From the NCBI GenBank assembly GCA_019636275.1, contig JAHBXY010000002.1, positions 56,213-120,212 of the forward strand: a DNA stretch of 64,000 nt, in the 5' to 3' direction. Below are positions 1 to 64,000 of the stretch, in pieces. Under the pieces are notes generated by a model. It was not told the DNA's origin. It worked only from the letters and a program-made list of their open reading frames with translations, and ran no database searches. The translations under genes and the position numbers were made by a program. How positions within the stretch are numbered: position 1 is the stretch's first letter; every line of letters starts with the position of its first letter. Source of the stretch: Planctomycetota bacterium (GTDB taxonomy: Bacteria; Planctomycetota; J058).

Positions 1-60
1 AGACCCTTACCGATCGTCTCGCTCCCAGGTTTGGGATTCACTCGATCGGGTCTGCGACCG

Positions 61-89
61 ACGGTCCCGGGAGAGCCTCCCGGGACCGT
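61..89 (-). terminator. GC-rich perfect hairpin (12-bp stem, acggtcccggga/tcccgggaccgt) directly downstream of the 96..812 gene
   Basis: Perfect inverted repeat seen in sequence, 7 nt after the stop codon; no U-tract (common in high-GC genomes). Confidence 0.35.
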
Positions 90-95
90 CCAGAG

Positions 96-812
96 TCAGT
101 GACCGCCGTGGCCGCCACCGCCGTGGCCGCCACCGCCATGGCCGTGGCCCGGCGCTCCGTGACCCGCTGCCTGCCCGTCGGTGCGCTTCTCGAGCGCCAT
201 CTTGCAGACCGTGCACTTCGCCCGCGGATCACGCGAGGTGACCTGCGGGTGCATCGGGCAAGCGTAGATGAACGGCGCCGCCACCAGGTCCATCTTGCAC
301 TTGGCGCACTTCCCCGCCGCGGCCTGCGGCGGCACGCAGTTCATCGGGCACGCGTGCTCGACCAGGCGGGCCAGGCGGAACGGCACCTCGATCGAGACCT
401 CGCCCTCGGCGCCGGGCACCTTCGTCAGACGTACGGTCCCGGTCGCGCTCCCCTCGGCCACCCCGGCCAGATCCGCGCGTCCCTGCAGGTGCTTCGGTGC
501 GCGATCGCGCGAGGGCTTCAGTTCGATCGCAACTGGCTCACGGCCACCCTCCTGAAAGGTGAGCTGGATCGTCCCCTCGGACTCCTTCAGATCGACGGGC
601 CTCTGGTCGGCTCCGACCGCGAACACGTGCACACCTTCTCTGTCGAACGCGACCTCGACCTTGATCGGCCCCGCCTCTCGAACGAGCCCGCCGTGCGGGC
701 CGACGACCTCAGCCTGTTGGGGCGCGGGTGGTGCCTGGGCGGCAGCCGCGTCCAAGCCGACGAACATGCAGCTCGCCAGCGCCATTCCAATCATTGACAT
801 CTTCATGTTCAA
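96..812 (-). CDS. secreted heavy-metal-binding protein: signal peptide, two CPM(H/N)P...CxxC heavy-metal-binding modules, His/Gly-rich C-terminus (HGHGGGGHGGGGHGGH)
   Basis: N-terminal hydrophobic signal (MKMSMIGMALASCMFVGLDAAAA); motifs HACPMNC...CAKCKM and YACPMHP...CTVCKM; last gene of the minus-strand cusBAC-like operon. Confidence 0.7.
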   Translation of the reverse strand: MNMKMSMIGMALASCMFVGLDAAAAQAPPAPQQAEVVGPHGGLVREAGPIKVEVAFDREGVHVFAVGADQRPVDLKESEGTIQLTFQEGGREPVAIELKPSRDRAPKHLQGRADLAGVAEGSATGTVRLTKVPGAEGEVSIEVPFRLARLVEHACPMNCVPPQAAAGKCAKCKMDLVAAPFIYACPMHPQVTSRDPRAKCTVCKMALEKRTDGQAAGHGAPGHGHGGGGHGGGGHGGH

Positions 813-848
813 CTCTCTTTCACTTGACGTTGATTCGTTGATCGTGTC

Positions 849-1227
849 TCAGGCGCCGCGCGGACACGGCTCGAACGCGCCCGTGCAATGGCTGCAGTCG
901 CAGTCCTCCATGGTCGTTTTGCACGCGCAGTGCTCGTCGAAGTACGCCTGACCATTCGCGCGGGGATTCTGCAGGAAGCGCGCCTTGCAGCCTTCGGCGC
1001 AGAAGGGGAAGCGCTGGCCGCCCTCGTCGACGGAGAGCGTCCAGCTCGGCGAGACTTCATGCCGCACATGGGATCGTGGGCGATCGCGACGGCCGCGTGG
1101 CCATGCTCGCCTGCGCCGTGATCGTGCGTGCGGTTGGCCGGGTGGTCGGGTGGGAGCGCCTGTCGCTCCGCCACACAGCCGGCGAGCCCGAAGCTCGTGA
1201 GCAGGATCAGGCTCCGCAGGATCACGG
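849..1227 (-). pseudogene. YHS-domain lipoprotein (lipobox LAGC, His-rich linker, DPMCGMKV...FCAEGCKARFLQNP) with an apparent -1 frameshift near nt 1054
   Basis: Two overlapping frames: one gives signal peptide+DPMCGMK, the other gives VSPSW...FPFCAEGCKARF. Joining them reconstitutes a canonical YHS domain. GTG start overlaps the TGA of the upstream gene (GTGA). Confidence 0.45.
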
Positions 1228-2571
1228 CGCACCTCCCACGATCGTGGAGTCGCCCACCGCGCGCCGGAGCTCGGCCTCGGCGATCGATCGTTCGCCGCGC
1301 GTCCGCTCGAGCTCGAGCTGCTGGCTGAGCAGCATGCGGCGCGCGTCGATCAAGGCCAGGAAGTCGAGCTGGCCGCTCACGTAGGCGGTCTCCGAGACCT
1401 CCACGTTCTGCCGCGCACGCGGCAGGGCCTGGTCGCGGACGATCCGGTGCTGCTCGCTGGCGGCATGGAGGCGGCTGGCCGCCGCGCGGACCTCGTCCAG
1501 CACCCGGTTCCGCGCCGCTCGCGTCTCGGCCTCGGCGCGGCGCACGTTGGCCTCGGACTCCCGGACGCCGGCGCGGATCCGACCCCACCAGATGGGCAGC
1601 GAGATGCCGCCCGTGAGCTCGATCTCGTTCTCGTCCTCGCCGAAGTCCCGCACGTAGGCACCTCCGAACACGACGTCGGGGACCCACTCGAGCTCGGCGC
1701 GCGAGAGCATCTCTCGCTCGGCCTCCCACCGCGAGCGGAAGGCGGCCAGCTCGGGGCGAAGACGGAACGCGCGCTCGAACAGGACGGAGAGCGCCTCGGG
1801 GGTCGCCGGCTCCGGGAGCGGGGCGACCGGGCCGAGCGGCGCGTCGGGCGCGCGGTCGAGCAGGACGTTCAGCGCGCTCGCGGCGAGCTCGACGTCGCGC
1901 ACGAACCCGGCGCGCTCGGCCCGGAGCCCGTCGCGCTCCACCTCGGCGCGCAGGACGTCCGACTGCGTGGCCTGACCCGCCGCGTAGCGCGTCCGAGCGA
2001 TCTCGATGAACCGCTCCAGGAGCCCGAGGTTCTCGTCCGCGAGCTGCACCTCGCGGCGCGCGACGTGGAGCACGGCCAGGCTGCGGGCCGCCTGCTCCCG
2101 GAGCTGGTTCGTGCGCTCGGCGAGCTCGGCCCGCATCCCGCGCGCCTCGGCCAGCGCGGCCCGACCCTCTGCGAGCAGCTTCTCCGGGAAGGGCACCTCC
2201 TGCATGAGCTCGACCGTGTGCATCTTGAACATGGACGAGTAGCCATATCGCAGCCACGGGTCCGGCAGGGCGGTCCGCTGCGGCGCGCGCTCGAGGAACG
2301 CCACCCAGCGCTCGAAGGCAGCCACGACGTTCGGGTTGCGGCGCACGACCTCGTCGGTGACGCGGTCGATGGTGAGCTCGCCCTCCAGGTGGAGGGGTGG
2401 CTGGCTACCCTCGGCGAGCGAGAGGTCCGCCGGGTCGAACGGGTCGCGCGGCGCGCCCCAGCCCAGCGCGTCGCGGAGTTCGTCCGCCTCGCGCCGCTGC
2501 TCGGAGTACGACGCGCTGGTGCAGCCCGCGACGCCGAGCAGAGCGATCGAGAATAGCCCGGGGGTCCTCAC
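1222..2571 (-). CDS. outer membrane efflux protein (TolC/CusC/CzcC family) lipoprotein
   Basis: GTG start preceded by GAGGAGG; lipoprotein signal MRTPGLFSIALLGVAGC; long coiled alpha/beta-barrel OMF-like sequence; start overlaps stop of RND pump (GTGA). Confidence 0.75.
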   Translation of the reverse strand: MRTPGLFSIALLGVAGCTSASYSEQRREADELRDALGWGAPRDPFDPADLSLAEGSQPPLHLEGELTIDRVTDEVVRRNPNVVAAFERWVAFLERAPQRTALPDPWLRYGYSSMFKMHTVELMQEVPFPEKLLAEGRAALAEARGMRAELAERTNQLREQAARSLAVLHVARREVQLADENLGLLERFIEIARTRYAAGQATQSDVLRAEVERDGLRAERAGFVRDVELAASALNVLLDRAPDAPLGPVAPLPEPATPEALSVLFERAFRLRPELAAFRSRWEAEREMLSRAELEWVPDVVFGGAYVRDFGEDENEIELTGGISLPIWWGRIRAGVRESEANVRRAEAETRAARNRVLDEVRAAASRLHAASEQHRIVRDQALPRARQNVEVSETAYVSGQLDFLALIDARRMLLSQQLELERTRGERSIAEAELRRAVGDSTIVGGAP

Positions 2572-5500
2572 GTCGTCACCTCCTCGGGGAGCTCTGCTGC
2601 CTCGGGGTGGAGCTTCTCCCAGCGGCCCTTCCGGTACCAGTAGAAGATCACCGGGATGAAGATGTCGATCACCTCGTCCGCGACGAGGATCCCGCCGAGG
2701 ACCGGCGCGGCCATGGGTCGCATGATCTCGGCCCCCACGCCCTCGGAGAACAGCATGGGCACGAGGCCCAGGATCAGCGTCCCCTCCGTCAGCAGCTTGG
2801 GACGCAGCCGATGGACCGCGCCCTCCACGACCGCGTCCTTGAGCTGCTGGAGCGAGCCCATGCCCTCGAGCCCGCCACGCCGCTCGACGGCCTCTCGCAG
2901 GTAGACCAGCATGATGATCCCGGTCTCCGCGGCGAGGCCGAAGCAGGCGATGTAGCCGACCCACACGGCGACCGAGAAGTTGAAGCCGAAGAGCCACTGG
3001 AAGATCACGCCGCCGACGAGCGCGCCGGGGACGGCCAGCATCATGAGCCCGGCGTCGCCGAGGTCCTGGTAGGTCAGGTACAGGATCACGAAGATGAGGA
3101 ACACGACGAGCGGCACGATCAACGACAGCGTGTTCTTGGCGCGGACCTGGTGCTCGAACTGGCCGCTCCACTCGACGAACATGCCCGCCGGGAGCTTGAC
3201 CGCGTCCTTGACCGCTCGCTGGGCCTCCTCGACGAAGCCGATAATGTCGCGGTCGCGCACGTTGAGCTGCACGTAGGCGCGCAGCAGGCCGTTCTCGCTC
3301 TTGATCATCGACGGACCCTGGAGGACGCGGACCGTCGCCACCTCCGCGAGGGGGATCTGGATCGGCCCGTCGGAGGCGAGCGTCGCGGCGGGGACGGCCA
3401 TGCCGCCGTCCATGCCGTCGCCGGCGGCCGCCATCGGCGCGCCCCCGCCGCTGACCAGGATCCGCCGGATCTGCTCCTCGTCGGTGCGCAGGTCGCGTGG
3501 GTATCGGACGCGCACCGAGAAGCGCTTGCGGCCCTCGATCGTGGTCGTGATCCGCCGACCACCCAGCGCGACCTCGATCGTGTCCTGCACGTCCTGCACC
3601 GACACGCCGTAGCGGGCCGCCCGCTCGCGGTCGATGTCGATGTCGATGTAGTTCTCGCCGACGATCTGGTCAGGGAACACGTCGACGGCGCCCGGGATCC
3701 CACGCAGCACGTCGGCGACCTGGTTGGAGACGTCCTGGATCTTCTGCAGGTCGTCGCCGAAGACCTTCACGCCGAGCATGGTCCGCACACCCGTTGCGAG
3801 CATGTCGACGCGGTTGATGATCGGCTGCGTCCAGATGTTCCCCCAGCCCGGCACCTGGGCGATCGTGTCCAGCTCCTGGACGAGCTCGTCCTTCGTCTTC
3901 TGCCGCAGGAGCAAGCTCGAGGGCGCCGCGAAGGTCGCCTCGACGTCGCGGGCCTTGGCGGCCTCGGAGAGGGAGGCCCGCACGACCTCGGGCGCGCGGT
4001 CCTCGAGCTCCCAGTCGAGCTGCTTCACCCGCTCGCGCACGAGCTCGTCGCGGCGAGCCTCGAGCGACTCGAGCAGGCCGGCCGTGACGGTCGGGGCCGG
4101 GCGGTCCGTGAGGAGGCGCAGGGGCGCGACCACCGCCTCGAACCCGCCGGGCGTGCGCTCGAGGAGCGCCCCCGCGTCGGCGACGCCCGAGGCGTCGAGC
4201 GAGCGGACGGCGTCCTGGGCCGCCGCCGAGACGTCCCAGGCGAGCGGATAGCGAGCGAAGAGGGGGCCATACGTCGGCAGGAGCGCGTTCACCGCGCTGT
4301 CGATCGCCGCCGCACCGACGTCGCGCTCACCGACGAGGTCCGTCACGAGACCCCGCACGAGCGCCTGGCCGAGCTCCGGCGCGTACTCGTCGAGGCGGCG
4401 CTCGGCCAGCTCGCGGAGCGTCGCGTCGAACGTGGTCGCAGCGTCCATGGCGATCGCGTTGGCGTCGTCGTCACGGCCCGGCAGGGCCGCCTTCGCTGCG
4501 GCCAGGAAGTGGTCGAAGTCGAGCGCGCGCCGGGGCCAGGTCTCGGTCGGCTGGAGCGTGATGATCGTCTCCACCATGTCGATCGGCGACGGGTCGGTCG
4601 GCGTGTCGGCTCGGCCGGCCTTGCCGACGACGGCGCGCACCTCGGGCAGCGTGCGCAGCAGGGCGTCGCGGTTGGTGAGGTCCTCGGCCGCCTCGGTGAT
4701 GGACGCGCTCGGCACGGTCACCGGCATGTCCATGATCGACCCCTCGTTCAGGGGCGGCATGAACTCGCGGCCGAGCTTGGGCCACAGGTTCAACCCGATG
4801 CCGATGAGGATCGCGAAGTTCAGCGCAACCAGCTTCGGGCGCTCGAGGAGGAACAGCAGCACGGGCCGGTAGACGTCGATCACGCTGCGCAGCAGCCAGC
4901 TCTCGCGCTCGCCGCGGAGGCGGCCGCGCACGAACGTGGGGATCAGCGCGGGCACGAGCGTCACGGCCAGCAGGGACACGCCGATGAGGGCGAAGGACTT
5001 CGTCAGCGCGAGCGGGTGGAACATCTTGCCTTCCATGCCGGTGAGCGCGAACACGGGCAGGAAGGAGACGAGCATGATGACGACGGAGAAGAACAGGGGC
5101 CTGCCGACGACCTTGCAGGCCTGCAGCACGATCGGGCGGGTATCGCCCGTGACGGGCTGGTCGCCGAAGTGCTCGTGGAGCCGCGCGTACGCGTTCTCCG
5201 TCATGACGATCCCGGCGTCGAGGAGCACGCCGATCGAGATCGCGATCCCGGCGAGCGACATGATGTTCGACGGGACGTCGAGGTAGTACATGAAGATGAA
5301 CGAGATCAGCACCGCCAGCGGCAGCGTGGCGCAGATCACGAACGAGCTGCGCAGGTGGTAGAGGATCAGGAAGACCATGAGCGAGGCGACGAGCATCTCC
5401 TCGATCAAGGTCTTGGTGAGCGTGCCGATGGCGTCCTGGATCAAGGGCGTTCGGTCGTAGAAGGGGACGATTCGCACGCCTTCGGGGAGACCGGCCTGGA

Positions 5501-6455
5501 GCGTCTCGATGCGCGCCTTGATGCGCTCGGTCACCGCCAGCGGGTTCTCGCCGTAGCGCATGAGCACGACGCCGCCCACGGCCTCGCCGCCGTCCTTCTC
5601 GAGCATGGAGCGTCGGGGCTCGGGGCCGAGCTGCACCGCGCCGAGGTGGCGCACGAAGATCGGCACGCCGTCGCGCTCGGCGACGACGATCGACTCGATG
5701 TCGCCCTTGCTCTGGATCCAGCCCTCGCCGCGGATCAGGAACTCGGCGCGGTTCTTCTGGAGCACGTTGCCGCCGACCGAGCTGTTGGCGCGGGCCACGG
5801 CCGAGAACACCTCGCCGAGCGTCACCCCATAGGCGCGCAGCCGCCCGGGGTCGACGTCGATCTGGTACTCCTGGACGAAGCCGCCGACCGACGAGACGCC
5901 CGCGACGCCCGGCACGGCGTTGAGCTGGTAGCGGACGTACCAGTCCTGGAGCGTGCGCAGCGCGCCGGGGTCGAGCCCGCCGCCCTCGACCGTGTACCAG
6001 AAGATCTGGCCGAGCGCGGTCGCGTCGGGCGCCATGTAGGGCACGACGCCGGGCGGCAGGAACGTGGCCGAGGTCGCCAGCCGCTCGAGGACGCGCTCGC
6101 GCGCGAAGTAGAACTCGACGCCGTCGTCGAAGATGACGTTGATCATCGAGTAGTTGAACTCGGACGTCGAGCGCACCGCCTTCACGCCGGCGAGCCCCTG
6201 CAGGTTCACCGACAGGGGGTAGGTGATCTGGTCCTCGACCTCCTGGGGCGAGCGGCCCATCCAGTCGGTGAAGACGATGACCTGGTTCTCGGAGAGGTCC
6301 GGGATCGCGTCGACCGGCGTGCGCTGGAGGCAGTAGACGCCCCACAGCGACACGGCCAGCGTGAGCATGAGCACGACGGCGCGGTTCTTGACCGAGAACT
6401 CGATGATCGACTCGATCCAGCCGTCCTTCTGCGGCGCGGACGATCCGGCGCTCAC
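2568..6455 (-). CDS. cusA: heavy-metal efflux RND permease (HME-RND, CusA/CzcA family) with a ~250-aa periplasmic insertion (1295 aa)
   Basis: Starts WIESIIEFSVKNR...; 12-TM RND architecture; GTG start overlaps stop of adaptor gene (GTGA). Confidence 0.85.
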   Translation of the reverse strand: MSAGSSAPQKDGWIESIIEFSVKNRAVVLMLTLAVSLWGVYCLQRTPVDAIPDLSENQVIVFTDWMGRSPQEVEDQITYPLSVNLQGLAGVKAVRSTSEFNYSMINVIFDDGVEFYFARERVLERLATSATFLPPGVVPYMAPDATALGQIFWYTVEGGGLDPGALRTLQDWYVRYQLNAVPGVAGVSSVGGFVQEYQIDVDPGRLRAYGVTLGEVFSAVARANSSVGGNVLQKNRAEFLIRGEGWIQSKGDIESIVVAERDGVPIFVRHLGAVQLGPEPRRSMLEKDGGEAVGGVVLMRYGENPLAVTERIKARIETLQAGLPEGVRIVPFYDRTPLIQDAIGTLTKTLIEEMLVASLMVFLILYHLRSSFVICATLPLAVLISFIFMYYLDVPSNIMSLAGIAISIGVLLDAGIVMTENAYARLHEHFGDQPVTGDTRPIVLQACKVVGRPLFFSVVIMLVSFLPVFALTGMEGKMFHPLALTKSFALIGVSLLAVTLVPALIPTFVRGRLRGERESWLLRSVIDVYRPVLLFLLERPKLVALNFAILIGIGLNLWPKLGREFMPPLNEGSIMDMPVTVPSASITEAAEDLTNRDALLRTLPEVRAVVGKAGRADTPTDPSPIDMVETIITLQPTETWPRRALDFDHFLAAAKAALPGRDDDANAIAMDAATTFDATLRELAERRLDEYAPELGQALVRGLVTDLVGERDVGAAAIDSAVNALLPTYGPLFARYPLAWDVSAAAQDAVRSLDASGVADAGALLERTPGGFEAVVAPLRLLTDRPAPTVTAGLLESLEARRDELVRERVKQLDWELEDRAPEVVRASLSEAAKARDVEATFAAPSSLLLRQKTKDELVQELDTIAQVPGWGNIWTQPIINRVDMLATGVRTMLGVKVFGDDLQKIQDVSNQVADVLRGIPGAVDVFPDQIVGENYIDIDIDRERAARYGVSVQDVQDTIEVALGGRRITTTIEGRKRFSVRVRYPRDLRTDEEQIRRILVSGGGAPMAAAGDGMDGGMAVPAATLASDGPIQIPLAEVATVRVLQGPSMIKSENGLLRAYVQLNVRDRDIIGFVEEAQRAVKDAVKLPAGMFVEWSGQFEHQVRAKNTLSLIVPLVVFLIFVILYLTYQDLGDAGLMMLAVPGALVGGVIFQWLFGFNFSVAVWVGYIACFGLAAETGIIMLVYLREAVERRGGLEGMGSLQQLKDAVVEGAVHRLRPKLLTEGTLILGLVPMLFSEGVGAEIMRPMAAPVLGGILVADEVIDIFIPVIFYWYRKGRWEKLHPEAAELPEEVTT

Positions 6456-8620
6456 TGGCCACCGTCCTTCAGGCCGGCGCCGTCCGTCGAGGAGCTGCCC
6501 GGAGTGTTGCTGGCGCCGAAGTAGTTCGACGTCGCGGCCGGGCTGAGCCGCGCCTCGGCGTCGACGAGGAACGCGCCGCGCGTGACCACGCGATCGCCGA
6601 GCCGCAGGCCCGAGATCACGGGGTAGAAGTCGCCGGAGCGCGGGCCGAGCTCGACCTGGACCGCGTCGTAGACGCCCTCCTCCGCCTCGCGGTAGACGAC
6701 CTGCCGTATGCCCGTGTCGATCACGGCGTCGGTCGGCACCACGAGCGGGTTGTTCGGGTCGTCGTCGACCGGGACCTCGCGCGGGATCAGCTTCATGCCG
6801 CCGCACGGCGCGCACGTTCCCGGCTCGTCCTGCGTGACCTCCGGGTGCATGGGGCACTCGTAGATCGTGCGGGTCTTCGGCCCGTCGGCCGAGGGGCCGC
6901 TCGTGTTGGGAGCCTGCGCAGTCGGGGCCACCCCGCGCGCGGCCGCTGCGTCAGCGAGGATCTTCCGCGCCTCGTCCGCCGGGACGGCCCGCGGAATCAA
7001 CTCCATCGTCCCGCACTTCGTGCAGATCCCGGGCTGGTCGAGCGTCATGTCCGGGTGACCCGGGCACTCGTAGAGCGTGATCGTCGCGGGGTCCGCGCTC
7101 GGCGCCGGAATGGCCTCGCCGCGTGCGGCCGCGGCGTCCGCGAGGATCTTGCGGGCCTCGGCGGCGGGAGCGTCACGCGGGATCAGCTCCATGGTCCCGC
7201 ACTTCGTGCAGATCCCCGGGTGATCGAGCGTCATGTCCGGGTGCCCTGGACACTCGTAGAGCGTCACGGTCGACGGACCGTTCGACGGCGTCGTGGGCGC
7301 TGGTGGCTCCGTCGTGTCGGCGGCCTCCGGGACGAGCTGCGCGCCGCAGAGGCCGCACGCTCCGGGTCCCGCCGCCCGGAACACGCGATCGGGGTGCATC
7401 GGGCAGCGACAGGCATACCCCGGGGAGGAGGACTGCCCGGCCGACAGCTCCACGGGCGTCAGGGCCATGCCGCACTTCGGGCAGTCGCCGGGGGTGGTCT
7501 GCTCGATCTCGGGGCACGCCGAGCAGCAGCGGTAGACGACAGGGTGCGTCGCGGTCTCGACCTCCCCCGAGGGACCGATCGGCGTGCGCAGCGACGCACG
7601 GACGTACATGCCCGGCCGCAGGAGGCGCGCCCCGTTCGGGACGTCGACCCGCACGCCGACGGTGCGCGTGCGCGGATCGATCATCGGATCGATGAACGAG
7701 ACGAACCCCTCGAACGCGCGACCGGGGTAGGCGCTGGCGCCGATCTCGACCCTCTGACCGAGGTGGACGAACGGCGCCTCATCCTCGAACACGCGCGCGA
7801 TCATCCACAGGACCGAGAGGTCGGCCACCGTGTACATCGGCGCGCCCTCCTCGACGTAGTCGCCCGCGACCACGCTCTTCGACATGACCGTGCCGGAGAT
7901 CGGCGAGGGAACGGTCACGTGCACGGCGGGCTCGCCGGCCACGACCATGGCGTCGATCTGCTCCGCGGACAGGCCCCAGAGCAGGAGTCGCTGCCTGGCG
8001 GCCGCGAGCATGGGGCCGCCCTGCTTCTGCGCGAGCAGGAGCTCCCGCGAGCTGGTGAACAGGTCCTGGCTGTACACCTTCGCCAGCGGCGCGCCGCGCT
8101 CGACCTCGATCCCGGTGAAGTCGACGAACAGCTCGTCGACACGGCCCTTGACGCGCGCGGAGATCCGCGCCAGGCGCCGCTCGTCCACGTCCACGGTCCC
8201 GACCGTGTCGATCACCCGCTCGAGCTGGCGGCGCGTGACGAGAGTCGTCGCCACGCCGGCCAACCGCACGCGGTTCGGCGCGAGCTGGACCCGGGCGAGC
8301 ACTCCCGGGGGCAGCGCCTCGGGCTCTCCCCTCTTCCGCTTCGACAGCGGCATGCCGCAGATCGGGCAGCTCGCCGGCTCTGCCCGGATCACGTTCGGGT
8401 GCATCGGGCAGTAGTACTCGTGCTCCGACAGCCCGACCGAGTCCGGCGCGACCGCCGGCTTCGTGAGTCGCTGCAGCCGCACGAGGATCGTGTCCCACGA
8501 GGCCACCAGCAGGGCGACGATCACCATGAGCCCGATGAAGCGAAGCCGGACGACGATCACGCGCAGCGCCCACAAGACCTTGCCGGCGACCCCCGTCAGA
8601 GACGATCGAATGTTCATGCG
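6452..8620 (-). CDS. cusB: RND membrane-fusion (periplasmic adaptor, CusB/HlyD family) protein with 1 N-terminal and 5 C-terminal CPMHP/CxxC heavy-metal-binding modules
   Basis: ATG MNIRSS with GGGAG RBS; N-terminal TM anchor; EYYCPMHP...CPICGM; HlyD-like barrel/lipoyl region; C-terminal repeats YECPGHP...CTKCG (x2), YACRCPMHP, YECPMHP. Confidence 0.8.
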   Translation of the reverse strand, partial: RMNIRSSLTGVAGKVLWALRVIVVRLRFIGLMVIVALLVASWDTILVRLQRLTKPAVAPDSVGLSEHEYYCPMHPNVIRAEPASCPICGMPLSKRKRGEPEALPPGVLARVQLAPNRVRLAGVATTLVTRRQLERVIDTVGTVDVDERRLARISARVKGRVDELFVDFTGIEVERGAPLAKVYSQDLFTSSRELLLAQKQGGPMLAAARQRLLLWGLSAEQIDAMVVAGEPAVHVTVPSPISGTVMSKSVVAGDYVEEGAPMYTVADLSVLWMIARVFEDEAPFVHLGQRVEIGASAYPGRAFEGFVSFIDPMIDPRTRTVGVRVDVPNGARLLRPGMYVRASLRTPIGPSGEVETATHPVVYRCCSACPEIEQTTPGDCPKCGMALTPVELSAGQSSSPGYACRCPMHPDRVFRAAGPGACGLCGAQLVPEAADTTEPPAPTTPSNGPSTVTLYECPGHPDMTLDHPGICTKCGTMELIPRDAPAAEARKILADAAAARGEAIPAPSADPATITLYECPGHPDMTLDQPGICTKCGTMELIPRAVPADEARKILADAAAARGVAPTAQAPNTSGPSADGPKTRTIYECPMHPEVTQDEPGTCAPCGGMKLIPREVPVDDDPNNPLVVPTDAVIDTGIRQVVYREAEEGVYDAVQVELGPRSGDFYPVISGLRLGDRVVTRGAFLVDAEARLSPAATSNYFGASNTPGSSSTDGAGLKDGGQ
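6900..7280. repeat. near-perfect tandem duplication (2 x 186 bp) inside the adaptor gene, duplicating one metal-binding module
   Basis: Protein repeat TLYECPGHPDMTLD(H/Q)PGICTKCGTMELIPR...ARKILADAAAARG occurs twice back-to-back; nucleotide repeats are nearly identical. Confidence 0.8.
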
Positions 8621-8874
8621 TGCTCCCTCGCGCCGCGCGCCTGCGCGCGGCCCGGTGTCTGCTGGAAGACCAGACGACGTGGTCCTGCCCGAGGTCGGCG
8701 AACGCGTGGTGGTGCACCTGCGACCGCCCACGCCGCGAGCGGCTGCAGGAGAGGACGCAGGGACCTTCCGGGACTTACAGCCCGGGTCGCGATCCGACGT
8801 GAGGACAGGAGGGGTGGGGGAACGTCGGTGCAGGCGCGGATCGACCGCGGCTCACACCGTCCCCTGGGGAGCCA

Positions 8875-9345
8875 TCAACAACGAAGAACGTGGAGCTCGA
8901 GATGCCGTCGAAGCGCTGGAGCACGCGGCTCGGTCGCTCGAACTGTCGCCCGGAGCACGCCAGAGGTCGGCGCAATCCACCCATCGAGCACCATCGGGCT
9001 CAACGAGAGGCCGAGCTCGGTCGAACGATCGAAGCCGGGACTCGAGCTCGCGGGGGACTCGGACGGGGACTGCTCGAGGACGATCACGGGGCAGCCGCAG
9101 CCGGCGGACTTGATCGCCTCGTCCGTCTGGGTCTGCTGAGCGGGCTCGCCACCGGAGCAGCAGCCATGCGCCACTTGCGGCGACGGAGCGCTCACGCTGT
9201 GACAGGAGGCCTGAAGGTCGGAGGCGTCGTCTGCGCAGAAGGTGCCATGGGAGGTGGCGTCGCAGGCGCACAGGTCGACGACCCCGCCGGCGAACACCAG
9301 CAGGACGGCGAGCACGACGCACAGTGGACGGGAAGCCGGACCCAT
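8875..9345 (-). CDS. hypothetical secreted Cys-rich protein (signal peptide, CAC...HGCCSGG...AGCGCP)
   Basis: ATG MGPASRPLCVVLAVLLVFAGG; 3' end runs into the promoter region of the adaptor gene. Weak support. Confidence 0.25.
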   Translation of the reverse strand: MGPASRPLCVVLAVLLVFAGGVVDLCACDATSHGTFCADDASDLQASCHSVSAPSPQVAHGCCSGGEPAQQTQTDEAIKSAGCGCPVIVLEQSPSESPASSSPGFDRSTELGLSLSPMVLDGWIAPTSGVLRATVRATEPRAPALRRHLELHVLRC

Positions 9346-9539
9346 GGGCGCCGATCCTACCTCGACTTCGATGTTCGACACAACGAGCGTTCGGAGCACC
9401 GGTACTTCAACCCCGGCGGCGTTCGAGACATTCCCGAGGCGGGTCCTGGGCTTCCGCTTCATGCAGACGCTTCGCTCCTGGCCTTCCATCAGCTATGACG
9501 ACGTCCGGCGCGCCAGGGTGCGGGCCGAGGAGGTTGATC

Positions 9540-9782
9540 ATGCGACGTTGGTTGGCGTGGGTCGGGGGGCTCGGGTGCCTCATGCTCGCCCTCGCCTTTC
9601 CGTCGACGCAGGGGCCGGTCGCCCGCGCCGTCGCGCAAGACCGCCACGGTGGTTCACACGGCGGGCCTGCGACCGACGTCGGCGCGCTGTTCCGGCAGCA
9701 GTGCGCCTCGTGCCACGTGACCCCGGACCCGGGCGTCGCGACCGACCGGGCCTACATCAGGCAGCTCCAGGAAACGGCCTGA
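9540..9782 (+). CDS. c-type cytochrome-like protein fragment (signal peptide + CXXCH heme-binding motif CASCH), ended by an in-frame TGA
   Basis: ATG with GAGGAGG 6 nt upstream; MRRWLAWVGGLGCLMLALAFP signal; QQCASCHV. High GC3 coding signal continues in the same frame past the TGA. Confidence 0.5.
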   Translation: MRRWLAWVGGLGCLMLALAFPSTQGPVARAVAQDRHGGSHGGPATDVGALFRQQCASCHVTPDPGVATDRAYIRQLQETA

Positions 9783-9902
9783 AGCGACACTCCGCAGGAG
9801 GCCCGTGAGGCGCTCCAGAAGTTCCTGAACGAGCAGACCGACGGCCGGCCCCGCGCCGCCGTCAACCGCGACAAGGCCGAGCCCGGCGAGGGGCTCGTCG
9901 AA

Positions 9903-10310
9903 GTGAAGGCCAACCGCCCGGGCGAGGCGCTCCTCCGCGACGCCAGCGGCACCGTGTGGCGGCTGCCCTGGACGGCCGCGCCGGCGCGCACGTTCGCGCT
10001 CCCGACGGGGACCTACGCGTGGGTCACCTATCGACTCGTCGAAGACGTGTGGCACGTGTCCGTCACCGGTCAGCTCGCGACCGTCGAGGTCAAGGCGGAC
10101 GGGACCGCCCCGCTCGAGGCGCAGGACGTGATCAAGATCCGTCTCCGAGGCTCGGCTCGTCCGGGTGGTGTCCAGGTCGACGCGGGGCTCTCTGGTGCCG
10201 CGCGTGGTGGCATGTCGCTCTATCGCGACGGTCGTCGCGTCGCGCTCACGTGCCAGGTCTTCGACGAGTCTGGCGGCGAGCTCGGGAGCGCACCCCTGCG
10301 CTATGGGTGA
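9903..10310 (+). CDS. hypothetical protein in the same frame as the upstream cytochrome-like ORF (coding signal starts at 9783, right after the TGA)
   Basis: High GC3 from 9783 to 10310. No ATG before 9903 (a possible GTG at 9897); ends with a second in-frame TGA. Confidence 0.35.
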   Translation: MKANRPGEALLRDASGTVWRLPWTAAPARTFALPTGTYAWVTYRLVEDVWHVSVTGQLATVEVKADGTAPLEAQDVIKIRLRGSARPGGVQVDAGLSGAARGGMSLYRDGRRVALTCQVFDESGGELGSAPLRYG

Positions 10311-10322
10311 GGCGGCGGTGGT

Positions 10323-10496
10323 ATGGCCTCGGTGAGGCCAACGAAAGCTGACCGTCCTGCCCGGCTCCGGCTCGTGTTGCCCGAGGGCGTCCCGTTCCCG
10401 ATCGAGGGTGCGGTCGAGGTCGAGATCGGAGCCCCGTCGGCGGGTGGTCACGGCGGCGGTGGTCACGGCGGCGGCGGCCACGGTGGCGGCCATTGA
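10323..10496 (+). CDS. small ORF ending in a His/Gly-rich tail (GGHGGGGHGGGGHGGGH), same frame again
   Basis: 57 codons; the tail resembles the C-terminus of the 96..812 metal-binding protein. Confidence 0.25.
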   Translation: MASVRPTKADRPARLRLVLPEGVPFPIEGAVEVEIGAPSAGGHGGGGHGGGGHGGGH

Positions 10497-10598
10497 GCTG
10501 ATCGAGCGACGGAGGACCCGGGCTGACCGGGTCCTGCGCCGCTTCATCGACCCGCGTCAGGATGTCAGGTGCGCGGTTGGGGTACGATCGCTGACGTC

Positions 10599-11162
10599 AT
10601 GACGACTCCGCACGCGCACGACCACACGGCGACGCCCGACGTGACCAGGACGCTGGTCGAAAATCACGCCCGCTTCCTCGCGTTCCTCACGCCTCGGCTC
10701 GGCTCTCGCGAGGCCGCCGAGGACGTGCTCCAGGCCGCGCTCGTGAAGGGGCTCGAGAAGCAGGACTCGGTCCGCGACGAGGAGAGCACCGTCGCGTGGT
10801 TCTTCCGCCTCCTCCGCAACGCGATCACCGATCACTACCGCCGCCGCGGCGCCGAGGACAGAGCGATTCCCCGCGCGGCGGCGGACGCAGAGGCGATCGT
10901 CGACGACGAGCCGCTGCGGGCCGAAGTGTGCCGCTGCGTGCACGACCTCGTGCCGCTGCTGAAGCCCGAGTACGCCACCATGGTCCGGCGCGTGGATCTC
11001 GAGGGCACTCCGCTCCAGGCGCTCGCGACCGAGCTGGAGATCACGCCGAACAACGCCGCGGTGCGACTGCACCGCGCGCGCGCGGCGCTGAAGAAGCAGC
11101 TCGAGGCGTCGTGCGGCACGTGCACCGAGCACGGTTGCCTCGACTGCACGTGCCGCGACTGA
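10599..11162 (+). CDS. ECF sigma-70 family factor with a C-terminal Cys-rich extension (CGTCTEHGCLDCTC), CorE-like metal-responsive sigma factor
   Basis: Sigma region 2/4 motifs (FLAFLTPRLGSREAAEDVLQAALVKGL; LQALATELEITPNNAAVRLHRARAALKK); Cys-rich tail as in copper-regulated ECF sigma CorE of Myxococcus. Confidence 0.7.
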   Translation: MTTPHAHDHTATPDVTRTLVENHARFLAFLTPRLGSREAAEDVLQAALVKGLEKQDSVRDEESTVAWFFRLLRNAITDHYRRRGAEDRAIPRAAADAEAIVDDEPLRAEVCRCVHDLVPLLKPEYATMVRRVDLEGTPLQALATELEITPNNAAVRLHRARAALKKQLEASCGTCTEHGCLDCTCRD

Positions 11163-11228
11163 CGAGTGACCTGTGCGCCTCGCGAGAGGACGGCGCCGGG
11201 TGCGGTCGCACCCGGCCCTTGCACCGGG

Positions 11229-11435
11229 CTACTTCTTCTCGTCGTTGATCGGGCAGCAGCAGGGCGAGATCTCCTCGCCCGTGAGCGGGCAGATGATCGT
11301 GTCCGTCTGCTGCGCCGACGTCGTGGGCGCGACCGCGGCCACGGGCTCGGTCGAGACCGGCCGGGTCGCCGCGTAGATCGCAGGTCCGCCCGCAGCGGCC
11401 GCCACAGTGAGAGCAACCAGCACCTTCGTCATCAT
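11229..11435 (-). CDS. small secreted Cys-rich peptide (signal peptide; ICPLTGEEISPCCCP), putative metal-binding/chaperone-like
   Basis: AAGGAGG RBS; ATGA overlap with the upstream MerR gene; 68 aa. Confidence 0.5.
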   Translation of the reverse strand: MMTKVLVALTVAAAAGGPAIYAATRPVSTEPVAAVAPTTSAQQTDTIICPLTGEEISPCCCPINDEKK

Positions 11436-11881
11436 TCAGCCTCCTTCGTCTTCCTGCGCCGAGTGGCGCGCTTGGTCCCTGGCTCGACCGGTGTCGCGCC
11501 TTCGAGACGGTTCATGATGGAGCAGGCGGTCGAGGGACCGCTGCCGGAGCAGCCGGCGATCAGCTTCACGAGCCTTCGTTCGAGCGTCCGAAGACCTGCG
11601 ATCCTCTGCCGGACACGGTCCAGCTTTCCGCGGGCTCGTTCGCGCACTTCCCTGGCTGTCCCAGGTCCGGCGCGAAGAGCGAGGAGATCGACGATCTCCT
11701 TCAGCGTGAAGCCCAGCGCCTGCGCCTCCTTCACGAAGCGCAGCCGCTCGGCATCACCGTCGTCGTACTCGCGATAGCCACCCCCGCCGCCGCGAGGGTC
11801 CGGCAGCAGCCCGCGGCGCTCGTAGTAGCGCACGGTCTGCACGTTGACCCCGCAGCTGCTGGCCAGCTCTCCGATCTTCAC
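11432..11881 (-). CDS. MerR-family metal-responsive transcriptional regulator (CueR/HmrR-like)
   Basis: N-terminal HTH (IGELASSCGVNVQTVRYYERRGLL), dimerisation helix, C-terminal metal-binding loop CSGSGPSTAC; GTG start. Confidence 0.8.
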   Translation of the reverse strand: MKIGELASSCGVNVQTVRYYERRGLLPDPRGGGGGYREYDDGDAERLRFVKEAQALGFTLKEIVDLLALRAGPGTAREVRERARGKLDRVRQRIAGLRTLERRLVKLIAGCSGSGPSTACSIMNRLEGATPVEPGTKRATRRRKTKEAE

Positions 11882-11900
11882 GACGACAGCGTACGCCCTC

Positions 11901-13680
11901 TACCTAGTTCCTGGCCGAGCACCAGGAAGTCCGCTTCGCAGGCTGGAGTCCTGGCGCCAGGTCGCGCCCATCTGGCCCATCCAAAAACCAAACATCGGAG
12001 GTAGAGGAGCGGCTCGCCGTCGGCGGCGAGGTGTATGGAGAGGTTTGGAACGACAACCCCAAGCCCCACACACCGAGGCGAGCCATGCGACGAACGATAC
12101 CGAAGCAGCGCCGACTGTTCACCCCCCTTGTCGAGGACGCGCTCTCCGAGGAGCTGGTAGAGATCGACGAGCTGATCCGTCTTCACCCCGAGTGGGAGGA
12201 GTGGATCCTGGAGGACCTCACGAACAGGAGGCGCGGCCGTGCGCGGCGCGGGCGTGAGGGCATGGGGCCCGATCTGGTGCTGCGGCTCCAGTTCCTCAAG
12301 CATCGGCTCGACGTCTCGCTCCGGAAGCTGTCGAAGATCGTCAATGACTCCGTCGGCTTTCGCGAGTTCCTGGGCCTCGGGGTCGAGGACCGTGCGCCGA
12401 AGCGCTCGACGATGCAGGACAACCTGGCGAAGGTCCGGCCCGAGACGTGGGGGAAGATCCTCCACTCTCATGTCCAGTCGCAGGAGCTGCGCGAGTTCGA
12501 GTCCGGTGACAAGCAGCGCGTCGACGCGACGGTCGTGAAGGCCAACATCCACCCTCCCTCCGACTCGTCGTTGCTCTGGGACGGCGTGCGGACGTTGACC
12601 AGGCTCATGAGCCAGGCGCGCCAGCTCTTCCCCGAGGTCGAGTTCGAGGACCGCAGCAAGCAGGCGAAGCGGCTTCAGTCGAAGATCTACTGGGCCCGCC
12701 GAAAGGAGCAGCGCCGCCCCGCATACGAGGCTCTGTTGAAGGAGGTGCGCTTCGTCGACACCCAGGCCGAGCGCGTGATCACGTCGCTGGAGACCGTCCG
12801 GACTCGCTCGGTGCAGGACGGCGTTCTCCGCGACGCGTTGGCCTCGGAGCTCCGTCGGTACCGCGGCCTCACCGCTCGCGTGATCGACCAGACCGAGCGG
12901 CGGGTCGTGCGGGGCGAGACGGTGCCACCCGGCGAGAAGCTGTACTCGATCTTCGAGCCTGAGACGGACATGATCGTCAAGACGAAGAACCGGCCGCCGG
13001 AGTTCGGGCACAAGGTCACGTTCACCATGGGCGTGCACTTCGTCCTCGACTGCGTCGTCGAGCGTGGGAACCCGGCGGACGTGACCCTCGCCGTGCGCCA
13101 GGTCGAGCGCCAGACGGCGCTCCGCGGGAAGGCTCCCGAGCAGGTGGCCTTCGACGGGGGCTACGCGTCAGCGGCGAACCTGGAAGCGATCAAGGCGCTT
13201 GGCGCCGAGCGCTGCGCGTTCAGCAAGGGCCGCGGCCTCACGCCCGTCGACATGGCAGGTAGCCGACGAACGTTCGGCCGTCTGCGCAACTTCCGCGCAG
13301 GCATCGAGGGAAAGATCTCCTGGTTGAAGCGCGACTTCGGTCTCGGCCGGTGCACATGGAAGAGCTGGCCTCGGTTCAGCTCGTACGTGTGGTCGGCTTG
13401 CTTCGCCGCGAACCTGAGCAAGCTCGCTCGGTTGAGGCTGAGCGCGACGGCAGCGCCAGCCAAGCGCGCCGCGTAGCCCATCGTCGCAGATCCGCCTCGC
13501 AGGCCCCCTTCCTGGGAGAGAGTGCGTACTCGTAGCCGCGACAACGAACGGAAGCGCCTCGAATACGGCTCAGCAGGCCGAGGAACTGTCTGCGAGCGCG
13601 CCGGCACACTCCAGCGGCCGGGTGGTCGCCGGCCTGGAGGCCGCGCCCCAGGCCGATTTCGGCCAGGAACTACCTAGGTA
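11901..13680 (+). mobile_element. IS element (IS5/IS1182-like), ~1.78 kb, imperfect terminal inverted repeats tacctag(gta)ttcctggccga
   Basis: IRL 11901-11918 and IRR 13659-13680 are reverse complements; single DDE transposase ORF; left end sits 20 bp upstream of the MerR start codon. Confidence 0.65.
12031..13476 (+). CDS. DDE transposase (IS5/IS1182-like family)
   Basis: Motifs AFDGGYASAANLE, FGRLRNFRAGIEGKISWLKRDFGL; the antisense ORF 11878..13038 is rejected. Confidence 0.7.
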   Translation: MYGEVWNDNPKPHTPRRAMRRTIPKQRRLFTPLVEDALSEELVEIDELIRLHPEWEEWILEDLTNRRRGRARRGREGMGPDLVLRLQFLKHRLDVSLRKLSKIVNDSVGFREFLGLGVEDRAPKRSTMQDNLAKVRPETWGKILHSHVQSQELREFESGDKQRVDATVVKANIHPPSDSSLLWDGVRTLTRLMSQARQLFPEVEFEDRSKQAKRLQSKIYWARRKEQRRPAYEALLKEVRFVDTQAERVITSLETVRTRSVQDGVLRDALASELRRYRGLTARVIDQTERRVVRGETVPPGEKLYSIFEPETDMIVKTKNRPPEFGHKVTFTMGVHFVLDCVVERGNPADVTLAVRQVERQTALRGKAPEQVAFDGGYASAANLEAIKALGAERCAFSKGRGLTPVDMAGSRRTFGRLRNFRAGIEGKISWLKRDFGLGRCTWKSWPRFSSYVWSACFAANLSKLARLRLSATAAPAKRAA

Positions 13681-13760
13681 CCGAGTCAAGGCTCGAGTCG
13701 TGCGCGCACCAGCCCCTTGCCTCCACGACCGGCCTTCAAGTAGCTTAGCCACTAAGCGAG

Positions 13761-14339
13761 TTGCTGAGCTTCATGAAGCGCGATGCCACGAGCGTTCAGG
13801 CGTTGTCCGAGGAGATCGTGGGGCGCCTCGTGCGCCGGCACAGCACCGCCGCCGTTCTGTTTCACCACGCCCTGGCAGAGCGCCTGGGACTCGGGCCGAC
13901 GGACCACAAGTGCCTCGACCTGGTCCGCGAGCGCGGTGGAATGACCGGCGCCGAACTGGCCGCCATCACCGGCCTCACCAGTGGCGCGATCACCGGCGTG
14001 GTCGCTCGGCTGGAGCGCGCTGGATACCTCCGTCGTGAGCCCGACCCGAACGACGGCCGCAAGCAGCTCCTCTCCGCGGTCCCGGAGCGGGTGCGCGACC
14101 TCCAGCGGGTGTTCCAGCCCATCCGAGACGATGCCGCCGCGCTGCTGGAAGGCTTCGACAAACGCCAGCTCACGGCGATCGCCTCGTTCCTGATTCGGAG
14201 CACCGACTTCGCCTACCGTCACGCAGCCCACCTGCGGGCTCAGTCGCTCTCGAGCGCGACCGCCGCGCCTTCCCCGTCCACGACCGCGCCTCGCCGAGCC
14301 CCTGAGCGGCGAACGGCGCGGGCTGCTCGGCGACCTTGA
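13761..14339 (+). CDS. MarR-family transcriptional regulator
   Basis: wHTH region LTSGAITGVVARLERAGYLRREPDPNDGRKQLL; an alternative start is MKRDATS at 13773. Confidence 0.7.
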   Translation: MLSFMKRDATSVQALSEEIVGRLVRRHSTAAVLFHHALAERLGLGPTDHKCLDLVRERGGMTGAELAAITGLTSGAITGVVARLERAGYLRREPDPNDGRKQLLSAVPERVRDLQRVFQPIRDDAAALLEGFDKRQLTAIASFLIRSTDFAYRHAAHLRAQSLSSATAAPSPSTTAPRRAPERRTARAARRP

Positions 14340-14355
14340 GCGAGGCTCCCCTTCC

Positions 14356-14997
14356 ATGACGCCCCGTGTTCGCAAGCTGGCGCTCACTGCCCACGTCACC
14401 TGCTCGGTCGGCTGGCTCGGCGGCGTCGCGGCCTTCCTCGTCCTCGCCGTGGCCGGGCGCACCAGCCAGAGCGACGAGGTCATCCGCAGCGCCTACATCT
14501 CGTCGGACCTGATCGGCCGCTTCGCGCTCCTGCCCCTGAGCGTCGCCTCCCTGCTCACCGGCCTCGTCCTGGCGCTGGGCACTCCCTGGGGCCTGGTCCG
14601 GCACTACTGGGTGCTGACAAAGTTCGTGCTGACCGTCCTGGCCGCCGTCGGCCTCGTGTTGCACCAGTTCACCGCAGGCGCGGGGGCGGCGAGGCTCGTC
14701 TCCGGGGCGGCGGCAGGAACGTTGCCGGGCGCCGAGCTCCGCGCGCTGGGGACTCAGCTCGTCGTCGACGCGAGCCTGGCCCTGCTCGTGCTGCTCGCGA
14801 CCACGGCACTGTCCGTGTTCAAGCCGTGGGGCAGGACTCCCTATGGGAGACGTGAGCAGGGCGAGAGCGGCGAAGCGACCGCCACCTCCGGGGCAGGACT
14901 GAAGATCGCCCTGGCCGTCGTCGGGGTGATCCTTCTGGTCTTCGCCGTGTCGCACCTCGCAGGCGGGGGACTTCACGCCCATGGTGCAGGCCGCTGA
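14356..14997 (+). CDS. integral membrane protein (4 predicted TM helices), unknown function
   Basis: Hydrophobic segments in translation; high GC3. Confidence 0.5.
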   Translation: MTPRVRKLALTAHVTCSVGWLGGVAAFLVLAVAGRTSQSDEVIRSAYISSDLIGRFALLPLSVASLLTGLVLALGTPWGLVRHYWVLTKFVLTVLAAVGLVLHQFTAGAGAARLVSGAAAGTLPGAELRALGTQLVVDASLALLVLLATTALSVFKPWGRTPYGRREQGESGEATATSGAGLKIALAVVGVILLVFAVSHLAGGGLHAHGAGR

Positions 14998-15006
14998 GCT
15001 TGGGCC

Positions 15007-15555
15007 GTGATCCGGAGAGCGCCGACAGGTCGAATCGTGCTGGGGTTCGTGGCGTTCCTGGCCTGCTCGGCAAGAATGAGACCCATGGCGGCGCGACCCA
15101 GAGGACGGCCCTTCAAGACGACAGTCTTCAACGTGGGCACGGCGGTCATGGGAGCCTTGGTCGTCGCGCTGCTCTTGGTCAAGGCCGTTGGCCTCGTCCA
15201 ATGCTTCCGGTTCACGAGCGAGTTCACCGAGGCGGCGTCGCGTCATCTCGTCGGAGCGAGCGGCATCGACGTGGCGGCGATTGCGAGTGCGCGCGCGGCT
15301 GCGCGTGATGCGGCCGTCGCGCGGGGGGTCGAGCCCGAGAGGGTGCGCGTGAGTCTGCTCAGGGAGGACACGACCGATCGGGCCTACGCTCACGTCGTCG
15401 TGTTCGACCTGGAGGTCGAAGGCTGTGACGCGTCAGTACGGCGGCCCGTCGGCCGTCGGCTGTCACCGGAGGAGGTGGCCGCGCTGACCGAAGTGGGCGT
15501 GCACGAATGCGGCTCGTGCGTCAGCGGCCTCTCCCACCGACACGCGGACCACTAG
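15007..15555 (+). CDS. hypothetical protein (possible N-terminal membrane anchor)
   Basis: Moderate GC3; no recognised domain. Confidence 0.35.
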   Translation: MIRRAPTGRIVLGFVAFLACSARMRPMAARPRGRPFKTTVFNVGTAVMGALVVALLLVKAVGLVQCFRFTSEFTEAASRHLVGASGIDVAAIASARAAARDAAVARGVEPERVRVSLLREDTTDRAYAHVVVFDLEVEGCDASVRRPVGRRLSPEEVAALTEVGVHECGSCVSGLSHRHADH

Positions 15556-15572
15556 TCACCGCGCACGCTCGG

Positions 15573-15737
15573 TCAGTGGCCCGTCTTCGTCTCGGTGGTG
15601 GCCTGCGTCGTGACCGGGGCGCTCTCGTCGTGCCCCTCGTGGCTGTCATGGTCGTGACCGGCGTGGGGGTCGGACTTGTCGCCAGGGCAGCCGACGAGAG
15701 AGGACACGAGCAGACCGATGATCAGGTAACGCTTCAT
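15573..15737 (-). CDS. small His-rich lipoprotein (MKRYLIIGLLVSSLVGC...HAGHDHDSHEGHDES), putative periplasmic metal-binding
   Basis: GGAGAG RBS; ATG overlaps TGA of the upstream RND pump (ATGA). Confidence 0.6.
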   Translation of the reverse strand: MKRYLIIGLLVSSLVGCPGDKSDPHAGHDHDSHEGHDESAPVTTQATTETKTGH

Positions 15738-18700
15738 GGAACAGGCTCTCCTGCGTTGGGGTGGTCGGGGGTGGGTTCGGTCGGCGAAACGAGCTGCTCG
15801 GGCTTCAGGCGCGAGCAGAGCGCCGGCAGCACGAGCAGCGTGAGCAGCGTCGACGTGATCAAGCCGCCGATCACGACGGTCGCGAGTGGTCGTTGCACCT
15901 CGGCGCCAGCCGACGTGGCCAGAGCCATGGGCACGAAGCCGAGCGACGCGACGAGCGCCGTCATGAGCACGGGTCGAAGGCGAGCGTGCGCTGCTTCTCG
16001 CGCGGCCTGGTCGCCGGTCAGCCCTGCGGCCCAGCGGTGCTCGAGGTAGGACACGAGCACGACGCCGTTCAGGACCGCCACGCCGAAGAGGGCGATGAAG
16101 CCGACGCCGGCGGAGATCGAGAACGGGTAGCCGCGCAGGGCAAGCGCGAAGACCCCGCCCGTCACGGCCAAAGGCACGTTGAGGAAGATCAGCGCGGCGA
16201 GCTTGGCCGAGTGGAACGTGGTGTAGAGCAGCACGAAGATCAGGAGCAGGGCGAGCGGGACGAGGAGCTGCAGGCGTCCCATGGCGCTCTCGAGGTTCTC
16301 GAACTGGCCGCCCCACTCGACCGTCCAGCCGGCGGGGATTCGCACGCTCTTCTGCACGGCGGCCTGAGCGTCTGCGACCGCTGAGCCGAGGTCCCGACCG
16401 CGGACGTTCGCCTCGACCGTGATCCGACGGCTCACGGCCTCGCGGCTGATCTGCGCCGGACCCGTCTCGATCTGCATGTCGACGAGTTGTCCGAGGGGAA
16501 TCAGCGCAGGCGTGCCCTCGGGGCCCACGTCAGGGCCGCCGACGGGGAGGTCCTCGAGAGCGTGCAGCGTCTCCCGCACGTCCGAGCCGAAGCGCGCCTG
16601 GAGTTGAAAGCGCTGCTGGCCTTCGACGACCGTTCCGAGCGGCTTGCCGCCGATCGTCTCGATCACGTCGAGGACGTGCGTGGCGTCGATACCCAGGCGC
16701 GCGATCGCGTCGCGCTTCAGGCGGACGCGGAGGTAAGGCAGGCCGACCGTCTGCTCGGCCTTGGCCTCCTCGATCCCGGGGACGGCCGCGATCGCGCGCA
16801 CGACCTCGTCGGCGACGGACTTCATGCGGTTGATGTCGTCGCCGTAGATCTTGATGCCGATGTCCGAGCGCACGCCGCTGATCAGCTCGGACACGCGCAG
16901 CTCGATCGGCTGCGAGTAGCTGAACATGACGCCCGGCACGCGACGGAGGAGTTCCTTGTCCAGCGCGGCGATCAGCTCCTCTTTGGAGTCGAAGCGCCAC
17001 GTGTCGGGCGGCTCCAGGATGATGTAGGTGTCGCTGATCTCGACGCCCATGGGGTCGGTCGCGATCTCCGGGCGCCCCGTGCGCGACACGACGGTCTTCA
17101 CCTCGGGGAAGGTCTTCACGACCTTCTCCGCCTGCAGGCTGATCTCGTTCGACTGCTCGAGCGAGATGCTCGGGATACGCCAGATCTGCATGGCCACCGC
17201 GCCCTCGTCGAGCCGCGGAATGAACTCGGCCCCGAGGAACGGCGCCACGCACAGGCTGGCCACGAACAAGGCGAGCGCCGTGAGCCCGGTCACCCGAGGG
17301 TGGCGGAGCGTCCGCTCGAGCAGGGGCTCGTAGCGGCGCTTGGCGAAGCGGAAGAGGAGCGGCTCCTTCTCGCTGATCTTCTTCAGGAAGATCGACGCGA
17401 GCACGGGCATGAGCGTGAGCGCGCAGGCGAGCGAGACCAGGAGCGCGAACACCACGGTCAGCGCCATGGGCCGGAACATCTTCCCCTCGATCCCGCGCAG
17501 CTCGAGGATCGGCAGGTAGACGATCGCGATGATCCCGACGGCGAACACGACGGGGCGCGCCACCTCGTGGCAGGCGGCGCGCACCTTCTCGAGGTGGGGC
17601 CGCGGATCGTTCCTGTGGTGGTGCAGGTAGCGGATCACGTTCTCGATCAGCACGACGGACCCGTCGACGATCAGGCCGAAGTCGATGGCCCCGAGCGACA
17701 TCAGGTTGCCCGACAGGCCGGCATAGCCCATGGCCGCGAAGGCCCCGAGCATCGAGAGCGGAATGGCCGAGGCGACGATCAAGCCGGCGCGCACGCTGCC
17801 GAGCAGGAGCAGGAGCACGAGCACGACGAGCACGCCGCCCTCGATCAGGTTCTTGGCGACGGTGTGGATCGTTCGGTCGACCAGCTCCGTGCGGTCGTAG
17901 AAGGTGTCGATCTTCACGCCGTCGGGGAGCGTCTTCTGGATCTGCTGGATCCGTTCGTGCACGTCGCGGGCGACCGTCCGCGAGTTGGCCCCCATGAGCA
18001 TCATGACGATCCCGACCACGGCCTCGCGTTCGCCATCGCGAGTGACGGCGCCCTGGCGGATGAGCGGCGCGAGCTCGACAGAGCCCAGCTGACCGACGGT
18101 GACGGGCGTTCCGCGGTCGTCGTTGCCCACGACCACGCGCGCGAGGTCGTCGAGGTCCTGGATCAGGCCCTCGCCGCGGATCAGGTACTGCTCGCCCGCG
18201 TGCGCGATGTAGCCGCCGCCGACGTTGCGGTTGTTCTCCTCGATCGCCTGGAACACGCGATCCAGGGGGATTCCGTAGGCAACCAGCCGGTCGGGATCGA
18301 TCGTGGCCTGATACGTCTTCAGCTCGCCGCCGAAGGCGTTGACCTCGACGACGCCGGGCACGGAGCGAAGCTGGTAGTTGACGTGCCAGTCGAGGATCGT
18401 GCGCAGCTCCATGGGGGTCTTCCCCTCGCCGCGGACCTCGAACTGGTAGATCTCACCGAGGCCCGACGAGATCGGCCCCATCTCGGGCTCGCCGTAGCCC
18501 TCCGGGATCTGCTCGCGCGCGTCCACGAGTCGCTCGGCCACGAGCTGGCGGGCCCAGTAGATGTCCGTCCCTTCCTCGAACACGACCGTCACCGCCGAGA
18601 GGCCGAACTTCGAGACCGAGCGCACCTCCTCGAGCTTCGGGAGGCCCGACATGGCGGACTCGACAGGGAACGTGATGAACCGCTCCACCTCTTCGGGCGC

Positions 18701-18868
18701 CAGGCCGGGGCTGTTCGTGAGCACCTGCACCTGGACGTTCGTCACGTCCGGCACGGCGTCGATCGGCAGCTTGCCGAGTGAGCCGATCCCCACGCCGACG
18801 ACCATCAGCCAGGCGGCGATCACCATGAAGCGGTTGTCGAGCGAGAGGTCGATGATGCGGCCGATCAT
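15734..18868 (-). CDS. czcA: heavy-metal efflux RND permease (CzcA/CusA family), 1044 aa
   Basis: MIGRIIDLSLDNRFMVIAAWL...; canonical HME-RND length and TM pattern. Confidence 0.9.
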   Translation of the reverse strand: MIGRIIDLSLDNRFMVIAAWLMVVGVGIGSLGKLPIDAVPDVTNVQVQVLTNSPGLAPEEVERFITFPVESAMSGLPKLEEVRSVSKFGLSAVTVVFEEGTDIYWARQLVAERLVDAREQIPEGYGEPEMGPISSGLGEIYQFEVRGEGKTPMELRTILDWHVNYQLRSVPGVVEVNAFGGELKTYQATIDPDRLVAYGIPLDRVFQAIEENNRNVGGGYIAHAGEQYLIRGEGLIQDLDDLARVVVGNDDRGTPVTVGQLGSVELAPLIRQGAVTRDGEREAVVGIVMMLMGANSRTVARDVHERIQQIQKTLPDGVKIDTFYDRTELVDRTIHTVAKNLIEGGVLVVLVLLLLLGSVRAGLIVASAIPLSMLGAFAAMGYAGLSGNLMSLGAIDFGLIVDGSVVLIENVIRYLHHHRNDPRPHLEKVRAACHEVARPVVFAVGIIAIVYLPILELRGIEGKMFRPMALTVVFALLVSLACALTLMPVLASIFLKKISEKEPLLFRFAKRRYEPLLERTLRHPRVTGLTALALFVASLCVAPFLGAEFIPRLDEGAVAMQIWRIPSISLEQSNEISLQAEKVVKTFPEVKTVVSRTGRPEIATDPMGVEISDTYIILEPPDTWRFDSKEELIAALDKELLRRVPGVMFSYSQPIELRVSELISGVRSDIGIKIYGDDINRMKSVADEVVRAIAAVPGIEEAKAEQTVGLPYLRVRLKRDAIARLGIDATHVLDVIETIGGKPLGTVVEGQQRFQLQARFGSDVRETLHALEDLPVGGPDVGPEGTPALIPLGQLVDMQIETGPAQISREAVSRRITVEANVRGRDLGSAVADAQAAVQKSVRIPAGWTVEWGGQFENLESAMGRLQLLVPLALLLIFVLLYTTFHSAKLAALIFLNVPLAVTGGVFALALRGYPFSISAGVGFIALFGVAVLNGVVLVSYLEHRWAAGLTGDQAAREAAHARLRPVLMTALVASLGFVPMALATSAGAEVQRPLATVVIGGLITSTLLTLLVLPALCSRLKPEQLVSPTEPTPDHPNAGEPVP

Positions 18869-20229
18869 CAGTGCGAGTGGCCCCCACCGAGCTCCTCGGC
18901 TCGAGCCATGGACTTCAGCGTGAAGGTGCCGGTGACGGCGACCTCGGCGCCGGGCTGGAGTCCCTGGACGACCTCCACGTCCGTTCCCGTCCCTTCGACG
19001 ATGCGCACAGGCTGCCGGCGGAAGGTGGTCGCGTCGACCTTCACGAAGACGAAGTGCTCCTCGCCTTCGTGCACGATGGCGACCTCGGGCAGCACCAGCG
19101 CGACCTGGCGCGAGCCGACCGTGATCTCGGCCGTGCCGAACATGCCGGGCCGGACCGGATAGGGCTCGGGCCAGCCCTCCACCTTCGGGTCCTCGAGCTC
19201 GATGCGCACCGTCGCCGCGCGAGTGGCGGTGTCGAGGGCGAAGCCGATCACCGCGACCTTCGCGTCCAGGTGGGTCTCGGGGAAGGCGTCGAGCTTGACG
19301 CAGGCCTCCTGTCCGGTCCGCACGGAGCGGAGGTCCTTCTCGTAGACGTTGGCCAGGACCCAGACCTTGAACAGGTCATGGATCTCGAAGAGCGTCGCCT
19401 GGGTATCGACGAACTCGCTCAGCGTCACGTGACGGGCCGCGATCACGCCTGGTCCGGCCGCCCGGATCATGTAGATCCCGATCCCCGGCCCGTCGTCGGC
19501 CGAGATCTTCTCGATCTCCTCAGCCGGCACGCCGAGGATCCGCAGCCGCTCGTGCGCGGCGAGGAGATCGACCTCGAGCTGCCGCACGGCGGCGCCGACC
19601 TCGAGCAGCCGCCGATCGCGATCCAGCTTCGTCCGGGCCAGGTCGCGCTCCGCCTCGAAGAACGCGCGGGCCGTGGAGATCTGCTGCTCCTTCAGCTGCC
19701 GCTCGCGCTCGAGGATCGTCGTCGCGAGCTCGACGCTCTGCTCCAGGATCCGGGTCTCCTGCGTGAGGATCTCGCGCTGCGCCTCCAGCATGGTCTTCGT
19801 CTTCAGGTACTCGCTCGCGACCTGCCCCAGCTCCACGCTCTCGATCTCGCAAAGCGGATCGCCGGTCTTCACCGCGTCGCCGAGCTGCTTGTGGATCGCG
19901 CGGACGACGCCGCTCACCTTCGGCGTCGCGTGGACCTGCGCGTCCTGGTTCGGCGCGACCACGGCCGTGAGTCGTAGGACCGTGCTGATGGTCCCGGGCC
20001 CTACGGTCTGCACGGCGATCTTGGCGGCCTCGAGCTGCTCGGGCGTGAGCTTGACCACGCCCTCCTCGTGACCTTCCTCTCCGTGCTCGTCGTGGCCTTC
20101 CTCACCGTGCTCGTCGTGGCCGTGACCTTCGTGGCCATGCCCGTCGTCGGCGGCCTTCCGATCGCAGCCGGTGAACGCCATGACGGCGCACAGGAGCAGG
20201 AGCCCGATGCGGGTGCTGTGGTTGATCAT
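18868..20229 (-). CDS. czcB: RND membrane-fusion adaptor (CzcB/CusB family) lipoprotein with His/Glu-rich N-terminal metal-binding stretch
   Basis: Lipobox AFTGC; HGHEGHGHDEHGEEGHDEHGEEGHEEG; HlyD-like core; stop overlaps pump start (TGATG). Confidence 0.85.
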   Translation of the reverse strand: MINHSTRIGLLLLCAVMAFTGCDRKAADDGHGHEGHGHDEHGEEGHDEHGEEGHEEGVVKLTPEQLEAAKIAVQTVGPGTISTVLRLTAVVAPNQDAQVHATPKVSGVVRAIHKQLGDAVKTGDPLCEIESVELGQVASEYLKTKTMLEAQREILTQETRILEQSVELATTILERERQLKEQQISTARAFFEAERDLARTKLDRDRRLLEVGAAVRQLEVDLLAAHERLRILGVPAEEIEKISADDGPGIGIYMIRAAGPGVIAARHVTLSEFVDTQATLFEIHDLFKVWVLANVYEKDLRSVRTGQEACVKLDAFPETHLDAKVAVIGFALDTATRAATVRIELEDPKVEGWPEPYPVRPGMFGTAEITVGSRQVALVLPEVAIVHEGEEHFVFVKVDATTFRRQPVRIVEGTGTDVEVVQGLQPGAEVAVTGTFTLKSMARAEELGGGHSH

Positions 20230-21608
20230 TCCTGATCCTCCTCCTCGGTGACTTCGACGGCTGGCGGGGGCAGAAGGCGAGCTGAGGCGGCATCAAGGAC
20301 GACCCGCGCGCGCGCGAGCCGTTCGCGCGCCGTGAGGAACTCGAACTGGACGCCGATCACCTGCCCCTGGGCGGCGAGGATCTCGATCGGCGTGATCTCT
20401 CCGGCCTCGAGCGCGGCGCGGGTCAGGCGCAACGTCTCCTGGAGGCCGGGCATGAGCTGCTCACGGAACAGCGCCACCTGCTCCGCGGCACGACTGATCT
20501 CCTCGACACCCTGGTGGACCTCACGTCGCGTCGCGTGCAGGGTCGCGACGAAGCGGTCACGCGCGGCGTCGCGCTCCCGCGTCGCGCGTTCGACGCCCCA
20601 GGCGTTGAACCTGGTGAGGAAGGGCAGCGAGATCGAGATCCCGGTCCCGATCCAGAGCTGCGGCCACTGACGGGCGACCTCGAGGCGAAGCCGTCCCTCG
20701 GCCTGCTCGTAGGCGGCCGCGACCTCCAGCACGTCAGGGCGGCGCTCGACCGCGACTCGCACGAGAGCGTCCGCCCGTTCCGGCAGCAGGAAGGGCGCGT
20801 CGAGCACGGCTCGGACGTCCTCGAGGATTAGCGGCGTCTCCGGAGGCAACCCAGCGAGCATGAGCAGCTCGTTGCGCGCCTCGATCTCGTCGAGGGCCAG
20901 ACGGACGCGGTCGGCGAGGACGCGATCGCGAGCCACGGTCGCGAGCCGCTCCTGCAGCGCCGTGGCCGCGCCTGCTCGACGGGCCCGCTCGAAGTAGTCG
21001 ACCGTGCCGTTCGCGATCTCCGCCTGCTCGGAGGCCAGGTCGACGCCGGCCTGGGCGGCAGCGAGCCGCAGGTAGGCCAGGCGGACGTCGCGAACGAGCT
21101 CCCACTCCGCCCGCACGAGGATGGCGCGAGCCTGCGACAGCTGGCCATGCGCCACGGCCTCGCGCGCGTCGATCTCGTCGGGACGGGGGACCTCCCAGAT
21201 CAGGCTCGCGCCCGCGACATAGCTGTTCGACGACGACTTGCGCTCGGTCGTGAAGTCCGCGACCACGTTCATGGCGTCCCAGCCGATCACCGGATCGGGG
21301 AGCAGCCCGGCCTCGACCAGCTGCGCGCGCGCGACGCCGATCTCCGCGCGCAGCGCGCGGAGCGACGGGTTCAGGTGGATCGCGAGCGACGCGGCCTCGA
21401 GATCGGTCAGCCCGTTCGTGGGATCGAAGCGCGTGGCGCTGCCGACGAGCGCGATCCCCTCGCGCGGAGCGTCGAGACGGACGCGGTCGAGCTCGTCGAG
21501 GAGCCGCAGCGGCGCGAGCGGGTCCGGGTCGTAGGACGCGCACCCGCCCAGCGTCGCGATCGCGACCGCGATGAAAGCGGATCCTGGACTAAGGGGAAGA
21601 CGAAGCAT
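20226..21608 (-). CDS. czcC: outer membrane efflux protein (CzcC/TolC family) lipoprotein
   Basis: Lipobox LGGCAS; AGGAGAG RBS; ATGA overlap with adaptor. Confidence 0.8.
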   Translation of the reverse strand: MLRLPLSPGSAFIAVAIATLGGCASYDPDPLAPLRLLDELDRVRLDAPREGIALVGSATRFDPTNGLTDLEAASLAIHLNPSLRALRAEIGVARAQLVEAGLLPDPVIGWDAMNVVADFTTERKSSSNSYVAGASLIWEVPRPDEIDAREAVAHGQLSQARAILVRAEWELVRDVRLAYLRLAAAQAGVDLASEQAEIANGTVDYFERARRAGAATALQERLATVARDRVLADRVRLALDEIEARNELLMLAGLPPETPLILEDVRAVLDAPFLLPERADALVRVAVERRPDVLEVAAAYEQAEGRLRLEVARQWPQLWIGTGISISLPFLTRFNAWGVERATRERDAARDRFVATLHATRREVHQGVEEISRAAEQVALFREQLMPGLQETLRLTRAALEAGEITPIEILAAQGQVIGVQFEFLTARERLARARVVLDAASARLLPPPAVEVTEEEDQE

Positions 21609-21677
21609 GGACTCTCCTGGGCGCGTGGACGGCCGGTCCGCAACGCGGAGCCAGCCGGGTACAGCCGCAGGAGAGCG

Positions 21678-22076
21678 TTAGGGGCGGAGCTGCGCCGGAC
21701 GCATCCGGCGCGGAGTCATATCCGGCGGCAGCGCCGCCAGCTCGAACGATGCGACCGTCGGCGGGAGCTCCAGCTCGACGATCGCGTCCGGCAGCGAGGC
21801 CGGCGCGATCACGACGCAGGGCGCGTCATTGCACGGACGCGCGGCCGGCGAGCTGAGCAGCTCGTCGACGCACGCGCCGCAGTCGTCCGAGGCCGGCGTG
21901 ATCGACGGCGCAGGAGCGCTCGGCTGATCGGACGGGGCGCGCTCGCAGCAAAGGGAGAGCGCCAGCTCAGTCGCGCGCCCACCGTCCTGCTCGATGCAGC
22001 TCACGAGCGCACCGCCTCCGACGAGGAGGTGCGTCACCATGAGGATGATCAGCAGGAGCTTGCGGAAGGTCGACAT
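21678..22076 (-). CDS. hypothetical secreted Cys-rich protein (MSTFRKLLLIILMVTHLLVGGG signal; 7 Cys)
   Basis: Sits between the ATPase/His-tail gene and the OMF gene on the same strand; weak RBS. Confidence 0.4.
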   Translation of the reverse strand: MSTFRKLLLIILMVTHLLVGGGALVSCIEQDGGRATELALSLCCERAPSDQPSAPAPSITPASDDCGACVDELLSSPAARPCNDAPCVVIAPASLPDAIVELELPPTVASFELAALPPDMTPRRMRPAQLRP

Positions 22077-22153
22077 GAGTCTGCACGGAATGCTACGGCC
22101 GTCTCGGAGCGAGCGCCAGAGGCAAGATCGGCCACAACGGAACTCTTCAGCGA

Positions 22154-22591
22154 TCAATGGTGATGGTGCTTCCAGCGCGTGTCCGTGTGCTCGCCCACGT
22201 GCTGTCGCTCGAGCGCCCGGAGCTCGGCTTCGTCGAGCAGCTCCGGCAACGCTCGCTCGATGTCGACATGGGAGCCGTCGGCACAGAGCTCGAACGCAGC
22301 GATATGAACGGCGCGCCCGTCGGCGAGCCGGCGCTCGATCGCCGACAGGATGATCGGGCGCTCGATCCCATGCTCCTTGGCCGTGCTCTTGATCGCTGCG
22401 CGCGTGGCGATGATCGTCGATGTCGTCGGGGCCACGCCGAGCGTCGAAGCTGCGGCCTCCTCCACGGCGCTCTTCAGGCGCAGGGACCTGACGATGCTGC
22501 AGCCCTTCGCCACGATAGCCAGGACGATCAAGGCGATCATGGCGAGCATGCCGGCCAACAGAAGGGTGCCGCGCCCTCGGCGCTTCTTCAC
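22154..22591 (-). CDS. membrane-anchored hypothetical protein with C-terminal HHHH tail
   Basis: GTG start overlapping ATPase stop (GTGA); N-terminal TM helix LLLAGMLAMIALIVLAIV; ends WKHHHH. Confidence 0.5.
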   Translation of the reverse strand: MKKRRGRGTLLLAGMLAMIALIVLAIVAKGCSIVRSLRLKSAVEEAAASTLGVAPTTSTIIATRAAIKSTAKEHGIERPIILSAIERRLADGRAVHIAAFELCADGSHVDIERALPELLDEAELRALERQHVGEHTDTRWKHHHH

Positions 22592-24786
22592 CGCGCCGAC
22601 TCCTGATCAGTGCCCCCGCCGAGGAGGCGGAGCCCGTTGAGGATGACGAGGAGCGATGCGCCCATGTCCGCCCCGATGGCCGCCCAGAGCGAGGCGTGAC
22701 CCGCGAACGTGAGCACGACGAACACGGCCTTCACCGCCAGCGAGAAGAACACGTTCTGCCGGATCACGCGGAGCGTGCGACGCGAGTGGAGGACGAGCCA
22801 GGGGAGCTTGCCCAGATCGTCCGACATGAGGGCCACGTCCGCGGTCTCGATCGCCGCGTCGCTGCCGGCGGCACCCATGGCGATCCCGAGAGAGGCGCGC
22901 GCGAGCGCGGGTGCGTCGTTCACGCCGTCGCCGATCATGGCGACGCGACCATGCTTCGCGACCAAGGCGTCGATCACTCGCACCTTGTCGCTCGGCAGCA
23001 GCTCGGCGTGGACCTCGTCGATTCCAGCCTCGGCCGCGATCGCCTTCGCGGTCCCGGCGTTGTCGCCCGTGAGCATGGCGATGTGCTTTACGCCCGCGGC
23101 GCGGAGCGCCTTCAGGGTCCCTGCCACGCCGGGCCGGACGGTGTCCGCGAGGGTGATCACGCCGCAGACGTGAGCCTCGTCGCCGACCAGGACGACGCTC
23201 TGCCCGGCGGTCGAGCGCGCGGCGAGCAGCGCCTGCACGTCGGCTGTCTCCTGACCCCGCTCCTGTAGATAGCGATGGGATCCGAGCCAGAACACGCGGC
23301 CGTCGATCCGGGCGGTGACGCCCTTGCCCTGCACCGTCTGCACGTCGTCCGCGGGCCTGACCGTGACGCCGCGCTCCTGGACGTGCTTCACGATCGCGCG
23401 CGCGAGCGGGTGCTCGCTCCGGGCCTCGATCGCGCCGGCGAGCTCGAGCAGCTCGCGCTCGGTGTGACCGTTCATGGGAGTGACCTCGGTCACGCGCGGC
23501 TTGCCCTCGGTGATGGTCCCGGTCTTGTCGAGCGCGAGCGCCACCAGGGTGGCGGGCGTCTCGACGTGAGCGCCGCCCTTCACGAGGACGCCGTTGCGAG
23601 CGGCGGCCGCGATCGAGGCGACGACGCTCACGGGCGTCGAGATCACGAGCGCGCACGGGCAGCCGATCACGAGCAGGACGAGCGAACGGTAGATCCAGTC
23701 CGACCAGGGCAGCCCGAACGCGAGCGGTGGCACGAGGAGCAGGCCGAGAGCGAGCGCCAGGATCGCTGGCGTGTAGTAGCGCGCGAAGGTCTCGACCCAG
23801 CGCTCCGACGGCGCGCGGCCTGCCTGCGCCTCTCCGACCATCTTGATGATGTGCGCGAGCGTCGTGTCGCCCGCGAGCTTCGTGCTCTCGACCTCGAGCG
23901 CGCCGTCCCCGTTGATCGTGCCGGCGAAGACGGTCTCACCCGGGGCCTTCGACACGGGCATGCTCTCGCCGGTGATCGGCGACTGATCGAGCGTGCTCGA
24001 GCCCCGCACCACCGTCCCGTCGAGGGCCACTCGCTCACCGGGCTTCACGACGAACCTCGCGCCGACGGGGACGCCCTCGGCGGCCACCTCGGCTTCGGTC
24101 CCGTCCTTCAGCAGGTGCACGGTGGGCGGTGCGAGGGCCATGAGCGCTCGCACGGCCCGCCGGGCTCGATCCACGCTCCATGACTCGAGGAGCAGCGAGA
24201 GCGAGAACAGGAACGCCACGACGGCGCCCTCGAACCACTCACCGATCGCGAGCGCGCCGGCGACCGCGACGGTCATGAGCAGGTTCATGTCGGGGCTGAG
24301 GCGGCGCGCAGCCAGCCAGGCCTTCGGCAGGAATGGCCAGGCGCCGAGGATCACGCTGACGAGGTACGCGGCTCGTGCTGGTAGGGGGACAGCGTCGGCC
24401 ACCCCCATGCCCTCCGAGCCGAGGGCCGCGAAGAAGTCCCCTGCGAGCAGGGCGTGAACCGTCAGACCGAGCGCCGCGGCCACACCGCTGCCCGCGGTCG
24501 TCGCTGCGCGGCCGTGCCGTGACCACCAGGTTCCCGGGTCGGGGACCGTGGACACGTCACCGACCGGGGTGGCCTTCATGCCCGTTGCAGCGATCGCGGC
24601 GACGACGGTGGCTGCAGACGCCGGCGACCCCTCGGGCAAGCGCACGGTCAGGCGCCTGCCGAGGAGGTCGAACCCGAGCCGGTCCTCGCCAGGACCGACG
24701 AGGGGCGTGAGCTCGCGCCGGAGGATGCTGATCTCCTCCGAGCAGTCCATGCCTTCGATGTGGAACTGCAGGTCGCGCGAGCTCAT
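22588..24786 (-). CDS. P1B-type heavy-metal-translocating ATPase (CPC motif; ZntA/CadA/CopA-like) with degenerate N-terminal HMA domain
   Basis: GMDCSEE N-terminal domain, TM CPC (IGCPCALV), DKTGT phosphorylation motif, GDGVNDAPAL hinge. Confidence 0.85.
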   Translation of the reverse strand: MSSRDLQFHIEGMDCSEEISILRRELTPLVGPGEDRLGFDLLGRRLTVRLPEGSPASAATVVAAIAATGMKATPVGDVSTVPDPGTWWSRHGRAATTAGSGVAAALGLTVHALLAGDFFAALGSEGMGVADAVPLPARAAYLVSVILGAWPFLPKAWLAARRLSPDMNLLMTVAVAGALAIGEWFEGAVVAFLFSLSLLLESWSVDRARRAVRALMALAPPTVHLLKDGTEAEVAAEGVPVGARFVVKPGERVALDGTVVRGSSTLDQSPITGESMPVSKAPGETVFAGTINGDGALEVESTKLAGDTTLAHIIKMVGEAQAGRAPSERWVETFARYYTPAILALALGLLLVPPLAFGLPWSDWIYRSLVLLVIGCPCALVISTPVSVVASIAAAARNGVLVKGGAHVETPATLVALALDKTGTITEGKPRVTEVTPMNGHTERELLELAGAIEARSEHPLARAIVKHVQERGVTVRPADDVQTVQGKGVTARIDGRVFWLGSHRYLQERGQETADVQALLAARSTAGQSVVLVGDEAHVCGVITLADTVRPGVAGTLKALRAAGVKHIAMLTGDNAGTAKAIAAEAGIDEVHAELLPSDKVRVIDALVAKHGRVAMIGDGVNDAPALARASLGIAMGAAGSDAAIETADVALMSDDLGKLPWLVLHSRRTLRVIRQNVFFSLAVKAVFVVLTFAGHASLWAAIGADMGASLLVILNGLRLLGGGTDQESAR

Positions 24787-24790
24787 ACGC

Positions 24791-25144
24791 TCACTGCGCC
24801 GCCGGGGCCATGGCCTTCCACTTCGCCTCGACCTCGGGGTTGCAGGCGATGCACTGCGACTCCGGCATCGTGTGCTCCGCGCACCAGTCCTTCTTGGCCT
24901 TGTAGCTGTCGATCAGCGACGCGTTGCACCGCGTGCAGACCGCTTCGGGGACGCCGTGCGGCGCGCACCACTCGCCCGTGGAGACGTGCGTGCCGCTGCC
25001 CGTCGCCGGAGTGGCGGCGGACGTCCCGGTCGGCGTCGCGGGGGTGGTGGCGGCCGGCGCGGGGGCCGACGGGGTCTCGGCCGGACACCCGGTCACGAGC
25101 AGGGCGAGCGAGACGGCGAACACGGCGAACGAACGACGGATCAT
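24791..25144 (-). CDS. lipoprotein with two Cys-pair modules (WCAPHGVPEAVCTRCN / WCAEHTMPESQCIACNP), putative metal-binding
   Basis: AAGGAG RBS; lipobox LVTGC; Thr/Pro-rich linker; same module repeated 4x in adaptor 28287..30053. Confidence 0.6.
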   Translation of the reverse strand: MIRRSFAVFAVSLALLVTGCPAETPSAPAPAATTPATPTGTSAATPATGSGTHVSTGEWCAPHGVPEAVCTRCNASLIDSYKAKKDWCAEHTMPESQCIACNPEVEAKWKAMAPAAQ

Positions 25145-25167
25145 GATCGACTCCTTGGGTTGATGGG

Positions 25168-28100
25168 TCACGAGGGTGCTGCCGGCTCGCGGCCGCGCAG
25201 GACCGAGTACAGGACGGGCAGGACGACGAGCGTCAGGATCGTCGACGTGAAGATCCCGCCGATGACGACGGTGGCGAGCGGGCGCTGCACCTCGGCGCCG
25301 ACGCCCGTGTTGAGCGCCATGGGCAGGAAGCCGAAAGCGGCCACGAGGCTCGTCATGAGCACGGGTCGCAGGCGCGTCTCCGCGGCCCGGCGGATCGCGT
25401 CCTGCAGCGGCACGCCTGCGTCGTGGAGCTGGCGGATCGCCGACACGAGCACCATGTCGCCCAGCACCGAGACGCCCGACAGCGCGATGAAGCCGACCGC
25501 GGCCGAGATGCTGAAGGGCAGGTCGCGCAGCCAGAGCGCGAGCACGCCGCCGACGATCGCGAAGGGCACGCCCGTGAACACGCGCAGCGCGTCGAGCACG
25601 CGACCGTAGGTGATGTAGAGGAGCGACAGGACGAGCAGGAGCGCCATGGGCACGACGATCAGCAGGCGCTCGCGGGCGCGCTCGAGGTGCTCGAACTGGC
25701 CGCCGAATGCGATGCGATACCCGGCGGGCAGAACGACCTGGGCGTCGAGCGCGCGTCGGACGTCCTCGACGAAGCCGCCGATGTCGCGGTCGCGGGCGTT
25801 GGCCTGCACGACGATCCGCCGCTTGCCCCACTCGTGCTGGATCGTCGAGGGCCCTTCGATCAGCTCGAGGCGCGCGAGCGTGTGCAGCGGGACCCGCTGC
25901 CCCGTGGGCGAGGTCAGCAGCAGCTCACCGAGCGCTTCGAGGTCGGTGCGATACCGATCCTCCAGTCGGAGGGCGAGGTCGAAGCGGCGCGCGCCGTCGA
26001 TCACCTGGCCCACGGGCCGCGTGCCGACCATCTCGACCGCCTCGAGCACCTCCTGCGCGTGGATCCCGTATCGCGCCAGCGCCGGCCGATCGACCGTGAC
26101 CTGGAGCACCGGGAGCCCGGTGATCTGCTCGGCCGAGACCTCCGCGGCGCCGGGCACGGCCTCGACGACGCGCTGGATCTCGAGGGCTTTCTCCTTGAGG
26201 ACGTCGATGTCGTCGCCGAAGAGCTTGATCCCGAGGTCGCCGCGGACGCCCGCGATCATCTCGTTGACGCGCATCTCGATCGGCTGCAGGAAGGCGGCTC
26301 GCATGCCCGGGAGCTTGCCTACGACCTCGCTCATGGCCTTTACGAGCTCGTCCTGCGTCGTGGCGCGCGTCCATTGCTCGGTCGGAGTCAGCGTGACGAA
26401 CACGTCCGAGAGCTCGAGGCCCATGGGGTCGGTCGCGACCTCGGCCGTGCCGGTGCGCGTCCACACGCGCTCGACCTCGTCCGGGAACGACTGCAGGACC
26501 ACCTGCTCGATCTGCATGCCATAGCGCACGCTCTCCTCGAGCGAGACGCTGGCCAGGCGGACCGTGTTGATCACGAGCGCGCCCTCGCGCAGGCGGGGCA
26601 CGAACTCGGACCCGAGGCGCGTCGCGACCCAGCCTGCGCCAGCGACGACGAGCACCGCCAGGACGAGGACGACCGCGGGCCAGCGGAGCGCGCCGCCGAG
26701 GATCGGCCGGTAGCCGCGCTTCAGCGCGCGGACGAGCACGTTGTCCTCATCCTCGCCGTGCGCTCGCTTGCGCAAGACGAGGCTGGCGAGCACGGGCATG
26801 AGCGTCAGCGAGAGCAGCATGGAGCCGAGCAGCGCGAAGATCACCGTCAGCGCCATGGGGCGGAACAGCTTCCCCTCGACGCCTTCCAGCGTGAGGATCG
26901 GCAGGTAGACGATCATGATGATCAGCTCGCCGAAGAGCGTCGGGCGCCGCACCTCGACGGCCGCGTCACGCACGATCTCGCGCACGCTGCGCCCGGACGT
27001 GTCCTCACCCAGCCGGCGGGCCGCGTTCTCGACCATGATCACGGAGCTGTCGACCACCAGGCCGAAGTCGATCGCGCCGAGGCTCATGAGGCTGCCGGCG
27101 ATCCCGAAGCGCAGCATTCCGTCGAAGGCGAAGAGCATGGACAGCGGGATCGCGAGCGCGACGATCAGACCGGCGCGCAGGTTGCCGAGGAAGGCGAACA
27201 GGACCGCGATCACCAGGAGCGCGCCCTCGAGCAGGTTCTTCTTCACCGTGTCCAGGACGCGGTCGACGAGGCTCGTGCGTGTGTAGACGGTCTCCAGCTT
27301 CACGCCCTCGGGCAACGTCTTCTGGACCTCGGCGAGGCGCTCGGCGAGCCGCACCGTGACCAGGCGGCTGTTCTCGCCCATGAGCATGAACGCGAGGCCG
27401 AGGACGACCTCGCCCTTGCCGTCCGCCGTGACCGCGCCGCGGCGGACCTCGTGCCCCTCCTCCACACGCGCGACGTCACGCACGAGGACCGGCACACCGT
27501 CGTGAGTGGCCACGACGATCTGCTCCACGTCAGCGACGTTGCTGGCGAGGGCGAGCCCCTGCACCAGCGTGGCCTCGCCGCCGCGCGAGACCATGCCCCC
27601 ACCCACGCTCAGGTTGTTGCTGCGGATCCCCGCGACGATGTCGTCGACGGTGAGGTCGTGCTTCAGCAGCCGGTCCGGATCGACGACGACGTGGACCTGC
27701 CGCTCCTCGCCGCCCCAGGCGTTCACCTCGGCGACGCCGGGCACAGCGCTGAGGGGCGGTCGCACCAGGTACTTGTGGATCGTGCGCAGCTCGGAGAGGC
27801 TCTTGTCCTCGCCGGTGACGAGGTAGTGGAACACCTCGCCCAGGCCCGTCGACACGGGGCCGAGGGTCGGTCGGTCGATCCCCTCGGGGAGCTCGACCGC
27901 GCCGAGCCGCTCCGAGACCACCTGGCGCGCGAGGTAGATGTCGAGCTCGTCCTCGAAGATCAGCGTGATCTGCGAGAAGCCGAACTTGGAGATCGAGCGG
28001 GCCTCGTGGAGCTTGGGCAGGCCGCTGAGGGCCGCCTCGACCGGGATCGTGATCTGCCGCTCGACCTCGAGCGGAGAGAGCGTCGGCGCGACGGTGTTGA

Positions 28101-28287
28101 CCGTGACCTGGATCGGCGTCGTGTCCGGGAATGCGTCGAGCGGAAGGCGCTGGAGCGCGTACACCCCGAGCATGGAGAGGAGCAGCGTGGCCACGAGGAC
28201 GATCGGGCGGTGCGCCAGGCACAGGTCGATCAGTCGTTCGAGAAAGCCGGGCGCCTCTGCCGGCGGCTCGGAAGAGGGGGGGGGCAT
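25168..28287 (-). CDS. czcA: heavy-metal efflux RND permease (CzcA/CusA family), 1039 aa
   Basis: ATG overlapping TAA of adaptor (TAATG); MPPPSSEPPAEAPGFLERLIDLCL...; HME-RND architecture. Confidence 0.85.
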   Translation of the reverse strand: MPPPSSEPPAEAPGFLERLIDLCLAHRPIVLVATLLLSMLGVYALQRLPLDAFPDTTPIQVTVNTVAPTLSPLEVERQITIPVEAALSGLPKLHEARSISKFGFSQITLIFEDELDIYLARQVVSERLGAVELPEGIDRPTLGPVSTGLGEVFHYLVTGEDKSLSELRTIHKYLVRPPLSAVPGVAEVNAWGGEERQVHVVVDPDRLLKHDLTVDDIVAGIRSNNLSVGGGMVSRGGEATLVQGLALASNVADVEQIVVATHDGVPVLVRDVARVEEGHEVRRGAVTADGKGEVVLGLAFMLMGENSRLVTVRLAERLAEVQKTLPEGVKLETVYTRTSLVDRVLDTVKKNLLEGALLVIAVLFAFLGNLRAGLIVALAIPLSMLFAFDGMLRFGIAGSLMSLGAIDFGLVVDSSVIMVENAARRLGEDTSGRSVREIVRDAAVEVRRPTLFGELIIMIVYLPILTLEGVEGKLFRPMALTVIFALLGSMLLSLTLMPVLASLVLRKRAHGEDEDNVLVRALKRGYRPILGGALRWPAVVLVLAVLVVAGAGWVATRLGSEFVPRLREGALVINTVRLASVSLEESVRYGMQIEQVVLQSFPDEVERVWTRTGTAEVATDPMGLELSDVFVTLTPTEQWTRATTQDELVKAMSEVVGKLPGMRAAFLQPIEMRVNEMIAGVRGDLGIKLFGDDIDVLKEKALEIQRVVEAVPGAAEVSAEQITGLPVLQVTVDRPALARYGIHAQEVLEAVEMVGTRPVGQVIDGARRFDLALRLEDRYRTDLEALGELLLTSPTGQRVPLHTLARLELIEGPSTIQHEWGKRRIVVQANARDRDIGGFVEDVRRALDAQVVLPAGYRIAFGGQFEHLERARERLLIVVPMALLLVLSLLYITYGRVLDALRVFTGVPFAIVGGVLALWLRDLPFSISAAVGFIALSGVSVLGDMVLVSAIRQLHDAGVPLQDAIRRAAETRLRPVLMTSLVAAFGFLPMALNTGVGAEVQRPLATVVIGGIFTSTILTLVVLPVLYSVLRGREPAAPS
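28276..28284. repeat. homopolymeric tract (9 G on + strand = 9 C in codons 2-4 of the RND gene)
   Basis: atg ccc ccc ccc tct, seen directly in sequence. Confidence 0.9.
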
Positions 28288-30053
28288 TACTCGCCCTCGC
28301 AACAGCCGGCGCCGATGCTGCCCTTGAGGATCTCGGTCTTGAGGAGGAACGCGCCGACCGAGACGACGGCCTCACCGTCCGAGAGGCCCGCGAGCACCTC
28401 GACGTGCGTGTCCGTCGCGCCGCCGAGTTGCACCTTCCGCGGCAGGAAGGCCGTGTCGCCCTCCGGGAGGAAGACGACGTTGCAGCAGCCCTCCCACTGC
28501 ACGGCCTCCCTCGGCACGAGCAGCGCGTCGCCTCGGTCGGAGAGGGTCACCTGCGCCGTGCCGAACAGGTTCGCGCGCAGACGGCCGTCGCCGTTCTTCA
28601 GCTCCGCGCGCGCCTTGAGCGTGCGCGTCCGTCGGTCGACCTCGCTCGAGATCCACGTGATGTGTCCCGAGAAGCTCTCCCCCCGCAGCGCATGAACCGC
28701 GAACACGACCGGCTGGTCGGGCGCGATCCGCGCGATCGCCGCCTCCGGCACGTCGAGCAGCGCCCACATGGTGTCGGTGTCGACGATCGTCAGCAGCGGC
28801 TGCCTGGTCTCCACGACCTGGCCGCGGACCGCGTCTCGCCTCACGACCACACCGGCGAAGGGGGCCCGGATCGCGAGCGTCGAGTCGCGCGCGTTTGCGC
28901 CACCTTCGCGGACCTTCGCCGCCTGGTCAGCGGTGAGCCCGATGCTTCGGAGGCGCTGCTCAGCCCTGGCCAGGTCCGCCTTCACCTCCGTCCTGCGAGT
29001 ATCCGCGTCGATCACGGCGCGCTGCGTGCCCAGCCCTCGCTCGACGAGGCCCAGCTCGCGGGCATGGTTCCGCTCCCACAGCTCGAGCATCGAGACCGCG
29101 GTCGTCAGCTCGGACTTCGCGGCGCCGAGCTCCGGCGACTCGATCGACGCGAGGACCGCGCCCTCTTCGACCCAGTCGCCGAGCTTCGCGTTGACCTCCA
29201 CGACCGTGCCCGGAACGCGCGAGGACACCTCCGCGCGACGGTCCGCGGCGTAGACGATCTCCACGTTCACGGTCGTCAGGTCGCGGAACGGCGCGCGCAC
29301 CACCGGCGTCGTCACGATCCCGGTCTGACGCACGACGTCCGCCGAGGCGAGCTGGATCTTCTGGGCGTGCTTCCGACAGCCGACGACCGGCGACGAATGC
29401 CGCCGCGCCTCCGGCGACATGGGCGCGCTCGCCGGCGGCGGCGCGGCGAGCCGCGGGTTGCAGATCACGCACTGGCTCTCGGGCACCTCGTGCTCGGCGC
29501 ACCAGTCGAACGTCTTCTTGAAGGCGGGGATCAGCGCCGCGTTGCAGCGGGTGCACAGCGCCTCGGGCACGCCGTGCTCGGTGCACATGCCCCGTTGCTC
29601 GACGAGGGCCGGCGAGCAGATGAAGCAGATCGCCTCCGCAACGCCGTGCTCTCCACAGAACGCGCCTTCGCCTTGACCATGACCCGACCCGCCCGGCGCG
29701 GGCGGCTTGTGTCGGCCCGCGACCTCCGGGTTGCAGGTGACGCACTGCGACTCCGGCAGGTTGTGCTCCGCGCACCAGTCGTTGATCGCCTTGAACGCAG
29801 GGATGACGTCCTTGTGGCAGCGGGTGCAGATCGCCTCGGGGACGCCGTGTCCGCCGCAGAAGCCCTTCGTCTCGAGGAGCGCGGGCGTGCAGAACGGACA
29901 CTCCGCCGTCGACAGCGTGTGCGGACACGTGCCCGTCGCCGCCGCCGCGGGCCCCACGCCTCGACTGCGCATGACGTGGAAGCGATAGCCTGCGCCGACC
30001 AGGAGCAGGACGAGGATCCCGGCGAGCGCCAGGTTCTTCTTCGTGGTGTTCAT
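28287..30053 (-). CDS. RND membrane-fusion adaptor with an N-terminal array of four C-x-(E/G)H-x-(V/L)PE-x-x-C-x-x-C modules and C-terminal Cys pairs (EGCCN, GAGCCEGE)
   Basis: GGGAGGA RBS; TM anchor LALAGILVLLLVGAGY; CGGHGVPEAICTRCH, CAEHNLPESQCVTCNP, CGEHGVAEAICFICSP, CTEHGVPEALCTRCN, CAEHEVPESQCVICNP; HlyD-like core. Confidence 0.8.
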   Translation of the reverse strand: MNTTKKNLALAGILVLLLVGAGYRFHVMRSRGVGPAAAATGTCPHTLSTAECPFCTPALLETKGFCGGHGVPEAICTRCHKDVIPAFKAINDWCAEHNLPESQCVTCNPEVAGRHKPPAPGGSGHGQGEGAFCGEHGVAEAICFICSPALVEQRGMCTEHGVPEALCTRCNAALIPAFKKTFDWCAEHEVPESQCVICNPRLAAPPPASAPMSPEARRHSSPVVGCRKHAQKIQLASADVVRQTGIVTTPVVRAPFRDLTTVNVEIVYAADRRAEVSSRVPGTVVEVNAKLGDWVEEGAVLASIESPELGAAKSELTTAVSMLELWERNHARELGLVERGLGTQRAVIDADTRRTEVKADLARAEQRLRSIGLTADQAAKVREGGANARDSTLAIRAPFAGVVVRRDAVRGQVVETRQPLLTIVDTDTMWALLDVPEAAIARIAPDQPVVFAVHALRGESFSGHITWISSEVDRRTRTLKARAELKNGDGRLRANLFGTAQVTLSDRGDALLVPREAVQWEGCCNVVFLPEGDTAFLPRKVQLGGATDTHVEVLAGLSDGEAVVSVGAFLLKTEILKGSIGAGCCEGE

Positions 30054-30221
30054 GCGAGTCCTCCCGCTCCGCGAAGTCGCGGAGTCGGTGCCGGGTGCGT
30101 GGTGTTCTTGAAGCGTGAACGCGGACCACGCGCCGCCGTGAGACGACGGCGACGCGCTGGTCGCGTGGACGTGCAGGGGCACCGTGGGCGGAGTCTCTCC
30201 GCGAACGGCGACTACACGGAG

Positions 30222-30620
30222 CTACGCTCGGGGCGGGTGAAAGACCTCGAGCGGCTGCACATGGCGAGCGCCGGCGCGGTCGAGCGTCGACGACCGAGCA
30301 CCGGGCAGATCAGCCACGACAGACGGACCAGCGTCCGTGCCGAGGGGTAGCCCACCGCAGCAGCCGCAGTGACATCCCGAATCGCAGCCGTCCTTCGGGA
30401 CCGGTGCGCCGGCGTCGTTCTCGACCGCGAGGCCGTCGTCGCAGCCGTCGCTGCCGTCCGCGGGGATGCTCGGGCAGCACGCCGAACCGTGGGAATGAGC
30501 GGCCTCCGACCGGAACGCGTCGAGCGGGATGTGCAGCACCAGCACGCCCACGATCAGGGCGAAGCAGATCAGCGAGGTGAACCCGGCCGGGCGATGCACA
30601 GGCTGCGACCGTACCAGCAT
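30222..30620 (-). CDS. small membrane-anchored Cys-rich protein (HSHGSACCP...CDDG...DGCDSGCHCGCCGG)
   Basis: N-terminal TM helix; 12 Cys in 132 aa; upstream of the third RND operon on the same strand. Confidence 0.45.
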   Translation of the reverse strand: MLVRSQPVHRPAGFTSLICFALIVGVLVLHIPLDAFRSEAAHSHGSACCPSIPADGSDGCDDGLAVENDAGAPVPKDGCDSGCHCGCCGGLPLGTDAGPSVVADLPGARSSTLDRAGARHVQPLEVFHPPRA

Positions 30621-30650
30621 GTCGTTGAGCCATCAAGCTTCAGTAAGCTC

Positions 30651-30908
30651 ATGCCGAGGATCTGCATGATCGAGCCCGCCACGACCTACCTTCTCCTCCT
30701 TCTCGTGCAGGCGCTGCACCTGCTGCATCACCGCCTTGCGAAGCGGCACATCAGCTTCGCCGAGGTCACCTCGGCCGCCGTCCTCTGCGTCCCGTTGACG
30801 GCGCCGGCGCCCGCCTGGCTGTTCTGCTCCGTGCACCTGGCCCTCGTCGCCGTGCAGGTGATCGGGAGCGTGTGGATCCGTCGGCTTTCGCCGGACTGGG
30901 GTAAGTGA
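30651..30908 (+). CDS. small hydrophobic membrane protein, unknown function
   Basis: High GC3; two hydrophobic helices; stop overlaps GTG of the next ORF (GTGA). Confidence 0.35.
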   Translation: MPRICMIEPATTYLLLLLVQALHLLHHRLAKRHISFAEVTSAAVLCVPLTAPAPAWLFCSVHLALVAVQVIGSVWIRRLSPDWGK

Positions 30909-31123
30909 GCCGTGTGGCCGCGACCGTCGAGGTCGTCACGACGTACGCGCTCAGCGTGCGCACCGGCGCCTGGACGGGCAACTCGGTCACCGGCCAGACG
31001 AACACGGGCCAGATGCATGTGCGCGTGCAGCAGAGCCGCGACTGGGTCCTCGCGCAGTTCGACAACCGTACCGGCTGGATTCAGATTCACGGCGACTACA
31101 CGCACACCGTCTCGCCGGGGTGA
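30905..31123 (+). CDS. small SH3b-like (bacterial SH3) domain protein
   Basis: YALSVRTGAWTGNSVTGQTNTGQMHVRVQQSRDWVLAQFDNRTGWIQIHGDY fits the SH3_3 pattern (LxVRxG...G..V.V....W..V....G.GWI); high GC3. Confidence 0.35.
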   Translation: MSRVAATVEVVTTYALSVRTGAWTGNSVTGQTNTGQMHVRVQQSRDWVLAQFDNRTGWIQIHGDYTHTVSPG

Positions 31124-31585
31124 TCGGCTGACGGCCGCAAGGGCGAGGCATGCCCGCCGCATGATGCGGGCGAGATGGATCGGATTCGCGTGGTGTGGAA
31201 CTCCTAAGTCCAGTGGCCGCACACCATCCTCCAGGAGTCGGATGGGCCGGGTAGTCTAGCCGCAGGGCGGCTTTCATCGCTTTAAATGTTTCTGCTCGCG
31301 ATCCTGCAGTTTTGACGACTTAACCCGTGCTGCGCCAGCTGTCCGGTTTGATGTGGCAGGGCTGTTCTGCCAAATTGACAACGTGGCGCTGGGTCAGGGT
31401 TCATCCTGCGTCGGTTGCGCGTGGCCCGCCCTGTGCAGGTGAGGTGCGGCCAGGCGTTCGACTCCGGTCTGCCCCAAACCCACACCGAACCATCGGCGGT
31501 GCGGTCCCGGGCGGCGACTTTGAAGGTTGTTCCTCCGGGAGGGCCAACGTCGCGGTCAGTCGTGCTCGGGCGGTGGAGGGAGCTC

Positions 31586-32788
31586 ATGAGTACACGCCCC
31601 ACGAAGGAGGGACCACGCCCGACCAGGCGAACGCGCCCTGGCCCCGCTGACGCGATGAGCAGGCACATTCCTCCCGCAGTTCGGTGCTCTCTCTGGGGAC
31701 GGGCTTCAGGTCGTTGCGAGTTCTCGGGCTGCAACCGTGCCGTGTCGTGGCACGCGGTGACGATGGAGGCGGGCAACTTCGCGGAAGTCGCGCACATCGT
31801 CGGGTTCAGCAAGGACGGACCCCGCGGTGAGGCCTTCCTCTCCGCGGACCTCGCCAAGGACGTTTCGAATCTCATGCTCCTCTGCCGTGGGTGTCACGAC
31901 CTCGTCGACAAGGACCCCACGAACTATACGGTGCATGTGCTCCAGGACATGAAGCTGGCCCATGAGCAGCGCGTGGAGCTGGTCACGGGCATCGCCGAGG
32001 AGAAGAAGAGCCACGTCCTGCTCTACTCCGCCAACGTCGGCGACCACGGTCCGGCGTCTACGTTCCAGCGGGCTGCGACCGCCATGTCCCCCGACTCGTA
32101 TCCGGCAGAGACGTATGCGATCTCACTTGGGTTCTCGAACAGCGCCATTCGCGACACCGACGACGACTTCTGGGCGATCGAGCAGAGGAACCTGACCGCG
32201 TCCCTGAAGGAGCGGCTGCGACCTCGGCTGGCTCGAGGCGGCGACATCTCCCACCTCGCCATCTTCGCGGTCGCGCCTCAGCCGCTGCTCATGCAGCTCG
32301 GATTCTCGCTGTCCGACATTCCTTCGGCCGAGACCTTTCAGCTGCATCGTGAGCCTCCAGGTTGGAAGTGGCGCTCTCACCCGCCGCGGTCACGGTTCGT
32401 TGTTGTGGAGCCGACCGAGATACGCGGGGCCCCAGCCCTCGTGCTCTCGTTGAGCGCGTCCATCTCGCCCGAGCGCGTCAAGGCTGTCCTGGGCGAGGAC
32501 GTGACGATCTGGACCCTCACGGTCGACGAGCCGCACAACGATTTCCTGCAATCGCGACAGCAGTTGAAAGAGTTCCGCGAGACGGTCCGGCCGCTCCTTG
32601 ACCTGATCAAGCTCAAGCACGGCGAGAGCTCGTTGCTGCACGTCTTCCCTGCCATGCCCGTCTCGACTGCGGTCGACTTCGGTCGTGTGCTCATGGCCAA
32701 GGCCGACCTGCCGATCAGGGTCTACGACCAGAACCGGTCCAAGGGCGGCTTCGTCCATGCTTTGGATCTCGTGTCGAGTCCTTTGTAG
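31586..32788 (+). CDS. cap5: CBASS effector, Cap5-like: N-terminal HNH endonuclease + C-terminal SAVED domain
   Basis: HNH motif CSLWGRASGRCEFSGCN...AEVAHIVGF...LMLLCRGCHDLVDKDP; SAVED-like halves HLAIFAVAPQPLLMQLGFSL / LLHVFPAMPVSTAVDFGRVL; GGAGGG RBS before ATG 31586 (alternative ATG 31655). Confidence 0.65.
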   Translation: MSTRPTKEGPRPTRRTRPGPADAMSRHIPPAVRCSLWGRASGRCEFSGCNRAVSWHAVTMEAGNFAEVAHIVGFSKDGPRGEAFLSADLAKDVSNLMLLCRGCHDLVDKDPTNYTVHVLQDMKLAHEQRVELVTGIAEEKKSHVLLYSANVGDHGPASTFQRAATAMSPDSYPAETYAISLGFSNSAIRDTDDDFWAIEQRNLTASLKERLRPRLARGGDISHLAIFAVAPQPLLMQLGFSLSDIPSAETFQLHREPPGWKWRSHPPRSRFVVVEPTEIRGAPALVLSLSASISPERVKAVLGEDVTIWTLTVDEPHNDFLQSRQQLKEFRETVRPLLDLIKLKHGESSLLHVFPAMPVSTAVDFGRVLMAKADLPIRVYDQNRSKGGFVHALDLVSSPL

Positions 32789-32803
32789 GACGAGAGGGCC
32801 AAC

Positions 32804-33536
32804 ATGGCAGAGCACCTTTCACCGGAGCGCATGGAGCAGTTCAGCCGCATCCTCGGGGATCTGGCCGACGACCTCGATGTTCCACCGTCGAAGTATGAGG
32901 AAGCGAAGGAGCACTACGACGCGGTAGGGGCGTGGCTGAACGACAGCCCCGACCTGGCCGCCCTGAACCCGACCATCTACCCACAGGGGTCCTTCGCTCT
33001 TGGCACCGCGATCAAGCCGGTTGGCGATGGCGACTATGACGTCGATGCCGTCTGCGTACTCCAGCTCAGCACCGCGACCACGACCCAGCACGCAGTGAAA
33101 ACTCTCGTCGGTGATCGCCTGAAGGAGAACAAGACGTATGCCCGCATGCTGCACCCCAAGGCGGGTGGGCGTCGTTGTTGGACCCTCAAGTACGCTGACT
33201 CGTCCAACTTTCATCTCGACATCTTGCCGGCCGTTCCCGATAGCCAAAGGGAGCTTGTCCGGCTCGGCGTCCCGCCCGAGATCGCGAAGTACGCAATCTG
33301 CATCACCGATCGCGAGCTCTGGGCCGTCGCGTTGACCTGGCCGCGGAGCAACCCGCAGGGCTACGTCGAGTGGTTCAAGTCGCGGATGCGCGTTGTCTTT
33401 GAAGAGCGTCGCCAGCTACGCGCGCTTGAGATTCGCGCCTCGGTCCAGGACATTCAGGACTATCAGGTCCGAACGCCCCTTCAACGTCTCATTCAGCTCC
33501 TGAAGCCCACGTTCCAGAGATCTCGGCCGTGCTCCG
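32804..33536 (+). pseudogene. nucleotidyltransferase (SMODS/CD-NTase-like; GS...DxD motif), N-terminal fragment interrupted by an IS1634-family insertion
   Basis: YPQGSFALGTAIKPVGDGDYDVDAVCVL; reading frame runs into the IS inverted repeat at ~33537. Confidence 0.55.
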
Positions 33537-35688
33537 CCCAATTATGTGTCTGCCAGAGTGGGGCTGAGTCGTCCTGCGCGTCCTCGGCGACGGGCTACTT
33601 CGCCTTCTTGGCCCTCCAGCCGCGGTGGCGTGGCTTCGGCTCCGCGAGTTGGGCATAGGCGACGCCAGGATCCGTCAGCATCGAGTGGTTGAGCAGCTCG
33701 AGCGCGTCACGCTGTGCGGTCGTCATGTTCGTCACGGTCACGCCGGGCACCCCGTCGACGCGGATCGTGTTGATCCCCTCGAAGAGACGGAAGACGACCT
33801 CCGTGGTCGGTCGCGTGGTCCAGCCCTTGTTCCCCGGGAAGTCGGCCCCGTGCTGCTCGAGGAGGCGGCGCACCTCCCGCTGGATGAGCGCGTAGACCAT
33901 CAGGGCCAGCACGTAAACGAGACCGAGCGCCGCGATCCGGGCGTCGGTCTTCAGGAACAGCGGCGCCACCTGTTGTGGATTCTTGAAGATCCGGATCGCG
34001 GTCTCGACCAGGTTCTGGTCCTGGTACGTGCGGAAGAGCTCCTGGTCCGAGCAAGCGTCGGGCCCCGTCGACGGGCGGGTCGTGATCAGGACGAAGCAAC
34101 TCTCGCGAAGGATAGCCTCGTCGACGTCGTGCTGGTCGTGTTCGATCGTGAGCACGGCGCGCCATACCGTTTCCATTTCGCGCTGCTCGTCTGCTGGCGG
34201 TCGTCCCGGGCCGGGGCGCTTCGTCGGTCGACGCTCGGCCACCACGCCAGCGACAAGCCGGTGAAGGTCTGGGCCGTGCCGCTCGATCGCGGCCGCAGCC
34301 GCGCGCCGGGCGTCCTCGTCGCACTTGAACTCGCGCTTGCCGAGCCGGACTGCGATCCGTTCGAGGCTCTTGCGCTCCTTGTCTCGTCGCGCCTCGATGA
34401 TCGCCGTCTTCTGCTCGCGCAAGGTCGTGGACTCAACGACGAGAGCGCGGATCGGGAACTCGTGCTCGACGCCGGTCGACTCGTCCTTCCAGCGATAGGA
34501 GAGGGCACACGAGCGGCCGTTCCACTCCTTCTCCGGCTCCGCCTCGAGGTCGTCGACGGCAGTCCCGTCCTCCAGGAACACCTTCGGGTAGACGACCTTC
34601 AGGCGAGTGAGCGGCTCGTCGCGCCCGAGAGCCGCGCGGAAGGCAGTGAACGCCTCCCCCCAGAGCCCGACACCGCGCGGCATCATCGTCAGGACATGGA
34701 AGCCGTGCTTCTGCGCGAGCAGCAGCGTCTCGCCCGAGAAGAGCTTGGCGTCGCCGACGATCGTCGTGCCCCGTGGGTCGGGGAGGACCTCGGCGAGGCG
34801 CCCCATGAGCCAACGGGTCTCCTGCGGGTCACTGCGGTTGCCGGACGACACGCGACCGAGAACGGCGACGCCGCCGTCGCAGGCCACGGCCAGTCCGTAC
34901 ACGATCTGCTTCAGGTCGCTCCGATAGTCCTTGCTGTGGCCTCTCGTGACGTGTGGAACCGCTCGCTCGTCCTCCGGGTCCAACGGCGGCACGCTGGCCG
35001 CATACTCGCCGTAGACCGAGACGGACGAGGTGTCGACGTGAATGGTCCCGAGCTCGAGGTCGTGCACTTTCACCGCACGAACGACGGCTGCAGCTTGGAT
35101 CTTCGTCGGGCCCGCGGCGAACGTGTCGTCGAGCGCCCGGGCCAACCGGTCGTCGTGGAACTGGGCGCAGCTCCCCTTCCAGCCGAACGCCAGCTCGAGG
35201 TCGTACGGCGCGAGGAGCTCGTCGATCCGATAGAGAGTGTGCCGGCCCAGCAGGATCGCGACGATCAGGGCCTCGACGCACTCACCCGCGCTCACACGAC
35301 TGCGCGGGTCCATGGGAACGATCTCGTCCACGAGGGCTGCGACGTCGAGCTGCCGCAGAGCACGTCCAATGATCGGCAAGAAGTCGAGGCGCTTCGCGCT
35401 GGCTTGCATGTGCCCTCTCCTCGCACGCCCGCGTGCGCGGGGCAAGGACAGCACGACAGCGGCCAGCACATCTCCAGCGTCCACGCCTCGCGCGGTCCAG
35501 TTGCGCATCCTTGCGCATCAGAAGCGTCTCCGGAGTGCAGCCGAACGGCGCCACGGAGTGGCCTCCAACACGGAGCTCCAACAGAATGCGCGCGGCGCGC
35601 CAGATGCACGCCAGTCGCCGCGGCTCGCCCCCCTGGGCGGCGGGGCGCCGTCGTCGGCTCTCAGTTGTTTGGCAATTACATAATTGGC
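33537..35688 (-). mobile_element. IS1634-family (IS4 superfamily) insertion sequence, ~2.15 kb, imperfect ~30-bp terminal inverted repeats (ccaattatgt...tgcca...ctgag)
   Basis: IRL 33537-33568 and IRR 35657-35688 are reverse-complementary; large DDE transposase inside. Confidence 0.65.
33595..35409 (-). CDS. IS1634-family DDE transposase (604 aa)
   Basis: Length and motifs typical of IS1634 (HVDTSSVSVYG, DGGVAVLGRV, PRGVGLWGEAFTAF); the antisense 782-aa ORF is rejected. Confidence 0.7.
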   Translation of the reverse strand: MQASAKRLDFLPIIGRALRQLDVAALVDEIVPMDPRSRVSAGECVEALIVAILLGRHTLYRIDELLAPYDLELAFGWKGSCAQFHDDRLARALDDTFAAGPTKIQAAAVVRAVKVHDLELGTIHVDTSSVSVYGEYAASVPPLDPEDERAVPHVTRGHSKDYRSDLKQIVYGLAVACDGGVAVLGRVSSGNRSDPQETRWLMGRLAEVLPDPRGTTIVGDAKLFSGETLLLAQKHGFHVLTMMPRGVGLWGEAFTAFRAALGRDEPLTRLKVVYPKVFLEDGTAVDDLEAEPEKEWNGRSCALSYRWKDESTGVEHEFPIRALVVESTTLREQKTAIIEARRDKERKSLERIAVRLGKREFKCDEDARRAAAAAIERHGPDLHRLVAGVVAERRPTKRPGPGRPPADEQREMETVWRAVLTIEHDQHDVDEAILRESCFVLITTRPSTGPDACSDQELFRTYQDQNLVETAIRIFKNPQQVAPLFLKTDARIAALGLVYVLALMVYALIQREVRRLLEQHGADFPGNKGWTTRPTTEVVFRLFEGINTIRVDGVPGVTVTNMTTAQRDALELLNHSMLTDPGVAYAQLAEPKPRHRGWRAKKAK

Positions 35689-36541
35689 GAAGCCTGGGCC
35701 GAGATGTCTGGAATGCGGGCTGAAGCGCCACCGCGATCTCCGTTACGACGACGACGACGACAAGCCAATCTCGATCATCATCACGACGCTGGCAGCCAAG
35801 GCCTATCGGAACGAGCGGGACCTGGGCTCCGCACTCCTGAACGTCGTTCCCGGAATGCGTCACGGGATCGAGCTGCGCGAAGGCAAGTGGTGGGTCCCCA
35901 ACCCCGTCGACCCGCGCGAAAACTTCGCCGACAAGTGGAACGAGACGCCTCGCAAATACGAGCTGTTCCGTGACTGGCTCCAGGCCGTCGAGACGGAGCA
36001 TCGAGCCCTCCTGAATTCGCTCGGGCCGAAATCGGGGCAAACCGTCGCAAGGCTGTTGTGTGAGTCGTACGGTGCCGACACCTCGAAGGGAGCCATCGAA
36101 AAGTTCGCCCGTCGGAATGACGCCGACACCTTCGTACTTACGGGGCCAAGGAACGCTCAGCGCTTCAGCATCGCGTATCGAGAGAATCCCCTCTGGCCTA
36201 TCTACCTGAAGCACCGCGTGACCATCTCGGGGCGCGCAACCAGGAACGGCTTCACGCCGTTCGCGTTCGAGAACGGTTCCACCGCGATTACAAAGCACTG
36301 TTCGCTTAGCTTCGCCGCGCACACCGACGTTCCCCGACCGTTCCAGGTGTTCTGGCAGGTTGTGAACACGGGCGCCGAGGCGGAGCGAGCCAAGTGCCTC
36401 CGCGGTGACCGCTTCTACCAGAGCGGTCCCACACACGATGAGATCACGCTCTATCGAGGCATGCACTGGGTGGAGTGCTTCGTCGTGAAGGACGGCATGT
36501 GCATCGCGCGGAGCGCCGAGTTCGTCGTCAACGTGCAATGA
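35689..36541 (+). pseudogene. C-terminal fragment of the IS-split nucleotidyltransferase (helical region PISIIITTLAAKAY + C-terminal beta-rich domain, possibly AGS-C-like)
   Basis: No plausible own start (TTG only); continues in-frame sense from the N-terminal fragment if the IS is removed. Confidence 0.45.
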
Positions 36542-36622
36542 CTGAGCCGGTGGCTCGGGCGCCCTAGCGAACAGGATCTCGCCGCAGGTCTCAATCGGAT
36601 CAATTAAAGAAGTGACTGCTGC

Positions 36623-37627
36623 ATGGCCACGACCGTCGACACAGCTTTTGAGGAGTTTCTTCGGACGAAGGTCAATCTCGACCCCGATGACACCGGAGGT
36701 GCCCGTAGGAGCCGCGATTGGCTCCTCGAACTGATCGCAAAGTTCCCGGACACATACGGCGACTTCCCTCTCCTCTACTCCGAACGAGACATTGCCTACG
36801 GCTCGTTCGCCCGTCGAACGAAAATCCGCGAACTCGACGACGTTGACCTGATTTCCTGCCTACACGCCACCGGGGGAACATACGTCGACCAAGGCTTCGG
36901 CGGGCCGATTCAGATCACCGTCCCAGCTTCCAGTCGACTCAGTGATTTTTGCCACGACAACAGCGCTAGCCTCAACTCCATCAAAGTGGTGAATCGTTTT
37001 GTGAAGGCATTGGCAGCCGTGCCGCAGTACAGCTCGGCAGCGATCAACAGGCGCGGCGAAGCGGCCGTCCTCGAACTCACGTCCTATCCATGGAGCTTCG
37101 ACGTCGTCCCAGGATTCTTCACTGCGCCAGACGCGCACGACCGAACCTACTACTTGATTCCAGACGGTAGCGGACACTGGAAGCGGACGGATCCGAGAAG
37201 GGACCGGGACCGGATCGCCAAGGTGAACCAAGACCATGACGGTCACGTTCTGAGCATCGTCCGTCTTATGAAGTACTGGAACCGACGCCCTACGATGCCT
37301 TCGGCACCTTCGTACATGTTCGAGTGCATGATCACGGACTACTACGAGGGGAGAGTTACGAAGGCAGTAAAGTGGGTCGACATCGAGACCGGCCAGGTAT
37401 TGCGGTACATTGCTGAGGCGGTCCTTGGTGTGGTGAACGACCCCAAGGGACTTCAGGGTGACCTGAACTCGCTGACTTTTGAGCAGCGCTGGGCAATCCG
37501 CGAGCGCGCCTTGCTCGATGCTGGACGGGCTGATGAGGCCCGCGCCCACGAGACGAGGAAGGATCATGAAAGGTCGATCAATAAGTGGCGCGAGGTCTTT
37601 GGACCGGAGTTCCCCCCATTTGAATGA
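36623..37627 (+). CDS. cdnX: cGAS/DncV-like nucleotidyltransferase (CD-NTase)
   Basis: YGSFARRTKIRELDDVDLISCL (GS...DhD active site), IVRLMKYWNRR helix typical of CD-NTases. Confidence 0.65.
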   Translation: MATTVDTAFEEFLRTKVNLDPDDTGGARRSRDWLLELIAKFPDTYGDFPLLYSERDIAYGSFARRTKIRELDDVDLISCLHATGGTYVDQGFGGPIQITVPASSRLSDFCHDNSASLNSIKVVNRFVKALAAVPQYSSAAINRRGEAAVLELTSYPWSFDVVPGFFTAPDAHDRTYYLIPDGSGHWKRTDPRRDRDRIAKVNQDHDGHVLSIVRLMKYWNRRPTMPSAPSYMFECMITDYYEGRVTKAVKWVDIETGQVLRYIAEAVLGVVNDPKGLQGDLNSLTFEQRWAIRERALLDAGRADEARAHETRKDHERSINKWREVFGPEFPPFE

Positions 37628-37734
37628 GGACAACGGGGACACGGACCCATACGGTTTGCGCCCGACCTGACGCATGCGGTGTGGCGACGCAAGTGTCGCC
37701 GTGTTGTTATTTGGCAACGAACGTGAGGAATTGA

Positions 37735-38604
37735 GTGAATTCACTTGAGCGCGTTCACGCGTGCTTTCGAGGTGCGGCCGAGATCGCGAAGACAACCACA
37801 AAGACCGGGTTCGTCCTCGAAGTGACAGCCGCCGGATTTGCCATCTGGGGGCTATTTTCAGACGTGCCGCGAATGTGGTTGCCGATCACCGGCTTAGGGC
37901 TCGCATTCGCTGCGTCGTGTGTAAGAGCGCTCGGGAGCCACTGGCGCGCCTTTTCACGCGCATGCGTTAGGACGTCAGCCCGCGCATTCGCCCTAGGAGA
38001 AGACATAGATCCCGCGACACTCTCCAGCATCGAGAGCGATGCCCCGCCGCTCGCGGCACCCTTGGCGAAGTGGCTACCGGCTCAGACCTTGCAAGGGTAC
38101 TACCAGCCACGGTTTCCCGCGGGAGAGGCGCGCTTGCGAGAAATCTATGCAGAATCAGCCTTCTTCACGTGGCGTCTGCTTCGCGTTTTCTTCTGGGCGC
38201 TCCTCCTGCTGACTCTCATCATTGCGGCGGGCGCTTTCGTTGCCCTTTACGGGCTGGTCGTCCAGTCTCCGACTGACGAGAACGTCAAGCGCGCCATCCT
38301 CGAAACATTGTGCTCCGTTACTGTCGCGATCTTTGGGATGAAGGCGGCGGAGCAGACAATTGAGGTCTTCGGCCAGGCTTCGTCCGTTCGTTCAGTAGCG
38401 GATGCCTTGATCCGAGCTCCCCTCCCTTGCGGCAAGGTTCTGGGCGAACTGGTCGACGATTACGACATCCAAATGTCTGCAGGGAAAGATCCTCCGACGC
38501 TGCTCTGGGTCCTGATGCGATCGAGCTTGAACGAACAGTGGAATCGTAGGCGTGAGGCCCTTGGACCTGTTCCCCCGACGGCGACATCGAGCGCGGAACA
38601 GTGA
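37735..38604 (+). CDS. multi-pass transmembrane protein, putative CBASS membrane effector
   Basis: Hydrophobic helices (FVLEVTAAGFAIWGLF; LPITGLGLAFAA; FFWALLLLTLIIAAGAFVALYGLVV; ILETLCSVTVAIFGM) immediately downstream of the CD-NTase. Confidence 0.45.
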   Translation: MNSLERVHACFRGAAEIAKTTTKTGFVLEVTAAGFAIWGLFSDVPRMWLPITGLGLAFAASCVRALGSHWRAFSRACVRTSARAFALGEDIDPATLSSIESDAPPLAAPLAKWLPAQTLQGYYQPRFPAGEARLREIYAESAFFTWRLLRVFFWALLLLTLIIAAGAFVALYGLVVQSPTDENVKRAILETLCSVTVAIFGMKAAEQTIEVFGQASSVRSVADALIRAPLPCGKVLGELVDDYDIQMSAGKDPPTLLWVLMRSSLNEQWNRRREALGPVPPTATSSAEQ

Positions 38605-38702
38605 AACCGGCTGAGCAGCGTCGCGTTTGTCGGGCTGCATACGAGAGTATGTAGGCGAATGTCCGGGCCTCCGCCGTGATGCCTCAGGCTTGAACGGCGT
38701 AG

Positions 38703-39665
38703 GTGCCCAATGTGGGCGAAGGACGCTACGCTGATCTCGTGGAAGAGTCGGACACGCGGTCACGAGAGGACGCTCGCCGTGAGACAACCTGGGCTGGGTG
38801 GTGTGAGGACGTTATTGCCCGCGCGTCACTGGCACCCGGGCATGCCGAACGGGCCCGCTGTCTGCTCCCGCTACTTGTGCCTGACGAAGCTACGGCGGAC
38901 ACGCTCTCGCGGGCCTACGCATCACGCACGACGCAGTCAGCCCGTGCTGCCCTCCGAGCGTCTGTTCGAGCACTCGCCGTGAGTGTGCCTGGTGTGGCGG
39001 ATGGAAGCGTGCTGGTCGCGAGCGAGCTGTTGGAGCTTGAGTCGAGGGAACAGGACGAGACGCTCTCCGGAATCGGTCAGCACGGAGTCGACGGAGACGC
39101 AGTTATCTGGAGCGACGAAGGTCCGACCCTTCGCGAGGGCGACGGAGTGTTGGAGACACGCGCCCTCCTCTCGGCCCTTCTCGAACTGTCGGCGGTCCGC
39201 CCGGCAGTCCAAGAGCTCGGCTTCACCGTGCTCGACGGCGCCACCACGCCGACCTTCCAGCAGGATCTCCGTCGTGCGTGGGCGATCGTCAACGGCGACC
39301 CGGTGCCGTCGACCGCGAGCAACGGCGAGCCGCCGACGCCGGACGCGTTGACGTCAGTGGCCAATGAGCTTCGAGCGCTTCGCGCGGAGGTGGCCCGACG
39401 GGCCACCCCGTACGAGGGGACTGTCGACTGGATCGAGGACGTGGTTGCCGCGCTGCCGCCGCTGCTGGAGCAAGGCGAAGCCGCCAAGGCCCTCGGGGTG
39501 GATCCGCGCACCATCAGGCGCATGATCAACCGGGGCGAGTTGAAGTCCGTTGACGTAGGAGAAGGCGGCCGGGGACGATCTTGCGGCGTACGGATTCCTC
39601 GCGTCGCGATCGCCGACTTCTTGCGCGAGAAGGAAGCGCGCGGCCAGCGACCTTCTTCGCCGTGA
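38703..39665 (+). CDS. hypothetical protein with C-terminal excisionase/AlpA-like HTH
   Basis: EAAKALGVDPRTIRRMINRGELKSVDVG...RIPRVAIADFL; adjacent to integrase. Confidence 0.45.
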   Translation: MPNVGEGRYADLVEESDTRSREDARRETTWAGWCEDVIARASLAPGHAERARCLLPLLVPDEATADTLSRAYASRTTQSARAALRASVRALAVSVPGVADGSVLVASELLELESREQDETLSGIGQHGVDGDAVIWSDEGPTLREGDGVLETRALLSALLELSAVRPAVQELGFTVLDGATTPTFQQDLRRAWAIVNGDPVPSTASNGEPPTPDALTSVANELRALRAEVARRATPYEGTVDWIEDVVAALPPLLEQGEAAKALGVDPRTIRRMINRGELKSVDVGEGGRGRSCGVRIPRVAIADFLREKEARGQRPSSP

Positions 39666-39668
39666 CCG

Positions 39669-41075
39669 CTACGTGGTCGCGGAGTCGATGGAGACGACGG
39701 CGACGCTGCTCGAAGACCCCCGGCGCTTGAGGCGAGCCACGATCGCAGCCACGTCGGCGGTGATGCCCATCGCAGCCTCGAGCGTCTTCGCGGACTTGCT
39801 GATGCCCTTGAGCAGCCCGACATAGTGACGCTCGGCGATCACGATCGAATGGCCGAGGCGCTTGGCGGAGTGGAAAGCGGCGGCGGCCGCGTAGATGCCC
39901 GGCGCGTTGGTCAGGAACGTGCCGCACGTGGCCCGCAGCGCGGGCGTCTCGTCCTCGGTCTGCGACCAGCAGAAGTCCGGCGCACCGAGCTCGTCGACGA
40001 GGCGCTTGCGCGCCGACTCGACCTTGGAACGAGACCAGGGCTCCTTGCCACCGAAGACGTACACGTCGTCCTTTCCGCGCTCGAGGGCCTCCAGGATCTT
40101 CTTGAGGCCCGGGCAGATGCTGAGGTCGATCGCGCGCTCGTGACCCGTCTTGACGTCGCCGGCGCGCAGGACGATCTCCCCTGCCTTCCTGCCCCGGCCG
40201 TCGCGGGCGTCGAAGTCGACGGAGGCCCAGCGGAGCATGAGCGCCTCGTCGCGGCGGCAGCCGGTCAGGAGCATGAAGACGATGAACGGTGCGATCGGGT
40301 CGTACTTCGGGGTGCCGCCCTTCGCACCCGCTGCCTTCTCGGTGCGAGTCATGACGAACGTGCCGGTGTCGTGGCTGAGCGCGGCCTGGAGCAGCGTCTT
40401 GATCTGCGCGACGCGGAGGAAAGCAGGCCGAGGCTTCGCGGTCTTGAGGGGCTTGATGCGGTCCTTGATGTCGTCGGACGTGATGTGAGGCAGGCGGCCG
40501 ACTCGGCGGAGCTGGTTAAGGATCGCCTTGACGGAGCGCAGGCGGTTGTTGACCCCACCGGGGGAGCAGGTGCGATCGCTCGGCGCGCGCTCGGTGCGGC
40601 GTCCGCCCTTGACGGGCCTCTTGGCGGGCCTCGCCGCCAGCCACTCGACGAACGCGGCCAGGTGGTGCGGCCGGAGATCGTCGGCGAGACGGATCCGGTT
40701 GATGTTCGCCCACTCGAGGAAGATCGTCGTGGCGGTGCGGTAGGTCTTTGGGGTGGACCCCTTGAGCCGCGCGCCCTTGGTGCTGAAGTAGCCCTCGATC
40801 GCGTCCGCGAGAGACGCGCCGGTGTGTGTCGCCGCCCCCGTGGCGAGCTTGCGCTCGCGTTCGCCCAGCGCGAGGGACTTCGTGATCATCCACTTCCGGC
40901 GCCCCTCCGCGGTCGTGATCCCCTCTGGCTCGAAGGAGAACTCCCGCGGCTTCCCGGTGTCCGGGTCGAACCAGCGCGCGCGGAGGTCGAGGCCGGCTGC
41001 GCTCCGTCGCTTGACCTCGAACACGCCCGGATGGGCCGACCTGGCCCTCCGGCGCTGCACCTTCTTCACGATCAC
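39669..41075 (-). CDS. int: tyrosine-type site-specific recombinase / phage integrase
   Basis: C-terminal catalytic region LLTGCRRDEALMLRW ... HSAKRLGHS ... ERHYVG; N-terminal SAM-like domain. Confidence 0.8.
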   Translation of the reverse strand: MIVKKVQRRRARSAHPGVFEVKRRSAAGLDLRARWFDPDTGKPREFSFEPEGITTAEGRRKWMITKSLALGERERKLATGAATHTGASLADAIEGYFSTKGARLKGSTPKTYRTATTIFLEWANINRIRLADDLRPHHLAAFVEWLAARPAKRPVKGGRRTERAPSDRTCSPGGVNNRLRSVKAILNQLRRVGRLPHITSDDIKDRIKPLKTAKPRPAFLRVAQIKTLLQAALSHDTGTFVMTRTEKAAGAKGGTPKYDPIAPFIVFMLLTGCRRDEALMLRWASVDFDARDGRGRKAGEIVLRAGDVKTGHERAIDLSICPGLKKILEALERGKDDVYVFGGKEPWSRSKVESARKRLVDELGAPDFCWSQTEDETPALRATCGTFLTNAPGIYAAAAAFHSAKRLGHSIVIAERHYVGLLKGISKSAKTLEAAMGITADVAAIVARLKRRGSSSSVAVVSIDSATT

Positions 41076-41085
41076 CTCCGATCGG

Positions 41086-41146
41086 CTCAGTCAACAAGCC
41101 AGTCAACAATAGCGCGTCCGTCGGGGTCCGTGCGAGTCCGTCGGAG
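41086..41146. promoter_or_regulatory. direct repeats (2 x agtcaacaa; 2 x (c/a)gtccgtcgg(g/a)g) between integrase start and tRNA fragment, candidate arm-type recombinase-binding sites
   Basis: Seen in sequence; related GTCAA(C/T)A motifs recur at 41325 and 41337 on the other side of the tRNA fragment. Confidence 0.3.
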
Positions 41147-41199
41147 TTCCGTAAATGCCTGTGCGGCAACGTATCTACTGACGGCCCAGGAGGCCTGGC

Positions 41200-41246
41200 C
41201 GTGACTGAAAATCACGGAGTCGGCGGTTCAAGTCCGCCCTCGTCCA
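41200..41246 (+). other. 3' fragment of a tRNA-Phe(GAA) gene (anticodon arm, variable loop, T-arm, acceptor 3' strand + discriminator A); 5' half absent. Putative att site of the integrase
   Basis: cgtga-CTGAAAA-tcacg (anticodon GAA), gagtc, ggcgg-TTCAAGT-ccgcc, ctcgtcc-a; upstream sequence cannot form acceptor or D stems. Confidence 0.55.
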
Positions 41247-41260
41247 TGCGGTAAGAGAAG

Positions 41261-41287
41261 AAGGCCCCGGCGGTCGCGCCGGGGCCT
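41261..41287 (+). terminator. perfect 12-bp GC-rich hairpin (aaggccccggcg-gtc-cgccggggcctt) followed by cttctgcgtt, likely the original tRNA terminator
   Basis: Seen in sequence 15 nt after the tRNA fragment. Confidence 0.5.
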
Positions 41288-41708
41288 TCTGCGTTCCGGC
41301 GGAGCCGCGGTCGTTCAGTCAATACGCCGGTCAACATTCGCGCGGGCCATGGCCGCGCCCGATGACAACGGGCCGCCTCTCGTGGTCAGGAGCCGCACTC
41401 CTGATCCAAGGGGCTCGCGTGCGCGTGCCCCCTCCTGAGCTCACAGGGTGGAGCTTCTTCGGCGCGGTCGCGGACTGGGCTGCAGCACGAGGCACCGAAC
41501 CGGTGCCAGGAGAGCTGCATGTCCCTTCTGCTTCTCGACCTCGACGCCCGCGTCCGCGTCGCCATGATCGCGGAGCTCGATCGCGACCTCGCCGGCGACG
41601 GCCCCTTCATCTCGCCGCGGCTCACGCCGCCGGGGGTCGCGCTCGTGGAGCTCGTGAGCGTGGCGGCCCGCCAGGCCGCGACGGTCGGCCGGAACGAGGT
41701 CTGCCCTC

Positions 41709-42437
41709 GTGGTGCGCCCGGCGCGAACGGGAAGCGGAAGAAGTTCAAGAACTGCTGCCTGGTCCCGCTCGATCGCGTGGGGCCGCCGGCAGGGAGCGGC
41801 GGTGGACGACGAACTGATCGACGACCTGGTCGAGCGCGACGCGGCCGTGTCGGTGTGGCGCTTCCACGAGGAGCCGCGCGCGCTGTGGTCGGTGATCCGC
41901 GACTTCCTGGGCGGCGGCGGTCACGCGCCGAACGCGGCGCACGTGGCGCTGGCGCGCCTGCCGCTCGCGGGCGTCGTCACGCAGAACGTCGACGGCCTGC
42001 ACCAGGCGACCGGGACGCGCGCGCCGATCGTCGAGCTGCACGGGTCGCTCCTGGCGACCCGCTGCGACGCGTGCGGCGCGCGCGGGCCGGCGTGCGCGGC
42101 GCTGCTCGACGGGCCGCTGCCGCCCCCGTGCGCCTGCGGCGCCGCCCTGCGGCCCGACGTCGTGCTCTTCGGCGAGTGGGTCGCGCCCGACCGGCTCGCG
42201 CGGGCGCGGGCGCTCGTCGAGCGCTGCGACCTCTTGCTCGTCGTCGGCACGGCGGCCGACGTGTCGCCCGCGGCCGACCTCGTCCGGCTCGCCGCGGCGC
42301 GCGGGGCGCCGGTCGCCGAGGTCAAGCGGCGGCCGTCGTGCCTGCACGAGGCGGCAGGTACGCGGCACCTCCCGGGGGCGGCGGAGGACGTGCTGCCGGC
42401 GGTCGTCGAGCGCCTGCGCGCGCGGGGGACGGCGTGA
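41709..42437 (+). CDS. Sir2-family (CobB-like) protein lacking the N-terminal Rossmann GAGIS motif (truncated/frameshifted)
   Basis: PNAAHVALARL...VVTQNVDGLHQ...ELHGS...CDACG...CACG zinc ribbon; in-frame stop at 41655 prevents N-terminal extension; upstream frame (41519-) has coding GC3 and a SEC-C-like motif KRKKFKNCC. Confidence 0.55.
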   Translation: MVRPARTGSGRSSRTAAWSRSIAWGRRQGAAVDDELIDDLVERDAAVSVWRFHEEPRALWSVIRDFLGGGGHAPNAAHVALARLPLAGVVTQNVDGLHQATGTRAPIVELHGSLLATRCDACGARGPACAALLDGPLPPPCACGAALRPDVVLFGEWVAPDRLARARALVERCDLLLVVGTAADVSPAADLVRLAAARGAPVAEVKRRPSCLHEAAGTRHLPGAAEDVLPAVVERLRARGTA

Positions 42438-43069
42438 GCCTCGACGACGAGCTGCGCCGGCTCGAGCGCGCCGCGGCGCAGGGCGACCCGGAGGCGGCCG
42501 CGCGCCTGGAGGAGCTCCGCCGGCGCGCGGGGCGGCTGATCCCGGTGCCGTTAGTGATCCCGCCCCTCGGCGCGACCGTCGAGGAGGCGGAGGTCGGCGA
42601 GGTCGAGGTCCAGGTCGGGGCGCACGTGCACAAGGGCCAGCCGCTGGTCGTGCTCGAGACCGACAAGGTGTCCGTCGAGCTGGTCGCGCCGGCGGACGGC
42701 GTCGTGACGGCCGTGTCGGCGGGGGCCGGCGAGCGGCTGAGGATCGGCGCCGAGGTGGTGCAGCTCGCCTGCGCCGACCTGCCCGACGACGACCCGTGGG
42801 CGCTCCTGGCCGTGGCGCGCGCCGCGCAGGCGAGCGGGCACGCCGAGCTCGCCCTGCGCGCGCTCGACCGCGCCGTCCCGGCCGCCTCGTGCGGGGCGCT
42901 CTACCGCGAGCGCGACGCCGGGGTCGAGGGCGTCGCGCGCGCGGCGCTACGAGGCGCTCGGGCGGCGGGAGGCGCGGGCCGCTGGCGCGCCGCGCTGGAG
43001 GCGGCGCGCGGCGATGAGGCCCTGCGCGCCGAGGCGGCGGCGCGGCTGGCGGCGCTGGACGCCGGCTGA
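42434..43069 (+). CDS. lipoyl/biotinyl-attachment-like domain protein
   Basis: GTG start overlapping sirtuin stop (GTGA); VVLETDKVSVELVAPADGVVTAV resembles lipoyl-domain core; Ala/Arg-rich C-terminus. Confidence 0.45.
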   Translation: MSLDDELRRLERAAAQGDPEAAARLEELRRRAGRLIPVPLVIPPLGATVEEAEVGEVEVQVGAHVHKGQPLVVLETDKVSVELVAPADGVVTAVSAGAGERLRIGAEVVQLACADLPDDDPWALLAVARAAQASGHAELALRALDRAVPAASCGALYRERDAGVEGVARAALRGARAAGGAGRWRAALEAARGDEALRAEAAARLAALDAG

Positions 43070-43118
43070 CCCGCGCGAGGTGCCGCGGCTGCACGGCCCG
43101 ACGGGCGCGCCATGTGAA
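43011..43118. repeat. direct repeat copy 1 (~105 bp, ~85% identical to 44751-44860); includes the 3' end of gene 42434..43069
   Basis: Aligned by eye: gcgcgcggcgaYgaggccctgcgcgccgaggcRgcggcgcggctggcggcgctggac...tgacc...ggctgcacggcccgac. Confidence 0.7.
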
Positions 43119-43148
43119 GTCGGCTCGTGATGTAGCGGCCCGCGTCAC

Positions 43149-44648
43149 TCACCGCTCCTCGACGGCCTCCCGTACGACGCGCACGCTCACGTCGATCTCG
43201 CGCAGCAGCGAGCGCTCCGCAGGGGTGAAGCCCTCGAACTGGTAGGGGCGGTACTGGAACGGGTGTGCGGTGCGCCACAGCACGTCGCCCGTCGGGACCT
43301 CCTCCGCCGGTCCCAGGAGCGGATAGAGGTAGGTCGCGTTCAGCAGCCACGTGCCAGGGGGCGCCCCGGGCGGGCGCGGCGGCGCGGGCGGCCCGAGCAC
43401 GCTCGCGCGCTCCGCCATGGGCCCGAAGCGCGCGGCGACCTGCCGCTGCGCCTCGTCGGGGAACACGAGCCGCAGCGGGGCGGCGAACTGCGCGCCGGCG
43501 TGCGCGAGGAGCATGGCCCCGAGCGCCGCGCGGGCCGCCGGGGACCCCCGGCGCAGCCGGGGCGCCAGGGCCCACGCGGCCGCCAGGCAGAGGAACGGGA
43601 TCAGCGGGCGGACGAGGCGGCCGTAGACGGTGAACGTCTGGAGCAGCGTGGAGCTGACGGCGAGCGCCGCGTAGATCCCGAGCACCGCTCCCACCCACAG
43701 TCCGCCGCGCGCCCGCTCGCCCGGGTCGCCACAGCGCGCGAGCCGGTGCACCGCGAGCGCCAGCGCGGCGAGCAATCCGGCGAGGAGCGCCTTCTCCGCC
43801 TCCCACAGGTACTCCCACGGCAGGCGCCAGCCCTCGGTGAACGCCCCCTGCGTCACGGTGCGGGCGAAGCTCCGCGCCTCGCGGATGTAGGCGCCTTCGA
43901 GCAGCAACCGGTCCAGCGCCACGACGAGGCCGACCGGGCTCGCCGCGCCGATCCCGAGCGCGACCGCGCGCCGCGCGCGCGCCCACCACGACCCGGCTCG
44001 CCCGGCCGCGACCGCGACGACGCCGCCGGCGAGCATCCAGGAACCGTTGTAGGTGAGGAAGGAGGCCCCGGCGAGGAGCCCGCAGCCGAGGCTGGTCGCG
44101 AGCCGCGGCGCCGGGCTCAGGGCAAGCCAGAGCGCCGCGAGCGCCAGCGCCAGCGCCGCGTCGTAGGGCTGCAGGTGCCGCGCGGGGTAGAACAGGCTGG
44201 TCGAGCAGGCGGCCAGGAGCGCCGCCAGGAGCGCCTCGTCGGGCGGCGCGCCCATGCGCCTGGCGAGCGCGTGCACGAGGCCGATCAGGGCCACGGACAC
44301 GAGCGACAGGAAGAGGGCCGGCACCCAGAGGGTCCGCGTCCATGATGCGCGCGACTCGAGGGGCGCCCCGCGCCACACGAGGTAGAGCCCCTGCGCCAGC
44401 GCCGGGGCGGCGCCGACGTGGACCCAGCCGGTGTGCTCCGGGTCGAGGCCCATCTCGGCCGCGGCGGCGATGTCACCCTCGCGGAGGCGGAGGAGCATGA
44501 GGATCGAGCGGCCGAAGCGGCCCTCGTCGGGGAAGAAGGACTGGCCGCCGCCCAGCACCAGCGCGATGCGCACGGCGGCCGAGGCGAGGAGCAGGAGCAG
44601 CAGCGCTCGGCGCTCCCTGGACCTCCACCCCGTGCCCGCGGTCGTCAC
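43149..44648 (-). CDS. polytopic membrane glycosyltransferase-like protein (GT-C fold; ArnT/PMT/GT39-like)
   Basis: GTG start; ~11 hydrophobic helices; Arg-rich loops; bracketed by the 105-bp direct repeats. Confidence 0.5.
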   Translation of the reverse strand: MTTAGTGWRSRERRALLLLLLASAAVRIALVLGGGQSFFPDEGRFGRSILMLLRLREGDIAAAAEMGLDPEHTGWVHVGAAPALAQGLYLVWRGAPLESRASWTRTLWVPALFLSLVSVALIGLVHALARRMGAPPDEALLAALLAACSTSLFYPARHLQPYDAALALALAALWLALSPAPRLATSLGCGLLAGASFLTYNGSWMLAGGVVAVAAGRAGSWWARARRAVALGIGAASPVGLVVALDRLLLEGAYIREARSFARTVTQGAFTEGWRLPWEYLWEAEKALLAGLLAALALAVHRLARCGDPGERARGGLWVGAVLGIYAALAVSSTLLQTFTVYGRLVRPLIPFLCLAAAWALAPRLRRGSPAARAALGAMLLAHAGAQFAAPLRLVFPDEAQRQVAARFGPMAERASVLGPPAPPRPPGAPPGTWLLNATYLYPLLGPAEEVPTGDVLWRTAHPFQYRPYQFEGFTPAERSLLREIDVSVRVVREAVEER

Positions 44649-44750
44649 GGCGGCGAGCCTACACCGGGCGCCATCGTGCCGCAGGCCTCGCGGAGTCAGC
44701 CGCCTGCGCCGCTGCTCGGCGGTCCAGGCGCAGCGACCAGGCGGCGCGTC

Positions 44751-44860
44751 GAGGCGCGCGGCGACGAGGCCCTGCGCGCCGAGGCAGCGGCGCGGCTGGC
44801 GGCGCTGGACACGGGTTGACCCCACGCAAGCGCGGCGGCTGCACGGCCCGACCGCGTGCC
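44751..44860. repeat. direct repeat copy 2 (duplicated 3' end ...RGDEALRAEAAARLAALD(T/A)G*)
   Basis: See copy 1. Confidence 0.7.
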
Positions 44861-44894
44861 ATCGATCCCACCCTCCGTGCATGGAGGGTGACGC

Positions 44895-45929
44895 GTGCTC
44901 TGCGACAAGACGACCCTGCGTGCGCGCTACGACGCGATCCTGGCCGCGGGCTGCCTCGACCCGGCGCAGCAGGCGCGGGTCCGGGCGGGCGAGGCGCCGC
45001 CCGGGGTCGTGCTCCAGCAGAGCGGCGGCTCGAGCGGCGAGGCGCCCCTGCGGCTCCCCAAGGCCCGGGCCGAGACGGCCTGGCTGATCGACCGGCTGGC
45101 CGGGCACCACCGCCGCGTCTTCGGCGAGGCGCCCCGGCGCGTGGCGTTCGTCGGCGGCGTGACGCACCTCCAGGCGGGGCGCGTGGAGGGCCTGTTCCCC
45201 GGCGGCGTGACGCGCAGCTTCCGCCTGCGCGAGTGGGACGCGCTGGTCGCGTTCCAGCCGGACCTCCTCTCCTGCTACCCGAGCGCGGCGCGCGACCTCG
45301 TCGTCCGCGACGCCGCGGCGCTCGGCTGCGTGCGCACGCTGAAGCTCGGCGGCGAGACCGTCCTGCCGGCCGACCGGGCGCGCCTCCTCGAGCGCCTCCC
45401 GGGGGTCCTGCTCCTCGAGCAGTTCGGCTCGACCGAGATGCCTTGCCTGGCGCTCCGCGCCACGACCCGCGACGAGGACACGGGCTACGTCCTGAGCCGC
45501 GACCGCTACGCGTTCAGCTTCGAGCCGCCCGGCGAGGGCTGGCGCGAGGTCGTCGTGCGCGACGACCTCCCGGCGCGGGCGTTCCCGATCCCCGGCTGGT
45601 ACCGCACCGGCGACGAGGCGCTCCTCGACCCGGGCGGCCGCGTCCTGGCCCTGCGGCGCCGGGGCGACCCCGCCGCGCCGTTCCTCGACGCGCTCGACGC
45701 GCTGGTCCGCGCGGGCTGCACGCAGGTGCAGGTGGACCTGCGCGACCGCACGCTGCGCCTCGAGGCCGGGCCGGAGGTGCGGCTCGAGCGCGAGGTGGTC
45801 CTCGGCGGCGTCACGCTCGCCGTCGAGCGCGGGCCGGTCTACCGGCTGAAGGACTCGAACAAGGCGCCGCTGGTCCTGGCGGCGGTGGGCCGCGCGCCGA
45901 CCTGGCGCCGGCCGGAGGAGGAGGCATGA
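44895..45929 (+). CDS. adenylate-forming enzyme, phenylacetate-CoA ligase (PaaK)/F390-synthetase-like
   Basis: QQSGGSSGEAP (SxGTTGxP-like P-loop), YRTGD motif; GGAGGG RBS before GTG. Confidence 0.6.
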   Translation: MLCDKTTLRARYDAILAAGCLDPAQQARVRAGEAPPGVVLQQSGGSSGEAPLRLPKARAETAWLIDRLAGHHRRVFGEAPRRVAFVGGVTHLQAGRVEGLFPGGVTRSFRLREWDALVAFQPDLLSCYPSAARDLVVRDAAALGCVRTLKLGGETVLPADRARLLERLPGVLLLEQFGSTEMPCLALRATTRDEDTGYVLSRDRYAFSFEPPGEGWREVVVRDDLPARAFPIPGWYRTGDEALLDPGGRVLALRRRGDPAAPFLDALDALVRAGCTQVQVDLRDRTLRLEAGPEVRLEREVVLGGVTLAVERGPVYRLKDSNKAPLVLAAVGRAPTWRRPEEEA

Positions 45930-46924
45930 GCTCGCCGTTCACGATCACCACGGTGGAGGAGCTGCGCGCCGGCGTCGGCGAGCTGCTCGAGCGCGTCTAC
46001 GTCGACGAGTGGGGCAAGCGCCTGGCGCCCGCCGCCGGGCGCACGCGCCGCGGATCGAGCCGCACGCTGATCGCGGTCGACCGGGGCCGCGTCGTGGGGA
46101 CCGCCCGGCTCACCCGCGGCTCGGTCCTGCCGCTCGAGGAGCAGCGCCGCCTCCAGCTCCCGCACTTCGCCGCCGTCGTCCCGCTCGAGCGGCTGGCGGT
46201 CGGCGGGCGCCTCGCCGTCGCCGCGCCCCTGCGCTCGTCGGGCCTGGCGCACGACCTGCTGCAGGCCGCGATCCGCGCGGCGGTCGACGACGGCGTGCGG
46301 CTGCTGTTCACCGCCTGCCAGCCGCACCTGCTGAACCTCTACGGCCAGCTCGCGTTCACCCCCTACGGGCCGGTCTCGAGCAAGGAGGGCGTGGGCGTCC
46401 TGGTCCCGGTGGTCCGCGACCTGACCCCGGGCGACGCGGCCCTGCGCGACCTGATCGCGAGCGCGCCCGGTCACGCGGCGCGCTGCCGGCTCCCGGGCGA
46501 GCTCGGCGAGGCCCTCGCGGGGAGCCCGCTCGACCCGACCGTCGCCGCGGCGGTGCTGCGCAGCGCGGCCCTCGTCCCCTGCGGCCCGGGCGACCTCGTC
46601 GTCAGCCGCGGGCAGGCGGTCCGCACGCTGTTCCTCGTGCTCGAGGGGCGGATCGACGTCGTCGACGACGGGCAGGTCGTCGACGTCGTCGCGCGCGGCG
46701 AGTTCGCGGGCGTGGTCAGCTACCTGCTCGGGGTGCGGCAGCGCCGCGACCTGCGCGCCGGCCCCGAGGGCGCCCGGCTCCTGGCCCTGCCCGTCCAGGC
46801 CTTCGCCAGCCGCGGCGACGACGAGGCCGCCGCCGAGGCGTTCCTGCTGACCCTGGTCGCGACGCTCCGCGCGCGCTGCCCGCACGCGGCCGCCCGCCTG
46901 GTCAGCCCTGGAGGTGTCGCGTGA
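45926..46924 (+). CDS. GNAT-fold N-acyltransferase (acyl-amino-acid/AHL-synthase-like) fused to a C-terminal cyclic-nucleotide-binding domain
   Basis: ATGA overlap with upstream gene; LLFTACQPHLLNLYGQLAFTPYG; cNMP-binding signature RGEFAGVVSYLLGVRQRRDLRA. Confidence 0.5.
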   Translation: MSSPFTITTVEELRAGVGELLERVYVDEWGKRLAPAAGRTRRGSSRTLIAVDRGRVVGTARLTRGSVLPLEEQRRLQLPHFAAVVPLERLAVGGRLAVAAPLRSSGLAHDLLQAAIRAAVDDGVRLLFTACQPHLLNLYGQLAFTPYGPVSSKEGVGVLVPVVRDLTPGDAALRDLIASAPGHAARCRLPGELGEALAGSPLDPTVAAAVLRSAALVPCGPGDLVVSRGQAVRTLFLVLEGRIDVVDDGQVVDVVARGEFAGVVSYLLGVRQRRDLRAGPEGARLLALPVQAFASRGDDEAAAEAFLLTLVATLRARCPHAAARLVSPGGVA

Positions 46925-47802
46925 GCGTCCTCGTCGAGGGCAGCGGCACGGCGCAGATGATCGCGCGCTGCCTGGTCCTGCTCCGCGCCTCGGCCGGGCC
47001 CGCCGCGCCCGTGTCCGAGCGCGCCGCCCTGCTCGCCCTGGCGTTCCTGCGCGAGGCGCGCCCCCCGTGGCGCCGCGCGCTCGAGGCCGGCCTGGCGCGC
47101 GGGCGCCTCCGGCTGCTCGAGGCGCTGACGATCCCCGGCCTCGTCGGCCAGTACGCCCTGCGCAAGCGCTGGCTCGAGGACGTCGCCCGGCGCGCCGTGG
47201 CGGCGGGGGTGCGGCGCGTGGTGGTGGTCGGGGCGGGCTACGACCCGCTCGCCGCGACGCTCGCGGCCGAGCTCCCGCACGTGCGCTTCGTCGAGCTCGA
47301 CCACCCGGCCACGCAGGCGCCCAAGCGGCGCGCCCTCGAGGCGCTCGGGCTCCTCGGCCCGGTCGAGCTCCTGGCCGTCGACCTCGAGCGCACGTCGCTG
47401 GCCGACGCCCTCGGCGGGCGCGCCGACCGCGCGCTGCCGACGCTCTTCGTCGCCGAGGGCCTCCTCATGTACTTCCCGGCCGCCGCCGTCGGCGCCTTCT
47501 TCGAGGACCTGGGCCGGGTCGCGGGGCCGGGGAGCCAGGTGGCGTTCAGCTTCATGGAGCCGGACGCCGGCGGCGGGCTGGCCTACCGCGGCTCGACGCG
47601 GCTGGCGAACGCCTGGCTCCGCTGGCGCGGCGAGCCCCTGCGCTGGGGGATCGCGCGCGCCGCGCTGGCCGACTTCCTTCACGGCCACGGCCTCTCGCTG
47701 CTCGAGACCGCCGCGTCCGACGAGCTGCGCGACCGCTACCTGCCCGGCGCCGAGGTCGCGCGGGGCGAGGTCCTGGCCCTGGCGCGGCTGGAGGGGCCCT
47801 GA
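46921..47802 (+). CDS. SAM-dependent methyltransferase (leucine-carboxyl/TcmP-like O-methyltransferase family)
   Basis: GTGA overlap; VVVVGAGYDPL motif; length ~293 aa. Confidence 0.6.
   Translation: MSVLVEGSGTAQMIARCLVLLRASAGPAAPVSERAALLALAFLREARPPWRRALEAGLARGRLRLLEALTIPGLVGQYALRKRWLEDVARRAVAAGVRRVVVVGAGYDPLAATLAAELPHVRFVELDHPATQAPKRRALEALGLLGPVELLAVDLERTSLADALGGRADRALPTLFVAEGLLMYFPAAAVGAFFEDLGRVAGPGSQVAFSFMEPDAGGGLAYRGSTRLANAWLRWRGEPLRWGIARAALADFLHGHGLSLLETAASDELRDRYLPGAEVARGEVLALARLEGP
47653..47802. repeat. direct repeat copy 1 = 3' end of the methyltransferase gene; copy 2 at 52612-52716 has a ~48-bp internal deletion
   Basis: gcgcgccgcgctggccgacYtcct...gcgcgRccgctacctgcccggcgccg(a/c)ggtcgcgcggggcgaggtcct(g/c)gccctggcgcgg. 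Confidence 0.7.
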
Positions 47803-47874
47803 TGCCGACCGCGGAAGCTCGAGCGTGGCCGCGCCCCCCGCCTCCTCATGGCAGGGGCGGCGTCCGGAGGGACG

Positions 47875-48747
47875 ATGAGTCCCATGTCCGACGGGTCCAT
47901 GCCAGCGGCGTTCCTGGGCCACGGCAGCCCCATGAACGCGCTGGAGACGAATCGCTTCACGGCGGCCTGGCGGGCGTTCGGCGCGAGCGCTCCGCGGCCG
48001 CGCGGCATCGTCGTCGTCTCGGCGCACTGGTACGTGAACGTCACGGCGGTGACCGCCATGCCGTCGCCGCGCACGATCCACGACTTCTACGGCTTCCCGC
48101 GGCCGCTGTTCGAGGTGCAGTACCCCGCGCCGGGCGACCCCGGCCTCGCCGAGGAGGTCGCCGAGGTGGCGAAGCCCACCTCGGTCGGCCTGGACCACGA
48201 CGGCTGGGGGCTCGACCACGGCACCTGGTCGGTGCTGGTCCACGCCTTCCCGCGCGCCGACGTCCCGGTCGTGCAGCTCTCGATCGACGCGCGGCGGACG
48301 TTCGACGAGCACCTCGAGCTCGGGGCGCGGCTGGCGCCGCTCCGCGCGCGTGGCGTGCTGGTCCTGGGCAGCGGTAACGTCGTCCACAACCTGCGCGAGC
48401 TCGACTGGTCCCGGCCGGACCTGGGCGAGGACTGGGCGCGGCGCTTCGACGACGCCGCGCGCGAGGTGCTGGCCGAGCGCCCGGCCGACGCGGCCGCGCT
48501 CCAGGGCCACCCCGAGTTCCGCCGGGCCCACCCGACGCCGGACCACTTCCTCCCCCTGCTGTACGTCGCCGGCGCGGCGGCCGCGGCGGGCAAGCCCCTG
48601 CGGCGGCTCGTCGCAGGGCACGCCTACGGCTCGATCTCCATGGCCGCGTACGGGCTCGCCGCGGCCTGCCCGGAGACCTCCGAGGGCGGCCCCGCCGCGA
48701 GCCTCCCGGACCCGCGCGTCGTCCCCCCGGCGGACGCGAACGTCTGA
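47875..48747 (+). CDS. class III extradiol ring-cleavage dioxygenase (LigB family; YgiD/DOPA-dioxygenase-like)
   Basis: MPAAFLGHGSPMNALE...VVSAHW...; typical length. Confidence 0.7.
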   Translation: MSPMSDGSMPAAFLGHGSPMNALETNRFTAAWRAFGASAPRPRGIVVVSAHWYVNVTAVTAMPSPRTIHDFYGFPRPLFEVQYPAPGDPGLAEEVAEVAKPTSVGLDHDGWGLDHGTWSVLVHAFPRADVPVVQLSIDARRTFDEHLELGARLAPLRARGVLVLGSGNVVHNLRELDWSRPDLGEDWARRFDDAAREVLAERPADAAALQGHPEFRRAHPTPDHFLPLLYVAGAAAAAGKPLRRLVAGHAYGSISMAAYGLAAACPETSEGGPAASLPDPRVVPPADANV

Positions 48748-49013
48748 TCCGAGGAGAAACCAGGTCGGGTCGATGCGCCACCTGCGCAGGAGCGGCGCGG
48801 ACGAGGGGCCACGGAGGTCCCGGCGGCGGGTCGGGCGAGCCCCCGGTTCGCGCGCTCGCGCTGCAACGGCGTACGTCGAGCGGCCTCGCGCGCGCGGTGG
48901 CCGTTGGTCCCGCACGTGCGCTACCTCGGCACGAGGAGAGGGACGCCGCGAGACCGAGGAGCTCGCCGCCGGCGGGGTCACGGTCGTGTCTGGATCCCGG
49001 AGGAAGGTGAAGC

Positions 49014-49604
49014 ATGCTCAAGCTGGCCATCATCATTGGGAGCACGCGCCCGGGGCGCGTCGGCGAGAGCGTCGCTCGGTGGGTCCACGAGGTGGCGCAG
49101 CGGCGCGACGACGCGGAGTTCGAGCTGGTCGACATCGAGGACTTCGACCTGCCGCTGCTGGACGAGCCGATCCCGCCCGCCATGGGCAAGTACTCGAAGC
49201 CCCACACGAAGCGCTGGGCGGCGAAGATCGCCTCCTTCGACGGCTTCGTCTTCGTGACGCCCGAGTACAACCACGGCATCTCCGGCGCGCTGAAGAACGC
49301 GATCGACTTCCTCTACGCCGAGTGGAACGACAAGGTGGCCGGGTTCGTCGGCTACGGCAGCGCGGGCGGCGCGCGGGCCGTGGAGCAGCTGCGGCTGGTC
49401 ATGGCCGAGGTGCAGGTCGCGACGGTGCGCAACCAGGTCATGCTCTCGTTGCGCGAGGACTTCGAGGACTACAGCAGGTTCAGGCCGCGCAGCTTCCACG
49501 AGCAGGCGCTCGGTCAGGTGCTCGACCAGGTCGTCGCCTGGAGCGGCGCGCTCCGCGGCGTCCGGGAGGGGCACGCGACGTCCGGCGCGTCCACGCGCGG
49601 GTAG
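49014..49604 (+). CDS. NAD(P)H-dependent FMN reductase (flavodoxin-like fold)
   Basis: MLKLAIIIGSTRPGRVGE...FVTPEYNHGISGALKNAIDFL. Confidence 0.7.
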   Translation: MLKLAIIIGSTRPGRVGESVARWVHEVAQRRDDAEFELVDIEDFDLPLLDEPIPPAMGKYSKPHTKRWAAKIASFDGFVFVTPEYNHGISGALKNAIDFLYAEWNDKVAGFVGYGSAGGARAVEQLRLVMAEVQVATVRNQVMLSLREDFEDYSRFRPRSFHEQALGQVLDQVVAWSGALRGVREGHATSGASTRG

Positions 49605-49606
49605 CG

Positions 49607-50650
49607 ATGCGCGCGCTGCAGGTGCGGCCGGGGCGCGGGGGCGGGGCGGACCTGGTGTCCGTCGACGAGCCGTCGCCCGACGAGGGCTCCGTCCTCGTCG
49701 AGGCGCTCGCGCTCGGGGTGTGCGGGACGGACCGCGAGATCGTGCGCGACGAGTACGGCGCGCTGCCCCCCGGCGACGAGGCGCTGGTGCTCGGGCACGA
49801 GTCGCTGGGCAGGGTCCTCGCCGCGCCCGCCGGGTGCGAGCTCGCGGCGGGCGACCTCGTGGCCGGCGTCGTGCGACATCCCGACCCGGTCCCCTGCTCG
49901 AGCTGCGGCGCCGGCGAGCCCGACATGTGCAAGAACGGCCGCTACACCGAGCGCGGGATCAAGGGGCGGCACGGCTTCGGGCGCGAGCGCTACCGCCTCG
50001 AGCCGGCCTTCGCGATCAAGGTGCCGCCCGCGCTCGGCCACCTCGGCGTCCTCATCGAGCCCGCGAGCGTCCTGGCGAAGGCCTGGGAGCACATCGAGCG
50101 CATCGGCCGGCGCGCGCACTGGGCGCCGCGCAGGGCCCTCGTGACGGGCGCCGGCCCCGTGGGTCTGCTCGCGGCGCTCATGGCGCGGCAGCGCGGGCTC
50201 GACGTCCACGTCGTCGACCTCGCGCGCGACGGCCCCAAGCCGCAGCTCGTGCGCGACCTCGGCGCCACGTACCACGTGGTCGACGTGGCGAAGGCCTGCA
50301 CGACCGCCGACGTGATCGTCGAGTGCACGGGCGCGCCCGCGCTCGTGCTCGAGGCCATGCGCTGCAACGCGGGCGGCGGGATCGTGTGCCTGGCGGGCCT
50401 GTCCGGCTCGAAGACGCTGGACGTGGACGTGGGCGCGCTGAACCAGCGCCTCGTGCTGCACAACGACGTGATCTTCGGCACGGTCAACGCGAACCGTCGC
50501 CACTACCGCGACGCGGCGGAGGCCCTGCTCGCCGCCGACCGCGCCTGGCTCGAGCGGCTCATCACCCGGCGCGTGCCGCTCGCGCGCTGGGCCGACGCGC
50601 TCGAGGCGCACGAGCACGACGTCAAGGTGGTGATCGACTTCGCCGCGTAG
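49607..50650 (+). CDS. zinc-dependent dehydrogenase, MDR superfamily (glucose-1-dehydrogenase/threonine-dehydrogenase-like)
   Basis: GVCGTDRE, GHE, CxxCxxGxxxxC structural-zinc motif, Rossmann GAGPVGLL. Confidence 0.7.
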   Translation: MRALQVRPGRGGGADLVSVDEPSPDEGSVLVEALALGVCGTDREIVRDEYGALPPGDEALVLGHESLGRVLAAPAGCELAAGDLVAGVVRHPDPVPCSSCGAGEPDMCKNGRYTERGIKGRHGFGRERYRLEPAFAIKVPPALGHLGVLIEPASVLAKAWEHIERIGRRAHWAPRRALVTGAGPVGLLAALMARQRGLDVHVVDLARDGPKPQLVRDLGATYHVVDVAKACTTADVIVECTGAPALVLEAMRCNAGGGIVCLAGLSGSKTLDVDVGALNQRLVLHNDVIFGTVNANRRHYRDAAEALLAADRAWLERLITRRVPLARWADALEAHEHDVKVVIDFAA

Positions 50651-50667
50651 GCGGCGGGAGGGCGGGG

Positions 50668-52500
50668 ATGCCCGCACGGATCGAGGACTACGGGCTCCTG
50701 GGCGACTGCCACTCGGCGGCGCTCGTCTCGCGGGACGGCTCGATCGACTGGCTGTGCTGGCCGCGCTTCGACTCGCCCGCCTGCTTCGCGGCGCTGCTCG
50801 GGACCCCGGACCACGGGCGCTGGCGGATCGCGCCCGAGGGCGCGGTGCGGCGCTCGAACCGCCGGTACCGCGACGGGACGCTCGTCCTCGAGACCGAGCT
50901 CGAGACGGCCGAGGGCGTCGTCGCGCTCATCGACTTCATGCCGCCGCGGGCGGACTGCCCCGAGCTGGTGCGGATCGTCGAGGGCCGGCGCGGCGAGGTC
51001 CCCATGCGCATGGAGCTGATCATGCGCCTCGACTACGGCTCCGTCGTGCCGTGGGTCCGCCGCACCGAGGGCGGTCTGCGCGCCAACGCCGGCCCCGACA
51101 CGCTGCACCTGTTCACGGACGTCGACATCCACGGCGAGGACTTCCGGACGCTGGCCGAGTTCTCGGTGAAGGCGGGCGAGCGCCGCACCTTCCAGCTCGT
51201 GTGGTCACCGACCTTCGGACCCTCGCGACCGTGCGCCGACGCGAGCGGGAAGCTCGAGGAGACCGAGCGCTGGTGGCGCGCCTGGCTCCGCGCGTGCTCT
51301 TACGAGGGGCCCTGGCGCGACGCCGTGCTCAGGTCCTCGCTCGTGCTCAAGGCGCTGACCTACGCGCCGACGGGTGCGATCGTCGCCGCGCCGACGACGT
51401 CGTTGCCCGAGGAGCTCGGCGGCGTGCGCAACTGGGACTACCGCTACTGCTGGCTGCGCGACGCCACGTTCGCGCTCTACGCCTTCCTCGTCGGCGGCTA
51501 CGTCGACGAGGCCGCGGCCTGGCGCGAGTGGCTCGCCAACGCCGTGGCCGGCAAGCCGGAGCAGCTCCACATCATGTACGGCCTCGAGGGCGAGCGCCGC
51601 CTGCCGGAGCTCGAGCTGCCGTGGCTGCCGGGCTACGAGGGCTCGCGGCCCGTCCGCGTGGGCAACGCCGCGCACCACCAGCACCAGCTCGACGTGTACG
51701 GCGAGGTCATGGACGCGCTGCACGTCGCCCGACGCCTCGGCCTGGCCACGACCGAGGACAGCTGGCGCGTGCAGCGGGTGATCGTGCGCTTCCTCGAGCG
51801 CGACTGGCAGCGGCCGGACGACGGCATCTGGGAGGTCCGCGGGGGGCCTCGGCACTTCACCCACTCGAAGGTCATGGCCTGGGTCGCAGCCGACCGCGCC
51901 GTGAAGGCGGTCACGGAGTTCGGGCTCCCGGGCGACGTCGAGCGCTGGCGCCGCCTGCGCGACGAGATCCACGCCGAGGTGTGCGCGCGGGGGTTCGACC
52001 CGCAGCTCGGCGCGTTCGTCCAGCACTACGGCTCGAAGGTCCCGGACGCCAGCCTGCTCATGCTGCCCGCCGTCGGGTTCCTGCCGGCGACGGACCCGCG
52101 CATGGTCGGCACGGTGCGCCTCATCGAGCAGCGCCTGGTGCGTGACGGGTTCGTCGATCGGTACCCGACCGAGCGCGGCGTCGACGGCCTGCCCGGCGGC
52201 GAGGGCGCGTTCCTGCTCTGCACGTTCTGGCTCGTCGACAACCTGGCCCTGCAAGGCCGCCATGACGAGGCGCTCGAGCTCTTCGAGCGCCTCCTCTCGA
52301 TCAGGAACGACCTCGGCCTGCTCTCCGAGGAGTACGACCCGGTCGCGCGGCGCCTGCTCGGCAACTTCCCGCAGGCCTTCTCTCACATCGGCCTGATCAA
52401 CTCCGCGCGCAACCTGGCCGAGCACGGCGGCCCGGCGGAGGACCGCCGGGACCAGGACGCCCGCGCTCAGCGGCCGCTCGCGGCCGCCAGGAGGCGCTGA
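50668..52500 (+). CDS. glycoside hydrolase family 15 protein (glucoamylase/trehalase-like (alpha/alpha)6 barrel)
   Basis: MPARIEDYGLLGDCHSAALVSRDGSIDWLCWPRFDSP...; NWDYRYCWLRDA; GGAGGGCGGGG RBS. Confidence 0.75.
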   Translation: MPARIEDYGLLGDCHSAALVSRDGSIDWLCWPRFDSPACFAALLGTPDHGRWRIAPEGAVRRSNRRYRDGTLVLETELETAEGVVALIDFMPPRADCPELVRIVEGRRGEVPMRMELIMRLDYGSVVPWVRRTEGGLRANAGPDTLHLFTDVDIHGEDFRTLAEFSVKAGERRTFQLVWSPTFGPSRPCADASGKLEETERWWRAWLRACSYEGPWRDAVLRSSLVLKALTYAPTGAIVAAPTTSLPEELGGVRNWDYRYCWLRDATFALYAFLVGGYVDEAAAWREWLANAVAGKPEQLHIMYGLEGERRLPELELPWLPGYEGSRPVRVGNAAHHQHQLDVYGEVMDALHVARRLGLATTEDSWRVQRVIVRFLERDWQRPDDGIWEVRGGPRHFTHSKVMAWVAADRAVKAVTEFGLPGDVERWRRLRDEIHAEVCARGFDPQLGAFVQHYGSKVPDASLLMLPAVGFLPATDPRMVGTVRLIEQRLVRDGFVDRYPTERGVDGLPGGEGAFLLCTFWLVDNLALQGRHDEALELFERLLSIRNDLGLLSEEYDPVARRLLGNFPQAFSHIGLINSARNLAEHGGPAEDRRDQDARAQRPLAAARRR

Positions 52501-52611
52501 CGGTCGCCGGCCTCCGAAGGGGCTCGGGAGCGCCCAGGTGGACGGTCTCGGTGGCGCTCCCAGGACCTGCACGTCGTCGCCGGTCCGGGGAGCCGGGCGG
52601 CGTTCAGGCCT

Positions 52612-52716
52612 CATGCGCGCGCCGCGCTGGCCGACCTCCTGCGCGGCCGCTACCTGCCCGGCGCCGCGGTCGCGCGGGGCGAGGTCCTCGCCCTGGCGCG
52701 GGTGGGGCTCACCTGA
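52612..52716. repeat. direct repeat copy 2 of the methyltransferase 3' end (...LRGRYLPGAAVARGEVLALARVGLT*)
   Basis: See 47653-47802. Confidence 0.7.
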
Positions 52717-55456
52717 CGACGCGGAAGCCGACGTCGTCCGCCCGCGCCTCGGGCGGCAGCCACGACCGGTGGGCCGAGCGCGCCCACGTCGCGTCCCAGG
52801 CGAAGCAGCCGCCGCGCAGCACGCGGCACACCCCGTAGGCCGGCCCGACCGGCGCCTCGGCGGGGCCCTCCTCGTAGGGGCCGTACCAGTCCTGCACCCA
52901 CTCCCAGGCGTTGCCGTGCACGTCGTGGAGGCCCCAGGCGTTGGCGGGCTTGAGCCCCGCCGCGCGGACGCGCCCGCCCGAGTTGTCGCGGAACCAGCCG
53001 ACGCGGTCGAGGTCGTGCACCGCGTCGCCGCTCCAGTAGGCGGTCGCGGTGCCGGCGCGGGCCATGTACTCCCACTCGGCCTCGGTCGGCAGCCGGACGG
53101 GCCGCGCGCCGCCGGCCCGCGAGAGCCAGCGGCAGAACGCGACGGCCCCGTACCAGCTCACGTCGATCGCGGGCTGCGTCGCCCACTCGGCCGGGTCGAC
53201 GCCGGCGGGCGGGCGGTGCGAGGGGGCGAACGCGGCGTACTGGCGGTTGGTCACCTGCGTCGCGCCCGCCTCCCACGCGGCCGGGAAGCTCACGCGGCGG
53301 CGGGGCTGCTCCCAGGGGAAGCCCTGCTCGTCGGGCCGCCCGCCCATGACGAACTCGCCGGCGGGGATCGGCCGCCAGTCGACGAGGTCGCGCGGCGGCG
53401 CGGCGAGGCGGTCGTAGAGCGCCCCGGCGGCGTCCGGCGCGCCGTGGCTGCGGCGCAGGAGCTCGTCGAGGAAGAACAGGTCCTCGGGCACCTCGGTGCC
53501 CCGGGCCAGGGCCGCGTCCCACAGCTCGAGGGCCAGCGCGCGGGCCTGGGCGGGGCTCAGGAGCCGGGCCGTCTGCAGGTAGACCGCGCCGCGGAGCGGG
53601 CCGCGGAAGCACGGGAGCTGCCGGGCGAGCGCGTCGAGGGCCGCGTCGACCTCCAGCCCGTCGACGTGCGCGCGGCCGAGGGCGGTCGTGAGCTCGGCGA
53701 GGCCGGCGCGCCCGGCCGCGTCGTCGCCGATCCACCCGCCGACGCGGTACTCGACCGCCTTCACGAGCCCGACGCGGGCGGAGTCGCCGACGACCGACCA
53801 CCAGTTGCGCATGCCCTCGATGAACGTGCGGGCGCGGGGGCGCTCGTCCTCGAGCGGCCGCGCGGCGGCGACGAGCGCGCGGAGCGTCGCCGGCTCGACG
53901 CGCCGCGCGCACTCGAGCCCGCGGACGGCGAGCTCGGGGTCCGCCTCGGCCAGCGCGAGCAGGAGCGCGTCGGGGCGCGCGAGCTCGCCGCAGAGGAGGA
54001 CGAACGGCTCGGCCCACTGCGAGCGCTCCCCGCCCCGGCGCAGGCCGCGCGCCGCGTCCAGCAGGGCGGCCTCGCCCTGCTCCCGCGCCTGCCGGGCGAG
54101 GCGCCGGGCGGCGAGCAGCTCCTGCAGGCTGCGGTGCCAGAACCGCCACGGGGTGCCCCGCCCGTCGGGCTGGCCGAGGATCGCCGTGCGGTCGGCGAGC
54201 TCGGTCAGGAACTCCTCGGGCCCGGCGGCCCAGCGCGAGACGCGCTCGAGGCGCTGCCAGAGCGGCGGCTCGTCGCGGAGTCGCCGCGCGACGGCGGCCA
54301 GCGGCTCCGCCACGACGCCCTCGCCGGTGAAGGCGTGCGCGACCAGCTCCAGGGCCTCCTCGGCGGCGACCAGGTCGGTCATGCGCGGCGCGGCCTCGGT
54401 CCGGTGGAGCCCCTCGAGGAGCAGCTCGAGGACCTGCGTGTAGAGCTCGTGGCGGGTCCGCGGCGGCGCCGCGCCGCCCCCGGTCGTCGGATGCGGGCGG
54501 TGCTCGCCGAGGAGGGCCGCGAAGGTCAGGAGCAGGGGGGTGCGCCGCAGCTCCGGCGCGTCGAGCAGGCCTTCGGGCAAGGCCGACGTGGCCTCTGTCC
54601 GCCCCAGGCGGCGGAGGAAGTCGGCCACCTGCGCGTCGCTCAGCGGGTTGAGCGTGGCGATCTCGAAGCCGCCGGGGCAGCGCAGGCCCTGCGGCCGGCT
54701 GGTGACGACGATCGGAGAGGGCCACGCTGCCGCCGCGACCTTCAGCAGGCTGCGCACCTGCTCGCGCTTGACCGGCAGCACCTCGTCGAGGCCGTCGAGG
54801 AGCAGCACCAGGCCGCCCTGAGCCGCCAGCTCGACCAGCGCCGGGGCGTGGGCGCCCTTCGAGGCCAGGAGCGACTCCGGGAGGTCCGGCCGGAAGGGCT
54901 CCAGGGCCAGCTCGGCCAGCCGGACGACGACCGGGTGGTGCTCGGCGAGCTCGTCGCAGGCGAGGTCGTGGGCCAGGGCGTGGACGAGCGTCGTCTTGCC
55001 GGAGCCGACGTCGCCCACGACCAGCCAGCGCCCGGGGCCGTCGTCGCGCGAGCTCCAGAGGAGGCTCCTGGGGCGCTCCGCGGCGCGGGTCGGCGAGAGC
55101 GCCAGCGTCCGCTCGATCGCGTGGTCGCGCAGGGGCAGGGCGCGCGAGAGCGTCATGCCGGTCAGGAGGTTGGCGTTGCCGCTGTCCGCCGCGACGGCGG
55201 CGCGGAGGCGCTCCAGGTCCGACAGGGGCTCGCCGAGGGGCGCGGGGGTGTCCGCGAGCTGGAGCTGAGCGATCGACCGGGCGAGCGCCTTCGCCACGCT
55301 CCCGAGCGACCCCCGGCGCACGCGCTCGCCGCGCTCGATCCGGCGCAGCGTCTGGACGTCCACGAAGGCCTTGTCCGCCAGGCCCTCCTGGCTCCAACCC
55401 TTTGCTTCGCGAAGGGTTCGGACGAGCCCGCCGTTGGCACGTACCTCTCGCCGCAT
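52709..55456 (-). CDS. STAND NTPase: N-terminal XRE-type HTH, NACHT ATPase, helical region, C-terminal FGE-sulfatase (SUMF1/formylglycine-generating-enzyme-like) domain
   Basis: HTH LRTLREAKGWSQEGLADKAFVDVQTLRRIERG; Walker A VVGDVGSGKTT; Walker B VLLLDGLDEV; C-terminal ...WYGAVAFCRWLS...RLPTEAEWEYMARAG...GLHDVHGNAWEW...RVLRGGCF (FGE-sulfatase fold). The ATG of MRREV is read ~1 nt from the computed in-frame codon at 55456. Confidence 0.7.
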   Translation of the reverse strand: MRREVRANGGLVRTLREAKGWSQEGLADKAFVDVQTLRRIERGERVRRGSLGSVAKALARSIAQLQLADTPAPLGEPLSDLERLRAAVAADSGNANLLTGMTLSRALPLRDHAIERTLALSPTRAAERPRSLLWSSRDDGPGRWLVVGDVGSGKTTLVHALAHDLACDELAEHHPVVVRLAELALEPFRPDLPESLLASKGAHAPALVELAAQGGLVLLLDGLDEVLPVKREQVRSLLKVAAAAWPSPIVVTSRPQGLRCPGGFEIATLNPLSDAQVADFLRRLGRTEATSALPEGLLDAPELRRTPLLLTFAALLGEHRPHPTTGGGAAPPRTRHELYTQVLELLLEGLHRTEAAPRMTDLVAAEEALELVAHAFTGEGVVAEPLAAVARRLRDEPPLWQRLERVSRWAAGPEEFLTELADRTAILGQPDGRGTPWRFWHRSLQELLAARRLARQAREQGEAALLDAARGLRRGGERSQWAEPFVLLCGELARPDALLLALAEADPELAVRGLECARRVEPATLRALVAAARPLEDERPRARTFIEGMRNWWSVVGDSARVGLVKAVEYRVGGWIGDDAAGRAGLAELTTALGRAHVDGLEVDAALDALARQLPCFRGPLRGAVYLQTARLLSPAQARALALELWDAALARGTEVPEDLFFLDELLRRSHGAPDAAGALYDRLAAPPRDLVDWRPIPAGEFVMGGRPDEQGFPWEQPRRRVSFPAAWEAGATQVTNRQYAAFAPSHRPPAGVDPAEWATQPAIDVSWYGAVAFCRWLSRAGGARPVRLPTEAEWEYMARAGTATAYWSGDAVHDLDRVGWFRDNSGGRVRAAGLKPANAWGLHDVHGNAWEWVQDWYGPYEEGPAEAPVGPAYGVCRVLRGGCFAWDATWARSAHRSWLPPEARADDVGFRVVR

Positions 55457-55530
55457 CCTGCCTACGTGACCCTCGATCGGATTGTAGCGGAGCTGCCCCA
55501 ACCCTCGCCACGTCCAGTAAATACGCACCG

Positions 55531-55560
55531 TAGTTCCCGGTCTAGTTCCCTGTAGTTCCC
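55531..55560. promoter_or_regulatory. three tandem copies of TAGTTCCC (spacings 12 and 10 bp) upstream of the HTH-NACHT gene, candidate operator
   Basis: ccgTAGTTCCCggtcTAGTTCCCtgTAGTTCCCtatg, seen directly. Confidence 0.35.
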
Positions 55561-55758
55561 TATGTGCGCCCTTCCTTCGAGGTGGTCCCCGAGACACCCT
55601 GGGCCCGGGACCTGTGCGATCCACGCGGTCGGTTGGCTGGCGGTCGGGGGAACGACCGCCAGCCGGGCACAGGGGGGAGAAGGGCGGATGGTGCGCCGCA
55701 GTCGCCGGAGCACCGAGCGCCGAGGTCCATGCGAGCGACAACCGGAGGCGAGCCTCAG

Positions 55759-55911
55759 ATGAACCCGCCCGTGGACCTCGGCGCCCTGCTGGTGGTCCTG
55801 GAGTACGCTCAGGCGGTCCAGGACAGTGTGGCCGTGCAGCTCGAGTCGACGCTCGGCGAGCAGGCCCGGAGCCTGCTCGTCCAGCTGGAGCTGACGGCGT
55901 CGTTGAACTGA
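55759..55911 (+). CDS. small ORF (50 aa, predicted helical: MNPPVDLGALLVVLEYAQAVQDSVAVQLESTLGEQARSLLVQLELTASLN)
   Basis: GGAGG RBS 8 nt upstream of ATG; between the NACHT gene and the azoreductase. Weak. Confidence 0.25.
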   Translation: MNPPVDLGALLVVLEYAQAVQDSVAVQLESTLGEQARSLLVQLELTASLN

Positions 55912-56078
55912 CGACGCGTCCCCGAGCCGACCCCCGCGCCGACCGGCCGGCGTGCCGCCGACCGGCCGGCGCGGACGGCGGCCGGACGGTCCGCCGGCGT
56001 CGGGAGTTAGCTCGCGGTCTGCTTCATGCAACGGGACGGGTCGTGCAGCGACGGTCGCTCGCTGCGGAAGGACCCGTC

Positions 56079-56702
56079 ATGAAGCTCCTGCACGTCGACT
56101 CCAGCATCCTCGGCGCGGACTCCGCCTCGCGTCGGCTCACGCAGGCGGTCGTCGACCGCTTCGCGCGTGCCGACCCCGGGCTCGAGGTCGTCCGCCGCGA
56201 CCTGGCCGCCGAGCCCCTGGCCCACCTGTCCGGCGCGCTCCTGGCGGCCGCGCGCGGCGGCGCGACCGAGGTCGACGAGGCGGTCGCCCGCGACCTCGCC
56301 CGCGACCGTCAGGCGCTGGCCGAGTTCCTCGCCGCCGACGTCGTGGTGATCGGCGCGCCCATGTACAACTTCACCGTCCCCACGCAGCTCAAGGCCTGGC
56401 TCGACCGCCTGGCGGTGGCCGGGACGACGTTCAAGTACACGGCCGAGGGCGCGGTTGGCCTCGTGCGCGGCAAGCGCGTGGTCGTGGTCTCGACGCGCGG
56501 CGGCGTCTACGCCGAGGGCGGGCCCGACTTCCAGGAGCCCTACCTGCGCGCCTTCTTCGCCTTCCTGGGCGTCACCGACCTCGAGGTCGTCCGCGCCGAG
56601 GGCCTGGCCCTGGGGCCCGCGCCGCGGCAGCGCGCGCTCGACGAGGCGGCCGCGCGGGTCGCGGCGCTGGCCACCGACGCGGCGGGAGCGGTCGCCGCGT
56701 AG
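56079..56702 (+). CDS. azoR: FMN-dependent NADH-azoreductase (AzoR/AcpD-like flavodoxin-fold protein)
   Basis: MKLLHVDSSILGADSASRRLTQAVV...IGAPMYNFTVPTQLKAWLDR; GAAGGA RBS. Confidence 0.7.
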   Translation: MKLLHVDSSILGADSASRRLTQAVVDRFARADPGLEVVRRDLAAEPLAHLSGALLAAARGGATEVDEAVARDLARDRQALAEFLAADVVVIGAPMYNFTVPTQLKAWLDRLAVAGTTFKYTAEGAVGLVRGKRVVVVSTRGGVYAEGGPDFQEPYLRAFFAFLGVTDLEVVRAEGLALGPAPRQRALDEAAARVAALATDAAGAVAA

Positions 56703-56708
56703 CGTCGG

Positions 56709-57368
56709 TCAGTTGAACTCCGACGCCGCGAGGAGCGGAGCGCCGGCGTGACACGCCTCGCACGCGGGCGGGAGGACCGCCCGCCAGCGCGCCGACACGA
56801 GCCAGGTCATGGGCAGGGCGCGCGCCGCGAGCATGGCCTTGGCGGCGTCGGGCTCCACGAGCCCGAACAGGTAGACCCCGATCACCTGGCAGCCGGCAGC
56901 CTCCGCGAGCGCGAGGAGGCGCTCCAGCGAGGCGGCAGTGGTGGCGACGTCGTTGACGACGACCACCGGCCGTCCTGGCGTCAGCCGCCCGGCCCGCAGC
57001 GGGAGGCCGAGCGGGCGCCGCCGGAGGTCGATCCGCGCCGTCGCGAGGCTCGCGCGGAGCTCGACGGCCACGGCGTGGCCCAGCGCGAAGCCGGCCGACT
57101 CGGGCGAGAGGACCGTGAGCTCGAGGCCGAGCGGAGGGTGCGAGGCGCCGAGCAGCCAGCGCGCGACCTGCTCGACGGCGGCGCGGTCGCGGCCGATCTG
57201 CGCGAAGCGGAGGAAGTACGGGGCATGGTGCCCGCTCTGGAGGGCGAAGTGACCCTGGAGGAGGGCGCCGGTCGCGGCCACGACGTCCAGCAGCGCCGCG
57301 GCCGGCACCCCGTTGGGTTCGACCGTGAGCCGCTCGGCCAGCTCCTCGCGATCGACGACGAAGCTCAC
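56709..57368 (-). CDS. type I phosphoribosyltransferase (PRTase) domain protein
   Basis: PRPP-binding motif VVVVNDVATTAAS; GTG start overlapping stop of the upstream wHTH gene (GTGA). Confidence 0.55.
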   Translation of the reverse strand: MSFVVDREELAERLTVEPNGVPAAALLDVVAATGALLQGHFALQSGHHAPYFLRFAQIGRDRAAVEQVARWLLGASHPPLGLELTVLSPESAGFALGHAVAVELRASLATARIDLRRRPLGLPLRAGRLTPGRPVVVVNDVATTAASLERLLALAEAAGCQVIGVYLFGLVEPDAAKAMLAARALPMTWLVSARWRAVLPPACEACHAGAPLLAASEFN

Positions 57369-58477
57369 GCGTCCACCGTGACGAGCTCGAGCTCCGCCAC
57401 GGGCGCGGCGTCGGCCGAGGCGAGGCAGGCGCGCCGGCTGGCCGCCTGCAGCGCGCCCCGGCGCTGGTCGCGCAGGAAGAGCATCAGGTTGTCGTAGAGG
57501 ACGAGCGCGCCGTCCGTCGGGATCCGCGTCGCCAGCTCGGCGTCCTGGTCGTCGAGGGTCCGCGCGTCGAGCCCGAGATGAAGCCGGAGGGACGCGTCCC
57601 ACTTGTCCCGGAGGCGCGAGGTGCGGACGAACAGCTTCGTCCCGGCGGGGGCCAGGCGCTTGATCTTGTCGAAGAGCGCCGGCAGCCCGGCGCCAGGCGC
57701 GTCGTCGCCGAGCCCGCGCTCGACGAGCGCCTCGAGCTCGCTGGCGAGGCGGTGCTGGGCCGTGATCTCGGTCGCCCAGAAGACCCCGGCCTCGGTCTGA
57801 CGCGCGAGGCCACGGTCGGCCGCCAGCTCCATCACGGAGTCGATCACGTCGTCGCTCGATCGCTCGCCGAGCGCCGCTGCGCACATGCGGCGAAGCTCGC
57901 GCGAGGAGACGCGCCGGGCCACCGCCAGCTCGACCACCATGTCGAGGACGAAGCCGATCAGCCCACGATCCGGCGGCCGGCCGGGCGCCTGCGCGAGGCG
58001 CTCGACGAGCCGCCGGCCGGGCGGCGTGAGCCGGTACCACCTCGACCGGCCGTCGGCGTCGGGATCGCGGTCGACCTCGTGGATCCAGCCGTTGCGGACG
58101 AAGGCCCCGAGCGCGCGGGAGACGACGGCGCGGTCGCGTCCGGTCAACTCCGCGAGCTCCGTGTTCCGCCGGGGAGCCGTGTCGAGGGCCTGGAGGAGCT
58201 CGGGCCAGCCGGAGCGCGCCTGCACGGCCCGGACGGCTGCGGCCAGGTCCTCCTCGGACTCATGGGCGAGGAGGAACCCGGCGAGCAGGTCGTCGAGCGC
58301 CGCGCGGTAGCCGGCCGAGTAGTCGTCCCCGTCGCCCAGGCTGGCGATCCCGGCCCTGACCGCGGCAAGCTCCGCGGCAGAACCCTTCGCGAGCTCGCGG
58401 CCGAGCTGCTGCCCGACGCTCTGGAGGGCGGCGCGCGCGCCCGAGCGCAGGCGCTCGAGGAGACGAACGAGCTTCAT
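57365..58477 (-). CDS. winged-HTH (MarR/PadR-like) domain protein with large uncharacterised N- and C-terminal regions
   Basis: LAELTGRDRAVVSRALGAFVRNGWIHEV; translationally coupled to the PRTase. Confidence 0.45.
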   Translation of the reverse strand: MKLVRLLERLRSGARAALQSVGQQLGRELAKGSAAELAAVRAGIASLGDGDDYSAGYRAALDDLLAGFLLAHESEEDLAAAVRAVQARSGWPELLQALDTAPRRNTELAELTGRDRAVVSRALGAFVRNGWIHEVDRDPDADGRSRWYRLTPPGRRLVERLAQAPGRPPDRGLIGFVLDMVVELAVARRVSSRELRRMCAAALGERSSDDVIDSVMELAADRGLARQTEAGVFWATEITAQHRLASELEALVERGLGDDAPGAGLPALFDKIKRLAPAGTKLFVRTSRLRDKWDASLRLHLGLDARTLDDQDAELATRIPTDGALVLYDNLMLFLRDQRRGALQAASRRACLASADAAPVAELELVTVDA

Positions 58478-58548
58478 GGCGCTGCTCCCCCTTTGATGAT
58501 GCCTCCATGACGGGGGTCGTCCAGACCTCCGTCAAGCATACGGCAATG

Positions 58549-58578
58549 ACATTTATCACGAAGTCAATCATTTGTCAA
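58549..58578 (-). promoter_or_regulatory. sigma70-like promoter on the minus strand: TTGACA-18 nt-TAAATG, ~70 nt upstream of the wHTH/PRTase operon
   Basis: Reverse complement of 58549-58578 reads ttgacaaatgattgacttcgtgataaatg, in an AT-richer intergenic patch. Confidence 0.4.
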
Positions 58579-59928
58579 CTATGGGTGCCTGACGTCCACG
58601 ATCGGATCTCCCAGGGTGACCAGGGTCAGGGAGCTGCCCTGCTGAGGGTCCAGCGTGAACGCCCGCGGCCCCGTGGTGCTCGTCCGTACCGGCCGGGCCA
58701 CGATCGCCGTCGAGGCCCCGGCGGCGCGAAGGCCGTTGGCGACGAGAGTGGTCGCCTGGCAGTCGAGAACGAGCTGCTCCGCGCGGACGCAGAACTCGCC
58801 GGTGCGATCGGTCAGGGCCGGGACGAGCACGAGGGTGGCGCGGAGCGCGGTCGCGAGCGCCGTGGCCTCCGCATCCAGAAAGTCCTTACACACCAGCAGC
58901 AGGACCGAGGAGCGACCGCTCACCAGGAGCCGGAGCCGCTTCTTTGGCCAGATGTCCTCGTGCCGGTCGAGGCCTCCTGCCTCTCGGATCACGTAAGGGG
59001 CGTACTTCCGGTGCTCGTGCCGCCCTCCGGTGGTCAGCAGGGTCGTGACGTTCTCCCCAGGCTGATCGCGGTCTGATCTGGGGACGTGGCGGCTGCCCGC
59101 GACGACGCCGAACGGGGCCTCTCCGGGTCGTAGCCAGCCCTCCAGGGTGGCGAGCAGGGCGTCGTCCACGAGCAGCTCGGGGAGGACGACGAGGTGCGCG
59201 CGGCTCTCTCGCGCACGCTCCAGGAGCTCCAGGATCTCGGCGCGCACGCGCTCCCGGTCGGTGGGCCGCACGTCGTAGAAGAGGGGCTGGTCACCGCGCT
59301 CGTAGGAGTCCTTGTCCAGGTTGCCAGGTGCCAGGGGCGCGGGGCACGCGGCTCCGAGCCGGAGGTCCGGGCGTAGCGCCACGGGCGCGAGCGCGCCGTC
59401 GAGCCCCCACGAGAGCGTCACCTCGACTCCCCGTAGGTCGTCGGGCGCCAGGGTGAACCGCAAGGTCCGGTCCGTCGGTGGCGTCGTCGTCTCAGGGTTC
59501 GTCGTGAGGCGCACGTCGTCCCCGAAGGTCGTCCGGTCTGGCGGCCGGATCGGGACGAGCGCCCGGGGCGTGACCGCGAGCTCAGGGCCGTGTAGCCGCT
59601 GGAGCTGCTGCGTGATCGCGTCGGCGTGCTCCGCCGAGAGGTGCCCGGCGAGGAGCCATGCGACGACGACCTCCGGCAGGGCGTCTACAAGAGCCGCGTC
59701 GACGGCCGCACGGAGCTCGTCGAGCTCCTCGGCGAAGAGCTCGTCGTCGTCGAGCGCGCGGACGCACGAGCGGAGCGCGACGTCGTGCGCGTGGAGCATC
59801 CGCGCATTCTCGGGCGCGACGAGCGCGACTCGGAGCGCGCCCGCGCCGTCCCGGCACTCGGCGAGGAGGCCCGCGAGGAGGGTCGACATGGCGAGTGGCG
59901 GCGGACCGGCGAGCAGGTTCGAGACCAT
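58579..59928 (-). CDS. carbon-nitrogen hydrolase (nitrilase superfamily)-like protein with N-terminal extension
   Basis: Putative E-K-C triad context: HLVVLPE, HEHRKYAPY, LLLVCKDF. Confidence 0.45.
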   Translation of the reverse strand: MVSNLLAGPPPLAMSTLLAGLLAECRDGAGALRVALVAPENARMLHAHDVALRSCVRALDDDELFAEELDELRAAVDAALVDALPEVVVAWLLAGHLSAEHADAITQQLQRLHGPELAVTPRALVPIRPPDRTTFGDDVRLTTNPETTTPPTDRTLRFTLAPDDLRGVEVTLSWGLDGALAPVALRPDLRLGAACPAPLAPGNLDKDSYERGDQPLFYDVRPTDRERVRAEILELLERARESRAHLVVLPELLVDDALLATLEGWLRPGEAPFGVVAGSRHVPRSDRDQPGENVTTLLTTGGRHEHRKYAPYVIREAGGLDRHEDIWPKKRLRLLVSGRSSVLLLVCKDFLDAEATALATALRATLVLVPALTDRTGEFCVRAEQLVLDCQATTLVANGLRAAGASTAIVARPVRTSTTGPRAFTLDPQQGSSLTLVTLGDPIVDVRHP

Positions 59929-60431
59929 CGCGAGCCTCCCCGGCGGCGATCCATCACTCTATGTCGCCCTGGTCACCAGGCGCAAACACTCACAGCGGCC
60001 GTCGCTTGTTCTGATGTCCACGTTTGGGCGCGCGGCTCGATGCTCCGATCCGCAGTGAGGCACCTGTCGCCCTCGCTCCGGCCGCTGCGCGGCCTCCGCT
60101 CGGGGATGCGCGCCACCGCTCGATCTGCTCGCTTCGCTCTCAGGTCAAGCGGCGAGCGCGGTCACTGTCCCGGCGAGCCCTCGATCACGGCGGCGCTACA
60201 AGTCGGAGGGCTTCCGCCGGCGACCTGAACTCGGCTCAACCGGACGGCGCTGCCGGCGGGCGACGAGCGTGGTGCTCAGCGCCGAGCCAGGCGCTTTGCA
60301 GCCCGGTCGACAGCCTCGCGCGTCACGGTGTCGTCTGCGAGACGGGCGTTCCCGTAGGCGAAAGAACGCCGTGCGTGGTCGGCCAGACGCCCACTGCTCT
60401 GGCTGACGGGGTCGCAACCAGCCCCTGCAGC

Positions 60432-61709
60432 CTACGCCCCCCCGAAGACCGCCGTGACGATCGCCCGGCGCAGCCCTTCGGCCGCGCGGCCGGACACGTA
60501 GGCCTCGGTCACCTGCTCGAGGTCGACCTCGAGCCCGACGACGCGGCCTGGGCGGCCGGCGCGGGGGCGGCCGACGAGGTCGTGCGTCGCGCGCAGCCGG
60601 ACGCCGGCGCCCGGGACGAGCGCGGGGAAGAGGAAGGCGTTTCCGACGGCGTCGAGCGGCGGGCCCTGCGGGTCGACGAGGTCCGAGTGGAGGAGGCGGT
60701 AGAGGACCTGCTTGCCCAGGTCCGGGGTGCCGGGCAGCGCCCCTGCGTCGTAGTCCTTGGCGTCGAGCACCAGGAGGACCGCGCGGCCGTCGGGCAGGCG
60801 GTCGCGGACGACGACGTCCGGCCGGAGGTTCAGGCCCGGGAGGAGCGAGCCGTCCGGGAGGCGATAGGTGCCGCGCAGGCCGGCGCCGCGCCCCTCGTCG
60901 CGGAGGGCGACCTGGAGCATGCGCTCCCACACGTGCGCGTAGCTGCGGGCGAAGAGGCCGCGGACCTCGGCCCCGCGCTCCGAGGCCTCGCGCGCGGCGT
61001 GGTAGCGGCGCAGGAGAGCCAGGAGCCGGCGCGGGCGGTCGGCGAAGCACACGCGCTCGCCGCGCTCGATCCGGTCGAGCGCCTCGGTGGGCGGGATCGG
61101 CGGGCGCTCGCCGGCGCCGCCCAGGCCGAAGCGCGCGCCGATCTGCTCGCACGTGGCCTCGTGCAGGTCGGTGAGCTCGTGGCGCGGGTCCGGGCGCACG
61201 GAGCGTCGCGGCAGGGCCCGGAAGACGACCCCGGTGCGCCCCTGGACCGGCGCGCCGTCGCGGAGCGCCTGCGGCCAGAGCACCCGGCCCGGGACCTGGT
61301 CGTGGACCCGGGGGGCGCTGACGAGCAGCGGGCCGCGCTCGACGAAGTCGCGCCAGAGGAGGAGGGCCGCCTCGACCTGGTCGACGAGGTCGCCCGGGTC
61401 GCCGACCGCGACGAGCGCGCCTTCGCGCGTGGCCAGCGCCGGGTCGTCGACGGCGCGGCCGCCCGGACGCTCGCGCGCGTAGCGGGCGAGGCTGGAGACG
61501 AACAGGGCCACGCGCTCCAGGGCAGCGCCGGGGTCGAGCGGCGCGCCCGCGTAGCAGCGGGGCAGGACGACGACGAGCCGCCCGCCGACGCTGGCGAGCC
61601 CCGGCAGGAGCGAGGGCGCGCCGTCCGCGGTGGACCACGCCTCCGGCGGCAGGCCGGCGGCAGGGTCGAGCGGCTGGCCCGCGACCAGGAGCCGGACCGG
61701 CGCGGTCAC
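60432..61709 (-). CDS. mcrC: McrC-like restriction endonuclease subunit (PD-(D/E)xK)
   Basis: RPDVVVRDRLPDGRAVLLVLDAKDY (PD...DAK nuclease motif); GTG start overlaps McrB stop (GTGA). Confidence 0.6.
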   Translation of the reverse strand: MTAPVRLLVAGQPLDPAAGLPPEAWSTADGAPSLLPGLASVGGRLVVVLPRCYAGAPLDPGAALERVALFVSSLARYARERPGGRAVDDPALATREGALVAVGDPGDLVDQVEAALLLWRDFVERGPLLVSAPRVHDQVPGRVLWPQALRDGAPVQGRTGVVFRALPRRSVRPDPRHELTDLHEATCEQIGARFGLGGAGERPPIPPTEALDRIERGERVCFADRPRRLLALLRRYHAAREASERGAEVRGLFARSYAHVWERMLQVALRDEGRGAGLRGTYRLPDGSLLPGLNLRPDVVVRDRLPDGRAVLLVLDAKDYDAGALPGTPDLGKQVLYRLLHSDLVDPQGPPLDAVGNAFLFPALVPGAGVRLRATHDLVGRPRAGRPGRVVGLEVDLEQVTEAYVSGRAAEGLRRAIVTAVFGGA

Positions 61710-63835
61710 CCGGCCGGGCCGTCAGGCGGCTCGTCGCCGGCGTCGTGGCGCCCGAGGGCCGCGAGGACGTCGCCCTGGAAGACGTGCCGCCCCTGGTCGT
61801 AGCGGGCGAGGAGCGCCTCGTAGGTGACGACGTCACCGCGGAAGACTCGCGCCGGGCGGTCCCGGAAGACGGTCGCCCACAGGTAGAAGAGCACCTTCGA
61901 CTTGAACTCGACCGCGTCGACGAGGACCTCGCCCACGGGCGGGCGAATGAACCAGGGGCCCATCTGCTTGTCGTCCGAGCGGGCGTGGTCGACGATCGCG
62001 CGGTTGAGCGTCTGCATGAGCGTCATCCACGACACGCCGGTCTCGTCGGCTGCGTGGAGGCGGACGCGGGCGTTGGGCTGCCGCGGGGTGTCGACCCCCA
62101 TGTAGGACATGCCCCAGCGCCGCCGGAAGGCGGTGTCCATGGGGAACAGGCTCTGGTCCGACGTGTTCATCGTCGCGTAGAGGTAGAGGTTGCCCGGGAG
62201 GCGGAGCTGCCGCGTGGCCTGGTCGAACACGGGCGAGCCGGTCACCTCCCGCTCGAGCCACGCCGCCCACTCGGCCGAGGGCACGATCCCGTACTGGCTC
62301 CAGCCCTCGTGCTCGCGCGCCTTCGCGTCGCCGGCCCGGTCGAGGAGCTGGAACACGTCGCCGAAGATCGCCGCGCAGTTGCCCCGGTTGATCTCCTCGA
62401 TCACCAGCACGACCGGCGCAGCCGGCGAACGCGCCGCGAGCGCGAGCGCCTGGCTGAACGGGCCCGGCTCGAAGCGGTAGTAGGTGCGCGGCTCGCGGTC
62501 GCGCTCGACGCCGTCGGCGTCGACGAACGTCGCCGTGGTCCGCAGCCAGCCCACCGCCGGGCGGTAGCTGCCGACGAAGTCGAAGTAGCTGTACTCCGGG
62601 TGGAAGGTCACCCGCTTGACGTGCTCCGGCCGCGCGTCGAGGTGCTTGGTGACGATCTCCTGCACCTGGTAGCTCTTCCCCGTGCCGGGCGGGCCGAAGA
62701 AGATCACGTTGCGGTGCCGCGCCCAGACGCTCTCCTCGACCTCTTCCGGCCCTTCCTCCTCTTCGACGGCGTCCGTGACGTCGAGCACCTCGTCGCCCTC
62801 GAGGCCGTCCGTGAGGCCGTGCAGGAGGTGCCCGAACTGGTTCAGGGGCAGCGTGTCGACCCCGCGCTCGCGGAGCGCGCCGGCGACCGTGTCGCGCTCC
62901 TCGGGGATCAGCAGGGCGGCGACCTCGGGGGCGCTCGGGTCGACATGGAAGAAGCTGTAGACGTTCAGAGACGTGGTCCGGCGCTCCGGGCTCTCGACGG
63001 GGATGCAGAGGCCACTCCCGTACTGGTTGAGCGAGACCGTCTTGTTGACGCTCGAGCGGAGCGCCTCCGCGCTCCAGCGCCAGTGCTTCCGGTGGGCTTC
63101 GTGAAGCAGTCCATCGGCGTAATCGGCCGGGATCTGCTCCAGCCTGTCGACCATGCTCTGCGTGACGCGGACACGGATCTCGTCGCCCACGAGGAGTCCG
63201 TCGATCCGACGGTCACGCTGCCCCTTCCAGTAGAGCGGGAGGACGACCTCCCGCCCCGCGCGCTCGGCACGTTCCTGGAGGATCGCCCACAGGTGGGCGC
63301 GCCAGGCGTTTCCGCCCGGCTCGACCGCCCGCTCCCGCCGGAAGCTGGCGAACTCGCGGACGAAGCGCGCGATCGAACCGACGAGCTCGGGCGCGCCGAT
63401 CTCGCCCAGCAACGCGACCGGGCGGCCGTCGACCTCGACGACCTCGCCCTTCCAGGCCTGGAGGAACTGCCGCCACTGCTCCTGGCCGCTGAGCCCGCCG
63501 ACGCGCCCGAGGTGGACCTTGCCGTCGGGGCCGCGGAGGAACAGGCCGCTGAACTGGCGCGAGCGTCCTTGCCGAGGGGTGTTCACCTCGACCGCGCAGC
63601 GATCGTTCTCCTGGGGGTCGCCGATCCCGAGGAGGCAGCAGTAGCGGTCCTCGCGCCCCTCGTCGAAGGCGGCCCAGAACTCCTCGCGCTCGAGGACGTG
63701 GACGGGGAGGTTCGCCTTGCGGCCGCTGGCGCGGACGATCGGCAACGTCCCCGCTGGCCGACCGGCCGTGCTGCACTGCTTCTCGAGCGCCTGGAAGCTG
63801 TCGCGGAGCTCCGCCGCCGACTCGACGACCTTCAC
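61706..63835 (-). CDS. mcrB: McrB-like AAA+ GTPase restriction subunit with a ~370-aa non-canonical N-terminal (DNA-recognition) region
   Basis: Walker A VIFFGPPGTGKS; McrB signatures LVIEEINRGN and LYLYATMNTSDQS. Confidence 0.75.
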   Translation of the reverse strand: MKVVESAAELRDSFQALEKQCSTAGRPAGTLPIVRASGRKANLPVHVLEREEFWAAFDEGREDRYCCLLGIGDPQENDRCAVEVNTPRQGRSRQFSGLFLRGPDGKVHLGRVGGLSGQEQWRQFLQAWKGEVVEVDGRPVALLGEIGAPELVGSIARFVREFASFRRERAVEPGGNAWRAHLWAILQERAERAGREVVLPLYWKGQRDRRIDGLLVGDEIRVRVTQSMVDRLEQIPADYADGLLHEAHRKHWRWSAEALRSSVNKTVSLNQYGSGLCIPVESPERRTTSLNVYSFFHVDPSAPEVAALLIPEERDTVAGALRERGVDTLPLNQFGHLLHGLTDGLEGDEVLDVTDAVEEEEGPEEVEESVWARHRNVIFFGPPGTGKSYQVQEIVTKHLDARPEHVKRVTFHPEYSYFDFVGSYRPAVGWLRTTATFVDADGVERDREPRTYYRFEPGPFSQALALAARSPAAPVVLVIEEINRGNCAAIFGDVFQLLDRAGDAKAREHEGWSQYGIVPSAEWAAWLEREVTGSPVFDQATRQLRLPGNLYLYATMNTSDQSLFPMDTAFRRRWGMSYMGVDTPRQPNARVRLHAADETGVSWMTLMQTLNRAIVDHARSDDKQMGPWFIRPPVGEVLVDAVEFKSKVLFYLWATVFRDRPARVFRGDVVTYEALLARYDQGRHVFQGDVLAALGRHDAGDEPPDGPAG

Positions 63836-64000
63836 GAGCGCACCGCCTGCTGCGCGCCGACGATCCGGGCCCGGAGCTCGTCCTTCGACCGGCCGCGGTC
63901 GTCGAGGTCGAGGGCGCGGCAGACCGCCTGGAGCTCCTCGCGCTTGAGCGGCTCGAGCACCGCATCGAAGCCGAGACCGGCCTGGAGGATGCCGGCGCGG
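63832..64000 (-). CDS. 3' end of a gene continuing beyond the window; C-terminus contains a SAP-like motif (LKREELQAVCRALDLDDRGRSKDELRARIV)
   Basis: High GC3 in this frame; TGA overlaps the GTG start of mcrB (GTGA). Confidence 0.3.
   Translation of the reverse strand, partial: RAGILQAGLGFDAVLEPLKREELQAVCRALDLDDRGRSKDELRARIVGAQQAVRS

Follow-up and report, generated by a model that had tools for sequence, protein, structure and literature searches.

A probable exported selenoprotein with two selenocysteine codons and a cytochrome-c-like module, encoded in a copper-efflux island

MccSep (ExtKL) of Geobacter sulfurreducens is a periplasmic pentahaem cytochrome c selenoprotein with polysulfide reductase activity (NF040886; bioRxiv 10.1101/2025.11.18.688581). 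One of its haems is His/Cys-ligated, and a C-terminal Ig-like domain bears its single selenocysteine (Sec) at a distance of 3.6 A from that Cys (bioRxiv 10.1101/2025.11.18.688581). The sulfur enzymes TsdA and SoxAX also contain His/Cys-ligated c-type haems, as cited in the same preprint. A 2026 inventory of prokaryotic selenoproteins lists 119 families with model identifiers, including the metal-related MbdU (NF045648), a YHS-domain protein (NF041384), the SO_0444 Cu/Zn efflux protein (NF033936), a MerT-like protein and an E1-E2 ATPase (PMC13188914).

Here we describe a gene at positions 9540-10496 of the window, the whole 64 kb stretch of DNA that was analysed. Our reading, based on sequence comparison and with a probability of about 0.85, is that it encodes one exported selenoprotein of 318 residues with two Sec codons, each followed by its own SECIS-like hairpin. 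MccSep would be its closest analogue; the likeness is by analogy and homology is not claimed. The two share export, the CXXCH motif and a gene split by annotators at an in-frame UGA with a SECIS-like hairpin, and both families have Sec-type and Cys-type members. After its CXXCH module the protein described here has a conserved Cys/Sec, and its second Sec is placed in an Ig-like domain. It differs from MccSep in having one CXXCH instead of five and two Sec instead of one, in placing Sec itself at the putative ligand position, and in its copper efflux context, MccSep being involved in sulfur respiration. The NF040886 model did not match any of 20 family members at E<=1, and MccSep was absent from the PDB sequence and fold search results. 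With the metal-related selenoproteins of the inventory, a few of which have two Sec, the gene shares a heavy-metal handling context (PMC13188914). Its motifs are different (T-A-U-S and Y-G-U-G-G-G, compared with CU, GxU and UxC), and the Pfam, NCBIfam and TIGRFAM models of the 119 families gave no match at E<=1 with the window protein and 19 relatives, cd and PTHR models being outside the search. A literature search retrieved no paper describing the family. The features of the locus are as follows.

8875..9489, minus strand: Cys/His-rich small protein, divergently transcribed; relative L016 has a gene of 56% identity at the corresponding position
9527..9533, plus strand: Shine-Dalgarno-like GAGGAGG, 6 nt 5' of ATG 9540, read directly from the sequence
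9540..10496, plus strand: proposed selenoprotein gene, complete, with 318 codons and a final TGA at 10494-10496; Sec codons 81 and 257
9540..9638, plus strand: putative signal peptide, residues ~1-33, cleavage at MRRWLAWVGGLGCLMLALAFPSTQGPVARAVA/Q; n-, h- and c-regions and AxA site recognised by eye
9675..9857, plus strand: minimal cytochrome-c-like module, residues ~46-106 (helix, CASCH, helix, Sec81, helix)
9780..9782, plus strand: TGA 1, read as Sec81; aligns with a nearly invariant Cys of Sec-less homologues, motif T-x-C/U
9797..9816, plus strand: SECIS-like hairpin 1, GGAGGCC / loop CGUGA / GGC-G(bulge)-CUCC, as folded
9885..10427, plus strand: two predicted Ig-like beta-sandwich domains, residues ~116-296, spanning TGA 2
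10308..10310, plus strand: TGA 2, read as Sec257; conserved motif Y-G-U-G-G-G, TGA at all 14 loci with an in-frame stop there
10324..10340, plus strand: SECIS-like hairpin 2, UGGCCUC / loop GGU / GAGGCCA, as folded
10443..10493, plus strand: C-terminal His/Gly tail GGHGGGGHGGGGHGGGH; L016 also has such a tail
10514..10534, plus strand: GC-rich hairpin past the true stop, GGACCCGG-GCUGA-CCGGGUCC, folding at -35 kcal/mol within 10497-10550

The original prediction had described one frame running over the TGAs at 9780-9782 and 10308-10310 into a His/Gly tail, and all of its coordinates hold: positions 9540 (ATG), 9783, 9903 (GTG) and 10323 (ATG) share a single frame on the plus strand. The GC content at codon positions 1/2/3 was 0.74/0.59/0.89 before TGA 1, 0.80/0.45/0.93 over the 40 codons that follow it, 0.74/0.57/0.85 up to TGA 2 and 0.82/0.61/0.77 after TGA 2. 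The third-position value of 0.93 agrees with the high GC3 first noticed directly after TGA 1, and those 40 codons contain no ATG, GTG or TTG. The pattern is that of real genes in the 70% GC window and is unbroken at TGA 1. Since a 70% GC genome holds many overlapping long ORFs, the open frame alone is not significant; the signals that go beyond chance are the periodicity over codon positions and, most of all, conservation among relatives. The extent of the gene was defined by one frame with coding periodicity and by homologues that either span the two TGA sites or stop exactly at them. Gene callers cut it into pieces of 80, 135 and 57 residues in public assemblies (L001-L003). The hairpin past the true stop, which is followed by no T-run, is possibly a terminator; a scan for promoter and terminator consensus sequences gave zero matches.

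The locus, including both TGAs, was base-identical in the NCBI MAG GCA_026184275.1 and in two independent SRA assemblies, and the 80-residue first piece was found with identical flanking DNA in seven contigs in all. Sequencing error at the two TGAs is therefore excluded. A word-indexed protein search with the fused sequence gave zero matches, as did blastn against plasmids; the family surfaced by exhaustive HMMER search alone. This search, performed with the conceptual fusion and counting one representative per 50%-identity cluster, returned 182 matches. Among the best 150 of these 182 representatives, 111 terminate in "...YG" directly in front of site 2, 22 are short N-terminal fragments terminating directly in front of site 1, and another count of 22 run through site 1 with a Cys at this position. 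We also read the DNA of 13 further distinct homologous loci from Armatimonadota, Planctomycetota and metagenomes through their stops. A locus search with the pattern C[AV]SCH[VLF][TAI]PD contributed four true loci from genomes and one from metagenomes; six other pattern matches (L009, L010 and L012-L015) were unrelated cytochrome-like sequences and were rejected as family members.

Read as DNA, 11 loci have TGA at site 1, counting the window and including one Armatimonadota MAG and two Planctomycetota MAGs, and four have Cys. At site 2, 14 loci have TGA and one has Thr (ACG). No locus has TAA or TAG as the in-frame stop, not even an Armatimonadota locus of 53% GC, whose own stop and other nearby same-frame stops are mostly TAA or TAG. 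Both sites are kept as TGA across lineages of 53 to 71% GC. Homologues without a stop form a continuous single ORF through the sites, and these single-ORF forms carry Cys at site 1. The two sites differ in their Cys counterparts: site 1 has the nearly invariant Cys noted above, whereas Sec-less homologues have Thr, Ser, Asn, Gly or Arg at site 2 and no Cys, which is atypical for a catalytic Sec.

The sequence 3' of both sites is conserved as protein. Site 1 is followed by the conserved motif TPxxARxALxxYL and site 2 by GGG...R(L/V)x(L/F)Px(n)PFx(n)G. No frameshifts were present in the loci read; the pieces always share the same frame, with no spacer. Against the closest relative, L016, dN/dS was 0.20 for the 40 codons that lack a start and 0.24 for the tail 3' of TGA 2, and values of 0.17-0.38 were obtained for this tail in a comparison of four relatives. 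Codons after both TGAs are thus under purifying selection. The next in-frame start codon after a TGA lies 2 to 173 codons away, depending on the relative, and a distance so variable argues that no piece is a gene of its own.

A hairpin lies at a fixed distance 3' of each TGA. The loop of hairpin 1 lies at +25 to +29 from the U of UGA and that of hairpin 2 at +24 to +26. Hairpin 1 is found at the same distance in 11 loci, with stems that are quite different in the Planctomycetota copies (GGCGACG-GUG-CGUCGUC). At site 1, 81.8-85.7% of the alignment cells were paired, compared with 31-61% in slid controls, and compensatory changes were found in 5/7 to 6/8 stem pairs. At site 2, 86.8% of cells were paired, compared with 37-62% in slid controls, with compensatory changes in 5/7 pairs; relatives keep the pairing with other stems (GGGCUUU-GGU-AAAGCCC, GGCGCUCG-GUU-CGAGCGCC and CGGGCCG-GGUC-CGGCUCG). 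None of 500 shuffles reached the covariation score. A strict hairpin was present at 15 of the 25 TGA sites, compared with 3.3% of the other in-frame positions of the same genes. The hairpins have 6-9 bp, start ~14-17 nt 3' of the UGA and expose a G-containing apical loop at +23 to +29. Zhang and Gladyshev reportedly placed, in 2005, the apical loop of bacterial SECIS elements roughly 16-37 nt from the UGA and described it as containing a G. Both properties, taken here as SECIS criteria, are found after each of the two UGAs, and the layout corresponds to the bacterial SECIS arrangement. The original prediction could not verify a SECIS element; covarying hairpins are now identified at both TGAs, with loops at +23 to +29.

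Several observations define how this signal should be read. Single-sequence folding energies compared with shuffles gave z values of -0.5 and -0.9, which are not significant in this GC-rich RNA, and some relatives have GGC instead of GGU loops, or bulged or weak stems. The conservation of the hairpins is partly protein-level, because the arms overlap conserved peptide motifs. A covariance model built on site 2 and searched against the window picked up site 2 only and not site 1; it therefore gives no evidence of likeness between the two elements beyond the general layout, nor of more such elements in the window. Neither selA, selB, selD nor a tRNA-Sec is encoded in the 64 kb window, and Rfam at gathering thresholds and ARAGORN gave zero matches on it. 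TGA is the ordinary stop of 21 of the 32 window genes, so a reassignment of the genetic code is not indicated; the gene at 9540-10496 itself also ends in TGA.

Consistent with an exported protein, a hydrophobic leader starts all 14 homologous loci, with a lipobox in two of them. Of the three annotated pieces, the first has a signal peptide; the second and third have none. We ran AlphaFold2 with X at both Sec sites and an alignment of 106 sequences including database fragments. A single confident, compact model was obtained across all three pieces (pLDDT 84.2, pTM 0.78), with a disordered leader (residues 1-41, pLDDT <50), helices at residues 47-54, 67-79 and 86-98, and two beta-sandwiches between residues 117 and 296. 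The last strands of the second beta-sandwich are supplied by the piece after TGA 2, mostly with pLDDT >90. PDB fold searches returned generic beta-sandwiches only (Ig, FN3, macroglobulin) and no cytochrome, and the 318-residue protein matched no family in Pfam or NCBIfam. The C-terminal tail GGHGGGGHGGGGHGGGH is presumed to be metal-binding. His-rich or His/Gly tails are present in several family members, and a very similar tail is found on the HMBD protein encoded at 96-812 on the minus strand.

A cytochrome-c-like N-terminus had also been proposed by the original prediction. In support of this, the exported protein carries CASCH at 9702-9716 (residues 55-59), a CXXCH motif whose C, C and H never vary in the alignment of the N-terminal domain; in the full-length alignment their conservation is 90% or higher. 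In the PDB, a profile of the helical module matched only class I c-type cytochromes, with a best E-value of 3e-5 that comes mainly from the helix and CXXCH; between the third helix and the C-terminal helix of QcrC domains the alignment is weak. The assignment did not extend to the curated cytochrome models, which stayed below threshold: PF13442 scored 15-16 bits against a cut-off of 27, and PF00034 and the NCBIfam cytochromes reached E>=0.005 only. The resemblance to class I c-type cytochromes (PF00034/PF13442; QcrC, mitochondrial cytochrome c) consists of an N-terminal helix, CXXCH and two helices in an exported protein, and the family motif TPxxARxALxxYL can be set beside LTPDEKRDIVAYV of QcrC, with the last helix resembling the C-terminal helix. 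The family module differs from these cytochromes in its size of ~55 residues, its sub-cut-off scores and the conserved Cys/Sec in place of Met/His.

Class I cytochromes have a distal Met in the loop between helices 2 and 3. A Met or His that could serve as distal axial ligand before the C-terminal helix was not found in the family; Cys/Sec81 lies at that topological position. Sec81 falls in the loop between helices 2 and 3 of the AlphaFold2 model, and position 81 (Sec/Cys) is among the most conserved residues, together with C-x-x-C-H. In the model, Sec81 would thus occupy the usual place of the distal haem ligand. By analogy with TsdA and SoxAX, the conserved Cys soon after CXXCH could be a thiolate distal ligand, giving a reactive low-potential haem. 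This likeness concerns the idea of the ligand and not homology, and the residue differs in being Sec in most family members. Haem binding, ligation by Sec and a redox role on copper or chalcogens are all tentative, ranging from doubtful to possible. We know of no report of Sec as a natural haem ligand.

The gene lies within a copper-efflux/metal island encoding an RND pump of the Cus type and an adaptor that contains six HMBD repeats, an ECF sigma factor, a MerR regulator, two further RND systems and a P-type ATPase. Transposases are also present and the island is probably mobile. The divergently transcribed Cys/His-rich gene at 8875-9489 is a conserved neighbour in the close clade and is called as a gene in L001; its real start is probably internal (MGPASRPL...), and its protein matched nothing in Pfam or NCBIfam. 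In L016 and L018 the family gene is followed by the copper storage protein Csp, in L021 it is preceded by an HMBD protein, and in L026 it adjoins a P-type ATPase. At one Planctomycetia locus the family gene comes after ArsR and an SBF-family transporter. Other distant homologues have unrelated, non-metal neighbours.

Decay, sequencing error, readthrough and Sec had all been left as options by the original prediction. Conserved TGAs, the Cys at site 1 and the covarying hairpins strongly support Sec, and error and decay have been excluded. Insertion of Sec is close to certain at site 1 and very likely at site 2, where partial termination keeps some likelihood because a Cys counterpart is missing. 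An extreme form of this, which we consider unlikely, is that only site 1 encodes Sec and that the TGA at 10308 acts chiefly as a genuine or leaky stop, yielding a 256-residue product and a longer form only when selenium is plentiful, or never. The replacement of site 2 by residues other than Cys in Sec-less homologues fits this possibility, as do an ATG with a purine-rich stretch four codons past TGA 2 in the window and the tail being called as a separate 57-residue ORF. Most relatives, however, lack this ATG, and a TGA that merely terminates does not sit easily with its near universality (the 111 of the best 150 representatives ending there), with a tail whose frame is kept at each of the 14 loci, whose motif is conserved and whose dN/dS is 0.17-0.38, or with a covarying hairpin at SECIS distance. 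Moreover, the tail strands complete the second sandwich with pLDDT >90, and stop-less homologues read straight through.

Recoding by something other than Sec, through a near-cognate or suppressor tRNA (Trp, Cys or Gly) or an altered genetic code, appears less likely still. The window shows no sel genes, and conserved hairpins 3' of stops can also stimulate generic readthrough; against this, TGA is the commonest true stop of the window and ends this very gene, the same two TGA sites recur in Armatimonadota, Planctomycetota and other lineages from 53 to 71% GC, and the TGA/Cys alternation at site 1, with the distance and loop of the hairpins, matches a Sec system. Three small genes of 80, 135 and 57 residues in an operon with genuine stops, as annotated in public assemblies, are hardly credible. 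Such gene calls exist in L001-L003 and in many database entries, GAGGGG lies 9 nt 5' of GTG 9903, and ATG 10323 comes soon after TGA 2. Three genes would nonetheless leave 40 conserved, strongly coding codons past TGA 1 with no start codon, pieces that always share a frame with no spacer and are joined, with Cys at site 1, in single-ORF homologues, a signal peptide on piece 1 and none on pieces 2 and 3, and one continuous predicted fold. Finally, a pseudogene decaying through two nonsense mutations, or an assembly error, has a negligible chance of being correct: two in-frame stops are a classic sign and the island contains transposases, but the DNA is 100% identical across four assemblies, over 100 clusters, at no more than 50% identity, share the same two TGAs, there are no frameshifts, and conservation with a dN/dS of 0.2-0.4 against the closest relative downstream of the TGAs excludes decay.

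We therefore return to a single selenoprotein gene with two Sec codons. In the proposed mechanism, SelB with Sec-tRNA(Sec) would recognise each hairpin while the ribosome sits on the UGA, leading to Sec insertion, and the 80-, 135- and 57-residue pieces would therefore be made as one chain. After Sec-dependent export, the CASCH of the minimal class-I-like module would receive a covalent haem, and Sec81 (Cys in other members) could act as the distal ligand of a His/selenolate (or His/thiolate) haem. Sec257, on a Gly-rich loop of the second Ig-like sandwich, may pair with Sec81 as a redox or metal-binding pair, a proposal modelled on Cys239 and Sec325 of MccSep. The most complete version is a minimal monohaem, two-selenium counterpart of MccSep, with a c-type haem ligated distally by the selenolate of Sec81 and with Sec257 on the Ig-like loop, acting on periplasmic copper or chalcogen substrates; we hold it to be a speculative reading, rather doubtful in this full form. 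The His/Gly tail and the neighbourhood (Cus-type efflux with HMBD, MerR and ECF sigma, and Csp in relatives) point, more weakly, to periplasmic copper or chalcogen redox handling.

The family is widespread, with at least 182 clusters at 50% identity, and neither Pfam nor NCBIfam includes it. Gene callers systematically break its members into two or three "hypothetical" mini-ORFs, a routine mis-annotation; with both Sec codons recognised, many records would be corrected and a two-Sec family would be added beyond the searchable models of the inventory. If our reading is correct, the family would be new among selenoproteins and would extend at least across Armatimonadota, Planctomycetota and the high-GC lineage of the window. 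Sec would stand at a haem axial ligand position with a second Sec on an adjacent Ig-like domain, echoing the chemistry of MccSep; should Sec81 indeed ligate the haem, as in the speculative full version, this would be the first natural Sec-ligated haem. Because the protein is much simpler than MccSep, the role of selenium next to a haem could be tested in a small protein. The presence of the gene in copper-resistance islands suggests that the use of selenium and metal stress in the periplasm are connected.

Around the selenoprotein gene, the window contains the following genes:

96-812 (-), HMBD-domain protein with the C-terminus GHGAPGHGHGGGGHGGGGHGGH
2568-6857 (-), CusA-like pump, longest ORF 1429 aa
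8875-9489 (-), Cys/His-rich small protein with CAC, HGCC and CGCP motifs, divergent from the selenoprotein gene
11229-11435 (-), protein of 68 residues carrying a leader and, at the C-terminus, the motif CPLTGEEISPCCCP
12031-13476 (+), DDE transposase (DUF772 and DDE_Tnp_1), between the MerR and MarR genes

The His/Gly tail of the selenoprotein recurred almost unchanged in the C-terminus GHGAPGHGHGGGGHGGGGHGGH of the HMBD-domain protein; this tail may be a metal-binding module common to proteins of the window's island. The Cys/His-rich small protein matched no Pfam or NCBIfam family; it shared 56% identity with its counterpart in L016, the closest relative's locus (1538-2023, -), and the Logan gene calls placed an ORF on the opposite strand at this position instead. 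The gene for the 68-residue protein, which had no Pfam match, shared 4 nt with the beginning of the MerR gene and was also predicted in L001-L003, other copies of the selenoprotein locus in public assemblies. The pump ORF overlapped the adaptor gene (6452-8731, -) by about 400 nt and its ACR_tran match began only at residue 151; the real start of the pump is probably further downstream than that of the longest ORF.

Comparison with L023, another homologous locus of the family, revealed an extended relative: the tail following the site 2 TGA (L023 2746-3099) was much longer, at about 117 residues, and ended in an extension rich in Cys and Lys (CKSGTCDDDEVGGLNCADGKC), and HHDDHEHHEDH was present in the N-terminus.

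GC content in the window was 0.60-0.72 up to about 41 kb (1-41100) and 0.72-0.79 beyond (41100-64000); no tRNA was found at this junction.

1-41100, three RND efflux systems, a P-type ATPase, defence genes and transposases
31415-33658 (+), CBASS-like module: SAVED-domain effector, then DncV-like/SMODS nucleotidyltransferase
35684-37627 (+), protein with an AGS_C sensor domain, and another SMODS-like gene
39669-41075, phage-type integrase adjoining an HTH_17 gene, in the lower-GC part
52709-55741 (-), HTH-NACHT-FGE-sulfatase fusion protein, in the high-GC part
60432-63835 (-), LlaJI-type restriction endonuclease adjoining an AAA_5 (McrB-like) ATPase, in the high-GC part

A DUF4277 transposase-like ORF separated the CBASS-like module from the AGS_C/SMODS-like pair. 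Because the MerR and MarR genes lie only about 125 nt apart in L001 and L003, whose loci are otherwise the same as the window, gene spacing indicates that the DDE transposase is a recent IS insertion in the window's strain. Judged by its composition and gene content, the lower-GC part looks like an integrated mobile island, and the selenoprotein gene may therefore have been acquired horizontally.

Follow-up and report, generated by a model that had tools for sequence, protein, structure and literature searches.

Repeated Cys3His modules on a heavy-metal RND adaptor and an adjoining lipoprotein of a Planctomycetota bacterium: a candidate family of periplasmic metal-binding units

The gene-level arrangement closest to the one described here is that of the Escherichia coli CusCFBA system, in which the adaptor has a metal-binding element at its N-terminus and the pump operon also encodes a separate, small protein of the periplasm. 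This small protein, CusF, is an OB-fold with a His/Met/Met/Trp site, and CusB uses three methionines. Two other kinds of metal site are known on heavy-metal adaptors. The HMBD (PF19335, CPMHP motif) exhibits the ligand order C-x2-H ... C-x2-C and is repeated on adaptors and accessory proteins. CzcB-type adaptors have His-rich segments at the N-terminus, and ZneB has a zinc site; both serve Zn/Cd/Co pumps with histidine and carboxylate ligands, which lie either in stretches without structure or between the domains of the adaptor. In the Cus system copper is transferred from CopA to CusF, and then to the CusB N-terminus and CusA (PMC7558416, PMC8277102); metal movement between CusF and CusB is a shared-ligand exchange (PMC6235853). 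How Czc-class Zn/Cd/Co pumps are supplied with metal from the periplasm is understood far less well than the supply of the copper pump, whose CusF and CusB N-terminus have been studied thoroughly.

We analysed a 64,000-nucleotide stretch of a Planctomycetota contig (hereafter the window), in which translation of the minus strand yields an RND adaptor and a lipoprotein sharing a cysteine-rich module (Table 1). The adaptor is identical to NCBI MBX3465499.1, annotated as "efflux RND transporter periplasmic adaptor subunit" in a Planctomycetes MAG. It matches Pfam HlyD_D23 (E-value = 3e-45, residues 265-497) and NCBIfam TIGR01730 RND_mfp (166 bits, cut-off 94.9), and scores 149 with the narrower CzcB/NccB model TIGR00999, under its cut-off of 319. 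As its body domains match and a CusA/CzcA-family pump gene adjoins it, the protein is a heavy-metal RND periplasmic adaptor of the CzcB/CusB type. The lipoprotein (NCBI MBX3465497.1, "hypothetical protein") exhibits no family match in Pfam or NCBIfam. Its predicted signal peptide, MIRRSFAVFAVSLALLVTG-C20, ends in a lipobox with a cysteine at position +1, as expected of a bacterial lipoprotein, and the lipobox is retained as LLVTGC and GLSGC in the two orthologues found in an equivalent position, in locus L015 and on plasmid pK2D_1, respectively. A module lipoprotein was seen after the pump in these three loci only.

The pump scores 1193 bits against the CusA/CzcA model TIGR00914 (cut-off 701), and the ATPase 608 bits against TIGR01525 (cut-off 346) and 513 bits against the cadmium-family model TIGR01512 (cut-off 313.5). 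The gene order on pK2D_1 is czcC, czcB, czcA, module lipoprotein, HMA-domain gene, cadA, trxA and czcD. The pump and ATPase matches, together with this gene order, point to a Zn/Cd-type metal context; judged from the neighbouring genes, the metal handled here would thus be of the Zn/Cd type.

Table 1. Features of the module locus (positions in the window)
Feature	Position	Strand	Remarks
P1B-2 (Zn/Cd/Pb-type) P-type ATPase	22588..24786	-	directly downstream of lipoprotein
Lipoprotein	24791..25144	-	117 aa; one B-C pair; starts 23 nt after pump gene, ends 4 nt before ATPase gene
Lipoprotein module C, (W)CAEHTMPESQCIAC	24842..24883	-	W38, C39, H42, C49, C52 invariant in alignment A3
Lipoprotein module B, CAPHGVPEAVCTRC	24926..24967	-	C11, H14, C21, C24 invariant in alignment A3
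Signal peptide with lipobox (LLVTG-C20)	25085..25144	-	read from sequence
CzcA-type heavy-metal RND pump	25168..28302	-	start overlaps adaptor stop; motif DFGLVVDSSVIMVEN
Adaptor (membrane fusion protein) gene	28287..30053	-	588 aa; N-terminal anchor, two Cys3His triads, CzcB-type body
C-terminal GAGCC	28299..28313	-	C584, C585; in 116/116 closest homologues
QWEGCCN	28479..28499	-	C523, C524; C-terminal part of body; Cys-Cys in 116/116 closest adaptor homologues
Cys226 (VVGCRKHAQKIQL)	29376..29378	-	start of adaptor body; Cys in 113/113 aligned clade members
Module C2, (W)CAEHEVPESQCVICNP	29460..29501	-	C185 H188 C195 C198; strict pattern and alignment
Module B2, CTEHGVPEALCTRC	29544..29585	-	C157 H160 C167 C170; strict pattern and alignment
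Module A2, CGEHGVAEAICFIC	29616..29657	-	C133 H136 C143 C146; strict pattern and alignment
Module C1, (W)CAEHNLPESQCVTC	29733..29774	-	C94 H97 C104 C107; strict pattern and alignment
Module B1, CGGHGVPEAICTRC	29817..29858	-	C66 H69 C76 C79; strict pattern and alignment
Module A1, CPHTLSTAECPFC	29889..29927	-	C43 H45 C52 C55; A-type, C-x-H spacing; C6, H8, C15, C18 of alignment A1 (50 sequences) invariant; AF2 pLDDT >90
N-terminal hydrophobic anchor, LALAGILVLLLVGAGYRF	29979..30032	-	residues 8-25; read from sequence
Small Cys-rich protein	30222..30620	-	N-terminal hydrophobic segment; upstream of adaptor; possible further component

A preliminary description of this DNA had noticed a recurrent Cys-pair module in the lipoprotein and, in four copies, at the N-terminus of the adaptor. 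The recurrence is real: a six-frame scan of the window for the strict pattern C-x2-H-x5-6-C-x2-C returns seven matches, two in the lipoprotein gene and five in the adaptor gene, against a mean of 0.045 in triplet-shuffled and 0.08 in base-shuffled windows, with a maximum of one per shuffled window. The two lipoprotein matches, forming a single B-C pair, bear out the reuse of the module in a stand-alone protein. The count of four has to be corrected to six, since a further adaptor module (A1) has a Cys-to-His gap one residue shorter than the strict pattern; the six are arranged as two triads of types A, B and C. The module consensus is C-x-(E/G)-H-x-x-(P/A)-E-x-x-C-x-x-C, with six residues from the histidine to the next cysteine. 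Given the N-terminal anchor and the usual topology of adaptors, the modules would lie in the periplasm.

The ligand set is strongly conserved. All 18 cysteines and 6 histidines are invariant in 50 two-triad homologues, 45-55% identical to the window sequence. Among 646 distinct B-type modules each of the four ligand positions is at least 98.8% conserved, and in 725 distinct C-type modules the ligands are more than 99% conserved; 10 of the 19 ligand substitutions in both types are to Asp, His or Cys, residues also able to bind metal. Proteins carry from 2 to 10 modules, and natural single-triad proteins (9 cysteines) exist. With three cysteines per module and nine in all, a single-triad protein cannot have every cysteine in a disulfide.

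A genome scan with a single sequence detected 3 loci only; the profile search recovered 747 clusters (at 50% identity), with names mostly of Planctomycetota/Phycisphaerae. The module proteins come in two forms, fused to CzcB-type adaptors or stand-alone and membrane-tethered. Long members are adaptors with an HlyD_D23 domain in 67 of 73 cases, and in 6 of 6 loci the stand-alone gene immediately precedes those of a CzcB-type adaptor and an RND pump. Of 80 metagenome loci, 32 exhibit the fused form only, 22 stand-alone and fused forms, and 14 a stand-alone gene followed by an adaptor gene; the other 12 end at a contig edge. In all 68 evaluable metagenome loci the modules are thus fused to an adaptor or encoded directly upstream of one, with no exception.

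The adaptors carrying these modules form a clade of their own, characterized by five extra invariant cysteines: C226, the WEGCC pair and the GAGCC pair. The EGCCN and GAGCC motifs had already been pointed out, and both prove to be conserved: WEGCC and GxGCC are present in all 116 closest adaptor bodies, 103 of which bear modules, and the C-terminal GAGCC occurs in 40 of 55 longer members from the profile search. The QWEGCCN motif also occurs in adaptors whose partner is a stand-alone module protein. In solved adaptors, this five-cysteine region corresponds to the portion resting against the pump. The clade appears to be built on periplasmic cysteine chemistry, where methionine and histidine are usual, which raises the question of how its thiols stay reduced.

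The modules fall outside every model in Pfam-A, NCBIfam and the PDB, and they match no described domain in the libraries searched. Scanned with Pfam, 73 members of the family gave adaptor domains and, besides these, only a few scattered chance matches. PDB searches gave no module match with a single sequence and two chance matches with profile A1 (E-value about 0.6-0.7). With profile A3 they gave ZneB, CusB and MacA alone, all through adaptor-body columns, the best being ZneB (3lnn, E-value = 7.5e-06). A literature search on the motif or on cysteine-rich Czc adaptors found nothing relevant, and none of the articles found to mention HMBD or PF19335 appears to describe the motif. Of the earlier proposal of a distinct periplasmic metal-binding module family, the novelty thus holds for the libraries searched, while periplasmic metal binding is a well-supported inference from context and conservation. 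The TRASH label attached to the modules is not supported. TRASH domains exhibit the spacing C-x19-22-C-x3-C, which is missing from both proteins, and HMBD, YHS, TRASH and zinc-ribbon models match neither protein in Pfam at E-value <= 1. HMBD, YHS and TRASH are also without a Pfam match at E-value <= 0.01 among the 73 members.

AlphaFold2 (AF2) models are confident for the adaptor (pLDDT 88, each triad >90) and for the lipoprotein (pLDDT 88.9, pTM 0.71). They contain very little regular secondary structure, limited to beta-bridges and short helices. Each modelled module presents a short beta-bridge with the C-x2-H, followed by the C-x2-C where a helical turn begins, and the A-B-C triads have helical linkers. 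Read at the level of confidence and secondary structure, the models do not tell a metal site from disulfides. No structural match for the modules was obtained. The modelled layout recalls the treble clef, a knuckle followed by a helix N-terminus. Treble clefs and zinc knuckles are, to our knowledge, cytoplasmic or nuclear, unlike these putatively periplasmic, tandem modules tied to metal efflux. Membership in the HMA family (GMxCxxC, ferredoxin-like fold) is rejected, as no HMA match is obtained and only beta-bridges and short helices are predicted; a CusF-type metallochaperone is likewise rejected, given no Pfam or PDB sequence match and no beta-barrel in the models.

Our best reading, by analogy, is that the modules do for a thiol-based clade of Zn/Cd-type pumps what CusF and the CusB N-terminus do for the copper pump. 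Both systems seem to follow a common gene-level logic, and the likeness to CusF would be functional only. The ligand set here is Cys3His, carried by repeated mini-modules in which no similarity to CusF or CusB is detectable; the pump and the ATPase of the window belong to the Zn/Cd type, unlike the copper-type Cus proteins; and the same module is used on the stand-alone protein and on the adaptor, unlike in Cus. The modules share with the CzcB segments and ZneB the adaptor-borne position of putative divalent-metal sites on Zn/Cd/Co pumps, but differ from them in placing thiolates in folded units, with additional CC pairs on the adaptor body. On balance we consider it somewhat probable that the modules constitute an undescribed family of small periplasmic metal-binding units serving the pump. 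Most likely, a single metal ion is coordinated in each module by three cysteine thiolates and one histidine, and the metal caught in the periplasm for the pump is of the zinc or cadmium type.

In the mechanism that we propose, the modules would be exported unfolded through Sec and held at the membrane, either fused behind the adaptor anchor or as lipoproteins or anchored proteins encoded beside the adaptor gene. In the periplasm they would bind divalent metals of soft or borderline character (Zn, Cd, possibly Pb or Co). Ligand exchange would then carry the metal to the adaptor cysteine cluster, from which it would reach the CzcA pump; in an alternative version, metal-loaded modules would switch the pump on. 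The lipoprotein, whose gene is placed between those of the pump and the ATPase, may connect the pump with the neighbouring ZntA/CadA-type ATPase: in the part of CusF, it would take metal released by the ATPase and hand it to the like modules on the adaptor. The family is a defined and testable candidate for the periplasmic metal-supply step, with a small folded module, one obvious four-ligand site, and both free and adaptor-borne forms.

Some general properties of such sites count against this best reading. The periplasm is oxidising and its cysteine-rich domains are often disulfide-bonded. Cys3His sites usually hold zinc very tightly, which counts against a hand-off role. The small number of loci (three) in which the lipoprotein was seen behind the pump weighs against it as well.

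A bolder version, which we advance tentatively, is that the locus encodes the first periplasmic thiolate chaperone relay for divalent metals (Zn/Cd), a CusF-like device of the Czc class kept in a reduced state. Metal would run from the ZntA/CadA-type ATPase through module-to-module ligand exchange to the five-cysteine adaptor cluster and the CzcA pump, a new-fold Cys3His module being used both free, in the lipoprotein, and on the adaptor. In either version, thioredoxin-like genes fit with thiols whose reduced state needs upkeep: they directly follow the pump in four loci (L013, L072, L075 and L081), and a lipoprotein thioredoxin adjoins cadA on pK2D_1. Such neighbours are rare (about 5 of roughly 95 loci) and a search for a thioredoxin motif within the window found none, both of which weigh against the reading.

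The modules might instead be structural, their folds held by permanent zinc or by disulfides, and act as a spacer or a docking surface (towards the outer-membrane factor, pump or cell wall, for instance) rather than handle transported metal. Cys3His is well known as a structural zinc site, the triads come out as rigid units in confident models, and a copy number of 2 to 10 is reminiscent of repeat scaffolds. In addition, a comparison of the pump with those of related loci revealed no common conserved cysteine able to accept thiolate-bound metal, which speaks for a structural role and against our best reading. We nevertheless judge a purely structural role unlikely, since the modules accompany only heavy-metal (CzcB-type) adaptors among the loci examined, the same adaptor clade exhibits five more invariant cysteines, and redox-maintenance genes are occasionally linked. 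Moreover, HMBD or His-rich segments occupy the equivalent N-terminal place on other adaptors of the window, one of which (18868-20229) carries a His-rich stretch and a GGGHSH tail.

Six modules per adaptor, or up to 36 per hexameric adaptor ring, in addition to the lipoproteins, could also form a membrane-tethered, metallothionein-like sponge that buffers periplasmic metal by sequestration rather than delivering it to the pump. The thiolate-rich ligands would suit this role, and arrays reach 10 modules. A buffer would require no strict gene-level coupling to the adaptor, let alone fusion, and the conserved cysteines of the adaptor body suggest an onward path; each module exhibits one defined four-ligand set, unlike the clustered thiolates of metallothioneins. 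We therefore regard the sponge as improbable.

It is more doubtful still that the modules are extremely diverged members of HMBD or of the TRASH/YHS zinc-ribbons instead of a new family. They share with HMBD the ligand order and the place on heavy-metal adaptors, as seen in the window in a CusB-like protein (6452-8731) and in ORF 96-812. The exact CPMHP motif occurs four times in other parts of the window: the copy at 246, in ORF 96-812, is supported by a Pfam HMBD match (E-value = 7e-13), and those at 6842, 7391 and 8396 are known by the motif. Aligning 1073 distinct modules with the 8 HMBD copies of the window by hhalign pairs the CxxC halves, at a probability of 43% over 12 columns only. 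The modules exhibit no HMBD profile match and no CPMHP motif, and their His-to-Cys gap is 6 residues as opposed to 9-12 in the window copies, so that membership in PF19335 is not supported and the distinction from the CPMHP modules, drawn in the preliminary description, is upheld. The flanks also differ (HGVPEA and DWCxEHxxPESQC in the modules, YxCPMHPE...PGxCPxCGM in HMBD), as do the A-B-C triads with their helical linkers.

Finally, a redox cofactor serving electron transfer or redox sensing, be it a c-type haem on CxxCH (one module reads CTRCH, and CxxCH occurs in the C-type module of several homologues) or an iron-sulfur/rubredoxin-like centre, is most improbable: at the position behind CxxC only 6 of 13 aligned sequences have His, the others having N, R or S, the invariant His precedes CxxC, cytochrome-maturation genes are not seen among the neighbours, and none of 179 stand-alone members (79 of which have a lipobox) exhibits the Tat motif that would be needed to export an iron-sulfur protein assembled beforehand. 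A c-type cytochrome site, with its conserved C-x-x-C-H, is accordingly rejected, as a His follows CxxC in one module of the window only.

Several hundred clusters now annotated as "hypothetical protein" or as a generic "adaptor subunit" could receive a domain model. The small Cys-rich protein encoded upstream of the adaptor has no family match in Pfam or NCBIfam; a close homologue occupies the equivalent position in L015, and looser analogues lie upstream of related adaptors in five other loci.

A six-frame scan of the window with the pattern C-x2-H-x5-6-C-x2-C returned seven matches, two in the lipoprotein and five in the RND adaptor, while shuffled windows gave a mean of 0.045-0.08 matches and a maximum of one. 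A sixth adaptor module (CPHTLSTAECPFC) exhibits a Cys-His gap shorter by one residue. The adaptor region therefore consists of two triads of three module types, connected by a Gly/Pro-rich linker. Type A ends in C-P-F-C, type B reads CxxHGV(P/A)EAxCxxC followed by a helix with D-W at its end, and type C reads (W)CxEHxxPESQCxxC(N/H)P. The lipoprotein possesses a single B-C pair. The preliminary description had counted four modules in the adaptor, which is too low; the rest of its observation stands. The genes concerned, from a Planctomycetes metagenome-assembled genome, all lie on the minus strand with operon-like packing.

Features of the metal-resistance and defence region and of related loci (window positions unless a locus, L, is named)
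Feature	Position	Strand	Remarks
Two-HMBD protein	96-812	-	separate; accompanies CusB-like adaptor; Gly/His tail
CusB-like adaptor	6452-8731	-	about seven HMBD/CPMHP-type modules, both ends
CzcB	18868-20229	-	His-rich N-terminus, GGGHSH tail
Small Cys-cluster protein	21678-22157	-	
145-aa ORF	22154-22591	-	overlaps ATPase stop by 4 nt; N-terminal hydrophobic segment, HHHH end; no Pfam family
P-type ATPase	22588-24786	-	begins 4 nt past lipoprotein gene
Lipoprotein, 117 aa	24791-25144	-	begins 23 nt past pump gene; NCBI name 'hypothetical protein'
CzcA-type pump	25168-28302	-	start overlaps adaptor stop
Cys3His adaptor, 588 aa	28287-30053	-	GAGCC tail; third chemistry of island; NCBI name 'efflux RND transporter periplasmic adaptor subunit'
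Small Cys-rich ORF (Cys-cluster protein)	30222-30620	-	NCBI name 'hypothetical protein'
CBASS-type defence locus	31415-36541		
HNH-SAVED effector	31415-32788	+	
CD-NTase/SMODS gene	from 32804	+	
Insertion-sequence terminal inverted repeats	33504-33528, 35697-35721		88% complementary
DUF4277 transposase of insertion sequence	33595-35508	-	
ORF, seemingly remainder of CD-NTase	35684-36541		
Small Cys-cluster proteins, other loci	L015 1539-1955; L004 5917-6408; L007 6057-6482; L009 2294-2707; L010 7360-7731; L013 6119-6487		
Thioredoxin/TlpA-like genes	L013 12627-13169; L009 11235-11681		

With the first 220 residues of the adaptor as query, 229 proteins were retrieved. Fifty homologues with two triads, sharing 45-55% identity with the window sequence, were aligned; none departs from the 18 cysteines and 6 histidines, and the tryptophan preceding every C-type module and the P-x-S-Q of the first C-type module are likewise invariant. 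Among distinct modules (725 of type C, 646 of type B), each ligand position is kept in at least 98.8% of copies, and 10 of the 19 ligand substitutions in this set are Asp, His or Cys. The four-ligand set of each module is strictly conserved, and the AF2 models are confident and compact: the model of the two triads has a pLDDT of 88 (each triad above 90, the linker below 50), and that of the lipoprotein a pLDDT of 88.9 and a pTM of 0.71.

Searching 1.84 billion cluster representatives with a profile yielded 747 matches at E <= 1e-3 and 442 at E <= 1e-10. The named sources are mostly Planctomycetota or Phycisphaerae, with single cases in Ignavibacteria, Zixibacteria and Gammaproteobacteria. Adaptors account for 67 of the 73 long members, among which no other partner domain recurs. 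The short members, of about 100-270 aa, are stand-alone proteins; their export signals are of Sec or lipoprotein type, with a lipobox in 79/179 and a hydrophobic anchor in 76/179. One adaptor of 576 aa (P0150) carries four modules at residues 332-435, past the barrel-sandwich region and not at the N-terminus, so adaptors can accept the module at different sites.

Gene neighbourhoods and fusions alike tie the modules exclusively to heavy-metal adaptors in the loci examined. In all six individually checked loci, genes for a CzcB-type adaptor and an RND pump directly follow the stand-alone gene, and in three of them (L004, L007, L012) an outer-membrane factor gene comes before it. Among 80 metagenome loci, 32 exhibit adaptor-fused modules only, 22 both stand-alone and fused copies, and 14 a stand-alone gene followed by an adaptor gene at most 400 bp away; the contig end cuts the other 12, and no exception to the adaptor linkage was found in the set. 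The window order of adaptor, pump, B-C lipoprotein and ATPase also occurs in a near-orthologous contig (L015) and on plasmid pK2D_1 of Planctomycetes bacterium K2D, where, after the lipoprotein (annotated hypothetical), come an HMA-domain gene, cadA, a lipoprotein thioredoxin and czcD.

The preliminary description had also pointed to EGCCN and GAGCC in the adaptor, and these recur, as W(E/D)GCC and a C-terminal GxGCC, in 116/116 of the closest adaptor-body homologues, 103 of which carry at least one module. Cys226, Cys523/524 and Cys584/585 are invariant in the clade; from general adaptor structure, we presume that they lie in the membrane-proximal, pump-contacting domain. Both CC motifs are present even in the module-free adaptors of L004 and L014, which have a stand-alone module partner, and are therefore hallmarks of the clade. 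The module family belongs to a distinct cysteine-based clade of Czc-type pumps.

As to the metal, the neighbouring genes suggest that Zn/Cd are the likely substrates, with Pb or Co perhaps in addition, because the pump passes the CusA/CzcA model and exhibits the motif DFGLVVDSSV(I/V)M(V/I)EN, which we take to be of the divalent-cation and not the CusA type in Nies's classification, and because the ATPase passes the cadmium-family P1B model (it falls just below the copper-family cut-off). The motif is common to the window pump and the pumps of related loci; no cysteine is common to them.

In the copper system, metal passes from CopA to CusF and on to the CusB N-terminus (PMC7558416, PMC8277102), the last transfer proceeding by shared-ligand exchange (PMC6235853). 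On this model, each module would bind one metal ion through its Cys3His set, would be loaded in the periplasm and would hand the metal to the cysteine cluster of the adaptor and the pump, or activate these; the small lipoprotein may provide the link from the ATPase. The modules could also be purely structural zinc or disulfide scaffolds, which we consider unlikely; a periplasmic metal sponge is a still less probable role.

It is very improbable that the modules are extremely diverged HMBD or TRASH members. Pfam-A and NCBIfam placed no model on them, while the identical Pfam search detected HMBD, with its CPMHP motif, in the window ORF 96-812; hhalign of the modules against the HMBD copies of the window gave a probability of only 43%, limited to the CxxC half. 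PDB sequence and profile searches matched the adaptor body alone (ZneB, CusB) and left the modules unmatched, and no description of the motif was found in the literature searched. The modules are a real, strongly conserved domain family, undescribed in the libraries searched here. Their kind, a metal-binding accessory module on a heavy-metal adaptor, is familiar; their sequence, predicted fold, ligand chemistry and organisation are new. A haem or iron-sulfur site is effectively excluded; none of the 179 short members has a Tat motif.

Thioredoxin-like genes directly follow the pump in L013, L072, L075 and L081 and stand beside cadA on pK2D_1 (about 5 of roughly 95 loci; none in the window), which agrees with thiols needing to stay reduced. 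Those directly 3' of the pump or cadA exhibit membrane anchors or lipoboxes and motifs such as WATWCPPC and WAPWCQPC. Small proteins (about 120-160 aa) are encoded upstream of cysteine-type adaptor operons; each has a hydrophobic segment at its N-terminus and two clusters of cysteines, such as SACC...GCDSGCHCGCCGG in the window. The copies of L015 and the window closely resemble each other, and the others are alignable only loosely. No Pfam or NCBIfam family covers these proteins, which NCBI calls hypothetical; they may form an additional part of the system or regulate it.

The window holds three heavy-metal pumps in one resistance island, their adaptors exhibiting three different ligand chemistries. 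In the CBASS-type locus, the CD-NTase gene appears to be interrupted by an insertion sequence of about 2.2 kb and, by eye, seems to continue in the ORF beyond it. The part comprising metal resistance, CBASS and insertion sequence may be an acquired island, because G+C, at about 0.60-0.72 over the first 42 kb, rises to 0.72-0.79 in the remainder (about 42000-64000).

What the first reader, a model, noticed from the sequence alone, without database searches (positions are those of the whole stretch)
31260..41300. ~10-kb lower-GC island: Cap5(HNH-SAVED), IS-split nucleotidyltransferase, second CD-NTase, TM effector, Xis-like, integrase, tRNA-Phe 3' fragment
GC content drops sharply at ~31.26 kb. 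The block carries what look like two separate CBASS-type modules back to back and ends in a tyrosine integrase next to a 47-nt tRNA-Phe 3' fragment. The fragment is followed by a perfect terminator hairpin. No matching repeat is visible at the left GC boundary (31.1-31.5 kb). So either the island is much larger, with the metal cluster as its cargo, or the left att has decayed.
Basis: partly seen in the sequence, partly recalled or inferred. Interest (0 to 1): 0.7.

Follow-up and report, generated by a model that had tools for sequence, protein, structure and literature searches.

The report
Defence-gene slot of a larger island
The 10-kb lower-GC block is the integrase end of a much larger metal-resistance genomic island at a tRNA-Phe site, holding a swappable slot of phage-defence genes; this is an ordinary kind of mobile island.

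Summary
The block is not a self-contained 10-kb island.

- **The left edge is internal.** A second assembly (GCA_026184275.1) matches window 4647-41248, metal cluster included, with 2 mismatches in about 22 kb. The chromosome to the right is only about 97% identical to its nearest relatives.
- **The middle is a cargo slot.** A variant island keeps the metal-cluster end (up to 30900) and the HTH/integrase module (from about 38894). It carries different defence genes in between.
- **The right end is a tRNA site.** The tRNA-Phe piece (41199-41246) is the attachment core. In sister strains the same core sits about 650 nt upstream of an intact TPR-Sir2 gene.
- **The integrase is lambda-like.** Its model matches lambda integrase over its full length, and conserved arm repeats lie beside the core.
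- **No intact tRNA-Phe was found** in the window or within 10 kb to its left, so the island is probably longer than 51 kb.
- **A 581-bp window-specific segment** (41249-41829) follows the core. It carries a second copy of the arm repeat and truncates Sir2. It is probably a remnant of a tandem sister element.
- **One CBASS cyclase is split** by an IS1634 insertion.

This is a new member of a known kind.

The parts
1..30900 (.). Heavy-metal resistance backbone of the island. It holds three RND/MFP/OMP efflux sets, a P-type ATPase, HMBD proteins, an ECF sigma factor, and MerR and MarR regulators. It continues at least 10 kb beyond the window's left end.
   Evidence: Pfam. It is 99.95-100% identical to GCA_026184275.1 contigs over 4647-19532 and 29371-33721. 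Similarity to the related metal clusters L129-L132 stops at exactly 30900. The leftward continuation L117 carries more Cu/metal genes and no tRNA.
11907..13669 (+). IS5-like insertion sequence (DDE_Tnp_1/DUF772 transposase), with duplication CTA. It is specific to the window.
   Evidence: Pfam. It is absent from the otherwise identical contig L112.
30666..31123 (+). Two overlapping small genes (80 aa at 30666-30908 and 72 aa at 30905-31123). The recurrent break at 30900 lies at the 3' end of the first, just upstream of their 4-nt overlap.
   Evidence: Gene calls on the identical contigs L110 and L111, alignment A2, and no family hits.
30901..38893 (.). Variable defence-cargo slot, filled here by two CBASS modules. 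The variant island L132 holds a different 5.5-kb set in this position.
   Evidence: L132 aligns to window 28473-30900 (98%) and 38894-41229 (88%), but not in between. Its cargo matches QatC, RmrA/CapP-like HTH-M78, PDC-S70 and PD-T7-3.
31586..32788 (+). Cap5-type effector (HNH endonuclease fused to a SAVED sensor), 400 aa.
   Evidence: Pfam SAVED 1e-45 with weak HNH. PADLOC PDLC00739 1e-143. NCBIfam SAVED.
32804..33505 (+). CD-NTase 1, N-terminal 234 codons (SMODS domain, GS...DxD motif), cut by the IS.
   Evidence: Pfam SMODS/DncV-like. PADLOC PDLC00770 positions 5-236. Reconstruction.
33506..35719 (-). IS1634-family insertion sequence. The transposase is at 33595-35508 (-). It has 23-nt imperfect inverted repeats and a duplication CTGAAG at 33500-33505 and 35720-35725.
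   Evidence: The same insertion is present in GCA_026184275.1 and in Logan contigs.
35726..36541 (+). CD-NTase 1, C-terminal 271 codons, including the AGS-C domain.
   Evidence: Pfam AGS_C 2e-31. PADLOC PDLC00770 positions 235-509.
36623..37627 (+). CD-NTase 2 (334 aa), intact.
   Evidence: PADLOC PDLC00802 2e-131. NCBIfam CBASS_cyclase_b scores 102 bits, below its cutoff of 200.
37735..38604 (+). Probable 4TM membrane effector of CBASS 2 (289 aa; the start codon is uncertain).
   Evidence: PADLOC 4TM effector E 3.4e-7. Four hydrophobic segments. In GCA_026184275.1 an IS256-like insertion interrupts it at 38369-38376.
39009..39665 (+). HTH_17 / excisionase-like DNA-binding protein. It is called as 218 aa in the sister assembly; the longest ORF here starts at 38703.
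   Evidence: Pfam HTH_17 9e-11. TIGR01764 'excise' scores 28.0 bits against a cutoff of 28.8.
39669..41069 (-). Lambda-Int-like tyrosine integrase, 466 aa (MBX3465510.1).
   Evidence: Pfam Phage_integrase scores 26.3 against a cutoff of 27.1. R272, K307, R379, H407 and Y416 are invariant in 34 homologues. The AlphaFold model has pLDDT 92. Its best PDB matches are full-length lambda integrase, then Cre.
41087..41147 (+). Integrase-proximal arm with repeated motifs: 2x AGTCAACAA (41089-41109) and 2x GCGNGTCCGTCGGRGT (41112-41147). These are candidate arm-type binding sites.
   Evidence: The motifs are unchanged in the 88%-identical variant L132, while the DNA between them and the core has diverged.
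41199..41246 (+). att core, equal to the 3' 48 nt of tRNA-Phe(GAA) from position 26 to the discriminator base.
   Evidence: Sequence. Rfam tRNA 27.3 bits. Identity with GCA_026184275.1 ends at 41248. The same core lies upstream of TPR-Sir2 in sister strains.
41249..41829 (+). Window-specific 581-bp segment. It contains a perfect hairpin (41259-41290), a second copy of the arm repeat (41315-41344, 25/30 identical to 41087-41116), and an orphan ORF from 41519 with a SEC-C-like motif.
   Evidence: The ORF has no homologues. The segment replaces 1465 nt present in L134 and the second assembly.
41830..42437 (+). 5'-truncated remnant of a TPR-Sir2 gene (annotated as 211 aa, MBX3465511.1). The NAD-binding GAGxS motif and the TPR half are missing.
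   Evidence: There is a sharp breakpoint against L127 and L134, which encode 431- and 474-aa proteins. The Pfam Sir2 match starts at profile position 29.

Best explanation
Window 30.9-41.25 kb is the integrase-proximal end of one large integrative genomic island. The island is probably longer than 51 kb and sits at a tRNA-Phe gene of an uncultured high-GC bacterium (NCBI MAG 'Planctomycetes bacterium', locus tags KF878_).

**Layout**, left to right: heavy-metal resistance backbone (ends at 30900); exchangeable defence-cargo slot (30901-38893); excisionase-like HTH gene; lambda-type tyrosine integrase (minus strand); arm-type repeats; att core (tRNA-Phe positions 26-73).

**Inferred mechanism.** The integrase binds the arm repeats through its N-terminal domain and recombines the core with the 3' end of tRNA-Phe. 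An intact tRNA would then lie at the far (left) end, and the displaced 3' fragment would lie beside the integrase, as it does here.

**Cargo.** The slot currently holds two type-I CBASS modules.
- Cap5 plus a 505-aa SMODS/AGS-C cyclase. This module is dead, because an IS1634 element splits the cyclase.
- A 334-aa cyclase plus a 4TM effector. This module looks intact in this strain.

**The 581 bp beyond the core.** This is most likely the tRNA-proximal end of a second element of the same family that was integrated in tandem. The rest of that element, together with the first ~272 codons (more than half) of the neighbouring TPR-Sir2 gene, was lost by deletion.

**Shown:** gene identities, IS anatomy, the breakpoints at 30900, about 38894, 41248 and 41830, the integrase fold and catalytic residues, and conservation of the arm repeats.

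**Inferred:** integration chemistry, total island size, the tandem-remnant history, and whether the island can still move.
For: - **Shared unit.** Contigs of GCA_026184275.1 match window 4647-19532, 29371-33721 and 36509-41248 with 2 mismatches in about 22 kb. The only other differences are IS insertions. That assembly's right flank is 100% identical to L134. L134 matches the window's right flank at only 96.8-97.9%. The island therefore has a more recent common history than the chromosome, and the change happens exactly at the end of the tRNA core.
- **Cargo slot.** L132 has the same 30900 junction and the same integrase/HTH module, but different defence cargo. L129 has the metal cluster ending at 30900 directly against 74-79% GC chromosomal genes.
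- **Native tRNA site.** The core is found about 650 nt upstream of a full TPR-Sir2 gene in sister strains.
- **Family architecture.** A 38%-identical relative of the integrase (L104) shows the same arrangement: the integrase lies next to a 68-nt tRNA-Arg 3' fragment, the intact tRNA-Arg lies 7.5 kb away at the other end, and 28-nt arm repeats flank the core.
- **Integrase.** The model has pLDDT 92. Full-length lambda Int is its top structural match, covering 441 aligned columns including an N-terminal three-strand sheet. The catalytic residues R, K, R, H and Y are invariant.
- **Repeats.** AGTCAAYA occurs three times in 64 kb, and all three lie around the core. The 30-nt repeat 41087-41116 / 41315-41344 is 83% identical.
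- **No att site at the GC boundary.** There is no tRNA or core copy in the window or in the 10 kb to its left.
Against: - The intact tRNA-Phe and the left end were never seen, so the island's size, and even whether attL still exists, are unknown.
- No conjugation or mobilisation genes were found in the 41 kb examined.
- The source is a metagenome-assembled genome. The island and the right flank could have been joined from two co-existing strains at the shared tRNA core.
- No contig spanning an empty site (intact tRNA-Phe with no island) was recovered.
- The tandem-remnant reading of the 581 bp rests on one 30-nt repeat and on the position of the hairpin. Nothing homologous to that segment was found elsewhere.
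- The related metal cluster in L129 lacks the integrase module altogether. So the metal genes can exist without it.
Confidence: 0.72

Rival explanations
1. The block is a self-contained ~10-kb integrative defence island (CBASS x2, Xis, Int). It landed next to an unrelated metal cluster, and its left att site has decayed at about 31 kb.
For: - GC is lowest in this block.
- Small elements of the same integrase family exist, for example the 7.5-kb element in L104.
- The related metal cluster in L129 ends at 30900 with no integrase block.
Against: - There is no core-like sequence at 30.9-31.6 kb. The T-loop-like motif at 31455 occurs at chance frequency.
- The junction at 30900 is identical in three island variants whose cargo differs.
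- The metal cluster shares the block's near-100% identity with the second assembly, whereas the chromosome is about 97% identical to relatives.
Confidence: 0.1
2. The junction is an assembly artefact. The contig joins an island-bearing strain to the chromosome of a second co-existing strain, either through the shared 48-nt tRNA-Phe core or at 41829/41830. On this reading the window's right flank never carried this exact island.
For: - The source is a MAG.
- Several island variants and several flank variants co-occur in the same sequencing runs.
- Identity drops from about 100% (island) to about 97% (flank) exactly at the core.
- Unitigs in public runs break inside the core.
Against: - The segment right of the core carries the island family's own arm repeat. 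So that strain has in any case hosted an element of this family at this tRNA.
- The second assembly independently links the same island end to the same chromosomal neighbourhood.
- No repeat that could cause a false join is visible at 41829/41830.
Confidence: 0.13
3. Window 41087-41344 is an intact attP (arm - core - arm) belonging to this same island. On this reading the island is not integrated through its att site here. It entered the chromosome by another route, with one end at 41829/41830 inside TPR-Sir2.
For: - Arm repeats lie on both sides of the core, with a hairpin where an element would supply a terminator for the rebuilt tRNA.
- The chromosome breakpoint is 581 bp away from the core and lies inside a gene.
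Against: - Sister strains have the same core natively at this locus, upstream of Sir2. Ordinary att recombination at tRNA-Phe followed by a nearby deletion is therefore simpler.
- The right-hand repeat is only 83% identical to the left one.
- No second junction was found.
Confidence: 0.05

Closest known systems
tRNA-targeting genomic islands with lambda/P4-type tyrosine integrases and defence-gene hotspots. Examples are E. coli defence islands at tRNA hotspots (PMC10121019), Pseudomonas genomic-island defence hotspots (PMC12629846), chromosomally integrated MGEs carrying defence systems (PMC10201445) and pipolins (PMC11551731).
   Same: - An integrase lies beside a tRNA 3' fragment.
- Conserved modules flank a slot whose defence content differs between otherwise similar islands.
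- Adaptive (metal resistance) and defence cargo are carried together.
- The cargo is eroded by IS elements.
   Different: - The host is an uncultured, very high-GC lineage.
- The integrase is too divergent for the Pfam and NCBIfam thresholds and has no sequence match in the PDB.
- The integrase sits at the end far from the intact tRNA.
- The left end and the transfer functions were not seen.
CdnG-Cap5 CBASS (PMC8568899; Cap5 mechanism in PMC12141522)
   Same: A SAVED-HNH effector lies next to a CD-NTase. The expected mode of action is cyclic-nucleotide-activated DNA degradation.
   Different: - The effector gene precedes the cyclase here.
- The cyclase carries an AGS-C C-terminal domain and is interrupted by an IS1634 element, so the module cannot signal.
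- No third gene or Cap2/Cap3 was seen.
- The clade of the cyclase was not determined.
Type I CBASS with a multi-pass membrane effector (PADLOC 'Cyclase' plus '4TM' effector). The type I assignment rests on my own knowledge of the published CBASS classification.
   Same: It is a two-gene module: a 334-aa cyclase followed by a protein with about 4 TM segments.
   Different: The effector match is weak (E 3e-7). In the sister assembly an IS256-like element disrupts the effector gene.
Phage lambda integrase / attP organisation (PDB 5j0n, 1z1g)
   Same: The predicted three-domain fold includes an N-terminal arm-binding-like sheet. Short repeats lie in the arms beside a core.
   Different: Sequence identity is 14-16%. 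The first His of the usual HxxR box is not conserved. Binding of the repeats is inferred only.

Membership tests
Tyrosine-recombinase integrative island at a tRNA gene | Tyrosine recombinase with catalytic Arg-Lys-Arg-His-Tyr and the recombinase fold | tested here: met
   R272, K307, R379, H407 and Y416 are invariant in 34 homologues. The model has pLDDT 92 and Foldseek gives lambda Int and Cre at E 4e-8 to 1e-3. The Pfam score of 26.3 is just under the 27.1 cutoff.
Tyrosine-recombinase integrative island at a tRNA gene | Island end marked by a copy of the 3' part of a tRNA gene next to the integrase | tested here: met
   The 48-nt tRNA-Phe piece is at 41199-41246. Identity to the sister assembly stops at 41248.
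Tyrosine-recombinase integrative island at a tRNA gene | Second copy of the core inside an intact tRNA at the other end (direct repeats attL/attR) | tested here: inconclusive
   There is none in the 64-kb window or in 10 kb further left in related contigs. The rest of the source contig could not be read.
Tyrosine-recombinase integrative island at a tRNA gene | Island absent from the same site in a close relative (empty site) | tested here: inconclusive
   Sister-strain contigs reach the core from the right but stop inside it. No contig spans an empty site.
Tyrosine-recombinase integrative island at a tRNA gene | Excision to a circle / active transfer | not testable with these tools
   This needs reads or an experiment.
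Integrative and conjugative element (ICE) | Relaxase, coupling protein and type IV secretion genes | tested here: not met
   None appeared among the Pfam hits for the large ORFs of window 1-41 kb. The unseen left part could hold them.
CBASS (Cap5 type) | CD-NTase with GS...DxD next to a SAVED-HNH effector | tested here: met
   The motif GSFALG...DGDYDVD is present in the reconstructed protein.
CBASS (Cap5 type) | Uninterrupted cyclase gene (a working system) | tested here: not met
   The IS1634 element lies at 33506-35719, inside codon 234/235.
CBASS (membrane-effector type) | CD-NTase followed by a multi-TM effector | tested here: met
   The cyclase matches PDLC00802 at 2e-131. The effector matches PDLC00724 (4TM) at 3e-7 and has four hydrophobic segments. 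The effector assignment is weak.
Excisionase (Xis/AlpA, TIGR01764) | Small (~60-80 aa) winged-helix protein encoded beside the integrase | tested here: inconclusive
   The HTH_17 domain is present at 42 bits. TIGR01764 scores 28.0 against a cutoff of 28.8. The protein is 218-343 aa, with the domain at its C-terminus, and the gene is convergent with int.

The most novel reading that the evidence does not exclude
The slot between the small 80-aa gene (break at 30900) and the HTH/integrase module (break near 38894) may be a dedicated exchange site. Its fixed edges would let whole defence cassettes be swapped between islands of this family by a specific mechanism, rather than by chance recombination. 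Repeated tandem occupation of tRNA-Phe by family members may also actively erode neighbouring host defence genes. A truncated Sir2 is seen here and a truncated AAA_15 ATPase in the sister strain.
Probability: 0.12. Interest if true: 0.5.

Novelty: new member of a known kind. Interest (0 to 1): 0.3.

Why it matters
The analysis shows what a composition-based '10-kb island' call really was: the variable end of a larger island. It documents, in an uncultured high-GC lineage, a pattern already known from enterobacteria, vibrios and pseudomonads. Metal-resistance and anti-phage genes travel on the same tRNA-integrated element, and the defence content is swapped in a fixed slot beside the integrase. 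The locus also gives a dated snapshot of CBASS decay. One cyclase is split by an IS in all copies seen, and the second module's effector is split in a sister strain. The integrase family has about 90 relatives in 5.8 billion proteins and lies below the Pfam threshold. It is a modest addition to the catalogue of lambda-like integrases. Nothing here challenges current understanding.

Tried and rejected
- **36509 as the left end of a 4.7-kb mini-element.** The contig L001 starts there and L002 differs to its left. I rejected this because 36509 lies 33 nt before the stop of the cyclase gene, whose C-terminus matches its family profile to the last residue. The break is probably an IS or assembly branch in that population. 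This was not proven, and L002's 161 nt remain unidentified.
- **T-loop-like motif at 31455-31465 as a decayed att.** Three Logan contigs start near it. The motif occurs at chance frequency (8 found, 7.6 expected).
- **'The second assembly is a different host, so the island jumped between species.'** I withdrew this after L134-L136 showed that assembly's flank continues into the same TPR-Sir2 neighbourhood.
- **Search for a syntenic relative among GTDB species representatives using Sir2.** The best match was 61% identical and not syntenic.
- **Homologues of the ORF at 41519-41829.** None were found, and there was no Pfam hit.
- **PDB sequence search with the integrase profile.** No hit. The fold search succeeded instead.
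- **Finding the gene upstream of Sir2 in L127 (393 aa) in the source genome by cluster look-up.** It forms a singleton cluster and gave no information.
- **Direct repeats in L096.** This is an integrase relative with a tRNA-Val 4.3 kb away. None were found.
Full report
**What is in the window.** The window falls into three composition zones: about 70% GC from 1 to about 30.6 kb, 57-68% from about 31 to 39 kb, and 73-81% from 41.4 kb onward. The left 31 kb encodes three RND/MFP/OMP heavy-metal efflux sets, a P-type ATPase, HMBD proteins, regulators and an IS5-like element. ARAGORN and Rfam, at their normal thresholds, find no RNA gene anywhere in the window.

**Checking the listed features.** All are real.
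- Cap5 (31586-32788) has a full SAVED domain and matches the PADLOC endonuclease-effector model at 1e-143.
- The gene after it is a CD-NTase cut in two. The N-half matches positions 5-236 and the C-half positions 235-509 of one cyclase model.
- The interrupting element is an IS1634-family IS at 33506-35719, with 23-nt inverted repeats and a CTGAAG duplication. Deleting it in silico gives an open 505-aa protein with the GS...DxD motif and an AGS-C domain.
- A second, intact cyclase (36623-37627; 2e-131) is followed by a 289-aa protein with four hydrophobic segments and a weak 4TM-effector match.
- An HTH_17/'excise'-like protein ends at 39665.
- The integrase (39669-41069) is on the minus strand. 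Its start faces the tRNA fragment.
- The fragment is 48 nt (41199-41246), from tRNA-Phe(GAA) position 26 to the discriminator base. The Rfam tRNA model scores it 27.3 bits against a threshold of 29.
- The hairpin at 41259-41290 is a perfect 14-bp stem. It lacks a T-run.
- There is no second copy of the core in the window.

**Where the window comes from.** Exact-protein look-ups identify the source as an NCBI MAG labelled 'Planctomycetes bacterium' (KF878_ locus tags, contig 175,537 bp). Its right-flank genes have only distant named relatives, in Myxococcota. A second MAG, GCA_026184275.1 (KIT58_ tags), and many public sequencing runs hold pieces of the same region.

**The island is larger than the block.**
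- Contigs of the second MAG match window 4647-19532, 29371-33721 and 36509-41248 at 99.95-100%, with two substitutions in about 22 kb. The only other differences are IS gains. The window has an extra IS5-like element at 11907-13669. The second MAG has an IS256-like element inside the 4TM effector gene.
- The metal cluster, both CBASS modules and the integrase module are therefore inherited as one unit.
- In contrast, the chromosome to the right of the island matches its closest relatives at only 96.8-97.9%. The second MAG's own flank is 100% identical to one of those relatives, L134.
- The jump from about 100% to about 97% happens at the end of the tRNA core. That is the signature of a unit with a separate, more recent history, bounded by an att site.
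- Further left than the window, related contigs and the source's own protein numbering show more copper and metal genes for at least 10 kb, with no tRNA.

**The low-GC stretch is a cargo slot.**
- A 10.3-kb contig from another run (L132) aligns to window 28473-30900 at 98% and to 38894-41229 at 88%. In between it carries 5.5 kb of other genes that match defence models: QatC, an HTH-M78 RmrA/CapP-like regulator, PDC-S70 and PD-T7-3.
- A more distant metal cluster (L129, 89% identical) also stops being similar at exactly 30900, where it meets 74-79% GC chromosomal genes.
- So 30900 is a recurrent module edge, at the 3' end of a small 80-aa gene. Window 30901-38893 is an exchangeable defence slot between a conserved backbone and a conserved integration module.

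**The integration module.**
- The integrase scores just under the Pfam threshold. It has no NCBIfam hit and no sequence match in the PDB.
- Its family of about 90 relatives keeps R272, K307, R379, H407 and Y416 invariant.
- A confident model (pLDDT 92) is most similar to full-length lambda integrase, then to Cre. The model includes an N-terminal three-strand sheet, which in lambda Int is the arm-binding domain.
- Between the integrase start and the core lie two tandem AGTCAACAA motifs and two GCGNGTCCGTCGGRGT motifs. They are unchanged in the 88%-identical variant L132, although the DNA between them and the core has diverged.
- A 38%-identical relative (L104) shows the complete architecture. 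The integrase lies beside a 68-nt tRNA-Arg 3' fragment, the intact tRNA-Arg lies 7.5 kb away at the far end, and a 28-nt repeat sits on each side of the core.
- By analogy, the window shows the fragment end of its island. The intact tRNA-Phe should lie at the far left end.

**The right junction is not simple.**
- Three contigs from sister strains (L134-L136) begin inside the same tRNA-Phe core. They continue through a different hairpin and a truncated AAA_15 ATPase gene, then into a full-length 474-aa TPR-Sir2 gene and the rest of the window's right flank. The core therefore belongs natively at this locus.
- In the window, the 1465 nt that follow the core in those strains are replaced by an unrelated 581 bp (41249-41829). 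Homology resumes abruptly at 41830, inside Sir2, so the window's Sir2 lacks its TPR half and its NAD-binding motif.
- The 581 bp begins with the hairpin and then carries a 30-nt stretch (41315-41344) that is 25/30 identical to the integrase-arm repeat at 41087-41116. The 8-mer AGTCAAYA occurs three times in the 64-kb window, all of them there.
- An arm, a core and a second arm in a row is what the junction between two tandemly integrated elements looks like. I read the 581 bp as the tRNA-proximal end of a second family member, with the remainder lost in a deletion that ran into Sir2.
- Two observations fit repeated use of this site. The second MAG encodes another integrase that is 80% identical. 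A third flank variant also exists (L127).
- This part of the account is inference. The segment has no homologues that I could find.

**Rivals.**
- *A free-standing 10-kb island with a decayed left att.* This is contradicted by the shared 30900 junction, by the co-inheritance of the metal cluster, and by the absence of any core remnant.
- *A chimeric join.* Because the source is a MAG, and island and flank variants co-exist in the same runs, a false join at the tRNA core cannot be excluded without reads. The arm repeat to the right of the core, and the independent linkage in the second MAG, argue that the biology is the same either way.
- *An intact attP carried into the chromosome by another route.* This is possible but less economical.

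**Comparison with known systems and verdict.**
- The locus behaves like the tRNA-associated genomic islands with defence hotspots described in E. coli, Pseudomonas and other bacteria (PMC10121019, PMC12629846, PMC10201445, PMC11551731).
- Its cargo belongs to known CBASS classes. The Cap5 class is characterised in PMC8568899 and PMC12141522.
- It meets the tests for a tyrosine-integrase island end and for the CBASS gene content. It fails the test for a working Cap5 module, because the cyclase is split. It cannot be tested for the second att site or for mobility.
- It is a new member of a known kind, of modest interest.

Noticed in passing
L002:1-161 and L001:1 (window 36509): In runs SRR1797384x and in GCA_026184275.1, the sequence left of window 36509 is replaced by unrelated DNA, or the contig stops there. 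Position 36509 is 33 nt before the stop codon of the split cyclase. An IS or a deletion in that population is likely, but the 161 nt match nothing I had.
   Followed up: partly
window 31456-31459 (L088-L090 starts): Three independent Logan contigs from different runs all begin within 4 nt of each other here. Other contigs (L110, L111) read straight through at 100% identity. The cause of this graph branch is unknown.
   Followed up: partly
L118 (GCA_026184275.1 JAHCJL010000011.1), left of the window: The gene order is a head-to-tail junction of the copper-resistance segment. The far-left OEP gene is followed by a 67-aa RND fragment, then OEP, HMBD and the P-type ATPase again. This suggests a tandem amplification or a circular form of a ~15-kb Cu module in that population.
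   Followed up: no
L001:1869-3758 (inserted at window 38369-38376): An IS256/Mutator-like element with an 8-bp duplication interrupts the 4TM effector gene in the sister assembly. Both CBASS modules are therefore disabled there, whereas only one is disabled in the window.
   Followed up: partly
window 41183-41246: The Rfam tRNA model aligns the fragment together with 16 nt upstream as a tRNA lacking its D-arm, with 5 of 7 acceptor pairs. The upstream part is not conserved in variant L132, so this is probably coincidence.
   Followed up: partly
window 41519-41829: An orphan ORF with high third-position GC encodes a SEC-C-like motif (CPRGAPGANGKRKKFKNCC). Its natural stop appears to have been lost at the 41829/41830 junction. 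It has no homologues and no Pfam hit.
   Followed up: partly
window 43003-44852: 100-nt direct repeats (87% identical) flank a 1.6-kb segment. The segment is present in the window and in L127 but missing in L134. Sister strains also differ by further indels at 48.1-52.7 kb. The 'chromosomal' flank is itself a variable region.
   Followed up: partly
window 52709-56023 and 60432-61721: The right flank carries an HTH-NACHT-FGE-sulfatase protein (bacterial NLR-like) and a LlaJI-type restriction endonuclease. With the Sir2 gene, this makes the neighbourhood of tRNA-Phe rich in defence-like genes outside the island too.
   Followed up: no
P0163 (KIT58_21055, GCA_026184275.1): The sister assembly encodes a second, partial integrase that is 80% identical to the window's. 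A second island of the same family is therefore present in that genome.
   Followed up: no
window 11907-13669: An IS5-like element with a CTA duplication lies between the MerR and MarR regulators of the metal cluster. It is absent from the otherwise identical sister contig L112.
   Followed up: yes
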